The notes under the pieces: generated by a model | What the model saw: only the letters and a program-made list of their open reading frames with translations | Database searches by the model: none | Told to the model about the DNA's origin: nothing | Virus record (IMG/VR): IMGVR_UViG_649989947_000010 | Location: 1-47,812 of that record | Reading direction: 5' to 3' (one strand) | Length of the DNA stretch: 47,812 nucleotides | From: a virus | Taxonomy: Duplodnaviria > Heunggongvirae > Uroviricota > Caudoviricetes | Program-made: the position numbers and the translations under genes | Part shown: positions 1-47,812 of the stretch, one piece after another | How the letters are laid out: every line of letters begins with the position of its first letter | Numbering within the stretch: the first letter of the stretch is position 1

Positions 1-21940: not shown

Positions 21941-22186
21941 TTGGCAGAACGTGTTGATGATGCAGAGCTGAGCATGAATCAGTTAGAAGCTCTCAAAGAC
22001 ATGGCCATCGATAACATCAGAAAGCAGGCACAGGTCGTGAGCCAGGTTTTTACAGGGAAGTGTCGTTACTGCAATGAATCGATTGAATCAGGCATTTATT
22101 GTGACGCTGAATGTGCGCAATGGCACAGGGAAGAGCAGGCTGCAAAACAGCGTAAATATGGCATGCGACCGGCAGGATTTGACTGA
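21941..22186 (+). CDS. Small C4 zinc-finger protein
   Basis: CRYC...CDAEC four-cysteine cluster; 81 aa. Confidence 0.45.
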   Translation: MAERVDDAELSMNQLEALKDMAIDNIRKQAQVVSQVFTGKCRYCNESIESGIYCDAECAQWHREEQAAKQRKYGMRPAGFD

Positions 22187-22188
22187 TT

Positions 22189-22767
22189 ATGTTGCGCTTT
22201 ACTGAGGAAGAGTTTCAGGCTTTTAGTGAGCGTCGAAATAAGGGGCGGTCCAGGCCAAAAACCAAAAAGGATCCATTCTTATCGCTTGCGCCGGTAAAAG
22301 AAGTTTCTCCACATGCGAAGGCACTTGCAGCACTGGCAAAGAACCCAGACCTGCGCGACGGAAATTGCGAGCACTTCGAGCAGGTTTTCATTTTTGATTA
22401 CTTCGAACGCAAGCACCCTGACATCTATGAGCTGTTGCATGCAACGCCTAACGGAGGGAAACGTTCAAAAGCAACCGCCGGGAAAATGAAGGCTGAAGGG
22501 CAGAAAAAAGGTTATCCGGACATGAGTCTCGATAAAGCATGCGGTATTTATCACGGCATGCGAATTGAGCTTAAAGAACTAAATGGTAAAGCCCCGACGA
22601 AAGAGCAGATCGCCTGGATGCGCAGGCTTAGAGAGGAAGGTTACTACGTCGTTCTTGCGTATGGTGCAGAACAAGCGATAACCGCCATCCTGGAATACAT
22701 AAGCCTTAAAAAGGGTGAGGCTATTGAGCATGTATTGAACGGCGATAAGTGGTTGCATGCTTCTTGA
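22189..22767 (+). CDS. Putative VRR-NUC-like nuclease
   Basis: C-terminal HATPNGGKRS...GYPDMSL...GMRIELK pattern resembles VRR-NUC. Confidence 0.35.
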   Translation: MLRFTEEEFQAFSERRNKGRSRPKTKKDPFLSLAPVKEVSPHAKALAALAKNPDLRDGNCEHFEQVFIFDYFERKHPDIYELLHATPNGGKRSKATAGKMKAEGQKKGYPDMSLDKACGIYHGMRIELKELNGKAPTKEQIAWMRRLREEGYYVVLAYGAEQAITAILEYISLKKGEAIEHVLNGDKWLHAS

Positions 22768-22833
22768 AATAATAAATTAATTAGTGCATATCCGCTCTTT
22801 GTGATAGTGCGCCTTAACATCGGGAGAATAATC

Positions 22834-22917
22834 GTGTCATCCAAGGTTAATTATGAGTCGCTGGCATCGGTCATGCCGCGTAATGAACAGGAAACAGATG
22901 CTGTAGTGGACCCTGTA
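22834..22917 (+). pseudogene. 5' part of small gene split by the IS10 insertion (3' part at 25406..25478)
   Basis: GTG at 22834 with RBS GGGAGA; frame runs into IS10 outside end; joining across the 9-bp duplication restores a ~52-codon ORF ending TAG 25476-25478. Confidence 0.45.
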
Positions 22918-24246
22918 CTGATGAATCCCCTAATGATTTTGGTAAAAATCATTAAGTTAAGGTGGATACACATCTTGTCATATGATCAAATGGTTTCGCG
23001 AAAAATCAATAATCAGACAACAAGATGTGCGAACTCGATATTTTACACGACTCTCTTTACCAATTCTGCCCCGAATTACACTTAAAACGACTCAACAGCT
23101 TAACGTTGGCTTGCCACGCATTACTTGACTGTAAAACTCTCACTCTTACCGAACTTGGCCGTAACCTGCCAACCAAAGCGAGAACAAAACATAACATCAA
23201 ACGAATCGACCGATTGTTAGGTAATCGTCACCTCCACAAAGAGCGACTCGCTGTATACCGTTGGCATGCTAGCTTTATCTGTTCGGGCAATACGATGCCC
23301 ATTGTACTTGTTGACTGGTCTGATATTCGTGAGCAAAAACGACTTATGGTATTGCGAGCTTCAGTCGCACTACACGGTCGTTCTGTTACTCTTTATGAGA
23401 AAGCGTTCCCGCTTTCAGAGCAATGTTCAAAGAAAGCTCATGACCAATTTCTAGCCGACCTTGCGAGCATTCTACCGAGTAACACCACACCGCTCATTGT
23501 CAGTGATGCTGGCTTTAAAGTGCCATGGTATAAATCCGTTGAGAAGCTGGGTTGGTACTGGTTAAGTCGAGTAAGAGGAAAAGTACAATATGCAGACCTA
23601 GGAGCGGAAAACTGGAAACCTATCAGCAACTTACATGATATGTCATCTAGTCACTCAAAGACTTTAGGCTATAAGAGGCTGACTAAAAGCAATCCAATCT
23701 CATGCCAAATTCTATTGTATAAATCTCGCTCTAAAGGCCGAAAAAATCAGCGCTCGACACGGACTCATTGTCACCACCCGTCACCTAAAATCTACTCAGC
23801 GTCGGCAAAGGAGCCATGGGTTCTAGCAACTAACTTACCTGTTGAAATTCGAACACCCAAACAACTTGTTAATATCTATTCGAAGCGAATGCAGATTGAA
23901 GAAACCTTCCGAGACTTGAAAAGTCCTGCCTACGGACTAGGCCTACGCCATAGCCGAACGAGCAGCTCAGAGCGTTTTGATATCATGCTGCTAATCGCCC
24001 TGATGCTTCAACTAACATGTTGGCTTGCGGGCGTTCATGCTCAGAAACAAGGTTGGGACAAGCACTTCCAGGCTAACACAGTCAGAAATCGAAACGTACT
24101 CTCAACAGTTCGCTTAGGCATGGAAGTTTTGCGGCATTCTGGCTACACAATAACAAGGGAAGACTTACTCGTGGCTGCAACCCTACTAGCTCAAAATTTA
24201 TTCACACATGGTTACGCTTTGGGGAAATTATGAGGGGATCTCTCAG
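22918..24246 (+). mobile_element. IS10 (IS4 family), complete 1329-bp copy
   Basis: Outside end CTGATGAATCCCCTAATGATTTTGG at 22918; inside end ...GGGGATCTCTCAG ending 24246; 402-aa transposase. Confidence 0.95.
23025..24233 (+). CDS. IS10 transposase
   Basis: 402 aa beginning MCELDILHDSLYQFCPELHLKRL, as recalled for IS10/Tn10 transposase. Confidence 0.95.
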   Translation: MCELDILHDSLYQFCPELHLKRLNSLTLACHALLDCKTLTLTELGRNLPTKARTKHNIKRIDRLLGNRHLHKERLAVYRWHASFICSGNTMPIVLVDWSDIREQKRLMVLRASVALHGRSVTLYEKAFPLSEQCSKKAHDQFLADLASILPSNTTPLIVSDAGFKVPWYKSVEKLGWYWLSRVRGKVQYADLGAENWKPISNLHDMSSSHSKTLGYKRLTKSNPISCQILLYKSRSKGRKNQRSTRTHCHHPSPKIYSASAKEPWVLATNLPVEIRTPKQLVNIYSKRMQIEETFRDLKSPAYGLGLRHSRTSSSERFDIMLLIALMLQLTCWLAGVHAQKQGWDKHFQANTVRNRNVLSTVRLGMEVLRHSGYTITREDLLVAATLLAQNLFTHGYALGKL

Positions 24247-25383
24247 AGCTTAACGTTGGCCTGCCACGCCTTACTTGACTGTAAAACTCTCACTCTTACC
24301 GAACTTGGCCGTAACCTGCCAACCAAAGCGAGAACAAAACATAACATCAAACGAATCGACCGATTGTTAGGTAATCGTCACCTCCACAAAGAGCGACTCG
24401 CTGTATACCGTTGGCATGCTAGCTTTATCTGTTCGGGCAATACGATGCCCATTGTACTTGTTGACTGGTCTGATATCCGTGAGCAAAAACGGCTTATGGT
24501 ATTGCGAGCTTCAGTCGCACTACACGGTCGTTCTGTTACTCTTTATGAGAAAGCGTTCCCGCTTTCAGAGCAATGTTCAAAGAAAGCTCATGACCAATTT
24601 CTAGCCGACCTTGCGAGCATTCTACCGAGTAACACCACACCGCTCATTGTCAGTGATGCTGGCTTTAAAGTGCCATGGTATAAATCCGTTGAGAAGCTGG
24701 GTTGGTACTGGTTAAGTCGAGTAAGAGGAAAAGTACAATATGCAGACCTAGGAGCGGAAAACTGGAAACCTATCAGCAACTTACATGATATGTCATCTAG
24801 TCACTCAAAGACTTTAGGCTATAAGAGGCTGACTAAAAGCAATCCAATCTCATGCCAAATTCTATTGTATAAATCTCGCTCTAAAGGCCGAAAAAATCAG
24901 CGCTCGACACGGACTCATTGTCACCACCCGTCACCTAAAATCTACTCAGCGTCGGCAAAGGAGCCATGGGTTCTAGCAACTAACTTACCTGTTGAAATTC
25001 GAACACCCAAACAACTTGTTAATATCTATTCGAAGCGAATGCAGATTGAAGAAACCTTCCGAGACTTGAAAAGTCCTGCCTACGGACTAGGCCTACGCCA
25101 TAGCCGAACGAGCAGCTCAGAGCGTTTTGATATCATGCTGCTAATCGCCCTGATGCTTCAACTAACATGTTGGCTTGCGGGCGTTCATGCTCAGAAACAA
25201 GGTTGGGACAAGCACTTCCAGGCTAACACAGTCAGAAATCGAAACGTACTCTCAACAGTTCGCTTAGGCATGGAAGTTTTGCGGCATTCTGGCTACACAA
25301 TAACAAGGGAAGACTTACTCGTGGCTGCAACCCTACTAGCTCAAAATTTATTCACACATGGTTACGCTTTGGGGAAATTATGA
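24208..25383 (+). pseudogene. N-terminally truncated IS10 transposase ORF with chimeric start
   Basis: ORF starts inside the 3' end of copy 1 and reads across the junction; lacks the first ~27 native codons. Confidence 0.7.
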
Positions 25384-25396
25384 GGGGATCTCTCAG
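24247..25396 (+). mobile_element. IS10, 5'-truncated copy (positions ~180-1329) abutting the complete copy
   Basis: Begins AGCTTAACGTTGGC (equivalent to 23097 of copy 1), ends with inside end at 25396; four synonymous differences from copy 1 in the first ~250 bp. Confidence 0.9.
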
Positions 25397-25451
25397 GACC
25401 CTGTAATCGCTGAAATGAATGCTCGCCTGGAGGCTGAATTTGCAGCTGAGA

Positions 25452-26081
25452 ATGAACATACCACCCAGGGCGACTAGGACTGTTTTTTGTGTCGGTAGCG
25501 GTCCGTCACTCACTCGTGAGGACTGTGCTGCTATAGAAAAAACTGGCTGTTCAATCATCGCGGTTAACAATTCCTGGCAGATGTTCGATGACATTTATGC
25601 CTTATACGCCGGTGATTTGTCATGGTGGAAGCAATACGGTTCCACCATACCGGGAGGGAGGTTCCGCAAAGTGACAGCCAACCTGGCGGCGGCGAAATCA
25701 TTTTCGTTGGAGTACAGGCGATATTGTGGACCGGCGGAAGGGGTAAATAGCGGCGCGCAGGCTATCAGTCTGGCGGCTGAATCAGGGGCTGAAGTAGTTG
25801 TATTAGTCGGCTATGACTGTTCTCTGCAAAACGGCCTTCATTGGCATGGCGCGCACCCTCAAGCACTACGGAATCCAACGCAGGTGTCTATTTCTAAATG
25901 GCAACAGCAGTTCCTGGATACCCGCAAAAAACACGCAGATTTACATATTTTGAATGCAAGTAGGAGCAGTGCAATTCAATGTTTCCCAAGAATAAATTTA
26001 GAGGCAGTGATCGCGTTATTATCGTCGGCAGTGGCCCAAGCGCCGCAAACTTTGTTGCGCCGCGCGGAGTGCCGATTATAG
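25452..26081 (+). CDS. GSGPS-motif Rossmann-like protein, paralog A (sialyltransferase/DUF115-like fold?)
   Basis: VFCVGSGPSL...IIAVNN...VVLVGYDCS...H; paralogous to next gene. Confidence 0.45.
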   Translation: MNIPPRATRTVFCVGSGPSLTREDCAAIEKTGCSIIAVNNSWQMFDDIYALYAGDLSWWKQYGSTIPGGRFRKVTANLAAAKSFSLEYRRYCGPAEGVNSGAQAISLAAESGAEVVVLVGYDCSLQNGLHWHGAHPQALRNPTQVSISKWQQQFLDTRKKHADLHILNASRSSAIQCFPRINLEAVIALLSSAVAQAPQTLLRRAECRL

Positions 26082-26605
26082 CGGTCAATGGGGCCATCGA
26101 CTGGCTTAACCGCGCTTCTTATTTTTTCACACTTGATCCATCGCCAGACAATATGCGGCGCGTTGGTCGTGGCCGCCGTCGCCGTGGTGTTTGTTATTGC
26201 ATGGCACTACCCGATGTTAAAGAACGTGAAGTCAGGGATGGCGTTCTGTGCTTCCGTCGTGTGGCTGAACGCGGCACGGAGCCAAAAAATACGAATTCTC
26301 CCGAGTGGTGGGCGTGGCGCTGGTCCGCTCATTTCGGCCTTTGCGAAGATGAGAATGAAATTGCCAGCGGCAATAGTGCATATGGTGCTCTGAACCTGGC
26401 TTTCCATATCGGATTCAAACATGTAGCCCTGGTGGGCGTTGACGCTACGCAAGAACCACGCGTTCACTCCGGCGGCACGCCAAAAAATCTAAGTCACCTG
26501 CCTTTGTTATTCCAGTCTGCGCGTGAACAGATTGACGTTGTTTCATGCGGGAAAATGGGAGGTATTCCGCAGATGACTCTTAAAGAATGGCTGAAGAATA
26601 CATGA
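25979..26605 (+). CDS. GSGPS-motif Rossmann-like protein, paralog B
   Basis: [10 protein letters not shown]...IIAVNG...VALVGVDAT; overlaps paralog A by 103 nt. Confidence 0.45.
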
Positions 26606-27279
26606 TGGCACCCACAATTTATCACCGTATCGACGGTACCAAATACAGGAATGTCTGGGTTGTTGGTGATCTGCATGGTTGCTACACCAGACTGATGTCC
26701 GAACTCCATCGTGTGGATTTTGACCCGGCGCAGGATTTACTGATATCGGTCGGCGACCTTATCGATCGCGGTACTGAAAATGTCGAATGTCTGGAACTAT
26801 TGCAGATGCCCTGGTTCAGGGCAGTGATGGGGAACCATGAGCGGTTGATGCTCGATGCGTTAAGTCCTGATGGCAACGTGAATAACTGGCTAATGAATGG
26901 TGGACAATGGTTCTTCATGTTGGACACTGATCAGGAAATATTAGCCAGGGCGCTGGTGGAGCTGGTAAGACGTCTGCCCTATATCATTGAGTTGAACACC
27001 GGGCAAGAAACTATCGTTATAGCCCATGCCGACTATCCGGATAATGAATATCAATTCGGTAAGGAGGTGCCGCTTTTCAACGTTGTCTGGGCGCGCGAGC
27101 GTATCAGTGATTCGATGGATGATATTGGTGGCGAAATTTCGGGCGCAGATCGTTTTATCTTTGGTCACACTCCGGTGAAAAGCCCGAAGACATTCTGGAA
27201 TCAGCATTATATCGACACTGGTGCCGTATTTTGCGGAAACCTGACATTGATCAAAGTGAAAGGTGATGGTGCAGCATGA
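26587..27279 (+). CDS. ppp: Ser/Thr protein phosphatase (lambda-phosphatase-like metallophosphoesterase)
   Basis: GDLHG, GDLIDRG, GNHE motifs; near-colinear with recalled lambda PPase; alternative starts at 26602/26605. Confidence 0.85.
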
Positions 27280-27977
27280 AGATTGCTTTAGTTCTTCGCT
27301 CTGGTGGTGACTATAACGCTTCCGATGTGCAGTGGCTGGTTAATCAACTGCCAAAAGGCTATGAAATTATTTGCCTGACAGACCTGAAGCGTTTACATGT
27401 ACCTGGCGTCAAAGTTATCCCATTGATCAACCAGTGGCAAAAGTGCCGTGGCTGGTGGGCGAAAATCGAGTTGTTCCGACCGGATATAACCGATGATCTG
27501 TTCTATCTGGATTTGGACACGGTTATTGCCGGTGATATACGCCCAATCCTTGAGAATCCACCAACCAGCTTCACCATGCTTAGGGATTTTTACCATCCAC
27601 AATATCGTGGTAGCGGTGCCCTGTGGATACCAAATAGTGTAAAAGCGCATATCTGGAGTGCATTCTGGCAAGATCCGGAAGGTTGGATTGCTCGTTGTGT
27701 TACTACTGAATGCTGGGGTGATCAGGGGTTTTTGCGGAAGGTTATGGGTGATGATACACCAGCATTTCAGGATCTGTATCCAGGATGGTTTGTAAGTTAC
27801 AAGGCCGATGTTGTGGAACCTGGTTCAAAATATGCGAGCGCGCGTTACTCCAGGGGGAATGGGACATTACCAAAGGACTGCCGAATAATCTTTTTCCACG
27901 GCAAACCGCGGCCTCGCGAAGTGTCAGAGGATTGGCTTCCCCTCATTAGCTCGTTTTTTGAGCGAGAATCAGAATAA
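27276..27977 (+). CDS. Putative GT-A-type glycosyltransferase (DxD motif)
   Basis: FYLDLDTVI DxD-like motif; start overlaps ppp stop. Confidence 0.4.
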
Positions 27978-27978
27978 T

Positions 27979-27995
27979 ATTGCTCTAATAATTCC
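27979..27995 (+). promoter_or_regulatory. C1 operator-like site (ATTGCTCTAATAATTCC)
   Basis: 14/17 to consensus; immediately after the GT-A-like gene stop. Confidence 0.55.
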
Positions 27996-28002
27996 ATATT
28001 TT

Positions 28003-28034
28003 TAAAACGTGATGTACACTCATCACGTTTTTTA
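28003..28034. terminator. Bidirectional rho-independent terminator
   Basis: AAAACGTGATG-TACACT-CATCACGTTTTTT. Confidence 0.65.
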
Positions 28035-28044
28035 TTAGAGCAAT
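28028..28044 (-). promoter_or_regulatory. C1 operator-like site, inverted relative to 27979
   Basis: Plus strand TTTTTTATTAGAGCAAT, 15/17 to reverse consensus. Confidence 0.55.
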
Positions 28045-28058
28045 CCATAAGGTGCACT

Positions 28059-28277
28059 ATGTGGCCATTCCGACGGAAATATCACTACTGGCTGATCGCC
28101 TTTGTTACGCCGACCGGCGGTATCAGGCATGTCATCACCAGGTATCGCAACAAGAGACTCACCTTAGCCAGAATTTTACAGGCTGCCATAGGTGAGGGAC
28201 TGGATACAAATTGCGTAGTCCTTCCTCCTTCATACTTAGGAAAAATGACCGAAGCACAAGCTAATACGGAACTTTGA
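28059..28277 (+). CDS. Small hypothetical protein (72 aa)
   Basis: ORF between operator pair and the 420-aa gene. Confidence 0.35.
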   Translation: MWPFRRKYHYWLIAFVTPTGGIRHVITRYRNKRLTLARILQAAIGEGLDTNCVVLPPSYLGKMTEAQANTEL

Positions 28278-28278
28278 A

Positions 28279-29541
28279 ATGAGCACTTCAGCACAAAACC
28301 AATCAATCGAAAATGTATCTATCCCTGATGTCCTGAATGCCGGTATCCCGGCCATTATCCAGAACATCCGGGCCGCGCAACGCCGCGTTAGTTGTGATGA
28401 CCTCACAGCACGTTTTTTTGATAATGCGGTTCAGTCAGCGGAGATGCTTCACGCACAGCTTATTGATGTTTATAACGCAGAAGCTGATAGCCATAACTCC
28501 CTGGTAGATGCAGCTGAAAATATGCAGTTGGATCTCGGTCTGAAGGGTAAAGAAATTGAAGAGCTTCATCTGCAAATTGAACATTTGAAACGCCAGCAAC
28601 AGGACGCGATCGACGATGCGACGCATGACGCCAACCAGCGTGCTGATAATGCCGAACGTATAAGCATTGAGCTGGAAACAAAACTCAATGAAATGACCGC
28701 GATGGTTGAACTGCGGAACTCACAGATTTCAACGCTAAAATCTCAATATAAAGAGATCATGAAACTTGATCCTTTTAACCTTGAGAAACGCTATAACAAA
28801 GCTAAAAGCGAGCGACAGGAACTGCGTAAGCAGGTCGCCGACCTTAACCAACAGCTCAAAAAAACTATTAAAGATGCAAGCGAGGCGCGCGTGGCATTTG
28901 CTAATAAAAAAGCAGAGGTTACCGCGCTGGTTAATGAGAATGCCAAATTTGCGACGCTCAAGAAGGAAATGTATGGCATTACTGAGCGCCGTTTCCCTGC
29001 AAGCAAACTCCATCCGACGTTAGGGCAAATCTCATTCTTCCCGCGCCTCCTGGCTTATGGGATCTCATCGCCTAAAGAGTTCAATAACGAGCGTCCTTAT
29101 ATCGTTTCTAAGCTGGACTTTGCTTATCAGTTCTGCTGCGACATGGGCTATGCCATTGATATCCGTATCAACGAATGGTTGATGCCAAACTTCCAGCCGT
29201 TGGCAATTTTCCGCGAGTTCCAGCCGGAAGGTTGGGTAGAGTTCTTCCATGAATTGATCTGTAAAGAGATGGAAAGCCGCCGCCCGGAATTGGTCCGTCG
29301 AGTTGAGTGGGCGCAAGAGGTTATGTTGGCAGATGCAGAGCTGCCGTTCGAACCGGAATTCATTGATGATCTGGCAACTAAAGGGTTGCATACCCTGTTT
29401 GATGTGGTTACCCGCCGTCATGAGCAGTTGGTTGTCGAATTGGGTTTAGAGGAAACAGCGGCAAGAAGACTTCTCGATGTTTGCTATGCACGTAGCGATG
29501 CATGGGAAAAAGAGAACGGCGGCACTATTTACGTTCGCTGA
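28279..29541 (+). CDS. Coiled-coil protein with uncharacterised C-terminal domain (420 aa)
   Basis: Long heptad-like charged N-terminal region (residues ~90-220), then a ~200-aa globular domain; no recognised motif. Confidence 0.5.
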   Translation: MSTSAQNQSIENVSIPDVLNAGIPAIIQNIRAAQRRVSCDDLTARFFDNAVQSAEMLHAQLIDVYNAEADSHNSLVDAAENMQLDLGLKGKEIEELHLQIEHLKRQQQDAIDDATHDANQRADNAERISIELETKLNEMTAMVELRNSQISTLKSQYKEIMKLDPFNLEKRYNKAKSERQELRKQVADLNQQLKKTIKDASEARVAFANKKAEVTALVNENAKFATLKKEMYGITERRFPASKLHPTLGQISFFPRLLAYGISSPKEFNNERPYIVSKLDFAYQFCCDMGYAIDIRINEWLMPNFQPLAIFREFQPEGWVEFFHELICKEMESRRPELVRRVEWAQEVMLADAELPFEPEFIDDLATKGLHTLFDVVTRRHEQLVVELGLEETAARRLLDVCYARSDAWEKENGGTIYVR

Positions 29542-29560
29542 TAGTTACAGTGTCACTTTT

Positions 29561-29596
29561 AATGCTGGTGGAGTGCGCCCACCAGCATTTTTTTCG
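29561..29596 (+). terminator. Rho-independent terminator (11-bp perfect stem)
   Basis: AATGCTGGTGG-AGTGCGC-CCACCAGCATT followed by TTTTTTCG. Confidence 0.75.
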
Positions 29597-29613
29597 TCCA
29601 ATGAGGAGGGCAT

Positions 29614-30120
29614 TTGAGTATTTTCAATAAACACGCACACCAGGAACGTCCGTACATCGTCATAGTAGATATTGATGGGACGATATCAGAGGCAACGGAA
29701 GACAGGCTGCATTTACTTCCACCACCTGGCAAAGGTGCATTAACAGAGCACTGGAACGAGTTTAACCTTGCCTGTGACACTGATGCTCCCATCACTCCAG
29801 TTATTGATATGGTGCGCCAGTTGTCCGGCATTTACACCCTCTGGTTTGTAACCGGGCGCTGTGAGATAGCCAGGGATAAAACACGAGCCTGGTTGCGTAA
29901 GCACGTAACAAACGGGGCTGAGCCTTTGCTATCTATGCGTCCTGCTACCGATGATAGAAATGACGGCCCAGCAAAGATTGATCTCCTTAAGAAAATTGGT
30001 CTAAGTAAAATCGCGTTCGCGCTGGAAGATAAGATTGAAGTGGCGCGTGTTTTCAGGAGTCACGGCGTACTTACGTTAATGGTCAGGGAGTATGAAAACG
30101 CGCTTCTCCATCAACAATAA
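29614..30120 (+). CDS. HAD-superfamily phosphatase/nucleotidase-like protein
   Basis: TTG start with strong RBS GAGGAGGG; VIVDIDGT (DxDGT) nucleophile motif. Confidence 0.55.
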   Translation: MSIFNKHAHQERPYIVIVDIDGTISEATEDRLHLLPPPGKGALTEHWNEFNLACDTDAPITPVIDMVRQLSGIYTLWFVTGRCEIARDKTRAWLRKHVTNGAEPLLSMRPATDDRNDGPAKIDLLKKIGLSKIAFALEDKIEVARVFRSHGVLTLMVREYENALLHQQ

Positions 30121-30136
30121 TTGCTCTAATAAATCT
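30120..30136 (+). promoter_or_regulatory. C1 operator-like site (ATTGCTCTAATAAATCT)
   Basis: 16/17; overlaps the stop of the HAD-like gene. Confidence 0.65.
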
Positions 30137-30218
30137 TGATTTTTAAAACAGAGAAAGTGAAAATAAAAACATGCCGCAAGGCGCGGCATGTATCCAATCA
30201 ATCACAGGAGCTGAAAAT

Positions 30219-30305
30219 ATGAACACGGCATTCAAAATCATTATGGCCGCGATCTATTTCTGGCTGTTCTCTATCACTTTTGGCGGCATTGTCGCGCATG
30301 GGTAA
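30219..30305 (+). CDS. 28-aa hydrophobic peptide
   Basis: MNTAFKIIMAAIYFWLFSITFGGIVAHG; RBS AGGAG 7 nt upstream; not in supplied ORF track (below length cutoff). Confidence 0.4.
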   Translation: MNTAFKIIMAAIYFWLFSITFGGIVAHG

Positions 30306-30314
30306 GGGGGATGC

Positions 30315-31043
30315 ATGAAAGGCGAAGTGAAAGAGCGCGGCATGATTTTCAACGATGAGATGGTCCGGGCCATCATCGAAGGAAGGAAAACGCAGACGCG
30401 GCGGATAATGAAAAATCAGCCTGCGGAAGTTGGTCCAGAAGCACCAGTGATGGTTAGAAAAATTGGTGCAGGTTTTCAGTGGTACGGGGCTGATGGTGTA
30501 AGCAGTGTCTTCAATTGCCCCTTTGGTATCGTCGGCGATCGAATTTGGGTTCGTGAAACATGGGCGATATTAGGCAATGAGGATGGTTGTAGTGTGGACT
30601 GGAACGACAACCTTTGTCGTGGTGATGAGAAGAACGCAGCAAGGATTTATCGGGCCAGTTGTGAGCAAAAGCCTGGTGATTACGGCTTATGGTCGATACC
30701 CGATGATGCCGACTGGAAACCTCACACTGTGAATGAAAAGTTTGATGGTGGGTGGCGTCCATCAATTCACATGCCGCGATGGGCATCACGCATTCTGTTG
30801 GAAATTACCAACGTGCGCGTTGAGCGGTTGAACGATATCAGCGAATGCGATGCAGGGGCTGAGGGCGTTCCGCCTGCTGGAAGTTTGCTTCCTGATTACC
30901 CGGAAACATTCCTTACTCCCAAGGGGGATTTCGCAATGGCCAAGGTTGCGTTCCAGCGTCTGTGGGAATCCATCTATGGTGAAGAAAGCTGGAACGCTAA
31001 TCCCTGGGTATGGGTAATTGAGTTTAAGCGCATTCAGGAATAA
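30315..31043 (+). CDS. Phage protein, possibly ASCH/PUA-like
   Basis: N-terminus MIFNDEMVRAIIEGRKTQTRR resembles ASCH GxKxxExR-type motif; weak. Confidence 0.35.
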   Translation: MKGEVKERGMIFNDEMVRAIIEGRKTQTRRIMKNQPAEVGPEAPVMVRKIGAGFQWYGADGVSSVFNCPFGIVGDRIWVRETWAILGNEDGCSVDWNDNLCRGDEKNAARIYRASCEQKPGDYGLWSIPDDADWKPHTVNEKFDGGWRPSIHMPRWASRILLEITNVRVERLNDISECDAGAEGVPPAGSLLPDYPETFLTPKGDFAMAKVAFQRLWESIYGEESWNANPWVWVIEFKRIQE

Positions 31044-31052
31044 ACCGTGAGT

Positions 31053-31232
31053 ATGCATCAAGTCGTCAGCTTTTCAGGTGACGGGATTGCCAGAATGTAT
31101 GCCGACAGCGACTACAGAAATTTGTATCAGGCGATGGTGCAGGCCAAGCGGTTTGATACTGGTTCGTGTTCCGAATCATGTGAAATCTGGGGTGACCAAT
31201 TGGAGTTGAAATTCGAAGAGGTTGTGGCATGA
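31053..31232 (+). CDS. Small hypothetical protein
   Basis: ORF in tightly packed operon. Confidence 0.3.
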   Translation: MHQVVSFSGDGIARMYADSDYRNLYQAMVQAKRFDTGSCSESCEIWGDQLELKFEEVVA

Positions 31233-31432
31233 CAATCGTAAAAACCCATACCGGTACCGTGATCACCAAAGATGGCCCGCAGGTAAAAAAACTGCACCAA
31301 ACAGAGCGGATGTGGGTCGTTGGCAAAAACGAGTTTTACCACAAAGAAACTGGACGCCGCCATTTTGCAGAAAATACGCGCCGCCGACTGCTGTTAGACA
31401 CCATCAAGCCTATCGAGGTGAAGCATGTTTAA
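31229..31432 (+). CDS. Small hypothetical protein
   Basis: ORF with overlapping stop/start to neighbours. Confidence 0.3.
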   Translation: MTIVKTHTGTVITKDGPQVKKLHQTERMWVVGKNEFYHKETGRRHFAENTRRRLLLDTIKPIEVKHV

Positions 31433-31664
31433 ACAGAACGAAAAAGCTATCGCTCAAATTGCTGATTATATCCCGCGTGCGTGCCGGGGTATGCAGTTGC
31501 AGGAAGCCAAAGCGCGCCTGGAGAAAAAAATTGCGCTCTATATTGATGACGGCTGTGATGCCGCCGTTCTTAACGAGGCGTTCGCACCAGCTCTTAACAG
31601 TCATACTCGGGAGTCCTTTCTTTCGTGCATCGCAGCGCAACTCCACCAAGGAGGCATCCAGTGA
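31425..31664 (+). CDS. Small hypothetical protein
   Basis: ORF with GTGA overlap to next gene. Confidence 0.3.
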   Translation: MFKQNEKAIAQIADYIPRACRGMQLQEAKARLEKKIALYIDDGCDAAVLNEAFAPALNSHTRESFLSCIAAQLHQGGIQ

Positions 31665-32305
31665 GTAACCGTTTTTACATGATGTGCTTGCGTGAAACTG
31701 TGGGTAATAACGCCTCATTCCATTGCCATAACGGCAATGGTTACAGTTCTGATATCGATCGCGCTCATGTTTACACGCTGGAAGAAGCCCAAAAAGCCTG
31801 GAATTGTGGGCGAGATATCGATCAGCCTGTTTGTGCCGATAGTGTGGATGCAATTGCTGTGTGGCACGTTGATTGCCAGTACATCCCTACAGAAAGCCTG
31901 ATTGAGTCAGATTGCACTGCGTATGTGGCCTACAAAAAAGGTAGCTGGAACGGCAACGATGTTTACTGGCTTCAACACGGTGGATTGCCAACAGATGATT
32001 TCAGTAAAGCGACCATCTTTAGCGTCGCCAACAAAAACGAACCAGGAATAGTTTGGTTGCCATTTCCCATTGCTGATGCAGCAAAGCGCCGGACGTTCAA
32101 TATCAATAACTTTAACCGCAGAACAATGGTTCAGGGCGCAGGTTTGGTCATGCCTGACTGGTTGAAAGAGCAGAACAGAAGAAAGAAGTCGCGAAGCGGG
32201 AAGGTGCGTTGGAATTGTCCGCATTGCGGAAAAATCACCTGGCAGTACAGCCCATATGATTTTGAAGGCTGTAGTGATTACAACTGTGAAGGATGGCGAG
32301 AATGA
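31661..32305 (+). CDS. Cys-rich hypothetical protein
   Basis: GTG start at 31661 with RBS AAGGAGG; C-terminal CPHCG...C..C cluster. Confidence 0.4.
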   Translation: MSNRFYMMCLRETVGNNASFHCHNGNGYSSDIDRAHVYTLEEAQKAWNCGRDIDQPVCADSVDAIAVWHVDCQYIPTESLIESDCTAYVAYKKGSWNGNDVYWLQHGGLPTDDFSKATIFSVANKNEPGIVWLPFPIADAAKRRTFNINNFNRRTMVQGAGLVMPDWLKEQNRRKKSRSGKVRWNCPHCGKITWQYSPYDFEGCSDYNCEGWRE

Positions 32306-32985
32306 CAATTGACTATCAGGTACTGCGCGAGGCGGCGGAACAGGCAACGCAAGATGAATGGGTAGCATATATTTTGCCGGGGCAAAACGGCACTTATCCT
32401 GCGCATACGTCTGAGGGTAGGCATTGCGGATACTTTATTGACTGGCCTGGCATTGATGGACAGAGAAACGCTGGTGCCAATGCCCGTTATATCGCGGCTA
32501 TCCCACCCAAAGTTGTGCTGGCTCTACTGGATGAAATTAAGCGCCTGGAGGACACAAATATTGATGCTATGTGTCGAATTGCAGAGCTTGAGACTAATCT
32601 CGCGGCGCTGGTGGCGGAGAATGTGGGGCTAAAGGCGATATGTGATGACCGTCGCAGGTTCATCATGAATGGGGTGCAGATGGGTTATATCAAGGTGCCA
32701 GCAGCGGAAACAGATCCAGACCTTGAGACAATTCGCATTGCTATATCACCACAAAAGCCCATTCCAGCCACTGATGCTTTCCTGTCTGAAGTGCGGGCGC
32801 AGGGGGTGGATGCTGCTATAGAAGCTGCAAAAAATCTGGTGGTCCAAGAATATGAGTATAAGGATTTCAAAGCGGCGCAGAGTGATTGCTGTATGCACCC
32901 TGGTTCAGACCTGGTAGGGAAGGTTGAAATGACTGAGTGGTTAGTTGACTTTGCTGCCCAGCTTCGCAAAGGAGGCAACCAGTGA
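32293..32985 (+). CDS. Ea22-like early protein, paralog 1
   Basis: N-terminus DYQVLREAAEQATQDEW shared with next gene (DHQALREAAEQAMHDDW). Confidence 0.45.
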   Translation: MARMTIDYQVLREAAEQATQDEWVAYILPGQNGTYPAHTSEGRHCGYFIDWPGIDGQRNAGANARYIAAIPPKVVLALLDEIKRLEDTNIDAMCRIAELETNLAALVAENVGLKAICDDRRRFIMNGVQMGYIKVPAAETDPDLETIRIAISPQKPIPATDAFLSEVRAQGVDAAIEAAKNLVVQEYEYKDFKAAQSDCCMHPGSDLVGKVEMTEWLVDFAAQLRKGGNQ

Positions 32986-33557
32986 GCAAAATTGACCATC
33001 AGGCACTGCGTGAGGCGGCAGAGCAGGCAATGCATGACGACTGGGGATTTGACGCGGACCTTTTCCATGAGCTGGTAACACCATCGATTGTGCTGGAACT
33101 GCTGGATGAACAGGAAAGAAACCAGCAATACATCAAACGTCGCGACCAGGAGAACGAGGATATTGCGCTAACGGTAGGGAAACTGTTAATCGAAAACGGT
33201 CAGCTTGTTGCCGATACGCTACGCCACTTAGCTGATAACGAAATCGACTCTGATTATTTTGCTATCACCTCAACGAATGAGAACGGTACTGAAATTGATC
33301 ATGAGATGGCTATTACCGATTACGCACTGCAAGCTGCCGGAACTGTAGACGAATTGGTTGCAGCGCTGGAATCCGCAGAGAAGCGCATAGCAGAACTGTC
33401 TGCTAGCCACAGCAAATTGCGCGACACAATGGCTGGCATCCACAACACAATCCGAATGGATGGCGGATATACGCCACTGACAGCAATCCTTAACGCTGCT
33501 AAACGCGCATATGAAGAATCAGCAAGCGCAGCTGGCATTCGCATCAAAGGAGAGTGA
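32982..33557 (+). CDS. Ea22-like early protein, paralog 2
   Basis: Shared N-terminal motif; coiled-coil middle. Confidence 0.45.
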   Translation: MSKIDHQALREAAEQAMHDDWGFDADLFHELVTPSIVLELLDEQERNQQYIKRRDQENEDIALTVGKLLIENGQLVADTLRHLADNEIDSDYFAITSTNENGTEIDHEMAITDYALQAAGTVDELVAALESAEKRIAELSASHSKLRDTMAGIHNTIRMDGGYTPLTAILNAAKRAYEESASAAGIRIKGE

Positions 33558-33558
33558 T

Positions 33559-34074
33559 ATGGCGTTAACACACCGCGAACTCTGTCAGATTGCGTACAAG
33601 TTCCTTAAGCGCAACGGGTTCAAGGTTTGTTTTCATGACCGCTTTATAGCTGTAACCAGTACCGGAGAACAGCCAGATGCTATGGGATTCAGAAATTCAG
33701 CATCATGCCTGATAGAGGCGAAATGTTCTCGTGCTGACTTGTTGGCAGATAGAAAAAAGCGTTTTCGTAAAAATCCGTCTCTTGGAATGGGAGACTGGCG
33801 ATTCTTTATTAGTGAGCCGGGAATTATTTCAATTGAGGATTTACCACCTGGCTGGGGATTACTTCACGTTGTTAACGGAAGAGTACGGAAAGTACATGGG
33901 TGGCCCAAGGGTAATTGCTGTTGGGGTAATCCTGACGATAAGCCATTTACTGGAAATAAGCAGGTTGAATGCGATTACATGTTATCTGCATTAAGGCGCA
34001 TGGAGTTGAGAGGGCACCTTAATGAAATATATGACGGTGTAATTGTTAATAAGAAAGAAGGAAACGCGGCATGA
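33559..34074 (+). CDS. Putative PD-(D/E)xK-fold nuclease
   Basis: QPDAMGF ... CLIEAKCSRADL gives PD...(E)AK arrangement; RBS AAGGAGAG. Confidence 0.35.
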   Translation: MALTHRELCQIAYKFLKRNGFKVCFHDRFIAVTSTGEQPDAMGFRNSASCLIEAKCSRADLLADRKKRFRKNPSLGMGDWRFFISEPGIISIEDLPPGWGLLHVVNGRVRKVHGWPKGNCCWGNPDDKPFTGNKQVECDYMLSALRRMELRGHLNEIYDGVIVNKKEGNAA

Positions 34075-34478
34075 ACACTTTCACCGACAAAGAATTGATT
34101 AAAGAAATCAAAGAACGTATAGGCAGCCTGGACGTGCGAGACAATATTGAGCGCCGTGCTTATGAAATAGCGTTAGCCTCGCTGGAAGCTGAACCGGTGG
34201 CATGGCAGGTCACAATCACAAAAGACGGCCTGGACTCAGCCTCTATTATTTACCGTGACTGTGCAGAGAAAGATACATGGGTTCGGATACATGAGACACT
34301 TGGTTCTGTCGTACATGTCACCCCGCTTTACATGGCGTCGCCAGTGCCTGTAGTGCCGGAAGAAAAAACAATGCCTAATCCTCTTAGCATGTACGCGGTT
34401 GATGCTGTTGCCGCTATTGCAGAGGTAAGAGGCTGGAATGCCTGCCGCGCGGCTATGCTTCATGGGAAAGGAAAGTGA
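34071..34478 (+). CDS. Hypothetical protein sharing N-terminal module with 34911 gene
   Basis: YEIALASLEAEPVAW vs YKIALASLEAEPVAY in the 423-aa protein. Confidence 0.4.
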   Translation: MNTFTDKELIKEIKERIGSLDVRDNIERRAYEIALASLEAEPVAWQVTITKDGLDSASIIYRDCAEKDTWVRIHETLGSVVHVTPLYMASPVPVVPEEKTMPNPLSMYAVDAVAAIAEVRGWNACRAAMLHGKGK

Positions 34479-34479
34479 T

Positions 34480-34701
34480 ATGGCTAACTCATTACTTGAA
34501 ACCTGCAACAACTGGCAGATTCAGAGGGCGGAGATTTTATCTCGCAATCCAGATATGGCAATGACAATTGATAATCTGGACACGCTAATTGAACGGACCG
34601 TGCGTTCTGCAATTGATATAGCACATCGAGTGGATTGGGATTTCAGAGAAGCGGAGCGGCTTGCTAAAGAGCAGGAGAAAGCAGCGGGTAAAGGAGACTG
34701 A
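34480..34701 (+). CDS. Small hypothetical protein
   Basis: ATG at 34480 overlapping upstream stop. Confidence 0.3.
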   Translation: MANSLLETCNNWQIQRAEILSRNPDMAMTIDNLDTLIERTVRSAIDIAHRVDWDFREAERLAKEQEKAAGKGD

Positions 34702-34702
34702 T

Positions 34703-34900
34703 ATGGATAAAAACACCACTGCTTACTGGAATCTGTCACTTGATACCGAATGCCCAAAATGCGGTCACAATTTCGATCTGCTTTGTGATCCAGATTTCTG
34801 GGAATTTTCTGGAGCAAAACAGGCATGTGAAGAAATAAAAGGTTACGAAACATGCTGTCCAGAATGTAACCATGAATTTAAAACAGATTTTGTGTATTGA
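34703..34900 (+). CDS. Small zinc-ribbon protein
   Basis: CPKCGH ... CCPECNH. Confidence 0.35.
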   Translation: MDKNTTAYWNLSLDTECPKCGHNFDLLCDPDFWEFSGAKQACEEIKGYETCCPECNHEFKTDFVY

Positions 34901-34910
34901 GGCATAACGA

Positions 34911-36182
34911 ATGACCACTTTTACTAAAGAACAATTAATAGAGATGATTAAGCGCAATATAACGATTATGGATCGTTATCCTGATTTAGTAACTGCACAA
35001 ATGGATCTGGAAGTATACAAAATTGCGCTGGCATCACTGGAAGCAGAACCAGTTGCTTATATTTTCAAACATCCGGCCGGGAAATTATTCTGGGCTTTAA
35101 CGGATGAAAGCAATAAAGAGCAAGCGGACGTTATTCCTGTTTATGCTGCCGCGCCTGCGTCGGTTGTGCCGGATAATGCATCAGAGCCTCTTGCTTATGC
35201 TTACAAAGAGCTTACGCCTGAGATTATGCGCAACCATTTAGCTGTATTCGAGCGATATGGAATAGCCCCAAACGATAGCTCTACCACAATTCAGGCACTG
35301 CGAATCGCGCTGGATGGTATAGAGCGGAGCGACGCCATGCTTCAGTCCGGAAACTTTCGGGAAAACAAGAATTCGTCAACCAATAATTTTCGGGAAATCG
35401 CGGAAACGTCAACCAACTATCCGGTAATTCCTAGTGAGGTGTTGTCCGCAATCCTGAAGGTTGCCAAGATTCGTGCCGATTTCGATGATTTTGACGGTGA
35501 CAGGCGAGGTATCGATGATTGTCTGGATGAGGCTGAGCAAGAGCTTATCGTTACCATTAACAAATATGCCAGTCAGTTGGCAGCAGAACCGATAGCGACT
35601 AATGACGTTCGAGAGCAAACAGCCGTTCCGCCAGTTCCGGTAATACAGGCTGATGTCGCGCAGGCAATTGAAAAACTCAAACGGAAATTAGTGGAATGCA
35701 ATCGCTATAACTACTGCGCAGATGCAGTTAAAGGCGTTGAGGATGCCTGCCGTGCTGTTAGCTATAGCCATGCCGACAATCAACCAGCATCTGGCAACCA
35801 GGCAGCCGAATCCAATCGCGGTAATGAGTGGACCGGCAATCCTGATATTGATAACGCCATCATCATGCTCGATCGCATAGATACGCTGGAAAGTTGCGAT
35901 GATGACCGTATTGAGGCTGTTAAGGCTGTTTTGCGTAGACTAGCTGGCAACTCTCCGGTAACTCCGGATGGTTGGATAAGCTGTAGTGAGCGAATGCCGG
36001 ATACCAAAACAGCCGTTCTTGTTGCCGTGGAGTTTGACAGGAAAGGTGACTGGCGAATGAAATGGGCTACTTACATCCCGGGGCATCCTGACGCTAATGA
36101 TGGGTGGATAATTCCTGGTGCGTCGTGGAAACCGTCACACTGGATGCCGCTACCAGAACCGCCGCAGGAGGTGAATCAATGA
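34911..36182 (+). CDS. Hypothetical protein (423 aa) with Ea22-like N-terminal module
   Basis: Shared N-terminal motif with 34071 gene; no recognised catalytic motif. Confidence 0.45.
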   Translation: MTTFTKEQLIEMIKRNITIMDRYPDLVTAQMDLEVYKIALASLEAEPVAYIFKHPAGKLFWALTDESNKEQADVIPVYAAAPASVVPDNASEPLAYAYKELTPEIMRNHLAVFERYGIAPNDSSTTIQALRIALDGIERSDAMLQSGNFRENKNSSTNNFREIAETSTNYPVIPSEVLSAILKVAKIRADFDDFDGDRRGIDDCLDEAEQELIVTINKYASQLAAEPIATNDVREQTAVPPVPVIQADVAQAIEKLKRKLVECNRYNYCADAVKGVEDACRAVSYSHADNQPASGNQAAESNRGNEWTGNPDIDNAIIMLDRIDTLESCDDDRIEAVKAVLRRLAGNSPVTPDGWISCSERMPDTKTAVLVAVEFDRKGDWRMKWATYIPGHPDANDGWIIPGASWKPSHWMPLPEPPQEVNQ

Positions 36183-36262
36183 GCTGGCCTGAAGCATTCA
36201 CCACGGTAGGAATTGTGATGGCGGCAGCACTGGGTTTGTATTCAATTTGTCGCTGGTGGTAA
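36179..36262 (+). CDS. 27-aa hydrophobic peptide, translationally coupled (ATGA overlap)
   Basis: MSWPEAFTTVGIVMAAALGLYSICRWW; RBS GGAGGTG; not in ORF track. Confidence 0.4.
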   Translation: MSWPEAFTTVGIVMAAALGLYSICRWW

Positions 36263-36264
36263 CG

Positions 36265-36498
36265 ATGGGAAAAATAACTTTTGTAGTCGAATTTGAGGAT
36301 GGTAAAGAGCCACCTGTTAGCGCCAATCTTGATGTTGCTGGTGGCAGGCTTGTTTCGGTTCTATTTGGTGACTACCGAGATGATTTCTTCCAACCAGAAG
36401 AAGTTGATGTGGTGCGAGAGGCATTAAACGAGTTAAGTGTTGATAACGATGATGCTCATGCGGAAATCATCCAAAAAATGGAGCTGCTAACTCACTAA
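36265..36498 (+). CDS. Small acidic hypothetical protein
   Basis: ORF 36247..36498 trimmed to internal ATG. Confidence 0.3.
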   Translation: MGKITFVVEFEDGKEPPVSANLDVAGGRLVSVLFGDYRDDFFQPEEVDVVREALNELSVDNDDAHAEIIQKMELLTH

Positions 36499-36546
36499 AT
36501 TATCAATTATGGTGCTATCACCTACGACACCGAGAGAAAATTTATA

Positions 36547-36669
36547 ATGTCAAAAGTAAATGTTTTGATTTTTTCAGCAATTGTTGGCTTTGGTTTTACT
36601 GCCGGAGTGCAGATTTATATTACGTGGGAAAAAATCATCAACTACGCATGGAGTTGTTTTATTAAGTGA
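36547..36669 (+). CDS. 40-aa hydrophobic peptide
   Basis: MSKVNVLIFSAIVGFGFTAGVQIYITWEKIINYAWSCFIK; weak RBS. Confidence 0.3.
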   Translation: MSKVNVLIFSAIVGFGFTAGVQIYITWEKIINYAWSCFIK

Positions 36670-36676
36670 GGTAAGT

Positions 36677-36970
36677 ATGTGGAGAGGTAATAGTCATGGC
36701 AAAAGCCAGATGATACTTACCGAATATCAGCTCGACCACAAAACCAATAAATCACGTTCAGTATATTTGCTTCGCCACAATAGCCGCGTAAGGAATACCG
36801 TACTGGAGCAAAATCTGACCGTTGAAATGGATAATTACGGGGGCTTCAAGCCAACAATATCGCTTGATGATTTTCCTCGTGGTTTAAGCGAAAGAGAAGC
36901 AATGCTGAAATTAGCAGAATGGCTACAAAGATTAAGCATTGCTATTGAAGATAACTGGTCTGAACCTTAA
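36677..36970 (+). CDS. Small hypothetical protein
   Basis: ATG at 36677 with RBS GAGGTAAG. Confidence 0.35.
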   Translation: MWRGNSHGKSQMILTEYQLDHKTNKSRSVYLLRHNSRVRNTVLEQNLTVEMDNYGGFKPTISLDDFPRGLSEREAMLKLAEWLQRLSIAIEDNWSEP

Positions 36971-36976
36971 ATTAAT

Positions 36977-37351
36977 ATGATGACACTAAAACATTTTCTT
37001 GACCGCCCATTATGGGCGGCAGCCGCAGGCTATGACTTTAATTATATGGATTGCATGTCTTATACTGCCAATGCATACGACCATTCGTTCAGCCTGCTGT
37101 TTAATTCTTTAAGAATATTGCCGGAAACAGAAGTTGGAGAGCTTCATTTATGGATATTGGGCTTTATCGCGGCTGTCGTTGGTATTGCTGTATGGCCTTT
37201 TATTTTCTGGCTGGTGGCTGTTGTAGTGTGGTTTAAGTGCAAGACATACCGGAGAAAGTATTTCTTAGGTGATGGAATGACTGATATTGCCAAAATGAAC
37301 ATTGAAAAATGGACTAAGGAATGTGAAAAGAAATGGCGCAAAAAGAAATGA
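36977..37351 (+). CDS. Membrane protein (124 aa)
   Basis: Hydrophobic stretch LWILGFIAAVVGIAVWPFIFWLVAVVVWF, basic C-terminus. Confidence 0.4.
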   Translation: MMTLKHFLDRPLWAAAAGYDFNYMDCMSYTANAYDHSFSLLFNSLRILPETEVGELHLWILGFIAAVVGIAVWPFIFWLVAVVVWFKCKTYRRKYFLGDGMTDIAKMNIEKWTKECEKKWRKKK

Positions 37352-38271
37352 CCAGAATCACTGAAGAGCGTATATCAGAGATTATTTCCCGTATCGAAAT
37401 GTATGGTCACGGTGCTGGATATACGGCAGATGAAGTATTGGCACTTGCCCAAATGGCTTTGGCGGCTTGCAAAGATGATAAAAAAATGAAGCTTATCGAC
37501 TTGTTAGTGAAGGAGCTGCCTAAGTGCGGCGGGTGGCCTGATGGAATGAGTTATTGTTACCTACCCAGTGTCAATTTAATGGCACCATGCGCGACTTTTG
37601 CTTTTGGCTCAGACCACAAAAAAGACACTTTCTTTGGGCGCAATTTTTGTTGTGAGATTGAGCTTCCAATTGGTGACCTTGATAGCGATGAATACCAGTC
37701 AGTTGTCACTCGCGAACAATACGAATCAGCTCTCATAGCGTCGCAGAAAGTCGAGTTCAATGGTGATGAACCTGAAAGTAAGACTTACAGGTTGGATTTT
37801 GGGCAATGGCTGGAACAGCAACGCGGAAAGATCGATGTGGACTGTGGTTGTGTGTCCACTGAAACATTCATGCACTGGCTGCGGGTAGCTTACGAGGCTG
37901 GCAACTATCCGGATATTCCGGATAGTTCGGTGTCAGCGCCAGGAAAGGGCGTCACCGGTGGACGTATCCGCATTAAGCCGCATGTTTATCGCGAACTGGT
38001 TAACCGTCTCCACGATACAGCGATCAAGTGTGCTGGCACCCAGCAATTACGAGAAAGAATTAGCCGTGTTTTGGGCGACGTTATTACGCCAGATCATCAT
38101 AAACAAGCCGAGAAAAGTGGCTTGGAAAGGTGTCACCTTGAGGCGGCATTAAACATTAAGCCGGGGCATACGCTTGGCATTATTGATGCACTATTGGTTC
38201 ATAAGATGGCCAGGGCTTTATTGCCGCTGGTGGCTGAAAAGCATGAGGCGGACCATGCCAACGAAAGCTGA
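37333..38271 (+). CDS. Hypothetical protein (312 aa)
   Basis: ORF in operon; no recognised domain. Confidence 0.4.
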   Translation: MAQKEMTRITEERISEIISRIEMYGHGAGYTADEVLALAQMALAACKDDKKMKLIDLLVKELPKCGGWPDGMSYCYLPSVNLMAPCATFAFGSDHKKDTFFGRNFCCEIELPIGDLDSDEYQSVVTREQYESALIASQKVEFNGDEPESKTYRLDFGQWLEQQRGKIDVDCGCVSTETFMHWLRVAYEAGNYPDIPDSSVSAPGKGVTGGRIRIKPHVYRELVNRLHDTAIKCAGTQQLRERISRVLGDVITPDHHKQAEKSGLERCHLEAALNIKPGHTLGIIDALLVHKMARALLPLVAEKHEADHANES

Positions 38272-38539
38272 GTTACAGGCGCGCATAGAGATTCTTGAAA
38301 AAGAGAATGCGAGTCTAAAAGGAATGCTGGCGCGGGCGGAAAGGGAATTATCAGGCAAATTATTGCCAGAAGAGCTGCCACCAGCAGATATACCTGATCG
38401 AGTGTCCTGGTGGATGAAGTATTTCCGTGCACCGTGGGAGGCGTTTTGGTGCTACGACCATCGCAGATGGTGTGATGAGCTTGATAGCAGTTTCCCCTAT
38501 TTTGCGGAAGGGAACTCTTGCCCTGAATGTAGGAGTTAA
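38255..38539 (+). CDS. Small protein with C-terminal W-x-DELD-x-SFPYF ... CPxC module, paralog 1
   Basis: RWCDELDSSFPYFAEGNSCPECRS; paralog of next gene. Confidence 0.4.
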   Translation: MPTKAELQARIEILEKENASLKGMLARAERELSGKLLPEELPPADIPDRVSWWMKYFRAPWEAFWCYDHRRWCDELDSSFPYFAEGNSCPECRS

Positions 38540-38844
38540 TGATGACCGGCGAGCTTTATTTTAAAATGGCACGGGAGCGGCGTGTGCATCTGGATCGGAT
38601 ATTTCATCTCCAGAAGAGAGTAGAAGAACTGGAACGTCGTCTGAACTGTTATCCTGTTGATATGGTGTCTGCAATACCGCCGATTCCAATAGAAATGCAG
38701 ATCCGCCTATGGATGGAAGAATATGGAATGCCGTGGGAGATATTTTTCTGCTTCGACCATAAACAGTGGGTAGATGAGCTGGATAATAGTTTCCCATATT
38801 TCACAGAGAACACATGCCCAGTATGCAGGAAGAACGGAATATGA
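38539..38844 (+). CDS. Small protein with C-terminal W-x-DELD-x-SFPYF ... CPxC module, paralog 2
   Basis: QWVDELDNSFPYFTENTCPVCRK; TAATG overlap with paralog 1. Confidence 0.4.
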   Translation: MMTGELYFKMARERRVHLDRIFHLQKRVEELERRLNCYPVDMVSAIPPIPIEMQIRLWMEEYGMPWEIFFCFDHKQWVDELDNSFPYFTENTCPVCRKNGI

Positions 38845-39365
38845 CAAAATTTGGAAAGCTGGAAGCTCATTTGCTAACTCGTAACTACCGCCATGATATA
38901 CACCCATATAGACAGTGGATCGATGAAAGCGAAGGAGTAGTTACATTCCCTCTATACAGGTTTGATGGGATGTTGGCTGGGTATCAGACATATAGACCAG
39001 GTGCTCATAAGCAGCATAGCAATCCGAAGATGGCCCGGTATTTCACGCGATCACACGGCAGACAGTTACTTTGGGGAACCTATCTTCCTTTAAAAGATGG
39101 CCCAATATGGATAACTGAGTCTATTTTTAAGAGCGCAGCTGTACACAACGCGGGCGGCAATTCGTGGGCGCTGTTAGGTTCGACTTTCTCCGCAGGATTA
39201 CGCCGTCAACTTGCGATGCTGCCGTATGACTTTCGTGTAATAGGTGACAATGATGCGGCTGGTGAATTACTTGTGAAGTCTTTCGGAAAAGGTTTTGTGG
39301 CCCCGGATCTTGACGAGCTACAACCACATGAAGTGTCTCATTTGATTTTTAGCCATAGCCAATAA
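38841..39365 (+). CDS. Small Toprim-domain protein
   Basis: IWITESIFKSAAV (conserved Glu) and VIGDNDAAG (DxD) in Toprim order; ATGA overlap with upstream gene. Confidence 0.4.
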   Translation: MTKFGKLEAHLLTRNYRHDIHPYRQWIDESEGVVTFPLYRFDGMLAGYQTYRPGAHKQHSNPKMARYFTRSHGRQLLWGTYLPLKDGPIWITESIFKSAAVHNAGGNSWALLGSTFSAGLRRQLAMLPYDFRVIGDNDAAGELLVKSFGKGFVAPDLDELQPHEVSHLIFSHSQ

Positions 39366-39487
39366 GCATCTCTCCCCTTTGAGGCCACAACTAGTGGCCT
39401 TAAACAATTTGTTTTCTACGTTTTCTTATTTGAGAAAATCACGTTGTTGGCAGCTCATAGGCTCGTTGTTATACATGGCTGTATAGA

Positions 39488-39844
39488 TTATGAGCGTAAA
39501 TTATTAGCGGATTTTAAGCCATATTCACCGTTGTAGAAATTACTCATGTTCCATTCATTGGGAAGCTCTTTTCTGTCCAATGTATAGTGGCGCACGATAT
39601 AACGATCTTCATCTTCTTCGATGGACAGGCGGACATAGCCAATGTGAATTACCGATACGGGCGGCGTCCGTATTGCATAGATATCGCGGAGATATACCGG
39701 TAGCTCGACAAATGCATCAGGTGCATCTGTGATGCTCATTTTTTCACAGTATTCATATAACGCATCGTTGATATCGTTAAGAGATTCATGATCGTATATT
39801 TCCAGGTAATTACCGCGATCGCGATGGTACTCGATTTTAGCCAT
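39488..39844 (-). CDS. Hypothetical protein (118 aa)
   Basis: Second gene of short leftward operon divergent from humD. Confidence 0.4.
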   Translation of the reverse strand: MAKIEYHRDRGNYLEIYDHESLNDINDALYEYCEKMSITDAPDAFVELPVYLRDIYAIRTPPVSVIHIGYVRLSIEEDEDRYIVRHYTLDRKELPNEWNMSNFYNGEYGLKSANNLRS

Positions 39845-40429
39845 TCAAAATCCTCTGTTATCGTTTTGCATTTCTCTAATCCGGTTCAGAACTACTTCGT
39901 GCTGGGCTTGGATAGCGGCTTTTTCGTTTTCAAGCCGGGCAATAGACATCTCTAATTCTTTGCTGTACCAGGCGAGCTGGGCCATGTTCATCCGGTTGTG
40001 GTCGAGAGTTGGAGACACTTCGACGCGCTCCCTTTCTTCCTGCTTTAATGAGAAGAGATTCATCTCATCCCTTGAGGAAAATTCAGCAACAATTTCTTGT
40101 TGATGATCCGGTCGCTGCGGCATCCTCGCCAGTATAAATGGCGGTTCTTTTGAAAACATGAATGTCGGCTGTGACCGTGTTTTCACCCATCTAGCCTGCT
40201 GTCTTTCGGCAAGTTCACAGGCTTCATCATAGTTATTTGCCAAACCAAGCACGGATGGACGGTCCCACGCGCCACCATTCAGACAATAAACAACAATTTT
40301 CCCGTCATGTTCTGTAACCCCATAGGGATGGTCCCACCAGGCGTCCAGCTGAGCTTTAGAGCGTTTCTCGTTAGGAGTGCAGTCAAAATTTTTGGGCAAT
40401 ACAGGATCGAGAGGAATGCGATTAGGCAT
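39845..40429 (-). CDS. Hypothetical protein (194 aa)
   Basis: First gene of leftward operon. Confidence 0.4.
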   Translation of the reverse strand: MPNRIPLDPVLPKNFDCTPNEKRSKAQLDAWWDHPYGVTEHDGKIVVYCLNGGAWDRPSVLGLANNYDEACELAERQQARWVKTRSQPTFMFSKEPPFILARMPQRPDHQQEIVAEFSSRDEMNLFSLKQEERERVEVSPTLDHNRMNMAQLAWYSKELEMSIARLENEKAAIQAQHEVVLNRIREMQNDNRGF

Positions 40430-40566
40430 AGCTAATTCCTTATTAACTGATTGGCAACGAGGTTACGCTGATCCGTTGGTGATGAATAGTAGCAAAGAGC
40501 ACAAAATCATCAGCGGTGGTTGATGTACGTAACGCGTTTGCACCAAAGGTGTCTCTTTAATGTATA

Positions 40567-40582
40567 CTGTATAAATGAACAG
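40567..40582 (+). promoter_or_regulatory. LexA (SOS) box CTGTATAAATGAACAG upstream of humD
   Basis: Perfect CTGT-N8-ACAG palindrome about 20 nt upstream of humD start. Confidence 0.8.
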
Positions 40583-40603
40583 TATTATTGAGGTGAAAAC
40601 GCT

Positions 40604-40993
40604 ATGGGCTTCCCTTCTCCTGCGGCGGATTATGTTGAAAGCCGAATTTCTCTTGATCAGCAACTAATCAGGCATCCATCAGCAACCTACTTCATGCGGG
40701 CAGCTGATAGCCATCACCGTGAGGGAATATTGCAGGGTGCTTTGCTGGTGGTTGATTCCTCGCTTACTCCGGTTGATGGTTCTCTGCTTGTGTGCGCTAT
40801 GGAGGGTGAATATCGCATAAAGAGATACAGGAAGTATCCGCGCCAGCACCTGGAGGATTTAAGCACCGGGAAGAAAGAGGCGTTACCAGTAGATGACGAT
40901 GGATGCACGGGCAGTAATGCTGTTTTTGGTGTGATCACTCATGTCATCAATGATGCCCGAAGTGGGGAATTTGATGATTGTCCGGTCATTTAA
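40604..40993 (+). CDS. humD: UmuD-like SOS mutagenesis protein homolog
   Basis: 129-aa S24-type UmuD-like protein downstream of the LexA box; sequence as recalled for P1 HumD. Confidence 0.75.
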   Translation: MGFPSPAADYVESRISLDQQLIRHPSATYFMRAADSHHREGILQGALLVVDSSLTPVDGSLLVCAMEGEYRIKRYRKYPRQHLEDLSTGKKEALPVDDDGCTGSNAVFGVITHVINDARSGEFDDCPVI

Positions 40994-41065
40994 GCTGCAA
41001 AGTGCTGGTGCTTTATGCCTGTGAAGTTTATAATTGTGTACACATAACGAGTACACGAGGTGTTT

Positions 41066-41287
41066 ATGCAATCCATTAACTTCCGTACCGCGCGTGGCAA
41101 CCTTTCTGAAGTGCTCAACAATGTTGAAGCCGGGGAAGAGGTTGAAATCACCCGCAGAGGCCGTGAGCCAGCAGTAATTGTCAGCAAGGCTACTTTCGAA
41201 GCCTACAAAAAAGCGGCGCTGGATGCTGAATTTGCATCCCTGTTTGACACCCTGGACTCCACCAACAAGGAACTGGTTAACCGATAA
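41066..41287 (+). CDS. phd: Phd antitoxin
   Basis: 73 aa beginning [39 protein letters not shown] as recalled for P1 Phd. Confidence 0.9.
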
Positions 41288-41667
41288 TGAGGCATATATC
41301 ACCGGAAGAACTTATTGCGCTTCATGATGCGAATATAAGCCGCTACGGCGGCCTGCCGGGAATGTCAGATCCGGGTAGGGCAGAGGCCATTATCGGGAGA
41401 GTTCAGGCCAGAGTTGCCTACGAAGAGATCACCGACCTTTTCGAAGTCTCCGCCACCTACCTGGTGGCTACAGCGAGAGGGCATATATTCAATGATGCCA
41501 ATAAGCGTACCGCGCTAAACAGTGCGCTGCTATTTCTACGCCGTAACGGGGTGCAGGTATTTGATTCACCTGAACTGGCAGACCTTACTGTAGGCGCTGC
41601 GACTGGCGAGATATCTGTATCTTCTGTCGCCGACACGTTACGTAGATTGTATGGTTCTGCGGAGTAG
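41287..41667 (+). CDS. doc: Doc toxin (Fic-fold kinase)
   Basis: 126 aa; start overlaps phd stop; Fic-like [11 protein letters not shown] motif. Confidence 0.9.
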
Positions 41668-41671
41668 ATTA

Positions 41672-41851
41672 ATGGCACGCAAATACAACAAATTGTCCCG
41701 TGAAGCGTTAAAGATGCTTCTTGATGGCGTGAGTCGCCGCAAGGTAAAGCAATACCTAGTTGGTAAGCAAATTGGTGCCAGGACCGCTATTGCTGTGTTA
41801 TGCCGTCAGGAAATGGTTGTGCTTAAACAGAGAATGCCGGGCAGCAGATAA
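41672..41851 (+). CDS. Small basic protein downstream of doc (pdcA-like)
   Basis: 59 aa; ATG at 41672 with RBS GGAG. Confidence 0.45.
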   Translation: MARKYNKLSREALKMLLDGVSRRKVKQYLVGKQIGARTAIAVLCRQEMVVLKQRMPGSR

Positions 41852-41878
41852 AGCCCAATCAGTGATGAAAGGTGTGAT

Positions 41879-42922
41879 GTGAAAGCCGTAATTACTCCCT
41901 TTGTACAGAAAGAGCTTGGCCTCGCCACGTTCAAAGTGGATCAGGAGGTCAGAAAGCTGGTGGAGGCTGGCCGTAAATTTATTATGGAGCCGGTGCCGCG
42001 TGAGTTAATCGAGCACGTGGAAGACGGCCTCGTTGTTACCGAGCAAACCATGGCAACAAATGAGGCGTTGCAGCCGTTTTTTAACAGCGATGAACTGTTT
42101 CGCCGTATTGGTGGAATTGACGCGCTGGTGGCGTGGTTGCGCAGGAAAGAGGGACAATGCCAGGCCGCAGATCGTAGCTGGTGTGACAACCATATTGTCC
42201 ACGCAGAACGAGACAATAGCGCGGTGTTGTTGTGCTGGCATCACGATAACCATTACCGGATGCGTGGTTTTAATGAGCTGAAAGAAACGCTGCATAATAA
42301 TCGCGTTAACTGGATACTGGATGTCGCCCGTCAGGAAATGGGGCTTTCAGATGGCCATGATTTAAGTATTCAGGAACTGTGCTGGTGGGCTTTCATGCGC
42401 AACATGATGCACCTGATGCCGGAAGAAGTTTGCCGTATATCAATAAATAAGATGAAAGCCGCAACGCAGGATAGCGGACCTCTGAAAGAGGCGGATATTC
42501 GCCCGTATGACGATCGCGCTACAGCATATGTTCAGATGATGGAAGAACGCGCTGCGCCGATGCGTGCAAAAGTATGCCCTGTGGATGTTGACTCCGACCC
42601 TGGCATGGCGCATTTCAAAATACCAAAACTGCAATCGCTAAAATTACCTGAGTACATGGACTTTGTTGCTTCCCGTCCATGCTGTGGGTGTGGAGCTGCG
42701 GGAGCTGGCGCTCACATTACGCCTTATATCGTTCGTCATAGTCGATTATGCGCGCATGACATTTACGCAATTCCTCTGTGCCAGTCATGCCAGCGTGATA
42801 TTGAGCGTGACCGCGATAATTGGGAGAAAACGCACGGCAGGCTGGCGATGCATCAACGATTGTTCTTTGATTACGCGCTTGGAGTCGGCGCTATCACAAG
42901 TCATTCGTCGAGCGTTAGATAA
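41879..42922 (+). CDS. Cys/His-rich protein downstream of doc (pdcB-like)
   Basis: GTG start with RBS AAAGGTG; CWHHDNH and [12 protein letters not shown]...C..C..C clusters. Confidence 0.5.
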
Positions 42923-42923
42923 A

Positions 42924-42940
42924 ATTGCTCTAATGTATTG
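42924..42940 (+). promoter_or_regulatory. C1 operator-like site upstream of lpa (ATTGCTCTAATGTATTG)
   Basis: 14/17 to consensus, between pdcB-like stop and lpa. Confidence 0.5.
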
Positions 42941-43010
42941 CTATTTCTTTAATCGAGGGTATTATATTCCACGTTGATTAGTTGACATGGGCTAATCAGT
43001 AGGTGACAGG

Positions 43011-43463
43011 ATGTTACTTAACTGGCAGGGACGCCACTTCATGGAAATAAATCACTCACGAATAACATCGTACGAGATTGCGGATTACATGATCCGCACT
43101 AAATCTCTTCTATCAGCGAAAGAACTCGCAGCAATCCTTGAAAAGGAATACCCGCATCTGGATGTCGATAAGCGCGACGTTTATCTGCGCTTAAAGGCTA
43201 TCGCTGTGTCTAAGTATTCGTCTGTTTTGATTGACGATAGTACACGCCCACGTAGATTTCAGATCCACTCTCTGAACCCTGAATTCTTTCGCCGCAGCCG
43301 CGCTCCGCGCCGGTTTGATGAAAAACTCCAGAACGAACTCTATATGACGCAGGACGAAAAGGAACGCCGGGAGCACCAGCCTTGGGTAATGGCGCGTCAA
43401 CTTTTCAATAAGGTGGCCCGTCAGCACCGTCATTACGGTAATGCCACATCCGCACGTATCTGA
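43011..43463 (+). CDS. lpa: Late promoter activator
   Basis: 150-aa basic protein immediately upstream of pacA; assigned by synteny. Confidence 0.6.
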   Translation: MLLNWQGRHFMEINHSRITSYEIADYMIRTKSLLSAKELAAILEKEYPHLDVDKRDVYLRLKAIAVSKYSSVLIDDSTRPRRFQIHSLNPEFFRRSRAPRRFDEKLQNELYMTQDEKERREHQPWVMARQLFNKVARQHRHYGNATSARI

Positions 43464-43548
43464 TTGATTGCTTGCCCGTTCCGGGCCTTTTGACATGTGA
43501 CTTTCGTTACCCTCGCGTCAAAAAGAGTTTTTACGAAAGGAAGCATAA

Positions 43549-44742
43549 GTGACCTGGGACGATCACAAGAAGAATTTTGCTCGCCTGGCGCGAGATGGTG
43601 GTTACACCATCGCACAGTATGCCGCCGAGTTTAATCTTAACCCTAATACTGCACGTCGTTATCTCCGTGCCTTCAAAGAAGACACCAGGACAGCGGACAG
43701 CCGCAAGCCAAATAAGCCAGTCAGGAAGCCACTAAAAAGCATGATCATTGATCACTCTAATGATCAACATGCAGGTGATCATATTGCGGCGGAAATAGCG
43801 GAAAAACAAAGAGTTAATGCCGTTGTAAGTGCCGCAGTAGAGAATGCGAAGCGCCAAAATAAGCGCATAAATGATCGTTCAGATGATCATGACGTGATCA
43901 CCCGCGCCCACCGGACCTTACGTGATCGCCTGGAACGCGACACCCTGGATGATGATGGTGAACGCTTTGAATTCGAAGCTGGCGATTACCTGATAGATAA
44001 CGTTGAAGCGCGGAAGGCTGCGCGCGCTATGTTGCGTCGGTCCGGGGCCGATGTTCTGGAAACCACTCTTCTTGAAAAGTCTCTTTCTCATCTCCTTATG
44101 CTGGAGAACGCCAGGGATACGTGTATTCGCCTGGTGCAGGAAATGCGCGATCAGCAAAAAGCCGATGATGAAGGTACTCCGCCTGAATACCGTATCGCGA
44201 GCATGCTGAACAGCTGTTCCGCGCAGATAAGCAGCCTGATCAACACCATTTACAGCATCCGGAATAACTATCGAAAAGAAAGCCGGGAGGCGGAAAAGCA
44301 CGCTTTATCTATGGGGCAAGCTGGCATTGTTAAGCTGGCATACGAACGAAAGCGTGAAAATAACTGGTCAGTGCTGGAAGCGGCTGAATTCATCGAGGCG
44401 CATGGAGGGAAAGTGCCGCCCCTGATGCTGGAACAAATCAAAGCCGATCTGCGTGCTCCTAAGACAAATACCGATGATGAGGAAAGGCAAACTGCCGTCG
44501 GTGGCCCTTCTCTTGAAGATCTGGACAAAGTTGCGCGAGAACGGGCCGCCAACCGCCGCGCCGATGCTGCATTGTGGATTGAGCAACGTAGGGAAGAAAT
44601 CGCCGATATCGTTGATACAGGCGGTTATGGAGATGTTGATACTGAAGGTGTATCAAACGAACCATGGCTGGAACAAGACCTGGACGAAGACGAGGAGGAA
44701 GACGAAGAAGTTACCCGCAAGCTATACGGGGATGATGATTAA
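43549..44742 (+). CDS. pacA: Terminase small subunit PacA
   Basis: 397 aa, GTG start, contains the hexamer pac site; acidic C-terminus EDEEEDEEV; as recalled for P1 PacA. Confidence 0.85.
43742..43927 (+). other. pac: pac packaging site: two clusters of TGATCA/G hexamers (four each) flanking the cut region
   Basis: TGATCA at 43742, 43749, 43761, 43776; TGATCG/TGATCA at 43872, 43884, 43895, 43922; each contains a GATC Dam site. Confidence 0.8.
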
Positions 44743-46226
44743 TGGCCAGAAGTTGCGTAACGGATCCACGTTGGCGCGAGCTGGTGGCGCTATATCGTTA
44801 TGACTGGATTGCGGCCGCTGATGTTTTGTTTGGCAAAACACCTACCTGGCAGCAGGATCTGATTATTGAGTCTGTGCAGGAACAGGGTAGCAAGACATCT
44901 GTTTCGTCTGGCCATGGTACCGGGAAATCAGATATGACTTCTATCATGATCATGCTGTTCATAATCATGTATCCCGGTGCCCGTGCCATTATCGTTGCGA
45001 ACAAAATTCAGCAGGTAATGACCGGTATATTCAAGTACATCAAGATAAACTGGGCTACGGCCACCAGCCGTTTCCCATGGCTTGCTGATTATTTTGTTCT
45101 GACAGAAACCGCTTTCTATGAGGTTACTGGTAAAGGTGTATGGACTGTAGTACCGAAGGGCTTTCGTCTGGGAAGTGAAGAAGCTCTCGCCGGTGAACAC
45201 GCAGATCATCTTCTGTATATTATTGATGAAGCCTCCGGTGTCAGTGATAGAGCTTTCGGTATCATCACCGGTGCTCTTACCGGACAGGATAACCGCATCT
45301 TATTACTGTCACAGCCTACACGCCCAAGCGGCTATTTCTACGATACACACCATAAACTGGCCAAGCGTCCTGGTAACCCTGATGGCGTTTATACGGCGAT
45401 CACGCTTAACAGTGAGGAATCACCGCTGGTAACGCCAGCATTTATCAAAATGAAGCTGGCGGAGTACGGCGGGCGTGATAACCCTATGTACATGATTAAG
45501 GTACGCGGCCTATTCCCTAAATCACAGGATGGCTTCCTTCTTGGACGTGATGAGGTTGAACGTGCAACGCGGCGGAAAGTCAAGATTGCCAAAGGATGGG
45601 GCTGGCTTGCATGTGTGGACGTTGCTGGTGGTACGGGACGGGATAAGTCCGTTATCAATATCATGATGGTGTCCGGCCAGCGAAATAAACGCCGTGTAAT
45701 CAACTATCGAATGCTGGAATACACAGACGTTACAGAAACGCAGCTTGCCGCCAAAATTTTCGCAGAATGCAATCCTGAGCGATTCCCAAATATCACCATA
45801 GCGATAGACGGCGATGGCCTGGGTAAAGCAACGGCGGATCTGATGTACGAGTATTATGGTATTACCGTACAGCGTATACGCTGGGGTAAAAAGATGCATA
45901 GCCGTGAAGATAAGAGCCTGTACTTTGATAAACGTGCTTATGCCAACGTTCAAGCCGCAGAGGCCGTAAAATCTGGTCGTATGAGACTGGATAAGGGTAA
46001 TGAAACTATTGAGGAAGCGTCGAAAATCCCTGTAGGGATTAACTCCGCAGGTCAATGGAAGGTGATGAGTAAGGAGGATATGAAGAAAAAACTCAACCTG
46101 CACTCACCAGACCATTGGGATACATATTGTTTCGCTATGCTGGCGGATTATGTTCCCCAGGATGAAGTGCTTAGCGTCGAAGACGAAGCGCAGGTTGATG
46201 AAGCTCTGGCATGGCTTAATGAATAA
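44742..46226 (+). CDS. pacB: Terminase large subunit PacB
   Basis: 494 aa; start overlaps pacA stop; Walker-like GHGTGKSD. Confidence 0.85.
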
Positions 46227-46250
46227 CTCATTGACCATGCCGGATAAAAA

Positions 46251-47102
46251 CTATTGCGCGCTTTCGGGGTTGTCGTTTACTGGCTGCCCCTTCTTCGTTT
46301 TACGGCTGCGCGTAACTGATGCGGCTGATTTGACCTTTTTCTCTTCGCGAGTGATGGCAATTTGTTTTTTTACATTTTCAATATCTGCCAGGCGATATAT
46401 TTTTGCCTGCGGCCAGCGGTCGCAGATGATCGGTTCTATAGAGTCATAAAGGCTAAATTTTGCTTTCTCGAATTCACCGTTGATGATGATTCCATCACGG
46501 AGAGTTTCATCGCAGATAAACACACCACATAGCGGCACATGGTAACTAACTGATTTACCATCATTGTAGTTAGGGCTACTGGAAATGTAATGGACGCGCA
46601 GCATTGTTTCGCTAAAGCCGTGTACGCGCATACGGAATTTTTCATCCTCCGGGTACTGCTTCATTAGCTCTTTTGTTGCTTCCAGGTTCTCTATGTATTT
46701 CGCACTGTGCTCATTGATCCCCGCGCTTTTTTGGATGCGAATGTCCTTATCAATCAGATGAATAATGCGGCCAGCGGTCATATTGACGCTGTTCACTGCT
46801 TCTGTCTGATAAGTTGTAACCTTACGCACACCGCGAAGGATGTTAGGCACTGGATATAAAATAGTCTTTGGGATATTGAGGTCTGGGTACTGTTCCAGTT
46901 CCCGCGCCATTAAAGTCCATTTATCAATTTCAGCCTGAATGCTGTCCGTTTCTTTGAACGGCAGAACGACAACCGGGCGTACAGGACGACCGTCGCTGGC
47001 GGCATCAACGTGTTGGGCGCGTGCAACAGCTTTTTTTAGAAAGAGATCCCTGAAGCTGACGAACTCCTGGTACAGTTGTTCGCCGTAGACATAATTTATC
47101 AT
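46251..47102 (-). CDS. c1: C1 repressor of lytic functions
   Basis: 283 aa; matching operators occur throughout the window; as recalled for P1 C1. Confidence 0.85.
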   Translation of the reverse strand: MINYVYGEQLYQEFVSFRDLFLKKAVARAQHVDAASDGRPVRPVVVLPFKETDSIQAEIDKWTLMARELEQYPDLNIPKTILYPVPNILRGVRKVTTYQTEAVNSVNMTAGRIIHLIDKDIRIQKSAGINEHSAKYIENLEATKELMKQYPEDEKFRMRVHGFSETMLRVHYISSSPNYNDGKSVSYHVPLCGVFICDETLRDGIIINGEFEKAKFSLYDSIEPIICDRWPQAKIYRLADIENVKKQIAITREEKKVKSAASVTRSRKTKKGQPVNDNPESAQ

Positions 47103-47188
47103 TGATCCTCCTCCAGAATTGACATGGCCAACAACTCACAGCGGATTACACTGGGAGTTGTTGGCCACCATTATAGAAGGATCCAACG

Positions 47189-47205
47189 AAAATAATAGAT
47201 TTATT
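47189..47205 (-). promoter_or_regulatory. C1 operator-like site between coi and c1
   Basis: Plus strand AGATTTATTAGTGCATT, 14/17 to reverse consensus. Confidence 0.5.
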
Positions 47206-47212
47206 AGTGCAT

Positions 47213-47422
47213 TTATTGTGAGTCTGGCTGGTTAGTGGCCATGAGATATTCGATTGTGTCAGTGAGATCATCCAGGTCGTCTTGGGTGATGCGGTACTCC
47301 TGATTGGATATCTTTGAGTAGTGTTCAGCAATGGCGCGGGCAGCGTCGGTTTCGGCGGGGTCTACAGATAAAGCGTTAGAGCAATGTCTAACGTCGTCGA
47401 TGGTTGGTGGAATGAAAGCCAT
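47213..47422 (-). CDS. coi: Coi, C1 inactivator
   Basis: 69-aa acidic protein directly upstream of c1; as recalled for P1 Coi. Confidence 0.8.
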   Translation of the reverse strand: MAFIPPTIDDVRHCSNALSVDPAETDAARAIAEHYSKISNQEYRITQDDLDDLTDTIEYLMATNQPDSQ

Positions 47423-47660
47423 AATTATGCCTCACTGTATTGACAACACAGAGCCTGAAGCTCTGACCTACTGTTTCACCCATGATCCATGCTGGGGTAA
47501 TCTAACAACATTGCGCTGTGTGTAAGATGAGCAATGCATAGCTGTAATGCCGTTGTATAAGGTTTCCCTGTTTGCTCATTTCCTTCTGAGCCGCTCTACA
47601 ACGCTGAAGACACATTAAATAGTGAATCCAAAGTCGTATTACGAAACGGCGGCAAAACTA

Positions 47661-47677
47661 TAATTTATTAGAGCAAT
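47661..47677 (-). promoter_or_regulatory. C1 operator (plus strand TAATTTATTAGAGCAAT)
   Basis: 16/17 to reverse consensus, upstream of coi. Confidence 0.7.
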
Positions 47678-47753
47678 TGTCAAACAACTATGAAAAACAA
47701 TCCAGTTTTTGGCTGGTGGAGTGGGATTTTTCTCTCAAAATTTATTGCTCTAA

Positions 47754-47770
47754 TAATTCTTGATTTTTAT
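47754..47770 (+). promoter_or_regulatory. C1 operator-like site (ATTGCTCTAATAATTCT)
   Basis: 15/17; same variant as the 27979 site. Confidence 0.6.
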
Positions 47771-47803
47771 GCGCAGCTGGACGTAAACTCCTCTTCGGAC
47801 CTA

Positions 47804-47812
47804 ATAACTTCG
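47804..47812 (+). other. loxP: First 9 bp of a loxP-like site (ATAACTTCG), cut by window end
   Basis: Window ends CCTAATAACTTCG, matching the start of the loxP left arm ATAACTTCGTATA; position relative to c1-coi fits P1. Confidence 0.4.

Follow-up and report, generated by a model that had tools for sequence, protein, structure and literature searches.

A complete IS10 joined to a 5'-truncated IS10 in the pmgN gene of a P1-like phage-plasmid

We found that the pmgN gene of a P1-like phage-plasmid is split by a complete IS10, whose inside end directly abuts position 180 of a second, 5'-truncated IS10 of a different allele, and that a single 9-bp target-site duplication surrounds the pair. The two copies meet at a 9-mer that lies close to the IS10 target consensus, and a nested counterpart of the arrangement stands at another locus in the chromosome of Escherichia coli Br_112_kylling. 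Because of this near-consensus target at the junction and the still nested form in Br_112_kylling, we argue that the arrangement goes back to a transposase that linked an end of IS10 with position 180 in a different IS10. The window, meaning the whole stretch of DNA that was analysed, has 47,812 nucleotides and comes from the IMG/VR virus record IMGVR_UViG_649989947_000010.

Anatomy of the insertion in pmgN

The host replicon is a P1-like phage-plasmid (Punavirus), collinear and nearly identical with P1 around the site. The identity to P1 is 98.6% across the 2 kb left of the insert and 98.8-99.1% for window positions 20003-26905 when the insert is removed; positions 2245-30309 are syntenic with plasmid pMB9880_2. 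Joining the flanks restores a GTG-started ORF of 51 codons, the product of which is identical to P1 PmgN (YP_006553), in good agreement with the gene of ~52 codons that the preliminary description of this DNA had predicted. P1 contains one GACCCTGTA, at the exact place of the insertion. The empty site GTGGACCCTGTAATCGCTGAA, which that description had proposed to look for in related genomes, is indeed found in P1 and in pMB9880_2, and the pmgN site is uninterrupted in 560 E. coli records. This insertion was seen in none of the other records searched, and the exact pattern of the pmgN/IS10 junction gave 0 matches in GTDB genomes, IMG/VR and JGI metagenomes.

Table 1. Features of the IS10 pair and of the interrupted pmgN gene, in window coordinates.
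Feature	Position	Strand	Remark
pmgN 5' part, codons 1-28, GTG start	22834-22917	+	last 9 bp = left target duplication
Left target-site duplication GACCCTGTA	22909-22917		9 bp; single copy at this place in P1
IS10 copy 1, complete 1329 bp	22918-24246	+	IS10-Right-type allele with 203A; both ends intact
Copy 1 outside end (terminal inverted repeat), CTGATGAATCCCCTAATGATTTT	22918-22940	+	sole outside end of the structure
Intact IS10 transposase gene, 402 aa	23025-24233	+	Pfam DDE_Tnp_1 PF01609, E=1.5e-24
Chimeric ORF, 391 aa	24208-25383	+	from the ORF list; DDE domain intact
Copy 1 inside end, GATC site at 24237	24224-24246	+	directly abuts IS10 position 180 of copy 2
AGCTTAACG = IS10 positions 180-188, proposed target 9-mer of the incoming IS10	24247-24255	+	1 mismatch to NGCTNAGCN
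IS10 copy 2, 1150 bp = IS10 positions 180-1329	24247-25396	+	gapless alignment; Left/Right mosaic allele
Copy 2 inside end, GATC site at 25387	25374-25396	+	bounds the potentially mobile 2479-bp unit together with the outside end at 22918
Right target-site duplication GACCCTGTA	25397-25405		9 bp
pmgN 3' part, codons 29-51 + stop	25406-25477	+	overlaps the start of pmgO (25419-26081)

The features are collected in Table 1. The window holds exactly two matches to GACCCTGTA, and these enclose both copies, just as had been claimed. In a control with 100 shuffled windows the mean was 0.25 matches, with two or more in 2 of the 100 shuffles. The position of the pair outweighs this count: it adjoins the outside end (CTGATGAATCC..., 22918) and the inside end (...GGGGATCTCTCAG, 25396). 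GACCCTGTA fits the relaxed IS10 target consensus NPuCNNNGPyN (PMC4574204), as do 1.46% of the 9-mers of the window, and shows four mismatches to the strict consensus NGCTNAGCN (PMC4574204, PMC2744996).

A BLAST search of IS10 against the window returned copies 1 and 2 only. Copy 1 has the length and identity, the inverted repeats and the single 402-aa DDE transposase of IS10 (IS4 family). Its terminal inverted repeats are imperfect (CTGATGAATCCCCTAATGA... versus the reverse complement CTGAGAGATCCCCTCATAA...), and its transposase scores 87 bits against PF01609 (cut-off 23). Over its full length copy 1 equals the IS10-Right of Tn10 bar one base, including the ends, the transposase and the presence of a 9-bp duplication at a consensus-fitting site. 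It differs in that the duplication flanks the copy pair and not copy 1 alone, and in that a second, truncated mosaic copy lies next to it. PGAP labels IS10 as "IS4-like element ISVsa5 family". Copy 2 lacks exactly 179 bp of the IS10 5' end, so that the earlier claim of a 1329-bp IS10 directly joined to a copy without its first ~179 bp is confirmed to the base. With no outside end and with transposase codons 1-24 missing, copy 2 is an IS10 fragment and not an element. Going by published IS10 maps, it presumably also lacks the IHF site, the pIN and pOUT promoters and the RNA-OUT region. From their sequences, copy 1 would be autonomous, while copy 2 would be immobile unless its inside end pairs with the outside end of copy 1. 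Between that outside end at 22918 and the inside end of copy 2 lies a unit of 2479 bp, which is potentially mobile.

The two copies are direct and abutting and enclose no cargo, which separates them from a composite transposon of the Tn10 type. Two direct copies are also present in the IS10-9bp-IS10 tandems of JM109 srlD, E. coli D7 araG and Klebsiella IncU-type plasmids, which arise either from the strong target preference of IS10 or from a Tn10 inside-end rearrangement. In those tandems, however, a spacer of 9 bp separates two complete copies, whereas in the window an inside end runs straight into an internal position, without any spacer. The (IS)2 tandem dimers of IS30, IS21 and IS911 share the head-to-tail order. 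Their right and left terminal repeats abut, a few bp apart, which creates a hyper-reactive junction. In the window the inside end abuts the internal position 180, and because the second copy has no left end, there is no reactive junction of this kind. No description of the window arrangement was found in the literature on tandem, nested or truncated IS10.

Alleles, junction target and the nested counterpart

Copies 1 and 2 differ at exactly four positions of IS10, namely 194 (T/C), 203 (A/C), 410 (T/C) and 425 (A/G). All four are synonymous and alter the third position of a codon (29, 32, 101 and 106). The preliminary description had counted at least four such changes and had read the copies as distinct alleles, and it had advised an alignment to IS10-Right and IS10-Left, for which we used Tn10 of plasmid R100 as the reference. 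Copy 1 shows 1 mismatch (203A) to IS10-Right and 16 to IS10-Left. Copy 2 agrees with IS10-Left at 410 and 425 and with IS10-Right between 903 and 1300, and its 194C is private; known IS10-Left/Right polymorphisms account for two of the four differences. Because copy 1 is an IS10-Right with one change and copy 2 a Left/Right mosaic, the copies are, as judged from these bases, different alleles and not a fresh duplication.

At the junction 24246/24247 the exact terminus of the inside end is followed by position 180, with 0 bases of microhomology. The 9-mer that begins there, AGCTTAACG, belongs to the 6 of the 1321 IS10 9-mers that have at most one mismatch to NGCTNAGCN. A random breakpoint would therefore fall on such a site with a chance of ~0.5%.

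Among 1620 IS10-bearing E. coli genomes, one further case of an insertion at IS10 positions 180-188 was found. In the chromosome of E. coli Br_112_kylling (NZ_CP182371), within yebB, IS10[1-188] is followed by a full IS10 and then by IS10[180-1329]. AGCTTAACG is duplicated around the inner IS10, and the outer duplication in yebB is GGCGCTATG. This structure has the target 9-mer, the relative orientation and the joining of the inside end to position 180 in common with the window, and its two IS10 copies are different alleles as well. It differs in the host locus, the outer duplication and the identity of the alleles. Moreover, Br_112_kylling still carries the left stub of 188 bp and has the inner duplication on both sides, whereas the stub is gone from the window. 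With the right half and one AGCTTAACG copy only, the window structure is derived from the nested form rather than an example of it.

When E. coli genomes and plasmids were searched with chimeric queries of 120 nt and 87 nt across the nested left junction AGCTTAACG/CTGATGAATCC, Br_112_kylling gave the only one-piece match. These queries are non-discriminating, since both halves lie within 190 bp of each other in every normal IS10 and so return two-piece matches with full coverage. Exact-pattern searches for the inside-end/position 180 junction and for the nested left junction gave 0 matches in GTDB genomes, IMG/VR and JGI metagenomes.

Origin of the arrangement

The preliminary description offered no mechanism. 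The one proposed here is the insertion of one IS10 into another at a near-consensus target, followed by the loss of the left stub. An IS10 of allele A (now copy 2) would have entered pmgN of the P1-like phage-plasmid and thereby generated the 9-bp duplication GACCCTGTA. An IS10 of allele B (now copy 1), in the same orientation, would then have transposed into allele A at the near-consensus AGCTTAACG (180-188), to give the nested form A[1-188] - B[1-1329] - A[180-1329]. Recombination between the 188-bp direct repeats A[1-188] and B[1-188], either RecA-dependent or by replication slippage, would have removed one of them and left a complete IS10 abutting A[180-1329], with the original duplication still outside. 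In favour of this course are the junction itself, in which an exact inside-end terminus meets position 180 with no microhomology, the near-consensus 9-mer at that place, the nested form in Br_112_kylling, the distinct alleles of the two copies and the clean insertion, for which P1 provides the exact empty site. Nor does Tn10/IS10 encode a target immunity of its own, and its integration into itself close to the ends has been described (PMC3952818). Against it stands that the first step is undocumented: a relative with a single IS10 at the GACCCTGTA site in pmgN was not found among the records searched. It also counts against it that Br_112_kylling is the sole other case of an insertion at 180-188 found in the 1620 IS10-bearing E. 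coli genomes. We infer the order of events and the manner of stub loss, and we would give this account, with all steps in pmgN, about an even chance of being right.

A possible, though tentative, alternative is that the nested form arose elsewhere and that the 2479-bp B + A[180-1329] moved into pmgN as one piece, with a fresh duplication of GACCCTGTA. In that case the inner copy would have contributed its outside end, and the outer copy its inside end, to the pair on which the transposase acted. The piece does have one intact outside end, one intact inside end and an intact transposase gene within, and a single 9-bp duplication surrounds the whole of it. Its target fits the relaxed consensus, which few 9-mers of the window do, and Br_112_kylling proves that a nested donor of the needed kind exists in nature. 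The missing relative with a single IS10 in pmgN also speaks for this transfer. On the other hand, the 2479-bp unit did not turn up anywhere else in the five collections searched (complete E. coli genomes, plasmids of PLSDB, GTDB species genomes, IMG/VR and the JGI metagenomes), and the number of events is equal to that of insertion and stub loss within pmgN. Both courses predict the identical final structure, and the sequence separates neither from the other.

We regard it as very improbable that a head-to-tail IS10-9bp-IS10 in pmgN came first and was then resolved by an intramolecular "inside-out" transposition into 180-188 of copy 2. Here copy 1 would have supplied its inside end and copy 2 the abutting outside end, and the spacer and the first 179 bp would have been deleted; the predicted product should match the observed structure exactly. 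Tandems of this type are known from 15 E. coli genomes and 11 plasmids, and one of them has a triple direct duplication at the perfect hotspot TGCTTAGCA. In addition, IHF directs target capture by Tn10 to places close to the ends of the transposon (PMC3952818). However, the four mismatches of GACCCTGTA to the strict hotspot make two independent insertions at this site unlikely. On general grounds, the synapsis of ends that are 9 bp apart is also sterically doubtful for the Tn10 transpososome. An inversion driven by the Tn10 inside ends into IS10-Right at 180-188 was considered as well and rejected. It predicts an inverted IS10[1-188] between copy 2 and the right duplication, which is absent, and it predicts a copy 1 of the IS10-Left type, whereas copy 1 is actually of the Right type.

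IS copies are a classic source of misassembly, and an assembler could have expanded a single IS10 in pmgN and threaded in reads of other IS10 alleles. We nevertheless find such an artefact most unlikely: it would not be expected to yield a breakpoint with exactly an inside-end terminus on one side and a near-consensus target on the other, the same junction is present in the independent complete genome of Br_112_kylling, and the two copies are internally consistent and yet distinct alleles. Finally, the structure formally equals an 1150-bp tandem duplication of one IS10, but its formation without transposase, by slippage or illegitimate recombination and subsequent point mutations, is scarcely credible. 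The breakpoint combines an element terminus with a target-like 9-mer, two of the four differences are pre-existing Left/Right polymorphisms, and all four fall within 232 bp, unlike random mutation; slippage was rejected because the junction has no shared bases. Self-insertion of one IS10 between sister chromatids was dismissed as the sole event, since sites known to be polymorphic between Left and Right are among those that distinguish the copies.

Coding capacity and meaning for the phage-plasmid and IS10

The chimeric ORF begins inside the 3' end of copy 1 and places 13 new residues (MVTLWGNYEGISQ) in frame with transposase residues 25-402. As an open reading frame, the chimeric N-terminus that had been ascribed to the second transposase ORF is therefore real. 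The signals for its expression did not appear: no sigma-70-like promoter for it was found in 22700-25600, the ATG at 24208 is not preceded by a Shine-Dalgarno sequence, and we see no indication in the sequence that it would be expressed. Like Inh of Tn5, the N-terminally truncated IS50 transposase, it would encode an IS4-family transposase without its N-terminus and with the DDE domain intact. Inh is expressed from a promoter and a start codon of its own and is 55 residues short. The chimeric ORF, in contrast, lacks 24 residues and has gained 13 foreign ones, and neither a promoter nor a ribosome-binding site could be detected for it, so that we treat the resemblance only as an analogy. By that analogy one may speculate that positions 180-188 are a recurrent self-target, that mobile 2.5-kb "one-and-a-bit" IS10 units exist and that their truncated transposase, made by read-through from copy 1, damps IS10 as Inh damps Tn5. 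We think this a long shot; if true, Inh-like damping by such units would be an accidental copy-number brake. For annotation, the 2.5-kb block should be given as pmgN::IS10 plus an IS10 fragment without positions 1-179, and the 391-aa ORF should not be named a transposase gene.

For the phage-plasmid, the split reading frame suggests that pmgN is inactivated, and the insertion probably also cuts off the downstream genes pmgO, pmgP and ppp from their C1-controlled promoter. A CRISPRi screen rated pmgN as necessary for P1 to form plaques, whereas it came out as dispensable in a deletion survey (PMC10695390). With pmgN knocked out and pmgO, pmgP and ppp probably separated from their promoter, lytic growth of the phage-plasmid may suffer.

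The 1150-bp tandem repeat should readily collapse to a single IS10, and the structure would therefore be young. What we describe is probably an ordinary, short-lived rearrangement of a very well-known mobile element. Both the element and the mechanism are already known. The current understanding of IS10 is unchanged by our finding, which provides a second natural example of IS10 itself using AGCTTAACG (positions 180-188) as a target and shows that IS10 is without protection against self-insertion.

The IS10 pair and its alleles

The preliminary description had placed a complete IS10 and a 5'-truncated second copy inside one 9-bp duplication, and the coordinates and the gap-free alignment of the second copy bear this out (see table). 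Indeed, GACCCTGTA is present in the window only twice, at the two borders of the insert, and the base following the inside end of copy 1 (24247) is IS10 position 180. The synonymous third-position changes reported between the copies are confirmed and number exactly four (IS10 194, 203, 410 and 425).

Coordinates of the IS10 pair, of the nested form found in E. coli, and of the tRNA genes in the window
Feature	Position	Size	Remark
Left target duplication GACCCTGTA	22909-22917		directly before IS10 outside end
IS10 copy 1	22918-24246	1329 bp	outside end CTGATGAATCCCC... at 22918, inside end ...GGGGATCTCTCAG at 24246
IS10 copy 2	24247-25396		IS10 positions 180-1329, aligned without gaps
Right target duplication GACCCTGTA	25397-25405		directly after second inside end
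Chimeric ORF	24208-25383	391 aa	start in tail of copy 1
Nested IS10-in-IS10, Br_112_kylling yebB	2044-4710 of locus L002		IS10[1-188] ending AGCTTAACG, complete IS10, AGCTTAACG, IS10[189-1329]
tRNA-Asn(GTT)	12119-12194		
tRNA-Thr(TGT)	12197-12272		
tRNA with CAT anticodon	14273-14348		

As allele reference we used Tn10 of plasmid R100, in which IS10-Left and IS10-Right differ at 15 positions. Copy 1 departs from IS10-Right at one position (203A) and from IS10-Left at 16, while copy 2 carries the IS10-Left bases at 410 and 425, a private 194C, and the IS10-Right bases at 903, 1249, 1268, 1271, 1272, 1281 and 1300. From these patterns we conclude that the copies are distinct pre-existing alleles, as had been proposed, which rules out a fresh duplication that mutated later. 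The IS10 copies of E. coli JM109 and Br_112_kylling are likewise Left/Right mosaics. Taken together, the mosaic copies in the window, in these two strains and at locus L004 imply that recombination or gene conversion among natural IS10 copies would be frequent.

Origin of the junction and of the pair

The first nine bases of copy 2 are AGCTTAACG, IS10 positions 180-188. IS10 prefers NGCTNAGCN as its target and creates duplications of 9 bp (PMC4574204, PMC2744996). A perfect match to NGCTNAGCN does not occur within IS10, and 6 of its 1321 9-mers, the one at position 180 included, have at most one mismatch; the chance of a random breakpoint falling on such a near-consensus site in register is about 0.5%. 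Additionally, the junction has the exact inside-end terminus on one side and no bases shared between the sides, which, judged from sequence, is the hallmark of transposase-mediated strand transfer. We regard it as very probable that transposase joined the inside end of one IS10 to position 180 of another, a step common to the routes considered here. Tn10/IS10 encodes no target immunity of its own, and self-integration near its own ends has been described (PMC3952818).

Among 5426 complete E. coli genomes, the Br_112_kylling chromosome alone contains this inside-end/position-180 junction in one piece, as a nested IS10-in-IS10 in yebB with GGCGCTATG as outer duplication. Its outer copy belongs to the IS10-Left type; the inner one, a mosaic, has the duplication AGCTTAACG at outer positions 180-188. 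Because these alleles differ from those of the window, the same target was hit there independently.

The IS10 pair is a derivative of such a self-insertion, from which the left stub of the outer IS10, A[1-188], is missing. There is about an even chance that the stub was lost in situ: A[1-188] and the same stretch of the inner IS10, B[1-188], form 188-bp direct repeats, and their recombination would delete one repeat. This route would have been favoured by a relative whose pmgN holds one IS10 only, but none was found in complete E. coli genomes, PLSDB, IMG/VR or the GTDB species genomes. Somewhat unlikely, yet deserving consideration, is that the 2479-bp unit moved whole into pmgN from a nested IS10-in-IS10 at any place in the cell. 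The unit runs from the outside end of B to the inside end of A, and transposase can move such a segment as one piece; GACCCTGTA, which would have been made on arrival, fits the relaxed consensus NPuCNNNGPyN, as do only 1.46% of window 9-mers. However, no second site with this unit, which would have argued for transposition, was found in complete E. coli genomes, PLSDB, GTDB, IMG/VR or JGI metagenomes. Both routes yield exactly the window structure. So does a tandem IS10-9bp-IS10 followed by inside-out deletion into positions 180-188, which we rate as highly improbable because a poor target would have to be hit twice and two ends only 9 bp apart would have to synapse. Misassembly is just as improbable, since an artefact would not be expected to break at a terminus beside a 9-mer that resembles a target and served as one in an independent genome too.

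Related arrangements and capacity of the pair

The arrangement differs from a Tn10-type composite transposon by the direct orientation of the copies and the lack of cargo, from the (IS)2 reactive dimer by the missing left end of the second copy, and from a nested insertion by the missing left half. IS10 is among the most thoroughly studied insertion sequences. We found no description of this particular IS10 arrangement in the literature; as every step is known IS10 and host recombination chemistry, we file it as already known.

Fifteen complete E. coli genomes and 11 plasmids of PLSDB contain pairs of complete IS10 copies in direct orientation and exactly 9 bp apart, for example in JM109 srlD, K. 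pneumoniae pKp6001, E. coli D7 araG and p88_0502-4. Strain D7 carries three direct copies of the perfect hotspot TGCTTAGCA, which suggests that one hotspot was hit twice in succession. The middle 9-mer of the JM109 and pKp6001 pairs matches the right flank in reverse complement, in JM109 the left flank as well, and the arrangement resembles the outcome of a Tn10 inside-end inversion in which the tet region was lost.

With both ends present and its 402-aa DDE transposase gene intact, copy 1 should be autonomous. Positions 1-179 are missing from copy 2, and with them the outside end and codons 1-24; going by published IS10 maps, this stretch presumably also contains the IHF site, pIN, pOUT and the RNA-OUT region. 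The chimeric N-terminus noted for the second transposase ORF does exist as a reading frame, in which 13 unrelated residues lead in frame into transposase residue 25 and the DDE domain is retained. We found neither a sigma-70-like promoter across 22700-25600 nor a Shine-Dalgarno sequence upstream of the ATG, and we treat the ORF as an accident of reading frame. It is very doubtful that positions 180-188 are a recurrent self-target and, jointly, that the resulting unit is mobile and makes an inhibitory truncated transposase. Tandem repeats are unstable, and two 1150-bp repeats should readily recombine to a single IS10. This expected collapse, together with the absence of the structure from all searched collections, suggests that the pair is recent.

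pmgN and the phage-plasmid setting

By its sequence matches the window belongs to a P1-type phage-plasmid: the flanks of the insert match phage P1 and hundreds of P1-like E. coli plasmids at 98-99% identity, and 2245-30309 is syntenic with plasmid pMB9880_2. The split gene is pmgN (22834-25477), which in P1 has 51 codons, lies 3' of pmgM, has the predicted promoter PpmgN and the C1-controlled operator Oppp upstream of it, and overlaps the pmgO start. When the insert and one GACCCTGTA are removed in silico, the ORF product is identical to P1 PmgN, so that the small gene expected from joining the flanks (estimated at ~52 codons) is recovered. The empty site exists as well: P1 has a single GACCCTGTA, at the exact insertion point, and the E. 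coli complete-genome set contains 560 records with an uninterrupted pmgN site. No other pmgN/IS10 junction was found in that set, PLSDB, IMG/VR or the GTDB species genomes, and hence the insertion is private to this element.

The closest relative, pMB9880_2, carries an IS1203 (IS3 family, 18438-19651 of locus L005) inside its tail protein gene, the counterpart of P1 gene 25, which in the window (about 20606) is uninterrupted. Thus the IS elements that P1-like plasmids acquire in this morphogenesis region differ. Where pMB9880_2 has a type I restriction-modification locus (hsdR/S/M), the window has, at 30310-40990, ~10.7 kb of small phage genes unrelated to it (among them those for two Ead/Ea22-like proteins and one DUF551 protein, and several ORFs without Pfam match). 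Two further stretches do not align to this plasmid, 10165-10331, in the region matching its Dam-family methyltransferase gene, and 13167-14264, between tRNA genes. The CAT-anticodon tRNA is called Met by ARAGORN and its pMB9880_2 counterpart tRNA-Ile by PGAP; it is presumably read as Ile after lysidine modification.

For the phage, the insertion would destroy pmgN and shift pmgO, pmgP and ppp 2.5 kb from their promoter. In a CRISPRi screen P1 needed pmgN to form plaques (efficiency of plating 1.4e-2, a ~70-fold drop), whereas the authors point to a deletion survey that classed pmgN as non-essential; the genes downstream of it were non-essential (PMC10695390). A natural pmgN::IS10 phage-plasmid could help to settle these conflicting data on pmgN essentiality.

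Follow-up and report, generated by a model that had tools for sequence, protein, structure and literature searches.

The four tightly overlapping genes at the centre of this study are, virtually beyond doubt, pmgO, pmgP, ppp and pmgQ from the pmgN operon of a phage-plasmid of P1 type, and the products of three of them, PmgO, PmgP and PmgQ, probably make up a glycan-building module. Our full account, in which this part of the P1-type operon carries a pmgOPQ glycosylation module with ppp as an independent insert, is one that we regard as evenly poised. Throughout, the window means the whole 47,812-nucleotide stretch of viral DNA that was analysed.

The pmgO–pmgQ stretch is 98.5% identical at the nucleotide level, over 2601 bp, to positions 79573-82173 of phage P1, and 97.3% identical to its P7 counterpart, hdmA-hdmB-hdmC-ppp-hdmD. 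Gene order, gene lengths and overlaps in the P1 and P7 operons equal those in the window, and the flanks of the window are collinear with P1 (pmgM, pmgN, pmgO, pmgP, ppp, pmgQ, pmgR, pmgS) except for an IS10 insert. There is nothing unusual in the sequence itself: the genes and their functional labels are already present in the RefSeq annotation of P1, where the pmgO–pmgQ block stands among the ‘putative morphogenetic’ genes. That the four-gene feature lies beyond chance follows from its identity to annotated P1 genes and from the tens to hundreds of homologs found for each protein. The genes are as follows.

25419-26081, plus strand: pmgO (P7 hdmB), 220 amino acids, with an alternative start at 25452 (Met12)
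25979-26605, plus strand: pmgP (P7 hdmC), 208 amino acids, with its own AGGAG 13 nt before the start
26587-27279, plus strand: ppp, 230 amino acids, between pmgP and pmgQ
27276-27977, plus strand: pmgQ (P7 hdmD), 233 amino acids

The tight, co-directional overlaps reported in a preliminary description of this DNA are borne out, at 103 nt (pmgO/pmgP), 19 nt (pmgP/ppp) and 4 nt (ppp/pmgQ, ATGA). Either start of pmgO is possible, because most homologs begin near Met12. The 103-nt overlap, together with the existence of a natural fusion, led us to consider a programmed −1 frameshift from pmgO into pmgP; we did not favour this idea, pmgP having an AGGAG and ATG of its own. None of the four proteins contains a hydrophobic segment or matches a PADLOC defence-system model, and we found no functional characterisation of any of them in the literature. 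CRISPRi knockdown in P1 showed each of the four genes to be non-essential, with plaque formation unharmed (PMC10695390). The lack of an operon phenotype, which the preliminary description had named as telling against its own proposal, is therefore seen in part, for plaque formation under laboratory growth.

According to the P1 annotation, the transcription unit also takes in the small upstream gene pmgN and begins at the promoter PpmgN with the C1 operator Oppp. The corresponding features of the window, all on the plus strand where a strand is given, are these (promoter and operator positions transferred from the P1 annotation).

22735-22740 and 22756-22761, plus strand: promoter PpmgN, −35 (TTGAAC) and −10 respectively
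22774-22790, plus strand: C1 operator Oppp
22834-22917, plus strand: 5′ part of pmgN (first 28 codons), severed by IS10, the frame continuing into IS10
22909-22917 and 25397-25405: 9-bp target duplication (GACCCTGTA) flanking the IS10 composite
22918-25396, plus strand: IS10 composite, 2479 bp, defined by self-BLAST, comparison with P1, end sequences and transposase ORFs
22918-24246, transposase on the plus strand: complete IS10, 1329 bp, outside end at left
24247-25396: 5′-truncated IS10 copy (IS10 positions 180-1329), abutting the complete IS10
25406-25477, plus strand: 3′ remnant of pmgN, overlapping the start of pmgO
27979-27995 and 28028-28044, plus strand: C1 operators OpmgRa and OpmgRb, flanking the hairpin
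28004-28031, plus strand: terminator-like hairpin with U-run, 3′ of pmgQ (−13.4 kcal/mol, z −4.97)

Two things set this operon apart from that of P1: pmgN is split by the IS10 composite, and the −10 element of PpmgN is altered at one base (CATGCT in the window, TATGCT in P1). The composite is an insertion within pmgN that ends 22 bp before the pmgO ATG, so that the genes do lie right after an IS10 tandem, as had been described; its junction was shared by no record in the phage and plasmid collections searched. A consensus promoter scan upstream of and between the four genes returned no promoter-like site, its sole weak match falling inside pmgQ (27861-27889). Since the composite parts the genes from the C1-controlled promoter, pmgO–pmgQ are probably poorly expressed in the window through a polar effect, which would agree with their dispensability.

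PmgQ is predicted to be a GT8-like, retaining-type GT-A glycosyltransferase, and the earlier suggestion that the last gene encodes a DxD glycosyltransferase-like protein can be sharpened to that type. Foldseek searches with its predicted model (pLDDT 94.9) gave top matches that are almost all GT8 (E 1e-8 to 1e-6), including Skp1 alpha-galactosyltransferase, glycogenin, LgtC, GlyE and WbbM. The protein carries a DLD motif at residues 79-81 and HGKPRP at 208-213, within which D79-L80-D81, H208, G209 and P211 are invariant across 51 sequences. It has the GT-A fold, the DxD motif and the C-terminal His ligand by which GT8 members are recognised; fold and DxD are common to PmgQ and glycogenin, LgtC, GlyE, Skp1 alpha-galactosyltransferase and WaaJ/WaaO, and the C-terminal H-G-x-P coincides in position with the GT8 H-x-x-G-x-x-K-P-W motif. 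The likeness is distant, however: PmgQ is shorter than typical GT8 enzymes, with TM-scores of only about 0.55 and identities of 11-17%. In Pfam, PmgQ has no match at all, Glyco_transf_8 (PF01501) included, for which one homolog reached E 0.31, and its best PDB sequence match is 6MW5 at E 0.08. A weak hhalign alignment with E. coli WaaJ (39%) spans both the DxD and the C-terminal motif.

PmgO and PmgP were previously described as paralogs, and this is upheld by profile–profile comparison: whereas BLASTP aligned only 36 residues (E 0.003), hhalign gave 98% probability with E 1.3e-13 over 161 columns, from which we take the relationship to be real but remote. Among the motifs quoted for the pair, GSGPS (at residue 26 of PmgO and 17 of PmgP) and IIAVN (46 and 33) are present in both, whilst VLVG.D is exact only for PmgO, with LVGYD in PmgO standing against LVGVD in PmgP. 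Residues invariant in the PmgO family include GPSL, N50, D66, S111-G112, GYDCS (131-135), H141 and H143. An invariant His lies downstream of the G-x-D motif in both proteins (H141 and H143 in PmgO, H173 in PmgP), and invariant acidic residues in PmgP are few (D53 and D155). Both proteins are basic (pI 9.3-9.5), which would suit membrane or DNA binding too.

The preliminary description likened the paralogs to sialyltransferase/DUF115 folds. Structural comparison agrees with this: the best structural match is a Maf glycosyltransferase, three sialyltransferase families match too, and the predicted fold is the Rossmann-like one common to Maf, MptE and Cst-I/II. At the level of the Pfam family the agreement is incomplete, since PmgO (23.4 bits) and PmgP (20.9 bits) both fall below the 34.6-bit gathering threshold of MptE-like (PF01973); a fused homolog, P0051, exceeds it at 44.6 bits, and many PmgO and PmgP homologs carry a precomputed PF01973 match. 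Structure prediction covered PmgP by itself rather than the PmgO–PmgP fusion. MAFFT stacked both paralog families on one and the same half of P0051, no matter which of them was the larger. We take the N-terminal G-S-G-P-S, IAVN and G-x-D motifs to resemble those of Cst-type sialyltransferases (Cst-II); when PDB sequences were searched directly with PmgO, PmgP and a PmgO profile, the matches were at chance level only, Cst-II among them at E 0.4-0.7.

Cst (GT42) enzymes transfer CMP-activated nonulosonic acids. With Maf, Cst-I and Cst-II (GT42, PF01973) the two proteins have a DUF115/MptE-like fold in common at sequence identities of 13-21%, but Maf has 632 amino acids with flanking domains whereas PmgO and PmgP, at ~200 amino acids, comprise the catalytic core only. 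Unlike these comparison systems, PmgO and PmgP are accompanied by no genes for CMP-sugar synthesis. Membership of the WaaZ/KdoIII family was considered and rejected: hhalign against E. coli K-12 WaaZ gave only 16% for PmgP and 12% for PmgO, direct Pfam scans of the window proteins and their homologs produced no WaaZ match, and a ‘faint’ precomputed match to WaaZ_KDO_III was confined to P0051.

Among loci whose flanks were long enough, 45 of 45 encode PmgQ no more than 6 kb from PmgP, and PmgO was present in about 41 of 49; judged by this gene content, PmgP and PmgQ make up the conserved unit, to which PmgO usually belongs and the phosphatase does not. Fusions were seen in the orders PmgP-PmgQ (P0299, P0369), PmgQ-PmgP (P0383), PmgQ-PmgP-methyltransferase (P0348) and PmgO-PmgP (P0051), and further uncultured-phage proteins of 685-700 amino acids in BFVD, named MptE-like, contain a PmgQ-like fold. 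Elsewhere, genes accompanying the module encode SAM/FkbM methyltransferases, a second GT-A enzyme, a third glycosyltransferase, and GT25, GT2 or DXD-type glycosyltransferases. This recurrence of extra glycosyltransferases and sugar-type methyltransferases speaks for the glycan role proposed earlier.

In eight phage loci the module falls between the genes for the major head protein and head-tail adaptor Ad1; of these loci, three were scanned directly on both sides (L095, L116, L128) and one on the adaptor side (L097), the remaining four (L112, L114, L115, L133) being assigned via shared gene-family clusters. It adjoins terminase or portal genes in five others (L096, L113, L117, L119, L108) and the lysis cassette in L002, L003, L100, L123 and L125. 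Five Pseudescherichia genomes have an invasin-type inverse autotransporter with Big_1 repeats enclosed by the three genes, a context that hints at a protein acceptor. Hosts of the module include Enterobacterales, Zhongshania, Brevundimonas, Commensalibacter, Methylophilaceae, Sinomicrobium and Longimicrobiales, and all hosts seen are Gram-negative, a distribution compatible with LPS as the acceptor and equally with CMP-Kdo as the donor.

In the explanation that we favour, PmgP would be the DUF115/MptE-like core enzyme, with PmgO as an accessory remote paralog, and PmgQ would act as a minimal GT8-like GT-A glycosyltransferase using a nucleotide-diphospho-sugar. PmgP and PmgQ would form an obligate pair working on the same acceptor, whilst PmgO, the methyltransferases and the further glycosyltransferases would be accessories that vary between phages; ppp need not share in this chemistry. 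Because the proteins are soluble and P1 does not synthesise them until C1 repression ends, we infer that a short glycan is built on a cytoplasmic acceptor late in infection. The best candidate for that acceptor would be a virion (head) protein to which the glycan is attached directly, a proposal that we make tentatively: the case for it rests on gene position, and late lysis- or terminase-side regions hold unrelated accessory genes too. If the DUF115 enzymes are CMP-sugar transferases, the only CMP-sugar donor known to us in the E. coli K-12 host is CMP-Kdo. More speculative, and to our minds rather doubtful, is the broader idea that PmgP and PmgQ (with PmgO) represent a widespread and unrecognised virion-glycosylation system in phages that infect Gram-negative bacteria, P1 included, whose glycan might contain Kdo drawn from the CMP-Kdo pool of the host.

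Glycosylation of the P1 virion has, to our knowledge, not been reported, and our literature searches found no account of it; nor did searches on DUF115 in phages and on capsid glycosylation find a paper on this module. The main text of the P1 virion proteome paper makes no mention of the pmgO–pmgQ genes. There is a precedent for phage capsid glycosylation in the mycobacteriophages Che8 and Rita (Freeman et al. 2023, as cited in PMC11256854). The present module has in common with the Che8 and Rita systems and with A064R of chlorovirus PBCV-1 that the glycosyltransferases are soluble and encoded by the virus, that a methyltransferase sometimes accompanies them and that growth does not require them. 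In its make-up, the PmgQ-PmgP-methyltransferase fusion resembles the three-domain A064R, with its two glycosyltransferase domains and methyltransferase. The likeness is nevertheless one of logic and not of membership: the enzyme families differ, and the hosts of our module are Gram-negative.

Weighing against a virion acceptor, GT8 and GT42-type enzymes are also the classic lipo-oligosaccharide toolkit (LgtC, Cst-II). The target of the module might then be the LPS/LOS core or some other lipid-linked glycan, altered on the cytoplasmic side of the inner membrane, PmgQ being likened to the GT8 core transferases WaaJ, WaaO and LgtC and PmgO and PmgP to Kdo or sialic-acid transferases. P1 adsorbs to the LPS core, and masking this receptor would guard against superinfection or the loss of progeny on cell debris. 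The presence of LgtC and WbbM among the structural matches of PmgQ is in keeping with this, as are its weak alignment with WaaJ, the faint WaaZ_KDO_III match of P0051, the basic character of PmgO and PmgP, the adjoining lysis cassette in several phages, the uniformly Gram-negative hosts and one locus with a GT25 neighbour of ‘LPS biosynthesis’ type. However, the WaaZ similarity failed in both hhalign and direct Pfam scans, enzymes made late would reach only new LPS and so hardly alter the surface of a lysing cell, the siting of the module between the genes for the major head protein and head-tail adaptor would be unexpected for an envelope function, and the Pseudescherichia copies lie among adhesin genes, not LPS genes. 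As the P1 operon is C1-repressed, lysogens would not be converted; the surface conversion of lysogens first suggested for these genes is also hard to square with the late structural and lysis regions that hold the module in other phages, and is unlikely for P1. Envelope remodelling as a whole we consider unlikely.

A different chemistry would follow if PmgO and PmgP were, in the manner of MptE or thiamine pyrophosphokinase, ATP-dependent (pyro)phosphokinases rather than glycosyltransferases, yielding with PmgQ a phosphorylated sugar or a capped glycan. The matching Pfam family is indeed named for MptE, the PmgQ-PmgP-methyltransferase fusion exists, loci with a methyltransferase could produce a WbdD-like methyl-phosphate cap, and two phosphatase genes, ppp and pap (HAD_PNKP domain), lie in or beside the P1 operon, whose products could connect functionally. 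We nevertheless find phosphotransfer improbable, given that the best structural match is to a Maf glycosyltransferase with three sialyltransferase families behind it, that PmgP offers few invariant acidic residues for Mg-ATP, and that the phosphatases are not conserved alongside the module; the presumed Cst-type motifs also speak for transferases, tempered by the E values at which the PmgO profile found Cst-II in the PDB.

The phosphatase Ppp carries GDLHG (residue 27), GDLIDRG (56) and GNHE (82), and the lambda-type assignment made previously is confirmed by its match to the lambda Ser/Thr phosphatase structure 1G5B (E 5e-95, residues 11-229, 60-65% identity over the full length). It also matches Pfam Metallophos (59.1 bits against a threshold of 21.5) and PHROG 246 ‘NinI-like’ (E 1e-113), and scores below the NCBIfam cut-offs for E. 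coli PrpA (279 against 326 bits) and PrpB (240 against 332 bits). By homology it is a lambda NinI-type, PPP-family Ser/Thr metallophosphatase that aligns with NinI along its full length and has all three PPP-family motifs in common with it; the lambda gene lies in the nin region, whereas ppp lies inside a transferase operon. The lambda protein phosphatase acts on phosphoproteins.

A single pathway of glycan or nucleotide modification employing all four proteins, as the preliminary description envisaged, would have Ppp dephosphorylate an intermediate or regulate the transferases. Translational coupling of ppp on both sides, through its overlaps with pmgP and pmgQ, and retention of the gene order in P1, P7, SJ46, RCS47 and one Pantoea phage-plasmid could be read in this way. 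Yet Ppp is present in only nine of 49 loci, all P1/P7-like, and in none of the 40 loci of other types, amongst them distant P1-like phage-plasmids with the same flanking genes, in which pmgM is followed by O-P-Q and then by pmgR-pmgS. Phage D6 carries ppp in a different neighbourhood without pmgO, pmgP or pmgQ, and phage lambda likewise has the phosphatase without the transferases, to which may be added the close, full-length relationship between the two phosphatases. The four-protein pathway is very improbable on these grounds, and comparison of the loci makes it highly likely that ppp is an unrelated insert, gained by the P1/P7 lineage between pmgP and pmgQ.

Least probable of all is that the module glycosylates phage DNA in evasion of restriction, or a host protein in takeover: lytic-cycle expression, soluble basic DUF115 proteins and the terminase or portal genes adjoining the module in some phages would be compatible with this, and DNA-decorating phage glycosyltransferases are known (bioRxiv 10.1101/2023.12.21.572611), but no hydroxymethylase, TET-type or other base-activating enzyme lay beside the module in the loci examined, the structural neighbours of PmgQ are protein- or glycan-directed GT8 enzymes and not DNA glycosyltransferases, and we found no evidence for the DNA modification raised in the preliminary description. 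Counting further against it, restriction enzymes cut P1 DNA readily, and for protection P1 depends on the Dar proteins.

What the comparison adds to an annotated block of P1 genes is a testable form of the question of function: PmgP and PmgQ are conserved together, are fused in several lineages and occur within the head-gene clusters of unrelated phages. P1 genetics makes both the virion and the LPS reading easy to test. Remodelling of LPS, if true, would represent a novel type of receptor masking in the lytic cycle. Virion glycosylation, if true, would extend capsid glycosylation from mycobacteriophages to phages that infect Gram-negative bacteria, including a standard laboratory phage; such a glycan would alter recognition of the particle by antibodies, surfaces or host debris, and would bear on immune recognition of phage particles and on phage engineering.

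The four-gene feature is real and was correctly described: four overlapping plus-strand ORFs, 98.5% identical across the whole stretch to genes of phage P1 (NC_005856, 79573–82173) and 97.3% identical to those of phage P7 (megablast). The block is a known, annotated P1 operon whose functional labels are already public. The genes are pmgO, pmgP, ppp and pmgQ in P1 and hdmB, hdmC, ppp and hdmD in P7, and carry the RefSeq labels, in order, 'alpha-2,3-sialyltransferase', 'norphogenetic protein', 'metallophosphoesterase' and 'glycosyltransferase'. Literature searches found no published functional characterisation of the four, which CRISPRi has shown to be dispensable for plaque formation (PMC10695390). 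Consecutive ORFs overlap by 103, 19 and 4 nt, and every motif named in the preliminary description was located in the four proteins where it had been placed. The pmgO start proposed there, 25452, corresponds to Met12 of annotated PmgO; as aligned homologs mostly start near this position, 25419 and 25452 are both possible. The features are:

22918–25396, IS10 insert of 2479 bp, from comparison with P1
25419–27977, plus strand, pmgO, pmgP, ppp and pmgQ, ORFs of 220, 208, 230 and 233 amino acids
28004–28031, 3' end hairpin with U-run between two operators of the P1 repressor C1 (−13.4 kcal/mol, z −4.97)

The P1 unit opens with pmgN, a small gene whose predicted sigma-70 promoter, PpmgN, is annotated with a C1 operator (Oppp) just downstream and a late promoter further upstream; C1 control of the unit in P1 rests on this annotation. 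PpmgN and Oppp are retained at 22735–22790, with the predicted −10 hexamer starting with C at 22756 (CATGCT) where that of P1 starts with T (TATGCT). Eight of the differences from P1 in this alignment fall within 22756–22813, one at the edge of Oppp. A consensus scan revealed no promoter-like sites upstream of or between pmgO, pmgP, ppp and pmgQ, the sole match being weak and within pmgQ (27861–27889). The C1 operators before pmgR, OpmgRa and OpmgRb (27979–28044), form an inverted pair around the pmgN-operon terminator hairpin, so that termination of this unit and repression of the next fall within the same 66 bp.

The IS10 insertion lies within pmgN and stops 22 bp short of the pmgO ATG, with a 9-bp duplication (GACCCTGTA) on both sides (22909–22917 and 25397–25405). 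Its left part is a complete 1329 bp IS10 with the outside end on the left; directly abutting this is a second copy without the first 179 bp, which comprise the outside end, promoters and first transposase codons. The copies are 99.65% identical across 1150 bp and a single target duplication encloses both. The junction is absent from every record of the phage and plasmid collections, and the tandem may reflect either a genuine rearrangement or an artefact of assembly. Being inside pmgN, the insert cuts pmgO–pmgQ off from PpmgN and Oppp. The outward promoter of IS10 points out of the outside end and is here directed away from pmgO, so that polar silencing of pmgO–pmgQ is predicted as the probable outcome in this element.

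Elsewhere in the window, pmgM (22189–22767), upstream, has a sub-threshold VRR-NUC nuclease score (18.5 vs 23.8 bits), VRR-NUC also being its RefSeq label, whilst pap (29614–30120), two genes downstream of pmgQ, is a second phosphatase gene, encoding a HAD domain of the polynucleotide kinase-phosphatase type (E 3e-11). Neither is kept with the pmgO/pmgP/pmgQ set (hereafter the module) outside P1-like elements. About 6.9 kb at 31010–37889 (the pmgT–pmgV variable region) has no counterpart here in the P1 reference; it is a mosaic shared in part with the P1-like phages 813R1 and SJ46, and pieces of this mosaic match several hundred phage records, many Stx-converting phages included.

Along its whole length Ppp aligns with the protein phosphatase of phage lambda (1G5B, E 5e-95), and it possesses GDxHG, GDxxDRG and GNHE motifs, bearing out its designation as a lambda-type Ser/Thr phosphatase. 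Profile and structure comparison of the last protein and the two paralogs gave GT8 matches for the former and sub-threshold DUF115 scores for the latter. A Pfam search with PmgQ returned no hit; the first structural matches to its AlphaFold model (pLDDT 94.9) are the GT8 proteins Skp1 alpha-galactosyltransferase, glycogenin, LgtC, GlyE and WbbM (E 1e-8 to 1e-6, TM about 0.55). Across 51 homologs D79-L80-D81 and H208-G209-x-P211 never vary, and the earlier DxD glycosyltransferase-like assignment stands. For PmgO and PmgP, the Pfam MptE-like (DUF115) hits stayed below threshold; one homolog scores above it, and hhalign relates the two families with 98% probability. The suggested sialyltransferase/DUF115 relationship is therefore right at fold level, although this fold also covers pyrophosphokinases. 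The four proteins are soluble, with no hydrophobic segments in any; PmgO and PmgP are basic. None matched defence-system models.

Contigs encoding distant PmgO homologs were the starting point for defining the conserved unit. A lambdoid prophage of Citrobacter rodentium (L002) has the order PmgO–PmgP–PmgQ with no phosphatase, and in another phage (L003) a single 376-aa protein combines PmgO and PmgP and precedes a PmgQ homolog. Profile searches across all ORFs of one genome per species and a viral contig collection yielded 49 loci in which PmgP scores strongly. In all 45 with enough flank, PmgQ is ≤6 kb from PmgP; PmgO is found in about 41 of the 49 and Ppp in only nine, every one P1/P7-like. 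More distant P1-like phage-plasmids have pmgM, then pmgO–pmgP–pmgQ, then pmgR–pmgS, with ppp missing, and phage D6 has ppp, at 90% identity, in very different surroundings that lack the other three. The 1.84 billion representative proteins searched contain 556 clusters of the family. Some of these are fusions, either PmgP–PmgQ (P0299, P0369) or the reverse (P0383), and one, a 616-aa metagenomic protein (P0348), combines PmgQ-like, PmgP-like and SAM-methyltransferase domains, a layout that we take to resemble the chlorovirus capsid-glycan enzyme A064R; BFVD holds 685–700 aa uncultured-phage proteins named MptE-like with a PmgQ-like fold inside. Judged by co-occurrence and fusion, PmgP and PmgQ are a conserved functional pair; by the same distribution, PmgO is a frequent accessory paralog and ppp an independent gene that landed within the module.

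SAM or FkbM-type methyltransferases, a second GT-A enzyme (Nucleotid_trans-like) and a further glycosyltransferase repeatedly accompany the module; on one large AT-rich phage contig it is joined by GT25, GT2 and DXD-type glycosyltransferases. Its positions fall into three groups, late regions without exception: between the major head protein and head–tail adaptor Ad1 of HK97-like phages (flanking genes scanned directly in loci L095, L097, L116 and L128; L112, L114, L115 and L133 placed through shared gene-family clusters), adjoining terminase or portal genes (L096, L108, L113, L117, L119) and adjoining the lysis cassette (L002, L003, L100, L123, L125). L133 has a head-closure-like protein between PmgO and PmgP. 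In L108, a Sphingomonadaceae prophage, a gene adjoining the divergent module copy encodes a portal protein with a C-terminal Acb1 anti-CBASS phosphodiesterase domain (3362–5224; Pfam E 6e-42). In five Pseudescherichia genomes (L089–L093), PmgO, PmgP and PmgQ homologs are scattered on different strands (about 2300–13400 per locus) around an inverse autotransporter of invasin type (1213 aa, Big_1 repeats), with further Big_1/RCC1 giant proteins nearby; no phage genes were recognised among ORFs scanned within 14.6 kb. These may be domesticated module copies that glycosylate adhesins, a context that hints at a protein acceptor.

We infer that the module would build a short glycan directly on a cytoplasmic acceptor during lytic growth. 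If the DUF115 enzymes take a CMP-sugar, the donor would be CMP-Kdo, to our knowledge the only CMP-sugar donor in E. coli K-12; this would also fit the hosts seen, all Gram-negative. As acceptor we tentatively propose, at rather less than even confidence, a virion protein, probably of the head: the module can sit in head-gene clusters, it includes a Maf-like enzyme, it occurs around adhesins in Pseudescherichia, and capsid glycosylation has a precedent in mycobacteriophages (cited in PMC11256854).

Remodelling of the LPS core is unlikely: GT8 and GT42 enzymes together make up the classic LOS toolkit, but late, C1-repressed expression poorly fits the surface conversion first envisaged, and profile comparison did not bear out a link of the DUF115 proteins to WaaZ. 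More doubtful still is phosphotransfer by the DUF115 proteins; the added methyltransferases and glycosyltransferases favour glycan building over a kinase role. The single four-enzyme pathway of the preliminary description is highly improbable, given the restriction of ppp to nine P1/P7-like loci and its solitary occurrence in D6, and glycosylation of DNA or host protein we consider least probable of all.

What the analysis adds is a sharper, testable hypothesis, that of a conserved PmgP–PmgQ glycosylation module with the phosphatase outside it, and the evidence permits the view that virion glycosylation may occur in phages of Gram-negative bacteria.

Follow-up and report, generated by a model that had tools for sequence, protein, structure and literature searches.

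We consider it moderately probable that the 81-bp intergenic region between pmgQ and pmgR of a P1-type phage-plasmid holds a + strand terminator that would close the pmgN-pmgQ operon and would be interleaved with a C1-repressed promoter starting inside the terminator hairpin, the U-tract being shared with the C1 operator Op86b. The observations behind this reading are that the operators can be identified, that c1 is present, that the unit is conserved, and that the hairpin shows covariation and a strand bias. The DNA analysed, hereafter the window, is the whole stretch of 47,812 nucleotides, and across the kilobase around the Op86 unit it is 98% identical to P1, P7, SJ46 and RCS47. The operators and the promoter that they control are already known, the GenBank records of P1 and P7 having listed them for two decades; what we add is the covariation evidence for a + strand hairpin, a T6 run that would be both U-tract and operator end, and a predicted transcription start inside the hairpin.

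The intergenic region lies between two + strand ORFs. It had been described as the junction between a glycosyltransferase/phosphatase operon and the next cassette, and the unit indeed sits between the ppp/pmgQ operon and pmgR-pmgS. Upstream, pmgQ is the last gene of the C1-controlled operon pmgN-pmgO-pmgP-ppp-pmgQ, which has its own operator, Oppp, and the pmgQ stop codon TAA (27975-27977) ends 1 nt ahead of the first operator of the unit. In a Pfam scan the Ppp ORF (26587-27279) matches Metallophos, a metallophosphatase family, and PmgQ has no match, its glycosyltransferase name coming from the RefSeq annotation only. The upstream operon is itself C1-repressed, and what would be gained from a terminator at the junction is not obvious. 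Downstream, pmgR and pmgS (28059..29541) form, according to the P1/P7 annotation, a two-gene unit under the Op86 operators, followed by a hairpin with an 11-bp stem (29561-29589) and then T7; pmgR is essential by a reported deletion analysis, as cited in PMC10695390. The genes and signals around the junction are as follows.

27276..27977, + strand: pmgQ (hdmD in P7), from the ORF list and the P1/P7 annotation.
28049..28054, + strand: Shine-Dalgarno-like AAGGTG, 4 nt before the pmgR ATG, read from the sequence.
28059-28277, + strand: pmgR (shtA in P7), ORF and P1/P7 annotation.
28279-29541, + strand: pmgS, ORF and P1/P7 annotation.
29561..29596, + strand: strong terminator-like hairpin with T7 closing pmgR-pmgS, from a terminator scan, -17.7 kcal/mol.
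46251..47102, - strand: c1 repressor gene, whose product is identical to P1 C1.100 at 282 of 283 positions.

Between the two genes, the unit itself is made of four elements that partly overlap.

27979..27995, + strand: Op86a (OpmgRa), ATTGCTCTAATAATTCC, identical to P1 protein_bind 82152-82168.
28004..28031, + strand: hairpin AAAACGTGATG-TACACT-CATCACGTTTT, 11-bp stem and 6-nt loop, the putative stem-loop of a + strand intrinsic terminator.
28028..28033, + strand: T6 run, the putative terminator U-tract, which is positions 12-17 of Op86b on the opposite strand.
28028..28044, - strand: Op86b (OpmgRb), ATTGCTCTAATAAAAAA on the - strand and TTTTTTATTAGAGCAAT on the + strand, identical to P1 protein_bind 82201-82217.

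The asymmetric 17-bp C1 operator has the consensus ATTGCTCTAATAAATTT, and 22 operators are scattered over P1 according to PMC8546580. Op86a and Op86b each match this consensus at 14 of 17 positions, and the 13-nt core is exact in both. When we searched the window for the 13-mer core ATTGCTCTAATAA with at most one mismatch, we found eight copies where 0.06 were expected, and the 17-mer consensus with at most three mismatches gave 11 copies against an expectation of 0.19. The P1 record AF234172 annotates the first site as OpmgRa, a monovalent C1-controlled operator, formerly Op86a, that controls the expression of pmgR and pmgS, and the second as OpmgRb, formerly Op86b; in the P7 record AF503408 the two sites bear the names Op(sht[a]) and Op(sht[b]). 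The complete 66-mer is identical in the window and in these two records, at the same position (pmgQ/hdmD-pmgR/shtA) and with the sites in the same orientation. No sequence difference separates the records from the present reading, but they carry no terminator label and do not mention that the T-run and Op86b overlap. Judged by the consensus match, by orthology to the named P1 and P7 sites and by the c1 gene on the same element, the two 17-mers are C1 operators, inverted relative to each other and already annotated in P1 and P7. On this point the preliminary description was right, and its sequences and coordinates for the two operators (27979-27995 and 28028-28044) and for the hairpin (28004-28031) were exact. 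C1 would be expected to bind both sites in vivo. DNA looping between them was also considered; their 49 bp from centre to centre (4.7 helical turns) are short for it and out of phase.

From the pmgQ side, the gap reads ATTGCTCTAATAATTCC (27979-95), ATATTTTT (27996-28003), AAAACGTGATG (28004-14), TACACT (28015-20), CATCACGTTTT (28021-31), the T-run to 28033, TTTTTTATTAGAGCAAT (28028-44) and CCATAAGGTGCACT, after which comes the ATG. A repeat search returned a perfect outer inverted repeat (13/13; 27979-91 and 28032-44) and a perfect inner one (11/11), the latter being the hairpin arms. The two are not concentric. An 8-nt spacer (27996-28003) occurs on the left only and the right operator overlaps the 3′ arm of the hairpin by 4 nt, and therefore the centres of symmetry lie 6 bp apart, at 28011.5 for the outer repeat and 28017.5 for the inner one. 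Since, in addition, the symmetry takes in no more than 13 of the 17 positions of the operators, the earlier view of the whole 66-bp unit as one large palindrome had to be abandoned.

The hairpin has a core of 8 bp, ACGTGATG/CATCACGT (28007-14 and 28021-28), with four G-C pairs. As RNA it folds at -13.4 kcal/mol, equally on both strands (z = -5.1; none of 200 shuffles was as stable), the core stem alone accounting for -10.2 kcal/mol and the A-U extension bringing the value to -13.4. It starts 27 nt past the pmgQ stop and shares its strand with every gene nearby, and the tract after the stem is U6AUU. The flanking A and T runs mentioned in the preliminary description are present in the window sequence (A4 at 28004-07, T6 at 28028-33), and across about 140 loci the hairpin is conserved and the T6 invariant, with T7 in two of them. 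A simple terminator scan did not call the hairpin at 28004-28031, a technical effect, because the maximal stem absorbs four T's of the T-run. With E-values up to 10, Rfam returned only a meaningless 16-bit match to a mitochondrial 5S-like family, and a search of the literature turned up neither Term-seq nor 3′ RACE results on P1. In summary, the site combines a stem-loop with a U-tract, a sense-strand place past the last stop codon and, in two lineages, compensatory conservation. The compensatory changes, together with a T6 that never varies, make it very probable that the hairpin is a genuine RNA element built like a terminator. Transcripts would end here, and the short core stem (8 bp, four G-C pairs, -10.2 kcal/mol) may make the termination partial.

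The preliminary description had proposed to look for the same unit in other P1-like genomes, and it is present in all relatives that we examined. We found it in 19 phage records, in 687 plasmids and in 673 of 5426 complete E. coli genomes (about 12%), as well as in 138 IMG/VR contigs and in 51 metagenome contigs matching the operator-pair pattern. The IMG/VR loci compared come from 80 of the 138 contigs and are near-identical, and the metagenome loci were collected with both operator cores fixed by the search pattern. Every inverted operator pair found is a pmgQ-pmgR junction. An unbiased set of 82 loci was collected via PmgS with no requirement on the DNA; among these the Op86a core is intact in all 82 and the Op86b core in 81, the exception (L030) having TGAT for TAAT. 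The PmgS search of genome contigs returned only two loci, which are 99% identical, and the tblastn matches below 60% identity, in Pseudomonas phages and in Pantoea, Shigella and E. coli plasmids, were at 20-24% and too remote for C1 operators.

The informative relatives (D6-like plasmids and phage JK004), whose flanking genes show a divergence of about 30%, comprise Cronobacter phage JK004, the Salmonella plasmid pCVMN1543, three IMG/VR loci (L088-90) and a metagenome locus (L112). All of them have the gene order pmgQ-unit-pmgR-pmgS, with both operator cores, the T6 and a unit of exactly 66 bp; they differ in the spacer, in the loop and in the stretch from Op86b to the start codon, the last also in length. 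Their stem reads CATGGTG/CACCATG against CGTGATG/CATCACG in the P1-type sequence, which amounts to two compensatory pairs of the G-C<->A-U kind, and JK004 has an additional U·G pair. Across 24 distinct haplotypes 97.7% of the cells were paired, and none of 500 column shuffles reached the observed pairing or covariation score, a covariation that rests on two lineages (P1-type versus D6-like/JK004) and two pairs and probably goes back to one split between lineages. On the + strand, the hairpin of every lineage folds at -13 to -14 kcal/mol. The covariation and the steady energy argue for a nucleic-acid hairpin under selection and against a sequence-specific protein site.

The end of the right operator is also conserved. 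Operator positions 14-17 vary freely among the sites of the window (ATAT, ATTT, TTTT, TTCC, ATCT, ATTG, ATTA, TTCT), and in Op86a they vary among the relatives as well (TTCC, TTTT, TTTC, TTCT, TTCA). In Op86b they are AAAA in every locus of all lineages. The simplest reason would be that the T's on the + strand serve as the U-tract of the terminator.

One alternative supposes that only the operators and the promoter are functional at this junction, and that the hairpin is a 3′ stabiliser or a processing site of the upstream mRNA, or is incidental. The stabilising or processing element would possibly be an extended stem that includes the operator arms in read-through RNA, and the fold of 27975-28048 is indeed strong (-26.9 kcal/mol, z = -10.4); the pairing of the outer arms, however, is automatic from the inverted operators. 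The core stem is modest, as this alternative would have it, but a compensated stem directly before an invariant T6 is the anatomy of a terminator, and a 3′ stabilising hairpin would still require that a 3′ end be made there. The P1 record also has no terminator feature at the hairpin; it has none, however, in the whole 16 kb inspected, even at the obvious hairpin at 29561, and the missing annotation is therefore uninformative. We regard this explanation as rather unlikely and keep the + strand terminator as the preferred reading.

The promoter for pmgR-pmgS can be placed in two ways.

27980..28008, + strand: PpmgR, predicted sigma-70 promoter of the P1 record (model A), -35 TTGCTC at 27980-85, 17-nt spacer, -10 TAAAAC at 28003-08.
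27993..28020, + strand: candidate alternative promoter proposed in this analysis (model B), -35 TCCATA at 27993-98, 16-nt spacer, -10 TACACT at 28015-20.

The preliminary description overlooked PpmgR, whose -35 is carried by the left half of Op86a. In model A the predicted start is at about 28015-16, in the hairpin loop. The TTGCTC-N17-TAAAAC module of this promoter also occurs at OpmgT, where 26 of the 30 nt of the module are identical to Op86a; its -10 has no T at the sixth position and reads TAAAGC, TGAAAC or TGAAGC in some relatives, some of which have lost the A at the second. Model B copies the geometry of Plpa, an annotated sigma-70 promoter, relative to Olpa, in which the -35 begins at operator position 15 and the spacer is 16 nt. 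Its -10 is the hairpin loop, its predicted start is at about 28027, and its -35 is poor. The loop is TACACT in all of about 130 P1-type loci, with no variant, and TATCAT in all D6-like ones, T1, A2 and T6 of the hexamer being invariant. A consensus promoter scan called neither model (each is at about 7/12 to consensus) because the hexamers are genuinely weak, and a literature search on Op86, OpmgR and pmgR returned nothing on transcript mapping. Op86b would span +13..+29 in model A or +2..+18 in model B, and Op86a would lie over the -35 region; the 66-bp length, invariant among lineages, fits such spacing constraints. We infer that one of the two promoters is used, with its start at about the corresponding position. 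A late promoter was also considered and rejected, as no -22 box (AGTKACTT) occurs near the unit and the window has this box only at 1094 and 39064.

In the arrangement that we favour, the hairpin at 28004-28031 with its T6 would act as a + strand intrinsic terminator ending the pmgN...ppp-pmgQ transcripts, and a sigma-70 promoter for pmgR-pmgS, either PpmgR or one with the loop TACACT as its -10, would be interleaved with it. The start would fall inside the hairpin either way, and the pmgR-pmgS transcripts would lack the 5′ arm; the terminator that their own promoter overlaps could therefore not stop them. Two monovalent C1 operators would bracket the RNA polymerase site, Op86a over the -35 and Op86b just past the start, so placed that C1 bound at both would silence pmgR-pmgS in the lysogen. 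For its U-tract the terminator would draw on the degenerate, A/T-rich 3′ end of Op86b.

The preliminary description went further and had the operators clamp the terminator. Nothing shows C1 acting on termination, and the P1 annotation ties OpmgRa to the expression of pmgR and pmgS and to the -35 of PpmgR. One may still imagine the junction as an insulator tuned by the repressor, in which C1, with the co-repressor Lxc/Bof, would, when bound at Op86b, cover the U-tract and the bases next to it on the downstream side and as a roadblock tighten a modest terminator in the lysogen, whereas after inactivation of C1 the promoter-bound RNA polymerase would take over this role or relax it. This is unlikely in our estimation. 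If it were true, read-through from the ppp operon into pmgR-pmgS would be set by the immunity state, and promoters in general could evade a terminator that they overlap by starting within its hairpin.

The strand on which the hairpin works can be read from its variants. A transition in the stem that leaves a G·U pair in the RNA of one strand leaves A·C in that of its complement, and single-site variants are therefore informative on the strand. Pairing on the + strand is broken in six haplotypes (six loci) and on the - strand in 14 haplotypes (22 loci), and the variants that occur in more than one locus all preserve the + strand stem. This bias is a trend of roughly 10 against 4 inferred events, the loci being related and the independent events few. 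A leftward terminator would have the A-run as its U-tract, and this run varies in the relatives (GAAA, AAAG and GAAG, with G/AAA and AAA/G common). In JK004 the + strand hairpin holds about -14 kcal/mol, and the - strand has only -5.8 kcal/mol and the tail CUUCAAAAAAG, with no U-tract.

Bidirectional intrinsic terminators have a hairpin between an A-tract and a U-tract, with convergent genes on either side. The P1-type sequence resembles them in its A4-hairpin-T6 order and in its equal stability on both strands, but the P1 junction has no convergent genes, and neither the A-tract nor the pairing on the - strand is conserved in relatives. The preliminary description took the unit for a two-way terminator clamped by C1 on both sides; on this model it would insulate two cassettes, and the operators would serve termination and not a promoter. 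The folding energy of -13.4 kcal/mol on each strand, with A4 upstream and T6 downstream, agrees with such a model, as does the fact that a protein just 3′ of a terminator can raise its efficiency (the RNA polymerase of a coupled promoter, or LexA at yobI). We found, however, no leftward gene converging on the unit: the flanking genes are on the + strand for several kb on each side, the nearest - strand gene in P1 is lxr, about 4.6 kb downstream, and the terminator scan placed a separate - strand terminator-like hairpin at 30191-30169. Even in the P1-type sequence the - strand tail is merely U4 followed by A5. Through Oppp the upstream operon is under C1 repression already, which leaves little transcription to clamp in the lysogen, and Op86a holds the -35-like TTGCTC, as do other C1-controlled promoters. 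The one support for bidirectionality is the symmetry of the P1-type sequence itself. With no convergent transcription, a decaying A-run, G·U variants that favour the + strand only and a collapsed - strand hairpin in JK004, we consider the two-way model very unlikely. The preliminary description was thus borne out in calling the hairpin a terminator as far as + strand anatomy, compensation and the invariant T6 go, and not in giving it a two-way function; the word terminator is probably right for the + strand only.

It is highly improbable that the inner palindrome ACGTGATG...CATCACGT is not an RNA structure but DNA to which a dimer binds, be it of another regulator or of an activator of late genes: it is perfect, it lies between -10 and +10 of the promoter, and transcription-factor sites can coincide with terminator palindromes, but its half-site is not conserved, both arms having changed in a compensatory manner in the D6-like relatives, its variants retain G·U pairing, which is meaningless for the recognition of duplex DNA, it has no match to the -22 box of the P1 late promoters, and it is not repeated in the window.

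The + strand terminator interleaved with a promoter recalls the promoter-coupled terminators, in which a terminator and the next tandem promoter share a few tens of bp (Fletcher et al., bioRxiv preprint 10.64898/2026.08.19.745784). In the layout of this class, transcripts end 8-11 bp ahead of the start, the -35 is supplied by the DNA of the stem-loop and the -10 comes after the T-tract; proteins at the coupled promoter can raise termination, and a repressor site may overlap a terminator, as upstream of ruvA, where the LexA site is the palindrome of the yobI terminator (10.64898/2026.08.19.745784). The P1 junction is similar in that a terminator and the next promoter would share DNA and a repressor site overlaps the terminator sequence. 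It differs in that the predicted P1 start is within the hairpin and precedes the point of termination, and in that the P1 repressor sites flank the stem and overlap the T-run only, whereas the LexA site is the stem. After the T-run comes ATTAGAGCAAT, which belongs to Op86b, where the best hexamer, TATTAG, has no T at its sixth position and TGATGT at the -35 position matches at 1/6; unlike the class, the junction thus has no credible -10 after the T-run, its candidates being upstream of the hairpin or inside it. Going by predictions for both, a start at about 28016 or about 28027 and an end of transcripts at about 28033-37 would be no more than 20 bp apart; in the class, up to 35 bp separate the termination site from the same-strand start of the following unit. 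By analogy, then, the junction may work like the promoter-coupled terminators without having the layout that defines the class.

The unit is common but raises no widely important open question. If confirmed, it would be a very compact natural case, 81 bp long, in which two repressor sites use the same bases as a promoter and a terminator, which would bear on the idea of promoter-coupled terminators and would make a useful small part that is both insulating and repressible. We also compared it with other P1 arrangements, namely Olpa/Plpa, OpmgT with P1pmgT/P2pmgT, Oppp downstream of PpmgN, and the bivalent Oc1ab. The other P1 promoters use one operator position singly: OpmgT and Olpa lie over the -35, and Oppp, in the - orientation, lies just past the start. 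The Op86 unit differs from them in having both positions at one promoter, 49 bp apart from centre to centre and with a hairpin between them, an arrangement that is unique in the window.

The C1 operator Op86a, which together with its inverted partner Op86b occupies the pmgQ-pmgR junction, shares with the C1-controlled operator OpmgT an extended 30-nt module (ATTGCTCTAATAA..N..ATTTTTAAAAC), with 26 of 30 positions identical between 27979-28008 and 30120-30149. This likeness in sequence suggests a duplicated operator-promoter cassette. The first ~26 nt of the module are also present at Oc1e (window 47744). The operators and hairpins considered here are the following, in window coordinates:

11434-11461, a pair of overlapping, mutually inverted C1 operators, plus strand ATTGCTCTAATAAATTT and minus strand ATTACACTAATAAATTT
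29561-29596, plus strand, strong terminator-like hairpin, AATGCTGGTGG-AGTGCGC-CCACCAGCATT followed by T7
30120-30136, OpmgT operator
30169-30191, minus strand, leftward terminator-like hairpin, ACATGCCGCG-CCT-TGCGGCATGT followed by TTTTATTTT

The pair at 11434-11461 is a 'bivalent' operator, of the same kind as Oc1ab annotated in P1. Natural variation was found in Op86b: at 2201-2266 of L030 (IMG/VR UViG_2744054872_000006), one of 82 relatives' loci collected through PmgS with no requirement on the DNA, the core carries a TAAT>TGAT substitution (TTATCAGAGCAAT), along with a C>T change in the stem (G·U) and an altered spacer. It is the only locus of this unbiased set with a core substitution in Op86b, and as a natural operator variant it could be used to probe Op86b function.

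The hairpin at 29561-29596 has a folding energy of -17.7 kcal/mol with its T7 and lies 20 nt downstream of the pmgS stop and 18 nt upstream of pap. The P1 record neither annotates this hairpin nor gives pap a promoter behind it. In the pmgT leader, the predicted hairpin at 30169-30191, ~35-70 nt past the OpmgT operator and predicted promoters, would stop antisense transcription arriving from the right.

Upstream of the junction, the preliminary description had called PmgQ (27276-27974) a glycosyltransferase, a name that RefSeq also uses but that found no backing in Pfam, where no match was obtained at E <= 0.01. The repressor gene c1 (46251-47102, minus strand) differs from the P1 c1.100 allele by one residue, with G193 in the window where C1.100 has C193; the window's G193 is presumably the wild-type form of the thermosensitive site. 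Between pmgT and Olpa, the stretch at ~31000-42900, ~7 kb longer than its P1 counterpart, is a mosaic accessory region: P1-like phages match just 50-60% of it, and the remainder resembles lambdoid/Stx-phage sequences (Ea-like genes).

Follow-up and report, generated by a model that had tools for sequence, protein, structure and literature searches.

The region analyzed here, positions 27979-30136 of a 47,812-nucleotide stretch of viral DNA (the window, by which that whole stretch is meant), is the annotated pmgR-pmgS-pap operon of a P1-type plasmid prophage, shut off by the P1 C1 repressor. Nucleotide comparison shows 98.3% identity to phage P1 over 100% of the region length, and the coordinates match OpmgRa, OpmgRb, pmgR, pmgS, pap and OpmgT of the P1 record AF234172, base for base. 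That GenBank record, which dates from 2004, already lists pmgR, pmgS and pap together with a predicted promoter and the C1 operators Op86a, Op86b and Op88. The locus is already known and is ordinary for the P1-type phage family; the domain assignment of PmgS and the contexts of its family are a minor addition to it. The explanation that we consider probable as a whole is a C1-gated pmgR-pmgS-pap unit in which PmgS would be a DNA-binding accessory protein and Pap a 3'-phosphatase.

All three genes lie on the plus strand. The 72-residue PmgR is encoded at 28059-28277, with no nucleotide or amino-acid difference from P1. The ORF of pmgS (28279-29541; 420 residues) begins with an ATG one nucleotide past the pmgR stop codon, and pap (29614-30120; 168 residues) starts with a TTG preceded, at a distance of 4 nt, by a Shine-Dalgarno sequence GAGGAGG (29603-29609, plus strand) that was read from the sequence. 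PmgS and Pap differ from their P1 counterparts by two and eight amino acids, respectively; at the nucleotide level, pap has accumulated more changes (23 of 507 positions) than pmgS (10 of 1,263). The elements listed in an earlier note on this DNA, namely a 72-aa and a 420-aa ORF, a strong terminator, and a HAD-type ORF with a TTG start, a strong RBS and a DxDGT motif, are thus all present, and motif counts and folding place the operators (27979-28044 and 30120) and the terminators where it had put them.

The three sites that bracket the genes are C1 repressor operators, placed over or next to the promoters of early operons. OpmgRa (former Op86a; ATTGCTCTAATAATTCC) occupies 27979-27995 on the plus strand and was recovered by motif enrichment, in agreement with a protein_bind feature of the P1 record. 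OpmgRb (former Op86b; ATTGCTCTAATAAAAAA), also in the P1 record, is found at 28028-28044 on the minus strand, inverted with respect to OpmgRa, with which it forms a 13-nt inverted repeat (I2) of 100% complementarity. OpmgT (former Op88; ATTGCTCTAATAAATCT), identified by motif enrichment and in the P1 record, occupies 30120-30136 on the plus strand; it overlaps pap by a single base, the third of the stop codon, and would gate the next operon (pmgT). Membership was defined as a 17-bp asymmetric site matching ATTGCTCTAATAAATTT, from which the sites at 27979-27995, 28028-28044 and 30120-30136 deviate by three, three and one mismatches, and the 12-mer core is exact in all three. With up to one mismatch, this core, TTGCTCTAATAA, occurs eight times in the window against an expectation of 0.22, a count reached in none of 100 shuffles; the 17-mer consensus with up to three mismatches occurs 11 times, against 0.19 expected. 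Because the same three sites are annotated as C1 operators in the P1 and P7 GenBank records, the earlier proposal that the cassette is gated by a repressor is borne out.

The predicted sigma-70 promoter PpmgR (27980-28008, plus strand; annotated as predicted in AF234172) consists of a -35 hexamer TTGCTC (27980-27985), a 17-bp spacer and a -10 hexamer TAAAAC (28003-28008); a generic consensus promoter scan did not detect it. Op86a covers its -35 hexamer, as Op88 covers that of P2pmgT, and the 30-nt operator-promoter module of PpmgR is repeated at 30120-30149 with 87% identity. An inverted operator-like pair between pmgQ and pmgR is kept in a Pantoea relative whose PmgS is only 51% identical, and the same gap holds, by eye, a weaker and imperfect hairpin-like inverted repeat.

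Between the inverted operators, folding reveals a terminator-like hairpin with a U run (28004-28033, plus strand), in which an 11-bp stem (28004-28014/28021-28031) has a free energy of -13.4 kcal/mol (z = -5.5). A consensus terminator scan missed the hairpin at 28004-28031, and its free U tail is shorter than that of the intrinsic terminator 3' of pmgS (29561-29596, plus strand). The latter was found by both the consensus scan and folding, and comprises 11 pairs, six of them G-C, at 29561-29589, followed by seven T residues (-18.1 kcal/mol, z = -4.0). Both structures have the form of a Rho-independent terminator, a stable G+C-containing hairpin with a U run directly after it. The upstream hairpin should block transcription that enters from the ppp-pmgQ operon. 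Transcripts from the predicted promoter PpmgR should, by position, lack the 5' arm of this hairpin, which overlaps the -10 hexamer.

These elements suggest how the unit might be expressed. In the lysogenic state, PpmgR would be silenced by C1 sitting on Op86a, which covers the -35 hexamer, and on Op86b, just past the start site, while the hairpin between the operators would end transcripts arriving from ppp-pmgQ. Transcripts from PpmgR, if the predicted promoter is correctly placed, would start within the hairpin and hence escape termination, and upon derepression pmgR and pmgS would be translated as a coupled pair. Since pap lies beyond a strong terminator, its transcription would depend on read-through or on an unmapped promoter. 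A late, Lpa-dependent P1 promoter ahead of pap was considered and rejected; comparison of the segment 29540-29560 with the boxes annotated for LPhot and LPpmgL gives no match to the AAGTTACTT box there, and therefore no late-promoter claim is made for pap.

The first gene of the operon is a morphogenesis gene, and the cassette is not purely accessory. Deletion of pmgR yields no infectious virions and leaves tails and incomplete heads, so that the gene is essential (PMC9024508). PmgR matches the profile phrog_3177, and scans of Pfam, NCBIfam and PADLOC gave nothing beyond coiled-coil noise. Homologues of PmgR are found upstream of pmgS-like genes in D6 and in the loci L007, L008, L010 and L020, and the pairing of the two genes, as traced by homology, persists in diverged P1/D6-like elements. 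Many PmgS relatives occur without any PmgR. Small ORFs ahead of the PmgS-like genes of L009 and phiARM81mr were rejected as PmgR homologues, as they do not align with PmgR. A survey of 77 P1-like phage-plasmids counts both pmgR and pmgS with the 21 genes that are best conserved (PMC9603915).

PmgS appears to be a long coiled-coil protein that ends in a helix-hairpin-helix (HhH) domain resembling the N-terminal domain of RAD51 and the C-terminal domain of the RNA polymerase alpha subunit (alpha-CTD). The predicted layout comprises a coiled coil (residues ~40-232), a middle domain (~233-350) and a C-terminal (HhH)2-like domain (~355-412). In the AlphaFold model, which is of moderate confidence (mean pLDDT 72), continuous helices span residues 40-160 and 166-232, consistent with the coiled-coil N-terminal half that had been proposed; the middle domain has no structural match. 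A sequence search against the PDB returned nothing for PmgS, and direct Pfam and NCBIfam scans gave only coiled-coil noise. The profile of PHROG 1660 matches the protein over its full length (residues 1-420, E = 3.7e-195), and an exhaustive homologue search collected 118 clusters, mostly of 370-550 residues, that share the architecture. Remote homology of the C-terminal domain, suggested earlier as a check, emerged from the family profile, which matches the RAD51 N-terminal domain (1.5e-7) and the RNA polymerase alpha-CTD (7.3e-7); Pfam HHH_5 is matched by 11 and RNA_pol_A_CTD by 10 of 38 family members. P1 PmgS itself falls below the threshold of every Pfam HhH model, and the HhH assignment is thus that of the family profile together with the moderate-confidence model. 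Across 38 diverse members only L75, P165, G233, P336, R341 and W409 are near-invariant, and the protein therefore carries no catalytic signature.

From these properties, PmgS may be a non-enzymatic, oligomeric DNA-binding accessory protein that probably aids PmgR in the completion of filled heads, or else works on DNA during replication or packaging. The one basis for proposing a functional link between PmgS and PmgR is the adjacency of their genes.

Pap is predicted to be a HAD 3'-phosphatase of the T4 Pnkp type, encoded as a stand-alone protein. Its DIDGT motif is located at residues 19-23, and the protein scores 44.1 bits against Pfam PF25109 (HAD_PNKP), above the gathering cut-off of 27.6. 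The family profile retrieves Pnkp1 (4xrp, 2.8e-6) and T4 Pnkp (5uj0, 5.3e-6; 1ltq, 3.5e-5) from the PDB, and the top 18 Foldseek matches of the Pap model, itself poor (mean pLDDT 60), are all Pnkp1 or T4 Pnkp (4xrp, 5uj0, 2ia5, 1ltq and 1rrc; E-values 1.4e-6 to 7e-5). By these matches, the HAD protein groups with polynucleotide 3'-phosphatases rather than with nucleotidases, the alternative posed in the earlier note. The family alignment shows no variation at D19, D21, T23, R31, C54, D57, T80, R82, D117, K121, E138 and D139, and HAD motifs I-IV are all present (D19-I-D21-G-T23, T80-G-R82, K121 and E138-D139) and align to those of T4 Pnkp. The 168 residues align only to residues ~157-292 of T4 Pnkp, which constitute its phosphatase domain, and Pfam and NCBIfam scans found neither a kinase domain nor a kinase-family match. 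The database label '5'-polynucleotide kinase', as found on homologues, is thus incorrect when applied to Pap. The enzyme would strip 3'-phosphates from nucleic-acid ends or from 3'-nucleotides.

The second and third genes are dispensable under laboratory conditions. In-frame deletions of pmgS and of pap, which are among 24 other knockouts without defect, leave plaquing and antirestriction unchanged (PMC9024508), and CRISPRi knock-down classifies both as non-essential (PMC10695390). Because neither deletion nor CRISPRi is harmful, pmgS and pap show no phenotype in the laboratory, the outcome that the earlier note had named as speaking against its own proposal. Of the functions suggested there, neither abortive infection nor anti-defence has direct support, and PADLOC and NCBIfam scans yield nothing but coiled-coil noise.

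A related reading, which we judge possible but rather unlikely, is that pmgS, pap or both are conditional counter-defence or repair genes, useful only on hosts with a matching defence. Pap might repair the 3'-phosphate or 2',3'-cyclic phosphate termini that host nucleases, anticodon nucleases for instance, produce, and PmgS might bind DNA as a shield or disturb a host system. In T4, Pnkp heals the ends of tRNAs that PrrC, an anticodon nuclease of the host, has cleaved, and Pap belongs to the same family. Both genes are early and repressor-controlled, and their conservation in nature is strong even though they can be dispensed with on K-12. In L010, moreover, PmgS, PmgR and Pap have diverged faster (26-31% identity) than the neighboring PmgQ (55%), and PmgS relatives adjoin orphan DNA methyltransferase and DarB-type antirestriction genes. 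Against this, a kinase or ligase partner for Pap is found neither among the selected ORFs of the window nor in the annotation of ~10 kb of the P1 record, antirestriction is unaffected by the deletions, and loss of pmgR, which shares their operon, affects morphogenesis. Known defence-related families are also unmatched: Pap matches no PADLOC model, and the LmuB and JetC matches of PmgS are weak (E 1.7e-4 or weaker) and confined to the coiled coil.

A broader joint reading is more speculative, and we hold it to be unlikely. PmgS would represent a new class among the early proteins of phages, in which an oligomeric coiled coil displays a RAD51-NTD-like HhH domain that binds or bridges DNA in replication, recombination or packaging, or counters a host DNA-directed system; PmgR would be its partner in P1/D6-like phage-plasmids, and Pap would heal ends, being needed only against host nucleases that leave 3'-phosphates. 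If so, the 'head completion' defect of pmgR deletions would really be one of DNA processing or packaging.

That PmgS is the missing prohead scaffold or head-size determinant of P1, acting with PmgR in head assembly, is improbable. The D6 record labels its homologue a 'putative prohead scaffolding protein', P1 has no known scaffold, and heads are affected by the pmgR deletion; PmgS is long and helical, and is absent from the main text of the virion-proteome paper (PMC9024508). The pmgS deletion, however, causes no plaquing defect, the P1 capsid protein sheds a 120-residue N-terminal part that is thought to serve as scaffold, and the promoter annotated for the operon is an early one under C1 control, with no late one annotated. 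The genomic contexts argue in the same direction. In nine contexts outside the closest P1 relatives, PmgS relatives never adjoin capsid, portal or protease genes; their neighbors encode integrase, RecT/exonuclease, methyltransferase, RdgC-like and primase proteins, which suggests that in other temperate phages these genes are placed among those of early DNA metabolism. The RdgC gene beside PmgS in L017 was set aside as context evidence, as it stems from an IS91-associated rearrangement in which PmgS gained 60 residues by fusion and pmgR was lost. Single distant family members used as IMG/VR queries found no related loci, and a scan of genome contigs gave three loci only.

An equally poor prospect is the reading of Pap as a sugar-phosphate phosphatase in a glycosylation pathway with the neighboring, GT-A-like PmgQ. 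PmgQ matches a PHROG labeled 'glycosyltransferase' (1.3e-127) and has a DLD motif, the Pap homologue of L010 lies directly 3' of a CTP_transf_3 cytidylyltransferase gene, and a similar cytidylyltransferase is present in L008. Yet the glycosyltransferase call is a PHROG label only, Pfam, NCBIfam and PADLOC scans of PmgQ gave nothing beyond coiled-coil noise, and the best sequence and structure matches of Pap are all of Pnkp type, including the family-specific CDTD motif. Stand-alone homologues of this kind are present in 1,164 phage records, the majority from T1-like and comparable virulent phages. Finally, the P7 record, in which the genes are called shtA and shtB with the notes 'sheath structure or assembly' and 'sheath contraction', would make pmgR and pmgS tail-sheath genes, but this is almost certainly wrong, being contradicted by the complete tails and incomplete heads of pmgR deletions, the lack of a defect upon pmgS deletion, the absence of PmgS from the main text on the virion proteome, and a putative HhH domain and early-region contexts that do not suit a sheath.

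With an annotation from 2004 and deletion phenotypes published in 2022-2023, the discovery value of the C1-gated unit is small. Its practical value is that the cassette is present in 680 of 5,426 complete E. coli genomes (about one in eight), carried by P1-like phage-plasmids, which spread resistance genes as well. The analysis also corrects misleading database labels: for PmgS these are 'head morphogenesis', 'scaffolding' and 'sheath contraction', and for Pap '5'-polynucleotide kinase' and 'acid phosphatase'.

Comparison with known systems places the unit closest to the P1 operon (AF234172) and to shtA-shtB-pap of P7 (AF503408), which share with it gene order, gene lengths, start codons, operators, the predicted promoter and both hairpins. 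Within the cassette only point differences separate it from P1, whereas the flanks differ by an upstream IS10-type insertion and by another accessory block within and after pmgT. The putative HhH module of PmgS, which would resemble those of RAD51/RadA and of the bacterial alpha-CTD, follows a coiled coil of ~230 residues and an unmatched middle domain, with no ATPase core. With scaffolds of the P22 gp8 type PmgS has in common its length, its helical nature and a small helical C-terminal module; in contrast to them, it is non-essential, is preceded by an early C1-controlled promoter, and has homologues unlinked to capsid genes. Pap shares its HAD fold and motifs with the C-terminal domain of T4 Pnkp/PseT and with Capnocytophaga Pnkp1, its best PDB matches by both sequence profile and Foldseek, at an identity of ~20-22%. 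DxDGT corresponds to D165/D167 of the T4 enzyme, CDTD to residues 184-187, (S/T)GR to S211-R213, the lysine to K258, and (D/E)D to D277-D278. Unlike T4 Pnkp, Pap has no P-loop kinase domain, and its motif IV reads ED instead of DD.

The cassette comprises three open reading frames (ORFs) of 72 aa (pmgR, 28059–28277), 420 aa (pmgS, 28279–29541), and 168 aa (pap, 29614–30120), with pmgS starting 1 nt past the preceding stop codon and pap using a TTG start with GAGGAGG ahead. Upstream lie two 17-bp operators of the C1 repressor in inverted orientation, Op86a (27979–27995, plus strand) and Op86b (28028–28044, minus strand), the latter just 3' of the presumed start site of the promoter PpmgR; the third operator, Op88 (OpmgT), occupies 30120–30136. 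Op86a and Op86b are separated by a hairpin (11-bp stem, −13.4 kcal/mol, z = −5.5) that leads into a U run, and a strong terminator (29561–29589, then T7) is located 3' of pmgS. All features described in the earlier note, namely the operators, the terminators, the three ORFs, and the TTG start with its ribosome-binding site, were confirmed at the locus. The operator core is present at 8 sites in the window with at most one mismatch (0.22 expected), and the 17-mer at 11 sites with at most three (0.19 expected), an enrichment that is not due to chance. Further C1 operators comprise an overlapping (bivalent) pair at 11434–11461 and, close to the window end, two inverted sites spaced about 80 bp (47661–47677 and 47744–47760).

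The −35 hexamer of the predicted PpmgR, TTGCTC (27980–27985), lies within Op86a, and the −10 hexamer, TAAAAC (28003–28008), runs into the hairpin's 5' arm. Because of this overlap, a PpmgR transcript starting about 7 nt downstream of the −10 hexamer would lack the 5' arm and escape termination, and the hairpin would halt read-through from the upstream ppp-pmgQ operon. The 30-nt operator-promoter module of Op86a/PpmgR is present again at Op88. In a Pantoea relative whose PmgS is only 51% identical, an inverted operator-like pair is kept at the same place, together with a weaker, imperfect hairpin-like repeat (recognized by eye, not folded), which argues that the arrangement is functional. A scan beyond the pmgS terminator found no promoter-like site for pap, and this region does not match a late-promoter box. 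A second hairpin with a T7 run (GTTGTGATGACCTCACAGC ACGTTTTTTT) lies inside pmgS about 110 nt past its start (28391–28418); it shares 80% identity with the 3' portion of the hairpin between Op86a and Op86b, and may represent an attenuator within the gene or what is left of a duplication. Past the cassette, the stretch 30166–30305 contains a G+C-rich hairpin (30169–30191) whose U run is confined to the minus strand and which therefore resembles a leftward-acting terminator, the alternative being a hairpin in the 5'-UTR of pmgT mRNA. An unannotated 44-aa ORF with a hydrophobic segment (30171–30305) overlaps this hairpin; the features under the match in the SJ46 record include a 'membrane protein'.

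Of the two classes named in the earlier note for the HAD phosphatase, polynucleotide 3'-phosphatase and nucleotidase, sequence comparison places Pap in the Pnkp-type clade. Pap matches Pfam HAD_PNKP with 44.1 bits (threshold 27.6) and PHROG 'polynucleotide kinase' families via their phosphatase part, and a profile of ten homologues matches Capnocytophaga Pnkp1 and the T4 Pnkp phosphatase domain. The top 18 Foldseek matches of a low-confidence Pap model are likewise Capnocytophaga Pnkp1 or T4 Pnkp. The catalytic residues D19, D21, T80, R82, K121, and E138-D139 are invariant in the family, as is a family-specific CDTD motif. Because Pap lacks a kinase domain, the common label '3'-phosphatase, 5'-polynucleotide kinase' claims too much for it. 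Stand-alone homologues sharing ~30–41% identity were retrieved from 1,164 phage records, among which T1-like and Klebsiella siphoviruses are numerous. Pap is accordingly classified, by sequence, as a stand-alone HAD phosphatase of the Pnkp, end-healing type. A role in sugar-phosphate metabolism is kept as a minor alternative, because the Pap homologue of a diverged P1/D6-like element (L010) comes right after a cytidylyltransferase gene and the upstream neighbour PmgQ resembles a GT-A glycosyltransferase. The label 'acid phosphatase' is unsupported.

The AlphaFold model of PmgS (pLDDT 72) consists of two helices (residues 40–160 and 166–232) with a break at a conserved LDP motif, followed by a small β/α domain and a helical C-terminus. 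An exhaustive HMM search retrieved 118 clusters with a common architecture. Diverse members match Pfam HHH_5 (11/38) and RNA_pol_A_CTD (10/38), and the profile of the 38 members matches the RAD51 N-terminal domain (1.5e-7) and the RNA polymerase alpha CTD (7.3e-7). Near-invariance is limited to six positions, none of which holds a residue typical of catalysis, and a binding or architectural role is probable for PmgS. A PmgR homologue lies immediately 5' of PmgS in the P1/D6-like elements D6, L007, L008, L010, and L020. Other temperate phages and phage-plasmids carry PmgS relatives without PmgR, next to integrase, RecT/exonuclease, YfdP/YfdQ, DNA methyltransferase, RdgC-like, Q, and primase genes, and never adjoining capsid genes. 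These contexts speak against the labels 'head morphogenesis', 'prohead scaffolding' (D6), and 'sheath contraction' (P7), and favour an early, DNA-directed accessory role. In an E. coli plasmid contig (L017, 4099–7022), pmgR is absent and PmgS has a 60-residue N-terminal extension giving a DNA_methylase Pfam match, a fusion that NCBI names 'DNA cytosine methyltransferase'; an RdgC gene lies immediately 5' and an IS91-type transposase close by. This contig is a rearranged P1-like element and probably defective.

Gonzales et al. (2022) constructed 29 in-frame P1 deletions (PMC9024508). The pmgR deletion produced tails along with incomplete heads, a defect that could be complemented in trans, and 24 other deletions, including pmgS, pap, pmgQ, pmgT, and ppp, left plaquing and antirestriction unaffected (PMC9024508). 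A CRISPRi screen also found pmgS and pap non-essential (PMC10695390), and the main text of the virion-proteome paper never mentions PmgS (PMC9024508). No P1 scaffold is known, the suspect being the cleaved N-terminus of the capsid protein. The proposal that these are repressor-gated abortive-infection, anti-defence, or repair genes is partly supported: the gating and an end-healing-type Pap hold. No evidence speaks for abortive infection or anti-defence; pmgR is a known morphogenesis gene, and pmgS and pap have no laboratory phenotype.

Elsewhere, too, the window departs from P1. A ~2.5-kb block not in P1 (22917–25396), between the pmgM and pmgN/pmgO positions, encodes an IS10-type RNA-OUT antisense RNA (22963–23032, minus strand, 98.8 bits) and two successive DDE_Tnp_1 transposase ORFs (23025–24233 and 24208–25383), and has the appearance of IS10-family elements in tandem or partial duplication. 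P1 similarity also stops within pmgT and returns ~6.9 kb on; the insert (31009–37890) encodes two Ead/Ea22-like proteins (32293–32985 and 32982–33557) and a 423-aa DUF551 protein (34911–36182), in agreement with the hypervariable pmgT-humD region of P1-like phage-plasmids (PMC9603915). Three tRNA genes (12119–12191, 12197–12269, and 14273–14345) correspond in location to the tRNA cluster of D6. In the diverged elements L010 (10460–11694) and L008 (10588–11352), CTP_transf_3/NTP_transf_3 cytidylyltransferase genes are found a few genes 3' of pmgS; P1 has no counterpart at the matching position. Across diverged P1-like elements, PmgQ (pmgQ, 27276–27977) is far better conserved (55–69% identity) than PmgR, PmgS, and Pap (26–61%); it carries a DLD motif and matches a PHROG 'glycosyltransferase' family (1.3e-127), with no match in Pfam.

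Along its entire length, the 2.3-kb region shares 97.3–98.9% identity with 19 P1-type phage records. Of 5,426 complete E. coli genomes, 680 carry the cassette, at 699 places of which 685 are on plasmids. The P1 match and the plasmid location identify the window as belonging to a P1-like phage-plasmid, with the cassette as an annotated operon found again; the locus is already known, and pmgR and pmgS are within the 21 most conserved genes across 77 P1-like phage-plasmids (PMC9603915). What is added here is incremental: a putative HhH assignment for PmgS from sequence profiles and modeling, the breadth and contexts of its family, and the stand-alone Pnkp-type class of Pap. The P1 record AF234172 annotates OpmgRa (Op86a), the predicted promoter PpmgR, OpmgRb (Op86b), pmgR, pmgS, pap, and OpmgT (Op88) at matching positions, and P7 carries annotations for the same operators, its genes being called shtA, shtB, and pap. 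Relative to P1, the intergenic stretches show 0–2 base differences, PmgR and its gene are identical, PmgS differs by 2 residues (10/1,263 nt), and Pap by 8 (23/507 nt); the much greater divergence of pap suggests a recombination history separate from that of pmgS and pmgR.

What the first reader, a model, noticed from the sequence alone, without database searches (positions are those of the whole stretch)
30219..36669. Three unannotated short hydrophobic peptide ORFs with ribosome-binding sites
30219-30305 (28 aa, RBS AGGAG), 36179-36262 (27 aa, ATGA overlap with upstream stop, RBS GGAGGTG) and 36547-36669 (40 aa) each encode a single predicted membrane helix. Such peptides are often regulators of host membrane proteins or toxins and fall below the ORF-track length cutoff.
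Basis: seen in the sequence. Interest (0 to 1): 0.35.

Follow-up and report, generated by a model that had tools for sequence, protein, structure and literature searches.

The report
Small membrane-peptide genes in P1-like phage operon
Two of the three tiny hydrophobic reading frames are genuine, conserved phage genes for single-helix membrane peptides, one of them from a widespread family missing from the curated family libraries searched; the third is only plausible, and the function of all three is unknown.

Summary
The window is a P1-like phage-plasmid.

ORF1 (28 aa) is the first cistron behind the C1 operator and promoter. A diverged Salmonella P1-like plasmid keeps operator, promoter, 5' hairpin, SD and a homologous ORF at the same position (pN/pS 0.32 in frame, about 0.85 out of frame). 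It is a real gene.

ORF2 (27 aa) belongs to a family, M[S/T/N/I]WPEAF plus one helix, usually 27 aa. I found 57 peptide variants in P1-like elements and lambdoid Stx phages (933W, ArgO145). The start almost always overlaps the upstream stop (ATGA). pN/pS is 0.45 in frame and about 1.1 out of frame, and the motif shows synonymous variation. It has no Pfam, NCBIfam or PHROG model and is unannotated in the phage records inspected.

ORF3 (40 aa, PHROG 5525) stays open and has one in-frame indel allele, but it lacks a canonical SD and shows no selection signal. Its coding status is unresolved.

The regulator-or-toxin function is untested. I found no antitoxin-RNA promoter near ORF1, and no holin or known small-regulator family match for any of the three. 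Interest is modest.

The parts
30120..30136 (+). C1 repressor operator (ATTGCTCTAATAAATCT), equivalent to P1 OpmgT/Op88 and P7 Op(hea)
   Evidence: One mismatch to the consensus. There are 11 such sites in the window against 0.19 expected. An operator is annotated at the same position in P1 and P7.
30136..30164 (+). Predicted sigma-70 promoter (-35 TTGATT 30136-30141, 17-nt spacer, -10 GAAAAT 30159-30164), equivalent to P1pmgT of P1
   Evidence: It corresponds by position to the promoter annotated in NC_005856, and the sequence was read. The simple consensus scan did not flag it. The same -35 is kept in the diverged Salmonella plasmid L284. This is a predicted promoter, not a mapped one.
30169..30191 (+). 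Stem-loop at the predicted 5' end of the operon mRNA (ACATGCCGC-aaggc-GCGGCATGT); on the minus strand it also reads as a terminator-like hairpin followed by TTTTATTTT
   Evidence: Fold of -17.2 kcal/mol, z = -2.75. Terminator-like hit on the minus strand. L284 has a hairpin of different sequence at the same place.
30206..30210 (+). Shine-Dalgarno AGGAG for ORF1, 8 nt before the ATG, in an unstructured stretch
   Evidence: GGAG is present at the equivalent place in L284.
30219..30305 (+). ORF1: 28-aa single-helix peptide MNTAFKIIMAAIYFWLFSITFGGIVAHG, first cistron of the C1-controlled operon. Its TAA abuts the SD (AAGGGGGA) of the next gene (ATG at 30315).
   Evidence: Intact in 74 of 77 viral contigs, and the common polymorphisms are synonymous. 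Against the syntenic 46-aa homolog in L284, pN/pS is 0.32 in frame and 0.86/0.83 in the other frames; differences by codon position are 9/5/15. The 44-aa upstream extension carries a stop in 3 sequences.
36167..36173 (+). Shine-Dalgarno GGAGGTG for ORF2, inside the 3' end of the DUF551 gene
   Evidence: GGAGG-type sequences precede nearly all family members, behind several unrelated upstream genes.
36179..36262 (+). ORF2: 27-aa peptide MSWPEAFTTVGIVMAAALGLYSICRWW, member of the M[S/T/N/I]WPEAF single-helix family. ATGA overlap with the upstream stop; its TAA lies 2 nt before the next gene's ATG (36265).
   Evidence: 202 of 204 pattern matches in viral contigs open a 23-34-codon ORF, giving 57 distinct peptides, 46 of them 27 aa. 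The motif shows synonymous variation. pN/pS is 0.45 in frame and 1.11/1.16 in the other frames, which carry stops in all 27 alleles. One allele has an in-frame 9-nt indel. Homologs occur in 933W and ArgO145.
36547..36669 (+). ORF3: 40-aa hydrophobic ORF MSKVNVLIFSAIVGFGFTAGVQIYITWEKIINYAWSCFIK (PHROG 5525). Its TGA lies inside the SD (GTGAGGT) of the next gene (ATG at 36677). Coding status unresolved.
   Evidence: PHROG 5525, E = 1.2e-24. Open in 50 of 53 loci but with 7 synonymous and 19 nonsynonymous variants. The most diverged allele (43 aa, in-frame 9-nt insertion) gives ratios of 0.85, 0.73 and 0.60 in the three frames. No canonical SD.

Best explanation
The three ORFs are cistrons of a long, plus-strand accessory operon of a P1-like phage-plasmid. 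A C1-repressor operator and promoter directly after pap control this operon.

In a lysogen C1 should keep the operon silent. On derepression the mRNA starts at a 5' stem-loop, and ORF1 is translated first from a good, unstructured SD. ORF1's stop abuts the next gene's SD.

ORF2 is translated by coupling to the upstream DUF551 gene (ATGA overlap plus its own SD) and ends 2 nt before the next start.

Both products are very short peptides that consist almost entirely of one transmembrane helix. ORF2 additionally has a conserved N-terminal W-P-E-A-F cap and a basic/aromatic C-terminal end (CRWW or CRWG). By the positive-inside rule that end would sit in the cytoplasm.

The most likely mode of action is inferred, not shown: insertion into the inner membrane and helix-helix binding to a host or phage membrane protein during early lytic growth.

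ORF3 may be a third peptide of this kind, restricted to P1-like elements, but it may also be a non-coding spacer that happens to be open.

Shown: the anatomy, conservation of the frames, and frame-specific purifying selection for ORF1 and ORF2. Inferred: the timing of expression (from the P1/P7 operator annotation), membrane insertion, topology and target binding.
For: Identity and operon context.

ORF1: a syntenic diverged homolog with conserved operator, -35, hairpin and SD; pN/pS 0.32 in frame against 0.86/0.83 in the other frames; a third-position excess of differences (9/5/15). The ORF is intact in 74 of 77 contigs with 8 synonymous and 10 nonsynonymous variants, against an expected synonymous fraction of 0.24. 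In the 46-aa lineage the helix is conserved while the tail varies.

ORF2: 57 peptide variants of 23-34 aa behind at least 8 unrelated upstream genes. Start codons interchange between ATG and GTG. The second codon is always A-N-C, which preserves the ATGA overlap. One allele has an in-frame 9-nt indel. The WPEAF codons vary synonymously. pN/pS is 0.45 in frame against about 1.1. As a negative control, only 1 of 120 chance matches to the same pattern in unrelated genomes gives such an ORF.

Hydrophobic helix in all three.

No stable alternative leader structure on the plus strand (z = -0.9).
Against: There is no direct evidence of translation, membrane localisation or phenotype for any of the three.

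ORF3 shows no purifying selection in any frame, has no canonical SD, and has no homolog below about 75% identity.

9 of 101 ORF2-family loci, all of the SJ46-type allele, have ATA in place of ATG.

An ORF1 relic that has lost promoter, SD and start to an IS1 insertion is still about 93% identical. Low diversity within the main lineage is therefore not evidence of selection.

The P1 reference annotation lists no gene between pap and pmgT.

The EHEC Sakai Ribo-seq supplements contain no matching peptide. This is only weakly informative, because the operon would be repressed in lysogens.
Confidence: 0.75

Rival explanations
1. The ORFs are chance open frames in untranslated intergenic spacers or leaders. 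Their hydrophobicity is a by-product of T-rich sequence, and no peptide is made.
For: This remains realistic for ORF3: 7 synonymous and 19 nonsynonymous variants against an expected synonymous fraction of 0.23; ratios of 0.85, 0.73 and 0.60 in the three frames; no canonical SD; a narrow and shallow distribution. About 9% of all 20-60-codon ORFs in the window pass the same hydrophobicity threshold.
Against: Rejected for ORF1 and ORF2 by frame-specific purifying selection, in-frame indels, start-codon interchange and retention across unrelated contexts. For ORF3, the frame is open in 50 of 53 loci. Its most diverged allele has a 9-nt (in-frame) insertion, while the adjacent non-coding gap differs by 1 nt in length and by roughly 30% in sequence by eye.
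Confidence: 0.15
2. The ORFs serve only as translational couplers or leader ORFs. Ribosomes translating them open or deliver ribosomes to the next gene's start, and the peptide sequence itself is irrelevant.
For: All three stops abut or overlap the next gene's SD or start (TAA-GGGGGA-N3-ATG; TAA-CG-ATG; the TGA inside GTGAGGT). The ATGA overlap of ORF2 is preserved through the invariant A of codon 2. ORF1 is the first ORF of the transcript.
Against: The amino-acid sequence is under selection in ORF1 and ORF2 (pN/pS 0.32 and 0.45), and the WPEAF motif is kept through synonymous codon changes. ORF1 stays intact where the downstream gene is replaced by a convergent hsdR, so nothing is left to couple to. 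ORF2 homologs are the last cistron before a terminator-like hairpin in ArgO145. There is no alternative-structure or attenuator signal in the ORF1 leader (z = -0.9).
Confidence: 0.07
3. One or more of them is the toxin of a type I toxin-antitoxin module (hok/sok, ibs/sib or tisB/istR style). In that case a small hydrophobic killer peptide is held in check by an antisense RNA.
For: The size and hydrophobicity match type I toxins. The minus strand opposite ORF1 folds better than shuffles (z = -2.7) and ends in a hairpin plus U-run at 30191-30169. In 933W the ORF2 homolog lies next to hokW/sokW.
Against: No promoter-like site on the minus strand within or near ORF1. The equivalent hairpin in the diverged lineage has no clear U-run on the minus strand. 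No Rfam antitoxin RNA at any of the three ORFs, since the only antisense-RNA hit is IS10 RNA-OUT about 7 kb away. All three are internal, translationally coupled cistrons of a repressor-controlled operon, not autonomous loci. No match to any toxin family.
Confidence: 0.03

Closest known systems
Bacterial small single-pass membrane proteins that modulate larger membrane proteins (e.g. AcrZ, MgrB, MgtR, KdpF, CydX/CydH); comparison from general knowledge
   Same: Size (about 27-49 aa), one transmembrane helix, often missed by annotation, and action expected through helix-helix contacts.
   Different: No sequence relationship. Only sub-threshold hits were found (ORF3 against CydH/YnhF, E = 0.15, 12 bits against a cut-off of 30). 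These ORFs are phage-borne, are controlled by a prophage repressor instead of a host stress regulon, and have no known partner protein.
PHROG 5525 (phage protein family of unknown function, 40-residue profile)
   Same: ORF3 matches the profile end to end (positions 1-40 of 40, E = 1.2e-24).
   Different: The family has no assigned function and appears limited to P1-like elements. Membership shows only that others have called the same ORF, not that it is translated.
Type I toxins (Hok, TisB, IbsC, ShoB, DinQ)
   Same: Short hydrophobic peptides of 19-50 aa on mobile elements and prophages.
   Different: No antisense RNA promoter near ORF1, no autonomous locus, and translational coupling inside an operon. 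Toxicity is untested.
Small early-operon host-takeover peptides of lambdoid phages (lambda Kil, 47 aa; CIII, 54 aa); comparison from general knowledge
   Same: Small products of repressor-controlled early operons. The ORF2 family sits in the ead/Ea22-DUF551 part of such an operon in Stx phages.
   Different: As far as I know, Kil and CIII are not single transmembrane helices. There is no sequence similarity, and no phenotype is known for the ORF2 family.

Membership tests
M[S/T/N/I]WPEAF small-peptide family (defined here; ORF2) | N-terminal M-x-W-P-E-A-[F/L] followed by one hydrophobic helix; total length 23-34 aa, mostly 27 | tested here: met
   ORF2 is MSWPEAFTTVGIVMAAALGLYSICRWW. The family has 57 peptide variants, 46 of them 27 aa.
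M[S/T/N/I]WPEAF small-peptide family (defined here; ORF2) | Start codon overlapping the upstream gene's stop (ATGA or TAATG), with an SD inside the upstream gene | tested here: met
   ATGA at 36179-36182 and GGAGGTG at 36167-36173. The same layout occurs behind at least 8 different upstream genes and in 933W and ArgO145.
M[S/T/N/I]WPEAF small-peptide family (defined here; ORF2) | Frame-specific purifying selection | tested here: met
   pN/pS is 0.45 in frame and 1.11/1.16 in the other frames, which carry stops in 27 of 27 alleles. The motif codons vary synonymously.
PHROG 5525 (ORF3) | Significant full-length match to the family profile | tested here: met
   E = 1.2e-24, residues 1-40 on profile positions 1-40 of 40.
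Type I toxin-antitoxin systems | Antisense or divergent small RNA with its own promoter that overlaps the toxin mRNA | tested here: not met
   No promoter-like site on the minus strand at ORF1 and no Rfam antitoxin RNA at any of the three ORFs. Only a terminator-like hairpin is present.
Type I toxin-antitoxin systems | Autonomous locus in which toxin translation is tightly repressed | tested here: not met
   The ORFs are internal, coupled cistrons. ORF1 and ORF2 have exposed SDs.
Type I toxin-antitoxin systems | Growth arrest or membrane depolarisation on expression | not testable with these tools
   This needs inducible expression in E. coli.
Leader peptide / transcription-attenuation uORF (ORF1) | Alternative RNA structures, or a terminator between the uORF and the first structural gene | tested here: not met
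   Beyond the 5' hairpin the leader folds no better than shuffles (z = -0.9). There is no plus-strand terminator between 30219 and 30315. Only 9 nt separate the stop from the next ATG.
Leader peptide / transcription-attenuation uORF (ORF1) | The peptide sequence is unconstrained apart from regulatory codons | tested here: not met
   The helix is under purifying selection (pN/pS 0.32) and is conserved in the 46-aa lineage while the tail varies.
Known small membrane regulator families (CydH/YnhF and others in Pfam and NCBIfam) | Score above the curated family cut-off | tested here: not met
   The best hits are far below their cut-offs: DUF7512 at 16.4 bits against 27, YnhF at 12.1 against 30, 60KD_IMP at 12.8 against 35.

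The most novel reading that the evidence does not exclude
ORF2 defines a previously unrecognised but widespread family of 27-residue membrane peptides (M-x-WPEAF plus one helix). Temperate enterobacterial phages carry it, from P1-like phage-plasmids to the Shiga-toxin phages of EHEC. It is translationally coupled to the distal genes of their repressor-controlled early operons. In this reading it has a specific membrane target, for example a host transporter, protease, division protein or receptor, and contributes to host takeover, exclusion of other phages or defence. ORF1 would be a second, P1-lineage-specific peptide of this kind, made first whenever C1 repression is lifted.
Probability: 0.4. 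Interest if true: 0.55.

Novelty: new member of a known kind. Interest (0 to 1): 0.4.

Why it matters
Small membrane peptides are an under-annotated class, and each characterised example has turned out to regulate a larger membrane machine.

The ORF2 family is present, unannotated, in heavily studied genomes (933W and other Stx phages, P1-like plasmids that spread resistance genes). It has no model in the three curated libraries searched (Pfam, NCBIfam, PHROGs). Its tight conservation makes it a clean candidate for functional work.

ORF1 shows that the C1-controlled pmgT/hea operon of P1-type phages begins with a conserved peptide gene that the reference annotation omits.

In practical terms the result supplies precise coordinates, alleles and a sequence pattern for re-annotation. 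It does not yet change any concept.

Tried and rejected
(1) Nucleotide conservation among close relatives as evidence of coding. Rejected, because all P1-like relatives are 97-99% identical across the whole region. An IS1-truncated, promoterless ORF1 relic is still about 93% identical.

(2) The 44-aa long form of ORF1, as annotated in SJ46 and on at least 1000 contigs. Rejected in favour of the 28-aa form. Its ATG sits at the predicted transcript start inside the hairpin with no SD, and the extension carries a Q9* stop in 3 of 74 sequences.

I replaced it with tblastn and anchored DNA scans.

(4) Large protein searches for ORF3 and ORF1 found nothing below 88% identity. The ORF1 breakthrough came from a weak tblastn plasmid hit (E = 0.6) that proved to be syntenic.

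(5) An Rfam scan found no RNA family at any of the three ORFs.

(6) Attenuator or riboswitch-like leader for ORF1: no significant structure.

(7) Literature: no paper contains the MSWPEAF or WPEAF peptide, nothing relevant turned up on pmgT, and the EHEC Sakai Ribo-seq supplements hold no match.

(8) The species-representative genome scan with the degenerate 20-mer was badly specified. It served only as a negative control.

(9) My first two population scripts had an off-by-one anchoring error and an index error. They were discarded and redone.


Full report
WHAT THE WINDOW IS

The 7.8-kb stretch around the finding matches P1-type phages and phage-plasmids (P1, P7, SJ46, RCS47, vB_EcoM-813R1) and many IncY plasmids of E. 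coli at 95-97% identity, in a patchy, mosaic way. The gene order is pmgS (28279-29541), pap (29614-30120), and then a long run of plus-strand genes: an ASCH-like gene, two ead/Ea22-like genes, a 423-aa DUF551 protein and many hypothetical proteins.

Directly after pap lies ATTGCTCTAATAAATCT (30120-30136). It has one mismatch to the C1 repressor operator consensus. The window holds 11 such sites against 0.19 expected. P1 and P7 annotate an operator (OpmgT/Op88, Op(hea)) and sigma-70 promoters at exactly this place. The three ORFs therefore sit in a repressor-controlled accessory operon.

THE OBSERVATION

Coordinates, lengths, the AGGAG and GGAGGTG Shine-Dalgarno sequences and the ATGA overlap are all as stated. 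ORF3 has no canonical SD.

Each peptide has one hydrophobic stretch (Kyte-Doolittle 17-residue maximum of about 1.8). Each fills an otherwise empty gap on the coding strand.

Across the whole window only three small ORFs combine a gap position, a hydrophobic helix and an SD, against about 0.5 expected. Two of them are ORF1 and ORF2.

All three exact peptides are in public protein sets. SJ46 annotates the long form of ORF1 as "membrane protein", and SJ46 and 813R1 annotate ORF3. ORF3 matches PHROG 5525. RefSeq/PGAP records and the curated P1 and P7 annotations omit them.

ORF1 (30219-30305)

The promoter predicted by correspondence with P1 (-35 TTGATT at 30136-30141, -10 GAAAAT at 30159-30164) puts the transcript start at about 30170. 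That is the first base of a strong stem-loop (-17 kcal/mol, z = -2.75). An unstructured spacer, AGGAG and the ATG follow.

The 44-aa form starts inside that hairpin, has no SD, and carries a stop codon in 3 of 74 related sequences. The 28-aa ORF is therefore the conserved unit.

In 77 viral contigs anchored on the hairpin, the ORF is intact in 74. There are 8 synonymous and 10 nonsynonymous variant alleles, against an expected synonymous fraction of 0.24, and the common polymorphisms are synonymous. That signal is weak, and the lineage is young. An IS1-truncated, promoterless relic next to a convergent hsdR in an IncF plasmid is still about 93% identical.

The decisive evidence is a diverged Salmonella P1-like plasmid (L284). 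Between pmgS and the next operon it has the operator, the same -35, a hairpin of different sequence, GGAG, and an ORF, MHTVFKLAMAAFYIWIFTIVFTGIAKATPVNASEVGVRTIYCDLGE. Over the first 25 codons nucleotide identity is 46 of 75, and 14 of the first 24 residues are identical. pS is 0.84 and pN is 0.26. pN/pS is 0.32 in frame against 0.86 and 0.83 in the other frames. Differences by codon position are 9/5/15.

That lineage is itself populous (389 contigs), and its variants keep the helix while the tail changes.

In both lineages the stop abuts the SD of the next gene. The mosaic boundary lies immediately after the stop: at least four different downstream modules follow it, including a convergent type I hsdR, and ORF1 is intact in those too.

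ORF1 is therefore a real gene for a single-helix peptide and the first cistron of the operon.

ORF2 (36179-36262)

Alignment of relatives showed a second allele, MSWPEAFAIVGVAMAIAAIFIFWG. It differs by an in-frame 9-nt indel and many substitutions, while the flanks are nearly identical.

Anchored and codon-degenerate scans of viral contigs then revealed a family:

- 202 of 204 pattern matches open a 23-34-codon ORF.
- There are 57 distinct peptides, 46 of them exactly 27 aa.
- All begin M-[S/T/N/I]-W-P-E-A-[F/L], continue with a variable hydrophobic helix, and mostly end in CRWG or CRWW.
- The motif codons vary synonymously (CCT/CCG/CCC, GAA/GAG, GCA/GCC/GCG/GCT, TTC/TTT).
- Start codons are ATG or GTG. 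The second codon is always A-N-C, which keeps the ATGA overlap with the upstream TGA.
- At least eight unrelated upstream genes and several different downstream contexts occur.
- Over codons 8-27, pN/pS is 0.45 in frame against 1.11 and 1.16, and both other frames carry stops in all 27 alleles.

Chance matches to the same 20-mer in unrelated genomes gave such an ORF once in 120.

tblastn finds the family in 88 phage records at 54-100% identity, including 933W (MTWPEAFANVGTVMAVVLVVYSICRWR, just upstream of hokW/sokW) and ArgO145, where it is the last cistron before a terminator-like hairpin. It is unannotated in every phage record I inspected.

There is no Pfam, NCBIfam or PHROG model, and no paper contains the motif.

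One caveat: 9 of 101 loci, all of the SJ46-type allele, have ATA instead of ATG.

ORF3 (36547-36669)

It always occurs in the same module, between the 77-aa and 97-aa genes, and only in P1-like elements (225 plasmids).

The frame is open in 50 of 53 loci. The most diverged allele (43 aa) has an in-frame 9-nt insertion, whereas the adjacent non-coding gap differs by 1 nt in length and by roughly 30% in sequence by eye.

Against that, the variants are 7 synonymous and 19 nonsynonymous (expected synonymous fraction 0.23). The most diverged pair gives ratios of 0.85, 0.73 and 0.60 in the three frames, so no frame is favoured. There is no canonical SD. I put the chance that it is a translated gene at about one half.

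MECHANISM

Shown: the operon anatomy, the coupling layout, and protein-level constraint on the helices of ORF1 and ORF2.

Inferred: expression only on C1 derepression, insertion into the inner membrane, topology (for ORF2, acidic N-terminus out and basic C-terminus in), and action by helix-helix binding to a membrane protein.

Rivals:

- A pure coupling or leader role is contradicted by the peptide-level selection, by ORF1 surviving without a downstream gene, and by the ORF2 homolog ending an operon in ArgO145. The leader shows no attenuator-like structure.
- A type I toxin is not supported. There is no antisense promoter and no Rfam antitoxin RNA, the loci are not autonomous, and the minus-strand U-run is not conserved in L284.
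- Chance ORFs are excluded for ORF1 and ORF2, but not for ORF3.

COMPARISON AND NOVELTY

These are what small single-pass membrane proteins look like, but they belong to no described family. ORF3's PHROG has no assigned function. I file the finding as new members of a known kind.

The most useful product is the ORF2 family definition and the re-annotation of ORF1 as the first gene of the C1-controlled operon. Interest is moderate: a solid, testable lead in very well-studied phages, but with no function and no conceptual surprise yet.

Noticed in passing
window 30303-30315; L179 3990-4170: A recombination or mosaic breakpoint lies immediately 3' of the ORF1 stop. At least four unrelated downstream modules follow it in relatives, including a convergent type I hsdR gene. 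In an IncF conjugative plasmid the same P1-derived flank sits next to hsdR and is cut by IS1 at ORF1 codon 3-4. The P1 reference record also notes that this stretch matches sequence downstream of the hsd loci of R124/3 and EcoDXXI.
   Followed up: partly
window 30169-30191, minus strand: The hairpin in front of ORF1 reads on the minus strand as an intrinsic-terminator-like element (10-bp stem followed by TTTTATTTT). It could stop convergent transcription, for example from hsdR in hsd-carrying relatives. The equivalent hairpin in the diverged Salmonella plasmid has a different sequence and no clear minus-strand U-run.
   Followed up: partly
window 22963-23032 (-); 12119-12191, 12197-12269 and 14273-14345 (+): Rfam finds an IS10 RNA-OUT antisense RNA, which implies an IS10/Tn10 insertion in this element, and three tRNA genes.
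   Followed up: no
window 8158, 11434, 11445, 21867, 27979, 28028, 30120, 42924, 47197, 47661, 47744: Eleven C1-operator-like sites (at most 3 mismatches to ATTGCTCTAATAAATTT) against 0.19 expected by chance. Together they map the repressor-controlled units of this element.
   Followed up: no
window 21763-21855 (+): This is the only other small ORF in the window that combines an SD, a hydrophobic stretch and a mostly intergenic position (30 aa, MLWVVVIDVAIVSLLEIDDGDSTASHLLNI). It lies next to an operator-like site at 21867-21883.
   Followed up: no
L007, L021, L068, L070 and related loci (SJ46-type ORF2 allele): 9 of 101 ORF2-family loci, all carrying the 24-aa SJ46-type allele, have ATA instead of ATG at the start (TAATAA instead of TAATGA). 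This is either a decaying copy or initiation by reinitiation at a non-canonical codon.
   Followed up: partly
window 36977-37351 (+): This 124-aa ORF two genes downstream of ORF3 has a long hydrophobic stretch (…LHLWILGFIAAVVGIAVWPFIFWLVAVVVWF…) and no Pfam match. The module may therefore encode several membrane proteins.
   Followed up: no
window 34071-34478 and 34911-36182 (+): The N-termini of the 135-aa ORF and the 423-aa DUF551 ORF share a similar module (…KE(L/Q)LI…EIALASLEAEPVA…). This suggests a duplicated or exchanged N-terminal domain within the operon.
   Followed up: no
window 36581-36676 (+), frame of the 97-aa gene: The reading frame of the gene that starts at ATG 36677 is open upstream to a TTG at 36581 and overlaps most of ORF3 in another frame. 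Relatives annotate the ATG at 36677, but the true start has not been verified.
   Followed up: no

Follow-up and report, generated by a model that had tools for sequence, protein, structure and literature searches.

A minimal primase-type core without a zinc finger next to two independently shuffled zinc-knuckle genes in a P1-like phage-plasmid

A P1-like phage-plasmid encodes a protein of 174 amino acids which, judged from its sequence and its predicted structure, is a minimal primase core of the DnaG/T7 type that lacks only a zinc finger and a helicase-binding module. We make this assignment because the whole protein aligns to the cores of the DnaG, T7 and T4 primases and to the replicative primase of T5-like phages. 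Two genes for small zinc-knuckle proteins, here called Zn1 and Zn2, directly precede it, and most likely all three are independently shuffled accessory genes instead of a dedicated three-part machine. The account as a whole, i.e. an accessory primase-type core with unrelated zinc neighbours at the distal end of a C1-type operon, is one that we consider reasonably probable.

The window, which is the whole stretch of 47,812 nucleotides that was analysed, is a P1-like phage-plasmid and matched P1, P7 and SJ46 in a megablast search; HumD, Phd and Doc are found downstream of the three-gene locus. The features that matter for the following analysis are:

14628-15998: Ban, a DnaB-like protein encoded in the window
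30120..30136, plus strand: C1-operator-like site with 1 mismatch, at the head of a ~9-kb plus-strand array
37333..38271, plus strand: PmgT-like gene, directly 5' of Zn1 and overlapping the Zn1 start
38255..38539, plus strand: Zn1, 94 aa, RefSeq CDS WP_001142392.1
38539..38844, plus strand: Zn2, 101 aa, paralogue of Zn1
38841..39365, plus strand: Toprim/primase-core gene, 174 aa (175 codons with the stop)
39378..39404, plus strand: terminator-like hairpin with an 11-bp stem and a T-rich tail, from a pattern scan
41060-41287: the genuine phd gene, present in the ORF list and in the RefSeq annotation

The three open reading frames lie at 38255-39365, where the preliminary description had placed them, and are translationally coupled by start/stop overlaps of 1 nt (TAATG) and 4 nt (ATGA). 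Coupling as tight as this is expected for the subunits of one complex. Each of the three starts has a Shine-Dalgarno-like purine run on its 5' side. A RefSeq plasmid carries the same three annotated CDS, with 100% identity for the zinc genes and 99.7% over the full three-gene interval, and a search with Rfam detected no RNA elements at the locus.

The AF2 model of the 174-aa protein (pLDDT 89) has a Toprim fold. Using Foldseek against the PDB, the top 36 matches were all DnaG, T7 gp4 or T4 gp61, with ~165 aligned columns of the 174 residues and query-normalised TM-scores of 0.43-0.63. The Toprim domain of RNase M5 (6Z2B) ranked under all of these primase matches, and the best matches in BFVD were T5-like 'DNA primase' proteins (TM 0.85). 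Profile comparisons gave the same assignment: phrog_849 ('DNA primase') was matched with 1e-52 at positions 145-333 of 435, and the family profile searched against the PDB recovered the DnaG RNA-polymerase domains 4E2K, 1EQN and 1DD9 (E ~2e-3) over motifs II-VI, the alignment taking in 'FPL..G.l.GY' and 'K...N.P'. With hhalign, the protein aligned to residues 124-282 of the 296-aa T5-like primase (E=3e-5), past the CHC2 zinc finger of the latter. The preliminary description had recognised a Toprim-like Glu (IWITESIF) and DxD (GDNDAAG), and both the motifs and the fold are indeed present. Its statement that no primase domain is attached was mistaken, as residues ~20-85 form the primase-specific N-terminal subdomain with motifs II and III.

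Conservation within the family follows the same pattern. E93, D136 and D138, the acidic residues of the two motifs, are invariant in an alignment of 12 family sequences reaching down to 32% identity, and K57, N61, D156 and E159 are near-invariant. The last two residues are part of 'DLDE', a distal acidic cluster after the DxD that is at least 90% conserved and aligns with 'KDPGD' of the T5-like primase; we take it to be equivalent to the T7 'KDANE' and the DnaG D345/D347 region. The motif II/III residues G43, G47, Q49, Y51, P53, P62 and Y67-T69 are invariant. The Toprim profile search proposed in the preliminary description was successful at the level of the family, in which 5-6 of the 12 members match Pfam Toprim_2/3/4, but the window protein itself stays under the Pfam thresholds. 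There are zero cysteines in the 174-aa protein, which therefore lacks a zinc finger (primase motif I). Past the Toprim fold, the model terminates in a single helix (162-173); neither a DnaB-binding C-terminal domain nor a fused helicase that could serve as helicase-coupling module was found, and none of the libraries searched (Pfam, PHROG, NCBIfam) revealed a further domain.

The protein belongs to a large, catalogued phage family, phrog_849, which includes gene T5.076 of phage T5. At E<=1e-3, the family comprises 1638 representative proteins, and the best 150 of these are mostly 165-190 aa long; the window protein shows full-length homology, lies within the family range of 160-190 aa and has no extra domains. 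Longer relatives carry heterogeneous N-terminal extensions, mostly without a Pfam match, with one case each of DUF3268 and ParB_N; in the former (P0137), a different zinc-finger domain is thereby fused to the core. Relatives in T5-like phages and Kagunavirus coexist with a separate, canonically organised primase. In the T5-like phage AKFV33, this separate primase adjoins helicase and polymerase and the mini version is located among tRNA genes, and Kagunavirus JSSK01 has an annotated 'replicative helicase/primase' besides the mini-primase. Neighbouring genes were inspected at 15 representative Toprim loci; L062, a further locus, gave no gene. The only recurrent neighbour at these loci was an SNF2 helicase in Kagunavirus/Jersey-like phages, to which the mini-primase gene is translationally coupled inside the DNA polymerase module. 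Elsewhere, copies occupy variable early/accessory regions, next to genes such as Lar, a T7-kinase-like gene, Sequestin and, identified by sequence only, NAMPT-like genes, and a Vibrio phage copy adjoins a tRNA nucleotidyltransferase. Among 5426 complete E. coli genomes, 60 contain the full gene, always on plasmids; ~85 further genomes have a partial match only, which in those sampled is a 3' remnant. SJ46 also contains a remnant. The literature on T5.076, stand-alone Toprim proteins and the P1 variable region yielded nothing specific, and no biochemical data on members of phrog_849 or phrog_3797, the family of the zinc proteins, were found.

Zn1 and Zn2 are paralogues, as had been proposed, with 28 of 54 identical residues (52%) at the C-terminus (BLASTP E=4e-22), and both match phrog_3797 (9e-58 over the full length of Zn1, 2e-36 for Zn2). 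Zn1 is of type A ('TKAELQAR...') and combines an N-terminal coiled coil with a C-terminal C-x2-H-x19-C-x2-C zinc knuckle; the type B protein Zn2 ('ELYFKMARERR...') has C-x2-H-x18-C-x2-C. The common tail motif given in the preliminary description is present in both proteins, but the spacing in Zn1 (SFPYF-AEGNS-CPEC) is one residue longer than in Zn2 (SFPYF-TENT-CPVC). Furthermore, the description had missed the invariant C-x2-H located 18-19 residues upstream of the CPxC, which completes the site to C-x2-H-x18/19-C-x2-C. The corresponding Zn2 residues C71, H74, C93 and C96 are invariant in family alignments. Diverged family members show covariation of the ligands, with an exchange of H and C at ligand 2 and of CPxC and CxC, and the general motif of phrog_3797 is a coiled coil followed by a C-x2-[H/C]...C-x(1-2)-C knuckle. 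From this pattern, the four ligands C-x2-H/C...C-x2-C of Zn1 and Zn2 are predicted to bind metal. The AF2 model of Zn2 (pLDDT 78) consists of a long N-terminal helix and a small C-terminal domain. All 93 homologues are 44-126 aa long without any fused domain, and the family is small and confined to phages of Enterobacterales.

A relationship of these proteins to the zinc domains of primases was not apparent. Pfam zf-CHC2 gave no match at E<=1, the zinc-protein profile hit only coiled-coil noise in the PDB, and hhalign comparisons with the N-termini of T7 gp4 (E=0.14 over 16 columns) and the T5-like primase (E=0.82) were equally weak. Foldseek of the zinc-protein model against the PDB returned nothing under E=4.8, a value that refers to a ~45-residue domain in a metal-free model with a pLDDT of ~80. 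Neither a fusion nor a conserved genomic linkage of the zinc family to a primase catalytic core was found. The source name 'antitoxin PHD' of the Zn1-type proteins is unsupported, with no PF02604 PhdYeFM_antitox match in Pfam/NCBIfam, which is a lesson for annotation. A PmgT-like protein as obligate partner of the zinc proteins holds true within P1-like elements only: in P1-like relatives, the conserved C-terminal block of PmgT invariably precedes Zn1, which is not the case in other phage backgrounds.

The co-occurrence survey comprised 159 viral loci (80 Toprim and 79 zinc loci), and a zinc gene was sought within 4 kb. Zinc genes were present at 13 of the 80 Toprim loci, all of them P1-like copies with at least 97% identity, and at 0 of 61 diverged Toprim loci; conversely, 66 of the 79 zinc loci had no Toprim gene. 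The same picture emerged from E. coli, where the 60 genomes with a full Toprim gene compare with 24 that possess the Zn1+Zn2 pair. In PhiR41_1, the same Toprim gene (98% aa identity) comes after an EaA gene and zinc genes are absent, and the tandem of type A and type B zinc genes without the Toprim gene occurs in L012, L106, L107, L112-114 and L116. Recombination breakpoints coincide with the gene borders (38538/9, 38826-44 and 39419): Zn1 acts as a cassette of its own with its end at 38538, and the Toprim cassette common to other elements spans 38840-39419. In L106, a Hot (theta) cassette is found immediately upstream of Upf93.6, which is the slot of the Toprim cassette in the window. The idea of duplicated partners of a Toprim protein is therefore not supported, as zinc and Toprim genes move separately in relatives and the three genes are linked only in near-identical P1-like elements.

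The Toprim gene is the last member of a plus-strand ORF array that is unbroken from 30315 to 39365. A pattern search detected 11 C1-operator-like sites, compared with 0.19 expected, and the site at 30120..30136 occupies the position of OpmgT in P1, where OpmgT is annotated directly 3' of pap. The hairpin at 39378..39404 marks the 3' end of the operon and moves together with the Toprim cassette. Zn1, Zn2 and the Toprim gene most likely make up the distal part of a pmgT operon that has been enlarged. Judged by synteny with P1, this early operon is probably repressed by C1 and would hence be expressed upon lytic induction.

Concerning the function, the N-terminal subdomain carries motifs II and III, which are basic and bind nucleotide and template, and the fused Toprim domain holds the metal-binding Glu, the DxD and the distal D-x-D-E. 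Because of the homology and the conservation of the catalytic residues, the 174-aa protein is predicted to carry out Mg2+-dependent nucleotidyl transfer, most likely synthesising short oligoribonucleotides on single-stranded DNA. The missing zinc finger and helicase-binding module suggest an accessory primase, sequence-unspecific or recruited by a partner, and not the main replicative one; possible partners would be Ban, the DnaB analogue encoded by the phage-plasmid itself, or host DnaB. Zn1 and Zn2 probably form an A/B dimer of coiled-coil, zinc-knuckle proteins, and their genes would adjoin the primase-like gene through cassette shuffling and not through functional necessity.

Three other explanations were weighed against this accessory primase. 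In DnaG-type primases such as T7 gp4 and DnaG, the zinc-binding domain is normally needed for template-directed synthesis, so a zinc-less core might prime poorly or act otherwise. The first alternative is a split primase, in which the Zn1/Zn2 coiled-coil dimer provides the zinc template-recognition module in trans to the cysteine-free core, with one primase being made from all three genes. It would agree with the missing zinc finger, the gene overlaps of 1 and 4 nt, the ligands and spacing of C-x2-H-x18/19-C-x2-C, which resemble the CHC2 fingers of DnaG-type primases, e.g. that of the T5-like primase, and the case of P0137, whose core carries an unrelated zinc-finger domain; furthermore, the zinc-binding domains of T7 act in trans between subunits. 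Nevertheless, we regard it as very improbable and have set it aside as main explanation because neither a similarity to primase zinc domains (in Pfam, NCBIfam, PDB profile and hhalign comparisons, and with Foldseek for the small metal-free model) nor a conserved linkage was found: the genes are linked in a single near-identical P1-like lineage, full Toprim genes outnumber zinc pairs in E. coli, and PhiR41_1 has the core without zinc genes. Of the two roles suggested in the preliminary description, small nuclease or primase accessory, the latter in the form of an accessory primase-type enzyme is most likely. The 174-aa protein might also be a small Toprim nuclease resembling OLD, RNase M5 or AriB, with DNA or RNA (for instance the precursors of tRNA or rRNA) as its substrate, since such nucleases have this metal site of Glu and DxD as well. 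The presence of RNase M5 6Z2B among the fold matches (E=5e-3), the T5-like copies in a tRNA gene cluster and the Vibrio phage copy next to the tRNA nucleotidyltransferase point in this direction, and archaeal DnaG, which also has no zinc finger, functions in RNA metabolism. However, a nuclease is less likely, and we give it little credence, because the match to RNase M5 covers only the Toprim half (97 columns) with a much weaker E-value than the ~36 whole-protein primase matches; motifs II and III, which are specific to primases, are conserved up to invariance, and the 174-aa protein matches none of the PADLOC models, including those for defence nucleases.

Somewhat less unlikely, though still doubtful, is the recruitment of a primase-derived enzyme to an accessory function outside replication, in host takeover or counter-defence, where it might for example make or bind small nucleotides or RNA or substitute for a shut-down host DnaG. 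Such a role would fit the redundancy with an annotated primase where checked (AKFV33, JSSK01), the position in variable early/accessory regions and the frequent loss or truncation of the gene. In contrast, the context is heterogeneous without any conserved partner gene, and the coupling to the SNF2 helicase in the DNA polymerase module of Kagunavirus/Jersey-like phages points to replication. A combination of these ideas is a rather unlikely option as well: the cysteine-free T5.076-type family may be a widespread non-replicative accessory enzyme, derived from the primase core, whose P1-like copy might be coupled to a coiled-coil dimer of the type A and type B zinc proteins for template or target specificity in trans. 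The family may then include enzymes that stand in for DnaG but escape control by the host, that make or bind small RNAs or oligonucleotides, or that act in counter-defence.

On the accessory-primase reading, the gene is a member of a very large family of minimal primase cores that lack zinc, and not an orphan Toprim nuclease with two dedicated partners. It raises the questions of how a DnaG-type core can function with neither zinc finger nor helicase tether, and what makes phages retain a second primase when they already have one or can use host DnaG. The locus is, moreover, an example of cassettes being exchanged gene by gene in the pmgT-lxr variable region of P1, where a homologue of the Pol III subunit theta (Hot) and the mini-primase swap places immediately upstream of Upf93.6.

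Compared with known systems, the primase fragment of T7 gp4 (1NUI, 6N9U) has the same two-part core of a small N-terminal subdomain and Toprim (~175-185 residues). The folds match over 161-171 columns (TM 0.53-0.58) at 15-20% sequence identity, and E157 and D207/D209 of T7 align with the Glu and the DxD of the 174-aa protein, which has neither the Cys4 N-terminal zinc-binding domain nor the fused C-terminal hexameric helicase of gp4. The best Foldseek matches (E=2.5e-5) are the RNA-polymerase domains of DnaG (1DD9, 1EQN, 3B39, 4E2K). The DnaG core is larger (~320 residues) and includes a further helical subdomain at its C-terminal end; it lies between a CHC2 zinc finger and a DnaB-binding domain. 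The 174-aa protein has none of these three parts. The replicative primase of T5-like phages (AKFV33 orf123, 296 aa) aligns including the distal KDPGD acidic motif; in contrast to the mini-protein, it has a canonical N-terminal CHC2 finger and is encoded between replicative helicase and DNA polymerase. Closest are the T5.076/phrog_849 proteins of Tequintavirus, Kagunavirus, Jerseyvirus and others, with 41-49% identity over the full length, the same domain content and no structural difference. They differ in their setting, which is lytic phages as opposed to a temperate P1-like phage-plasmid with a predicted C1-controlled operon.

Mobile elements also encode DnaG-type accessory primases such as Sog (IncI1) and TraC1 (RP4), which free the element from host priming (PMC5512222). 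These are large multidomain proteins transferred in conjugation, unlike the 174-aa protein, and the likeness drawn here is one of role. Finally, the Toprim nucleases OLD, RNase M5 and AriB/GajA usually have an ATPase or other partner domain and no primase N-terminal subdomain, whereas the 174-aa protein possesses this subdomain.

The three open reading frames noticed in the preliminary description are all present in the window. Their stop and start codons overlap (TAATG, ATGA), and a Shine-Dalgarno-like purine run lies 5' of every start:

38255-38539, plus strand, Zn1, small zinc-knuckle protein of 94 aa
38539-38844, plus strand, Zn2, paralogue of Zn1, 101 aa
38841-39365, plus strand, Toprim gene, protein of 174 aa
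39378-39404, strong terminator-like hairpin after the Toprim gene and part of the Toprim cassette

For the 174-aa protein itself, Pfam and NCBIfam returned no match, and in PHROGs it matched phrog_849 ('DNA primase') at 1e-52, covering only profile positions 145-333 of 435. In a family alignment of 12 sequences with identities down to 32%, E93, D136 and D138 are invariant and G43-L45-G47-Q49-Y51-P53...K57...N61-P62...Y67-F68-T69 are invariant or near-invariant. The profile of this alignment matched the DnaG RNA-polymerase domains of S. aureus, E. coli, P. aeruginosa and A. aeolicus (E about 2e-3) across motif II (FPL..G...GY), motif III (K...N.P), the Toprim glutamate and the DxD. Structure prediction, proposed earlier as a check, had a positive outcome: it gave a confident AlphaFold2 model (pLDDT 89.3, pTM 0.84), whose best 36 PDB fold matches were all primase cores of DnaG, T7 gp4 or T4 gp61, over about 165 columns. 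By hhalign, residues 124-282 of the 296-aa replicative primase of the T5-like phage AKFV33, taken as a reference from the same lineage, align to the protein (E=3e-5). Taken together, the profile, fold and hhalign matches identify it as a predicted complete minimal primase catalytic core and not a bare Toprim domain. The homology to the primase RNA-polymerase domain extends over all 174 residues, with every catalytic motif conserved except the zinc finger, which overturns the earlier reading of a stand-alone Toprim with no primase domain. The protein contains no cysteine whatsoever and hence lacks motif I, and it carries no helicase-coupling domain.

An exhaustive profile search recovered 1638 representative proteins at E<=1e-3, the best 150 of which are overwhelmingly 165-190 aa long. 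Longer relatives are rare and have heterogeneous N-terminal extensions, one with a DUF3268 zinc finger. Among annotated phages, 490 records contain a member, labelled 'DNA primase', 'toprim domain-containing protein' or 'hypothetical'; the hosts of the family include T5-like Tequintavirus (the T5.076 orthologue, inside the tRNA cluster), Kagunavirus/Jerseyvirus, Erwinia and Dickeya jumbo phages and Vibrio phages. In the jumbo phages, the homologue is found in two adjacent pieces in different frames (e.g. pEa_SNUABM_7, L015 2453-2999), which may have arisen by a frameshift or a programmed event or may mark a pseudogene. Full-length copies are present in 60 of 5426 complete E. coli genomes, always plasmid-borne, and about 85 further genomes match only partially; the sampled ones hold 3' remnants, as in SJ46 (L001 6077-6274). 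Such a distribution points to an accessory gene that is dispensable. Many P1-like elements keep no more than the last ~65 codons, adjoining Upf93.6, a sign that the gene was deleted repeatedly.

The linkage of zinc and Toprim genes was surveyed by scanning two sets of viral loci with both profiles, 80 that contain a Toprim homologue and 79 that contain a zinc homologue. The two kinds of gene occur together in only 13 loci, where the Toprim protein is at least 97% identical to that of the window (Zn1 and Zn2 in 11, Zn1 alone in two). No zinc gene lies within 4 kb of the Toprim gene in six equally close loci (at least 97%), nor in any of the 61 diverged ones (about 20 clusters at 80% identity), and 66 of the 79 zinc loci lack a Toprim gene. 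Metagenome loci bear out both patterns. In PhiR41_1, the same Toprim gene (98% aa identity) directly follows an EaA gene and precedes umuD. Nucleotide comparison with P1-like relatives placed recombination breakpoints at gene borders (38538/9, 38826-38844, 39419, 39500 and 39862), and in one locus (L018) a lipoprotein cassette replaces Zn2. The slot directly 5' of Upf93.6, filled by the Toprim cassette in the window, holds in L106, a sister P1-like element, a cassette for Hot, a DNA Pol III theta homologue (4878-5117); thus, the same slot is used alternately by two distinct replication-accessory genes. Zn1 and Zn2 are neighbouring cassettes independent of the Toprim gene and not dedicated subunits of the mini-primase, and the idea of duplicated partners found no support.

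The element itself is a P1-like phage-plasmid (Punavirus): SJ46, P1, P7, RCS47 and D6 match positions 37300-39500 at 93-99% identity. Both zinc genes share 100% identity with E. coli plasmid NZ_CP063155.1, and the full three-gene interval 99.7%; the genes are annotated there as two hypothetical proteins and one 'toprim domain-containing protein'. Homologues of Upf93.6, lxr, humD, phd, doc, pdcB and lpa lie downstream of the locus, and Dmt and an RdgC-like protein are encoded upstream, as is Ban. Three tRNA genes (Asn-GTT, Thr-TGT and one with a CAT anticodon) occupy 12119-14348, as in P1, and an IS10-type insertion spans 22963-25383. Further features are:

14628-15998, Ban (DnaB analogue)
22963-23032, Rfam RNA-OUT, part of the IS10-type insertion
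23025-24233, 402-aa ORF within the insertion
24208-25383, second ORF of the insertion, with a DDE_Tnp_1 transposase domain match
30120-30136, C1-operator-like site with one mismatch, directly after a pap-like ORF
41060-41287, the real phd gene

The site at 30120-30136 is at exactly the position of OpmgT in P1, and from it to the Toprim stop ea-type accessory genes follow one another on the plus strand without a break. Judging from this synteny, a C1-repressed promoter probably drives the trio upon induction. In the window, 11 sites (0.19 expected by chance) match the P1 C1 operator consensus ATTGCTCTAATAAATTT at 3 mismatches or fewer, including those at 8158, 11434, 21867, 30120 and 47661; these predicted sites would map the C1 regulon of the element.

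Zn1 and Zn2 both belong to phrog_3797, and their C-terminal 54 residues are 52% identical (E=4e-22). The shared motif described before holds, except that Zn1 is one residue longer there, and it represents half of the metal site, which also includes an invariant C-x2-H 18-19 residues upstream. In diverged relatives the histidine is replaced by cysteine (CPEC, CDKC) and CPxC by CxC; such covariation of the ligands speaks for a true zinc knuckle with four of them. For the N-terminal halves, long helices or coiled coils are predicted. The 93 homologues measure 44-126 aa, are never fused and are confined to Enterobacterales. Tandems of a Zn1-type and a Zn2-type gene recur without a Toprim gene across diverged phages (L012, L106, L107, L112-114, L116), which hints at a heterodimer with its own function. 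Two single 96-aa genes (P0033, P0034) combine a Zn1 N-terminus with a Zn2 C-terminus, apparently as a result of unequal recombination between the paralogues. Many Zn1-type proteins are named 'antitoxin PHD' in RefSeq and UniRef, probably a propagated misnomer: they have no Phd/YefM domain and no Pfam support. A 32-nt spacer of a chromosomal type I-E CRISPR array in E. coli LI60C3 perfectly matches the Zn1 gene (window 38416-38447; L179 401-432), and the ATG just before the protospacer (38413-38415) would suit type I-E as a PAM.

Mechanistically, E93, D136 and D138 together with D156/E159 may bind two metals, and the mini-primase would catalyse NTP condensation on ssDNA as an accessory primase, either of low specificity or recruited by a partner. 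Replication of P1-type elements is served by host functions plus Ban. Among the rivals to an accessory primase, an enzyme that derives from a primase but has a non-replicative accessory role ranks roughly as the likeliest. A Toprim nuclease comes roughly second; the Toprim-only RNase M5 aligns to the model over 97 columns, against about 165 for the primase cores, and with weaker E-values. Roughly the least likely is a split primase in three pieces, Zn1, Zn2 and the core: no relationship between the zinc domain and the zinc-binding domains of primases could be detected in Pfam, in a PDB profile search, in a Foldseek search with the zinc-protein model (pLDDT 78) or by hhalign against T7 and T5-like primase N-termini.

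In the lineages checked, AKFV33 and Kagunavirus JSSK01, the accessory-type mini-primase is not the sole primase-type gene; JSSK01 also encodes a 'replicative helicase/primase'. Two primase-type genes are found in T5-like genomes: in AKFV33, a ZBD-bearing primase sits between replicative helicase and polymerase (L178 16256-17146), and a second, cysteine-free gene product of ~172 aa is encoded among the tRNA genes (L014 4989-5507). A better description of the 174-aa protein is a zinc-less mini-primase from an already known phage family. Its alignment covers everything downstream of the canonical CHC2 finger of the AKFV33 primase, and the two share a distal acidic motif, 'KDPGD' in the AKFV33 enzyme and 'DLDE' in the mini-primase.
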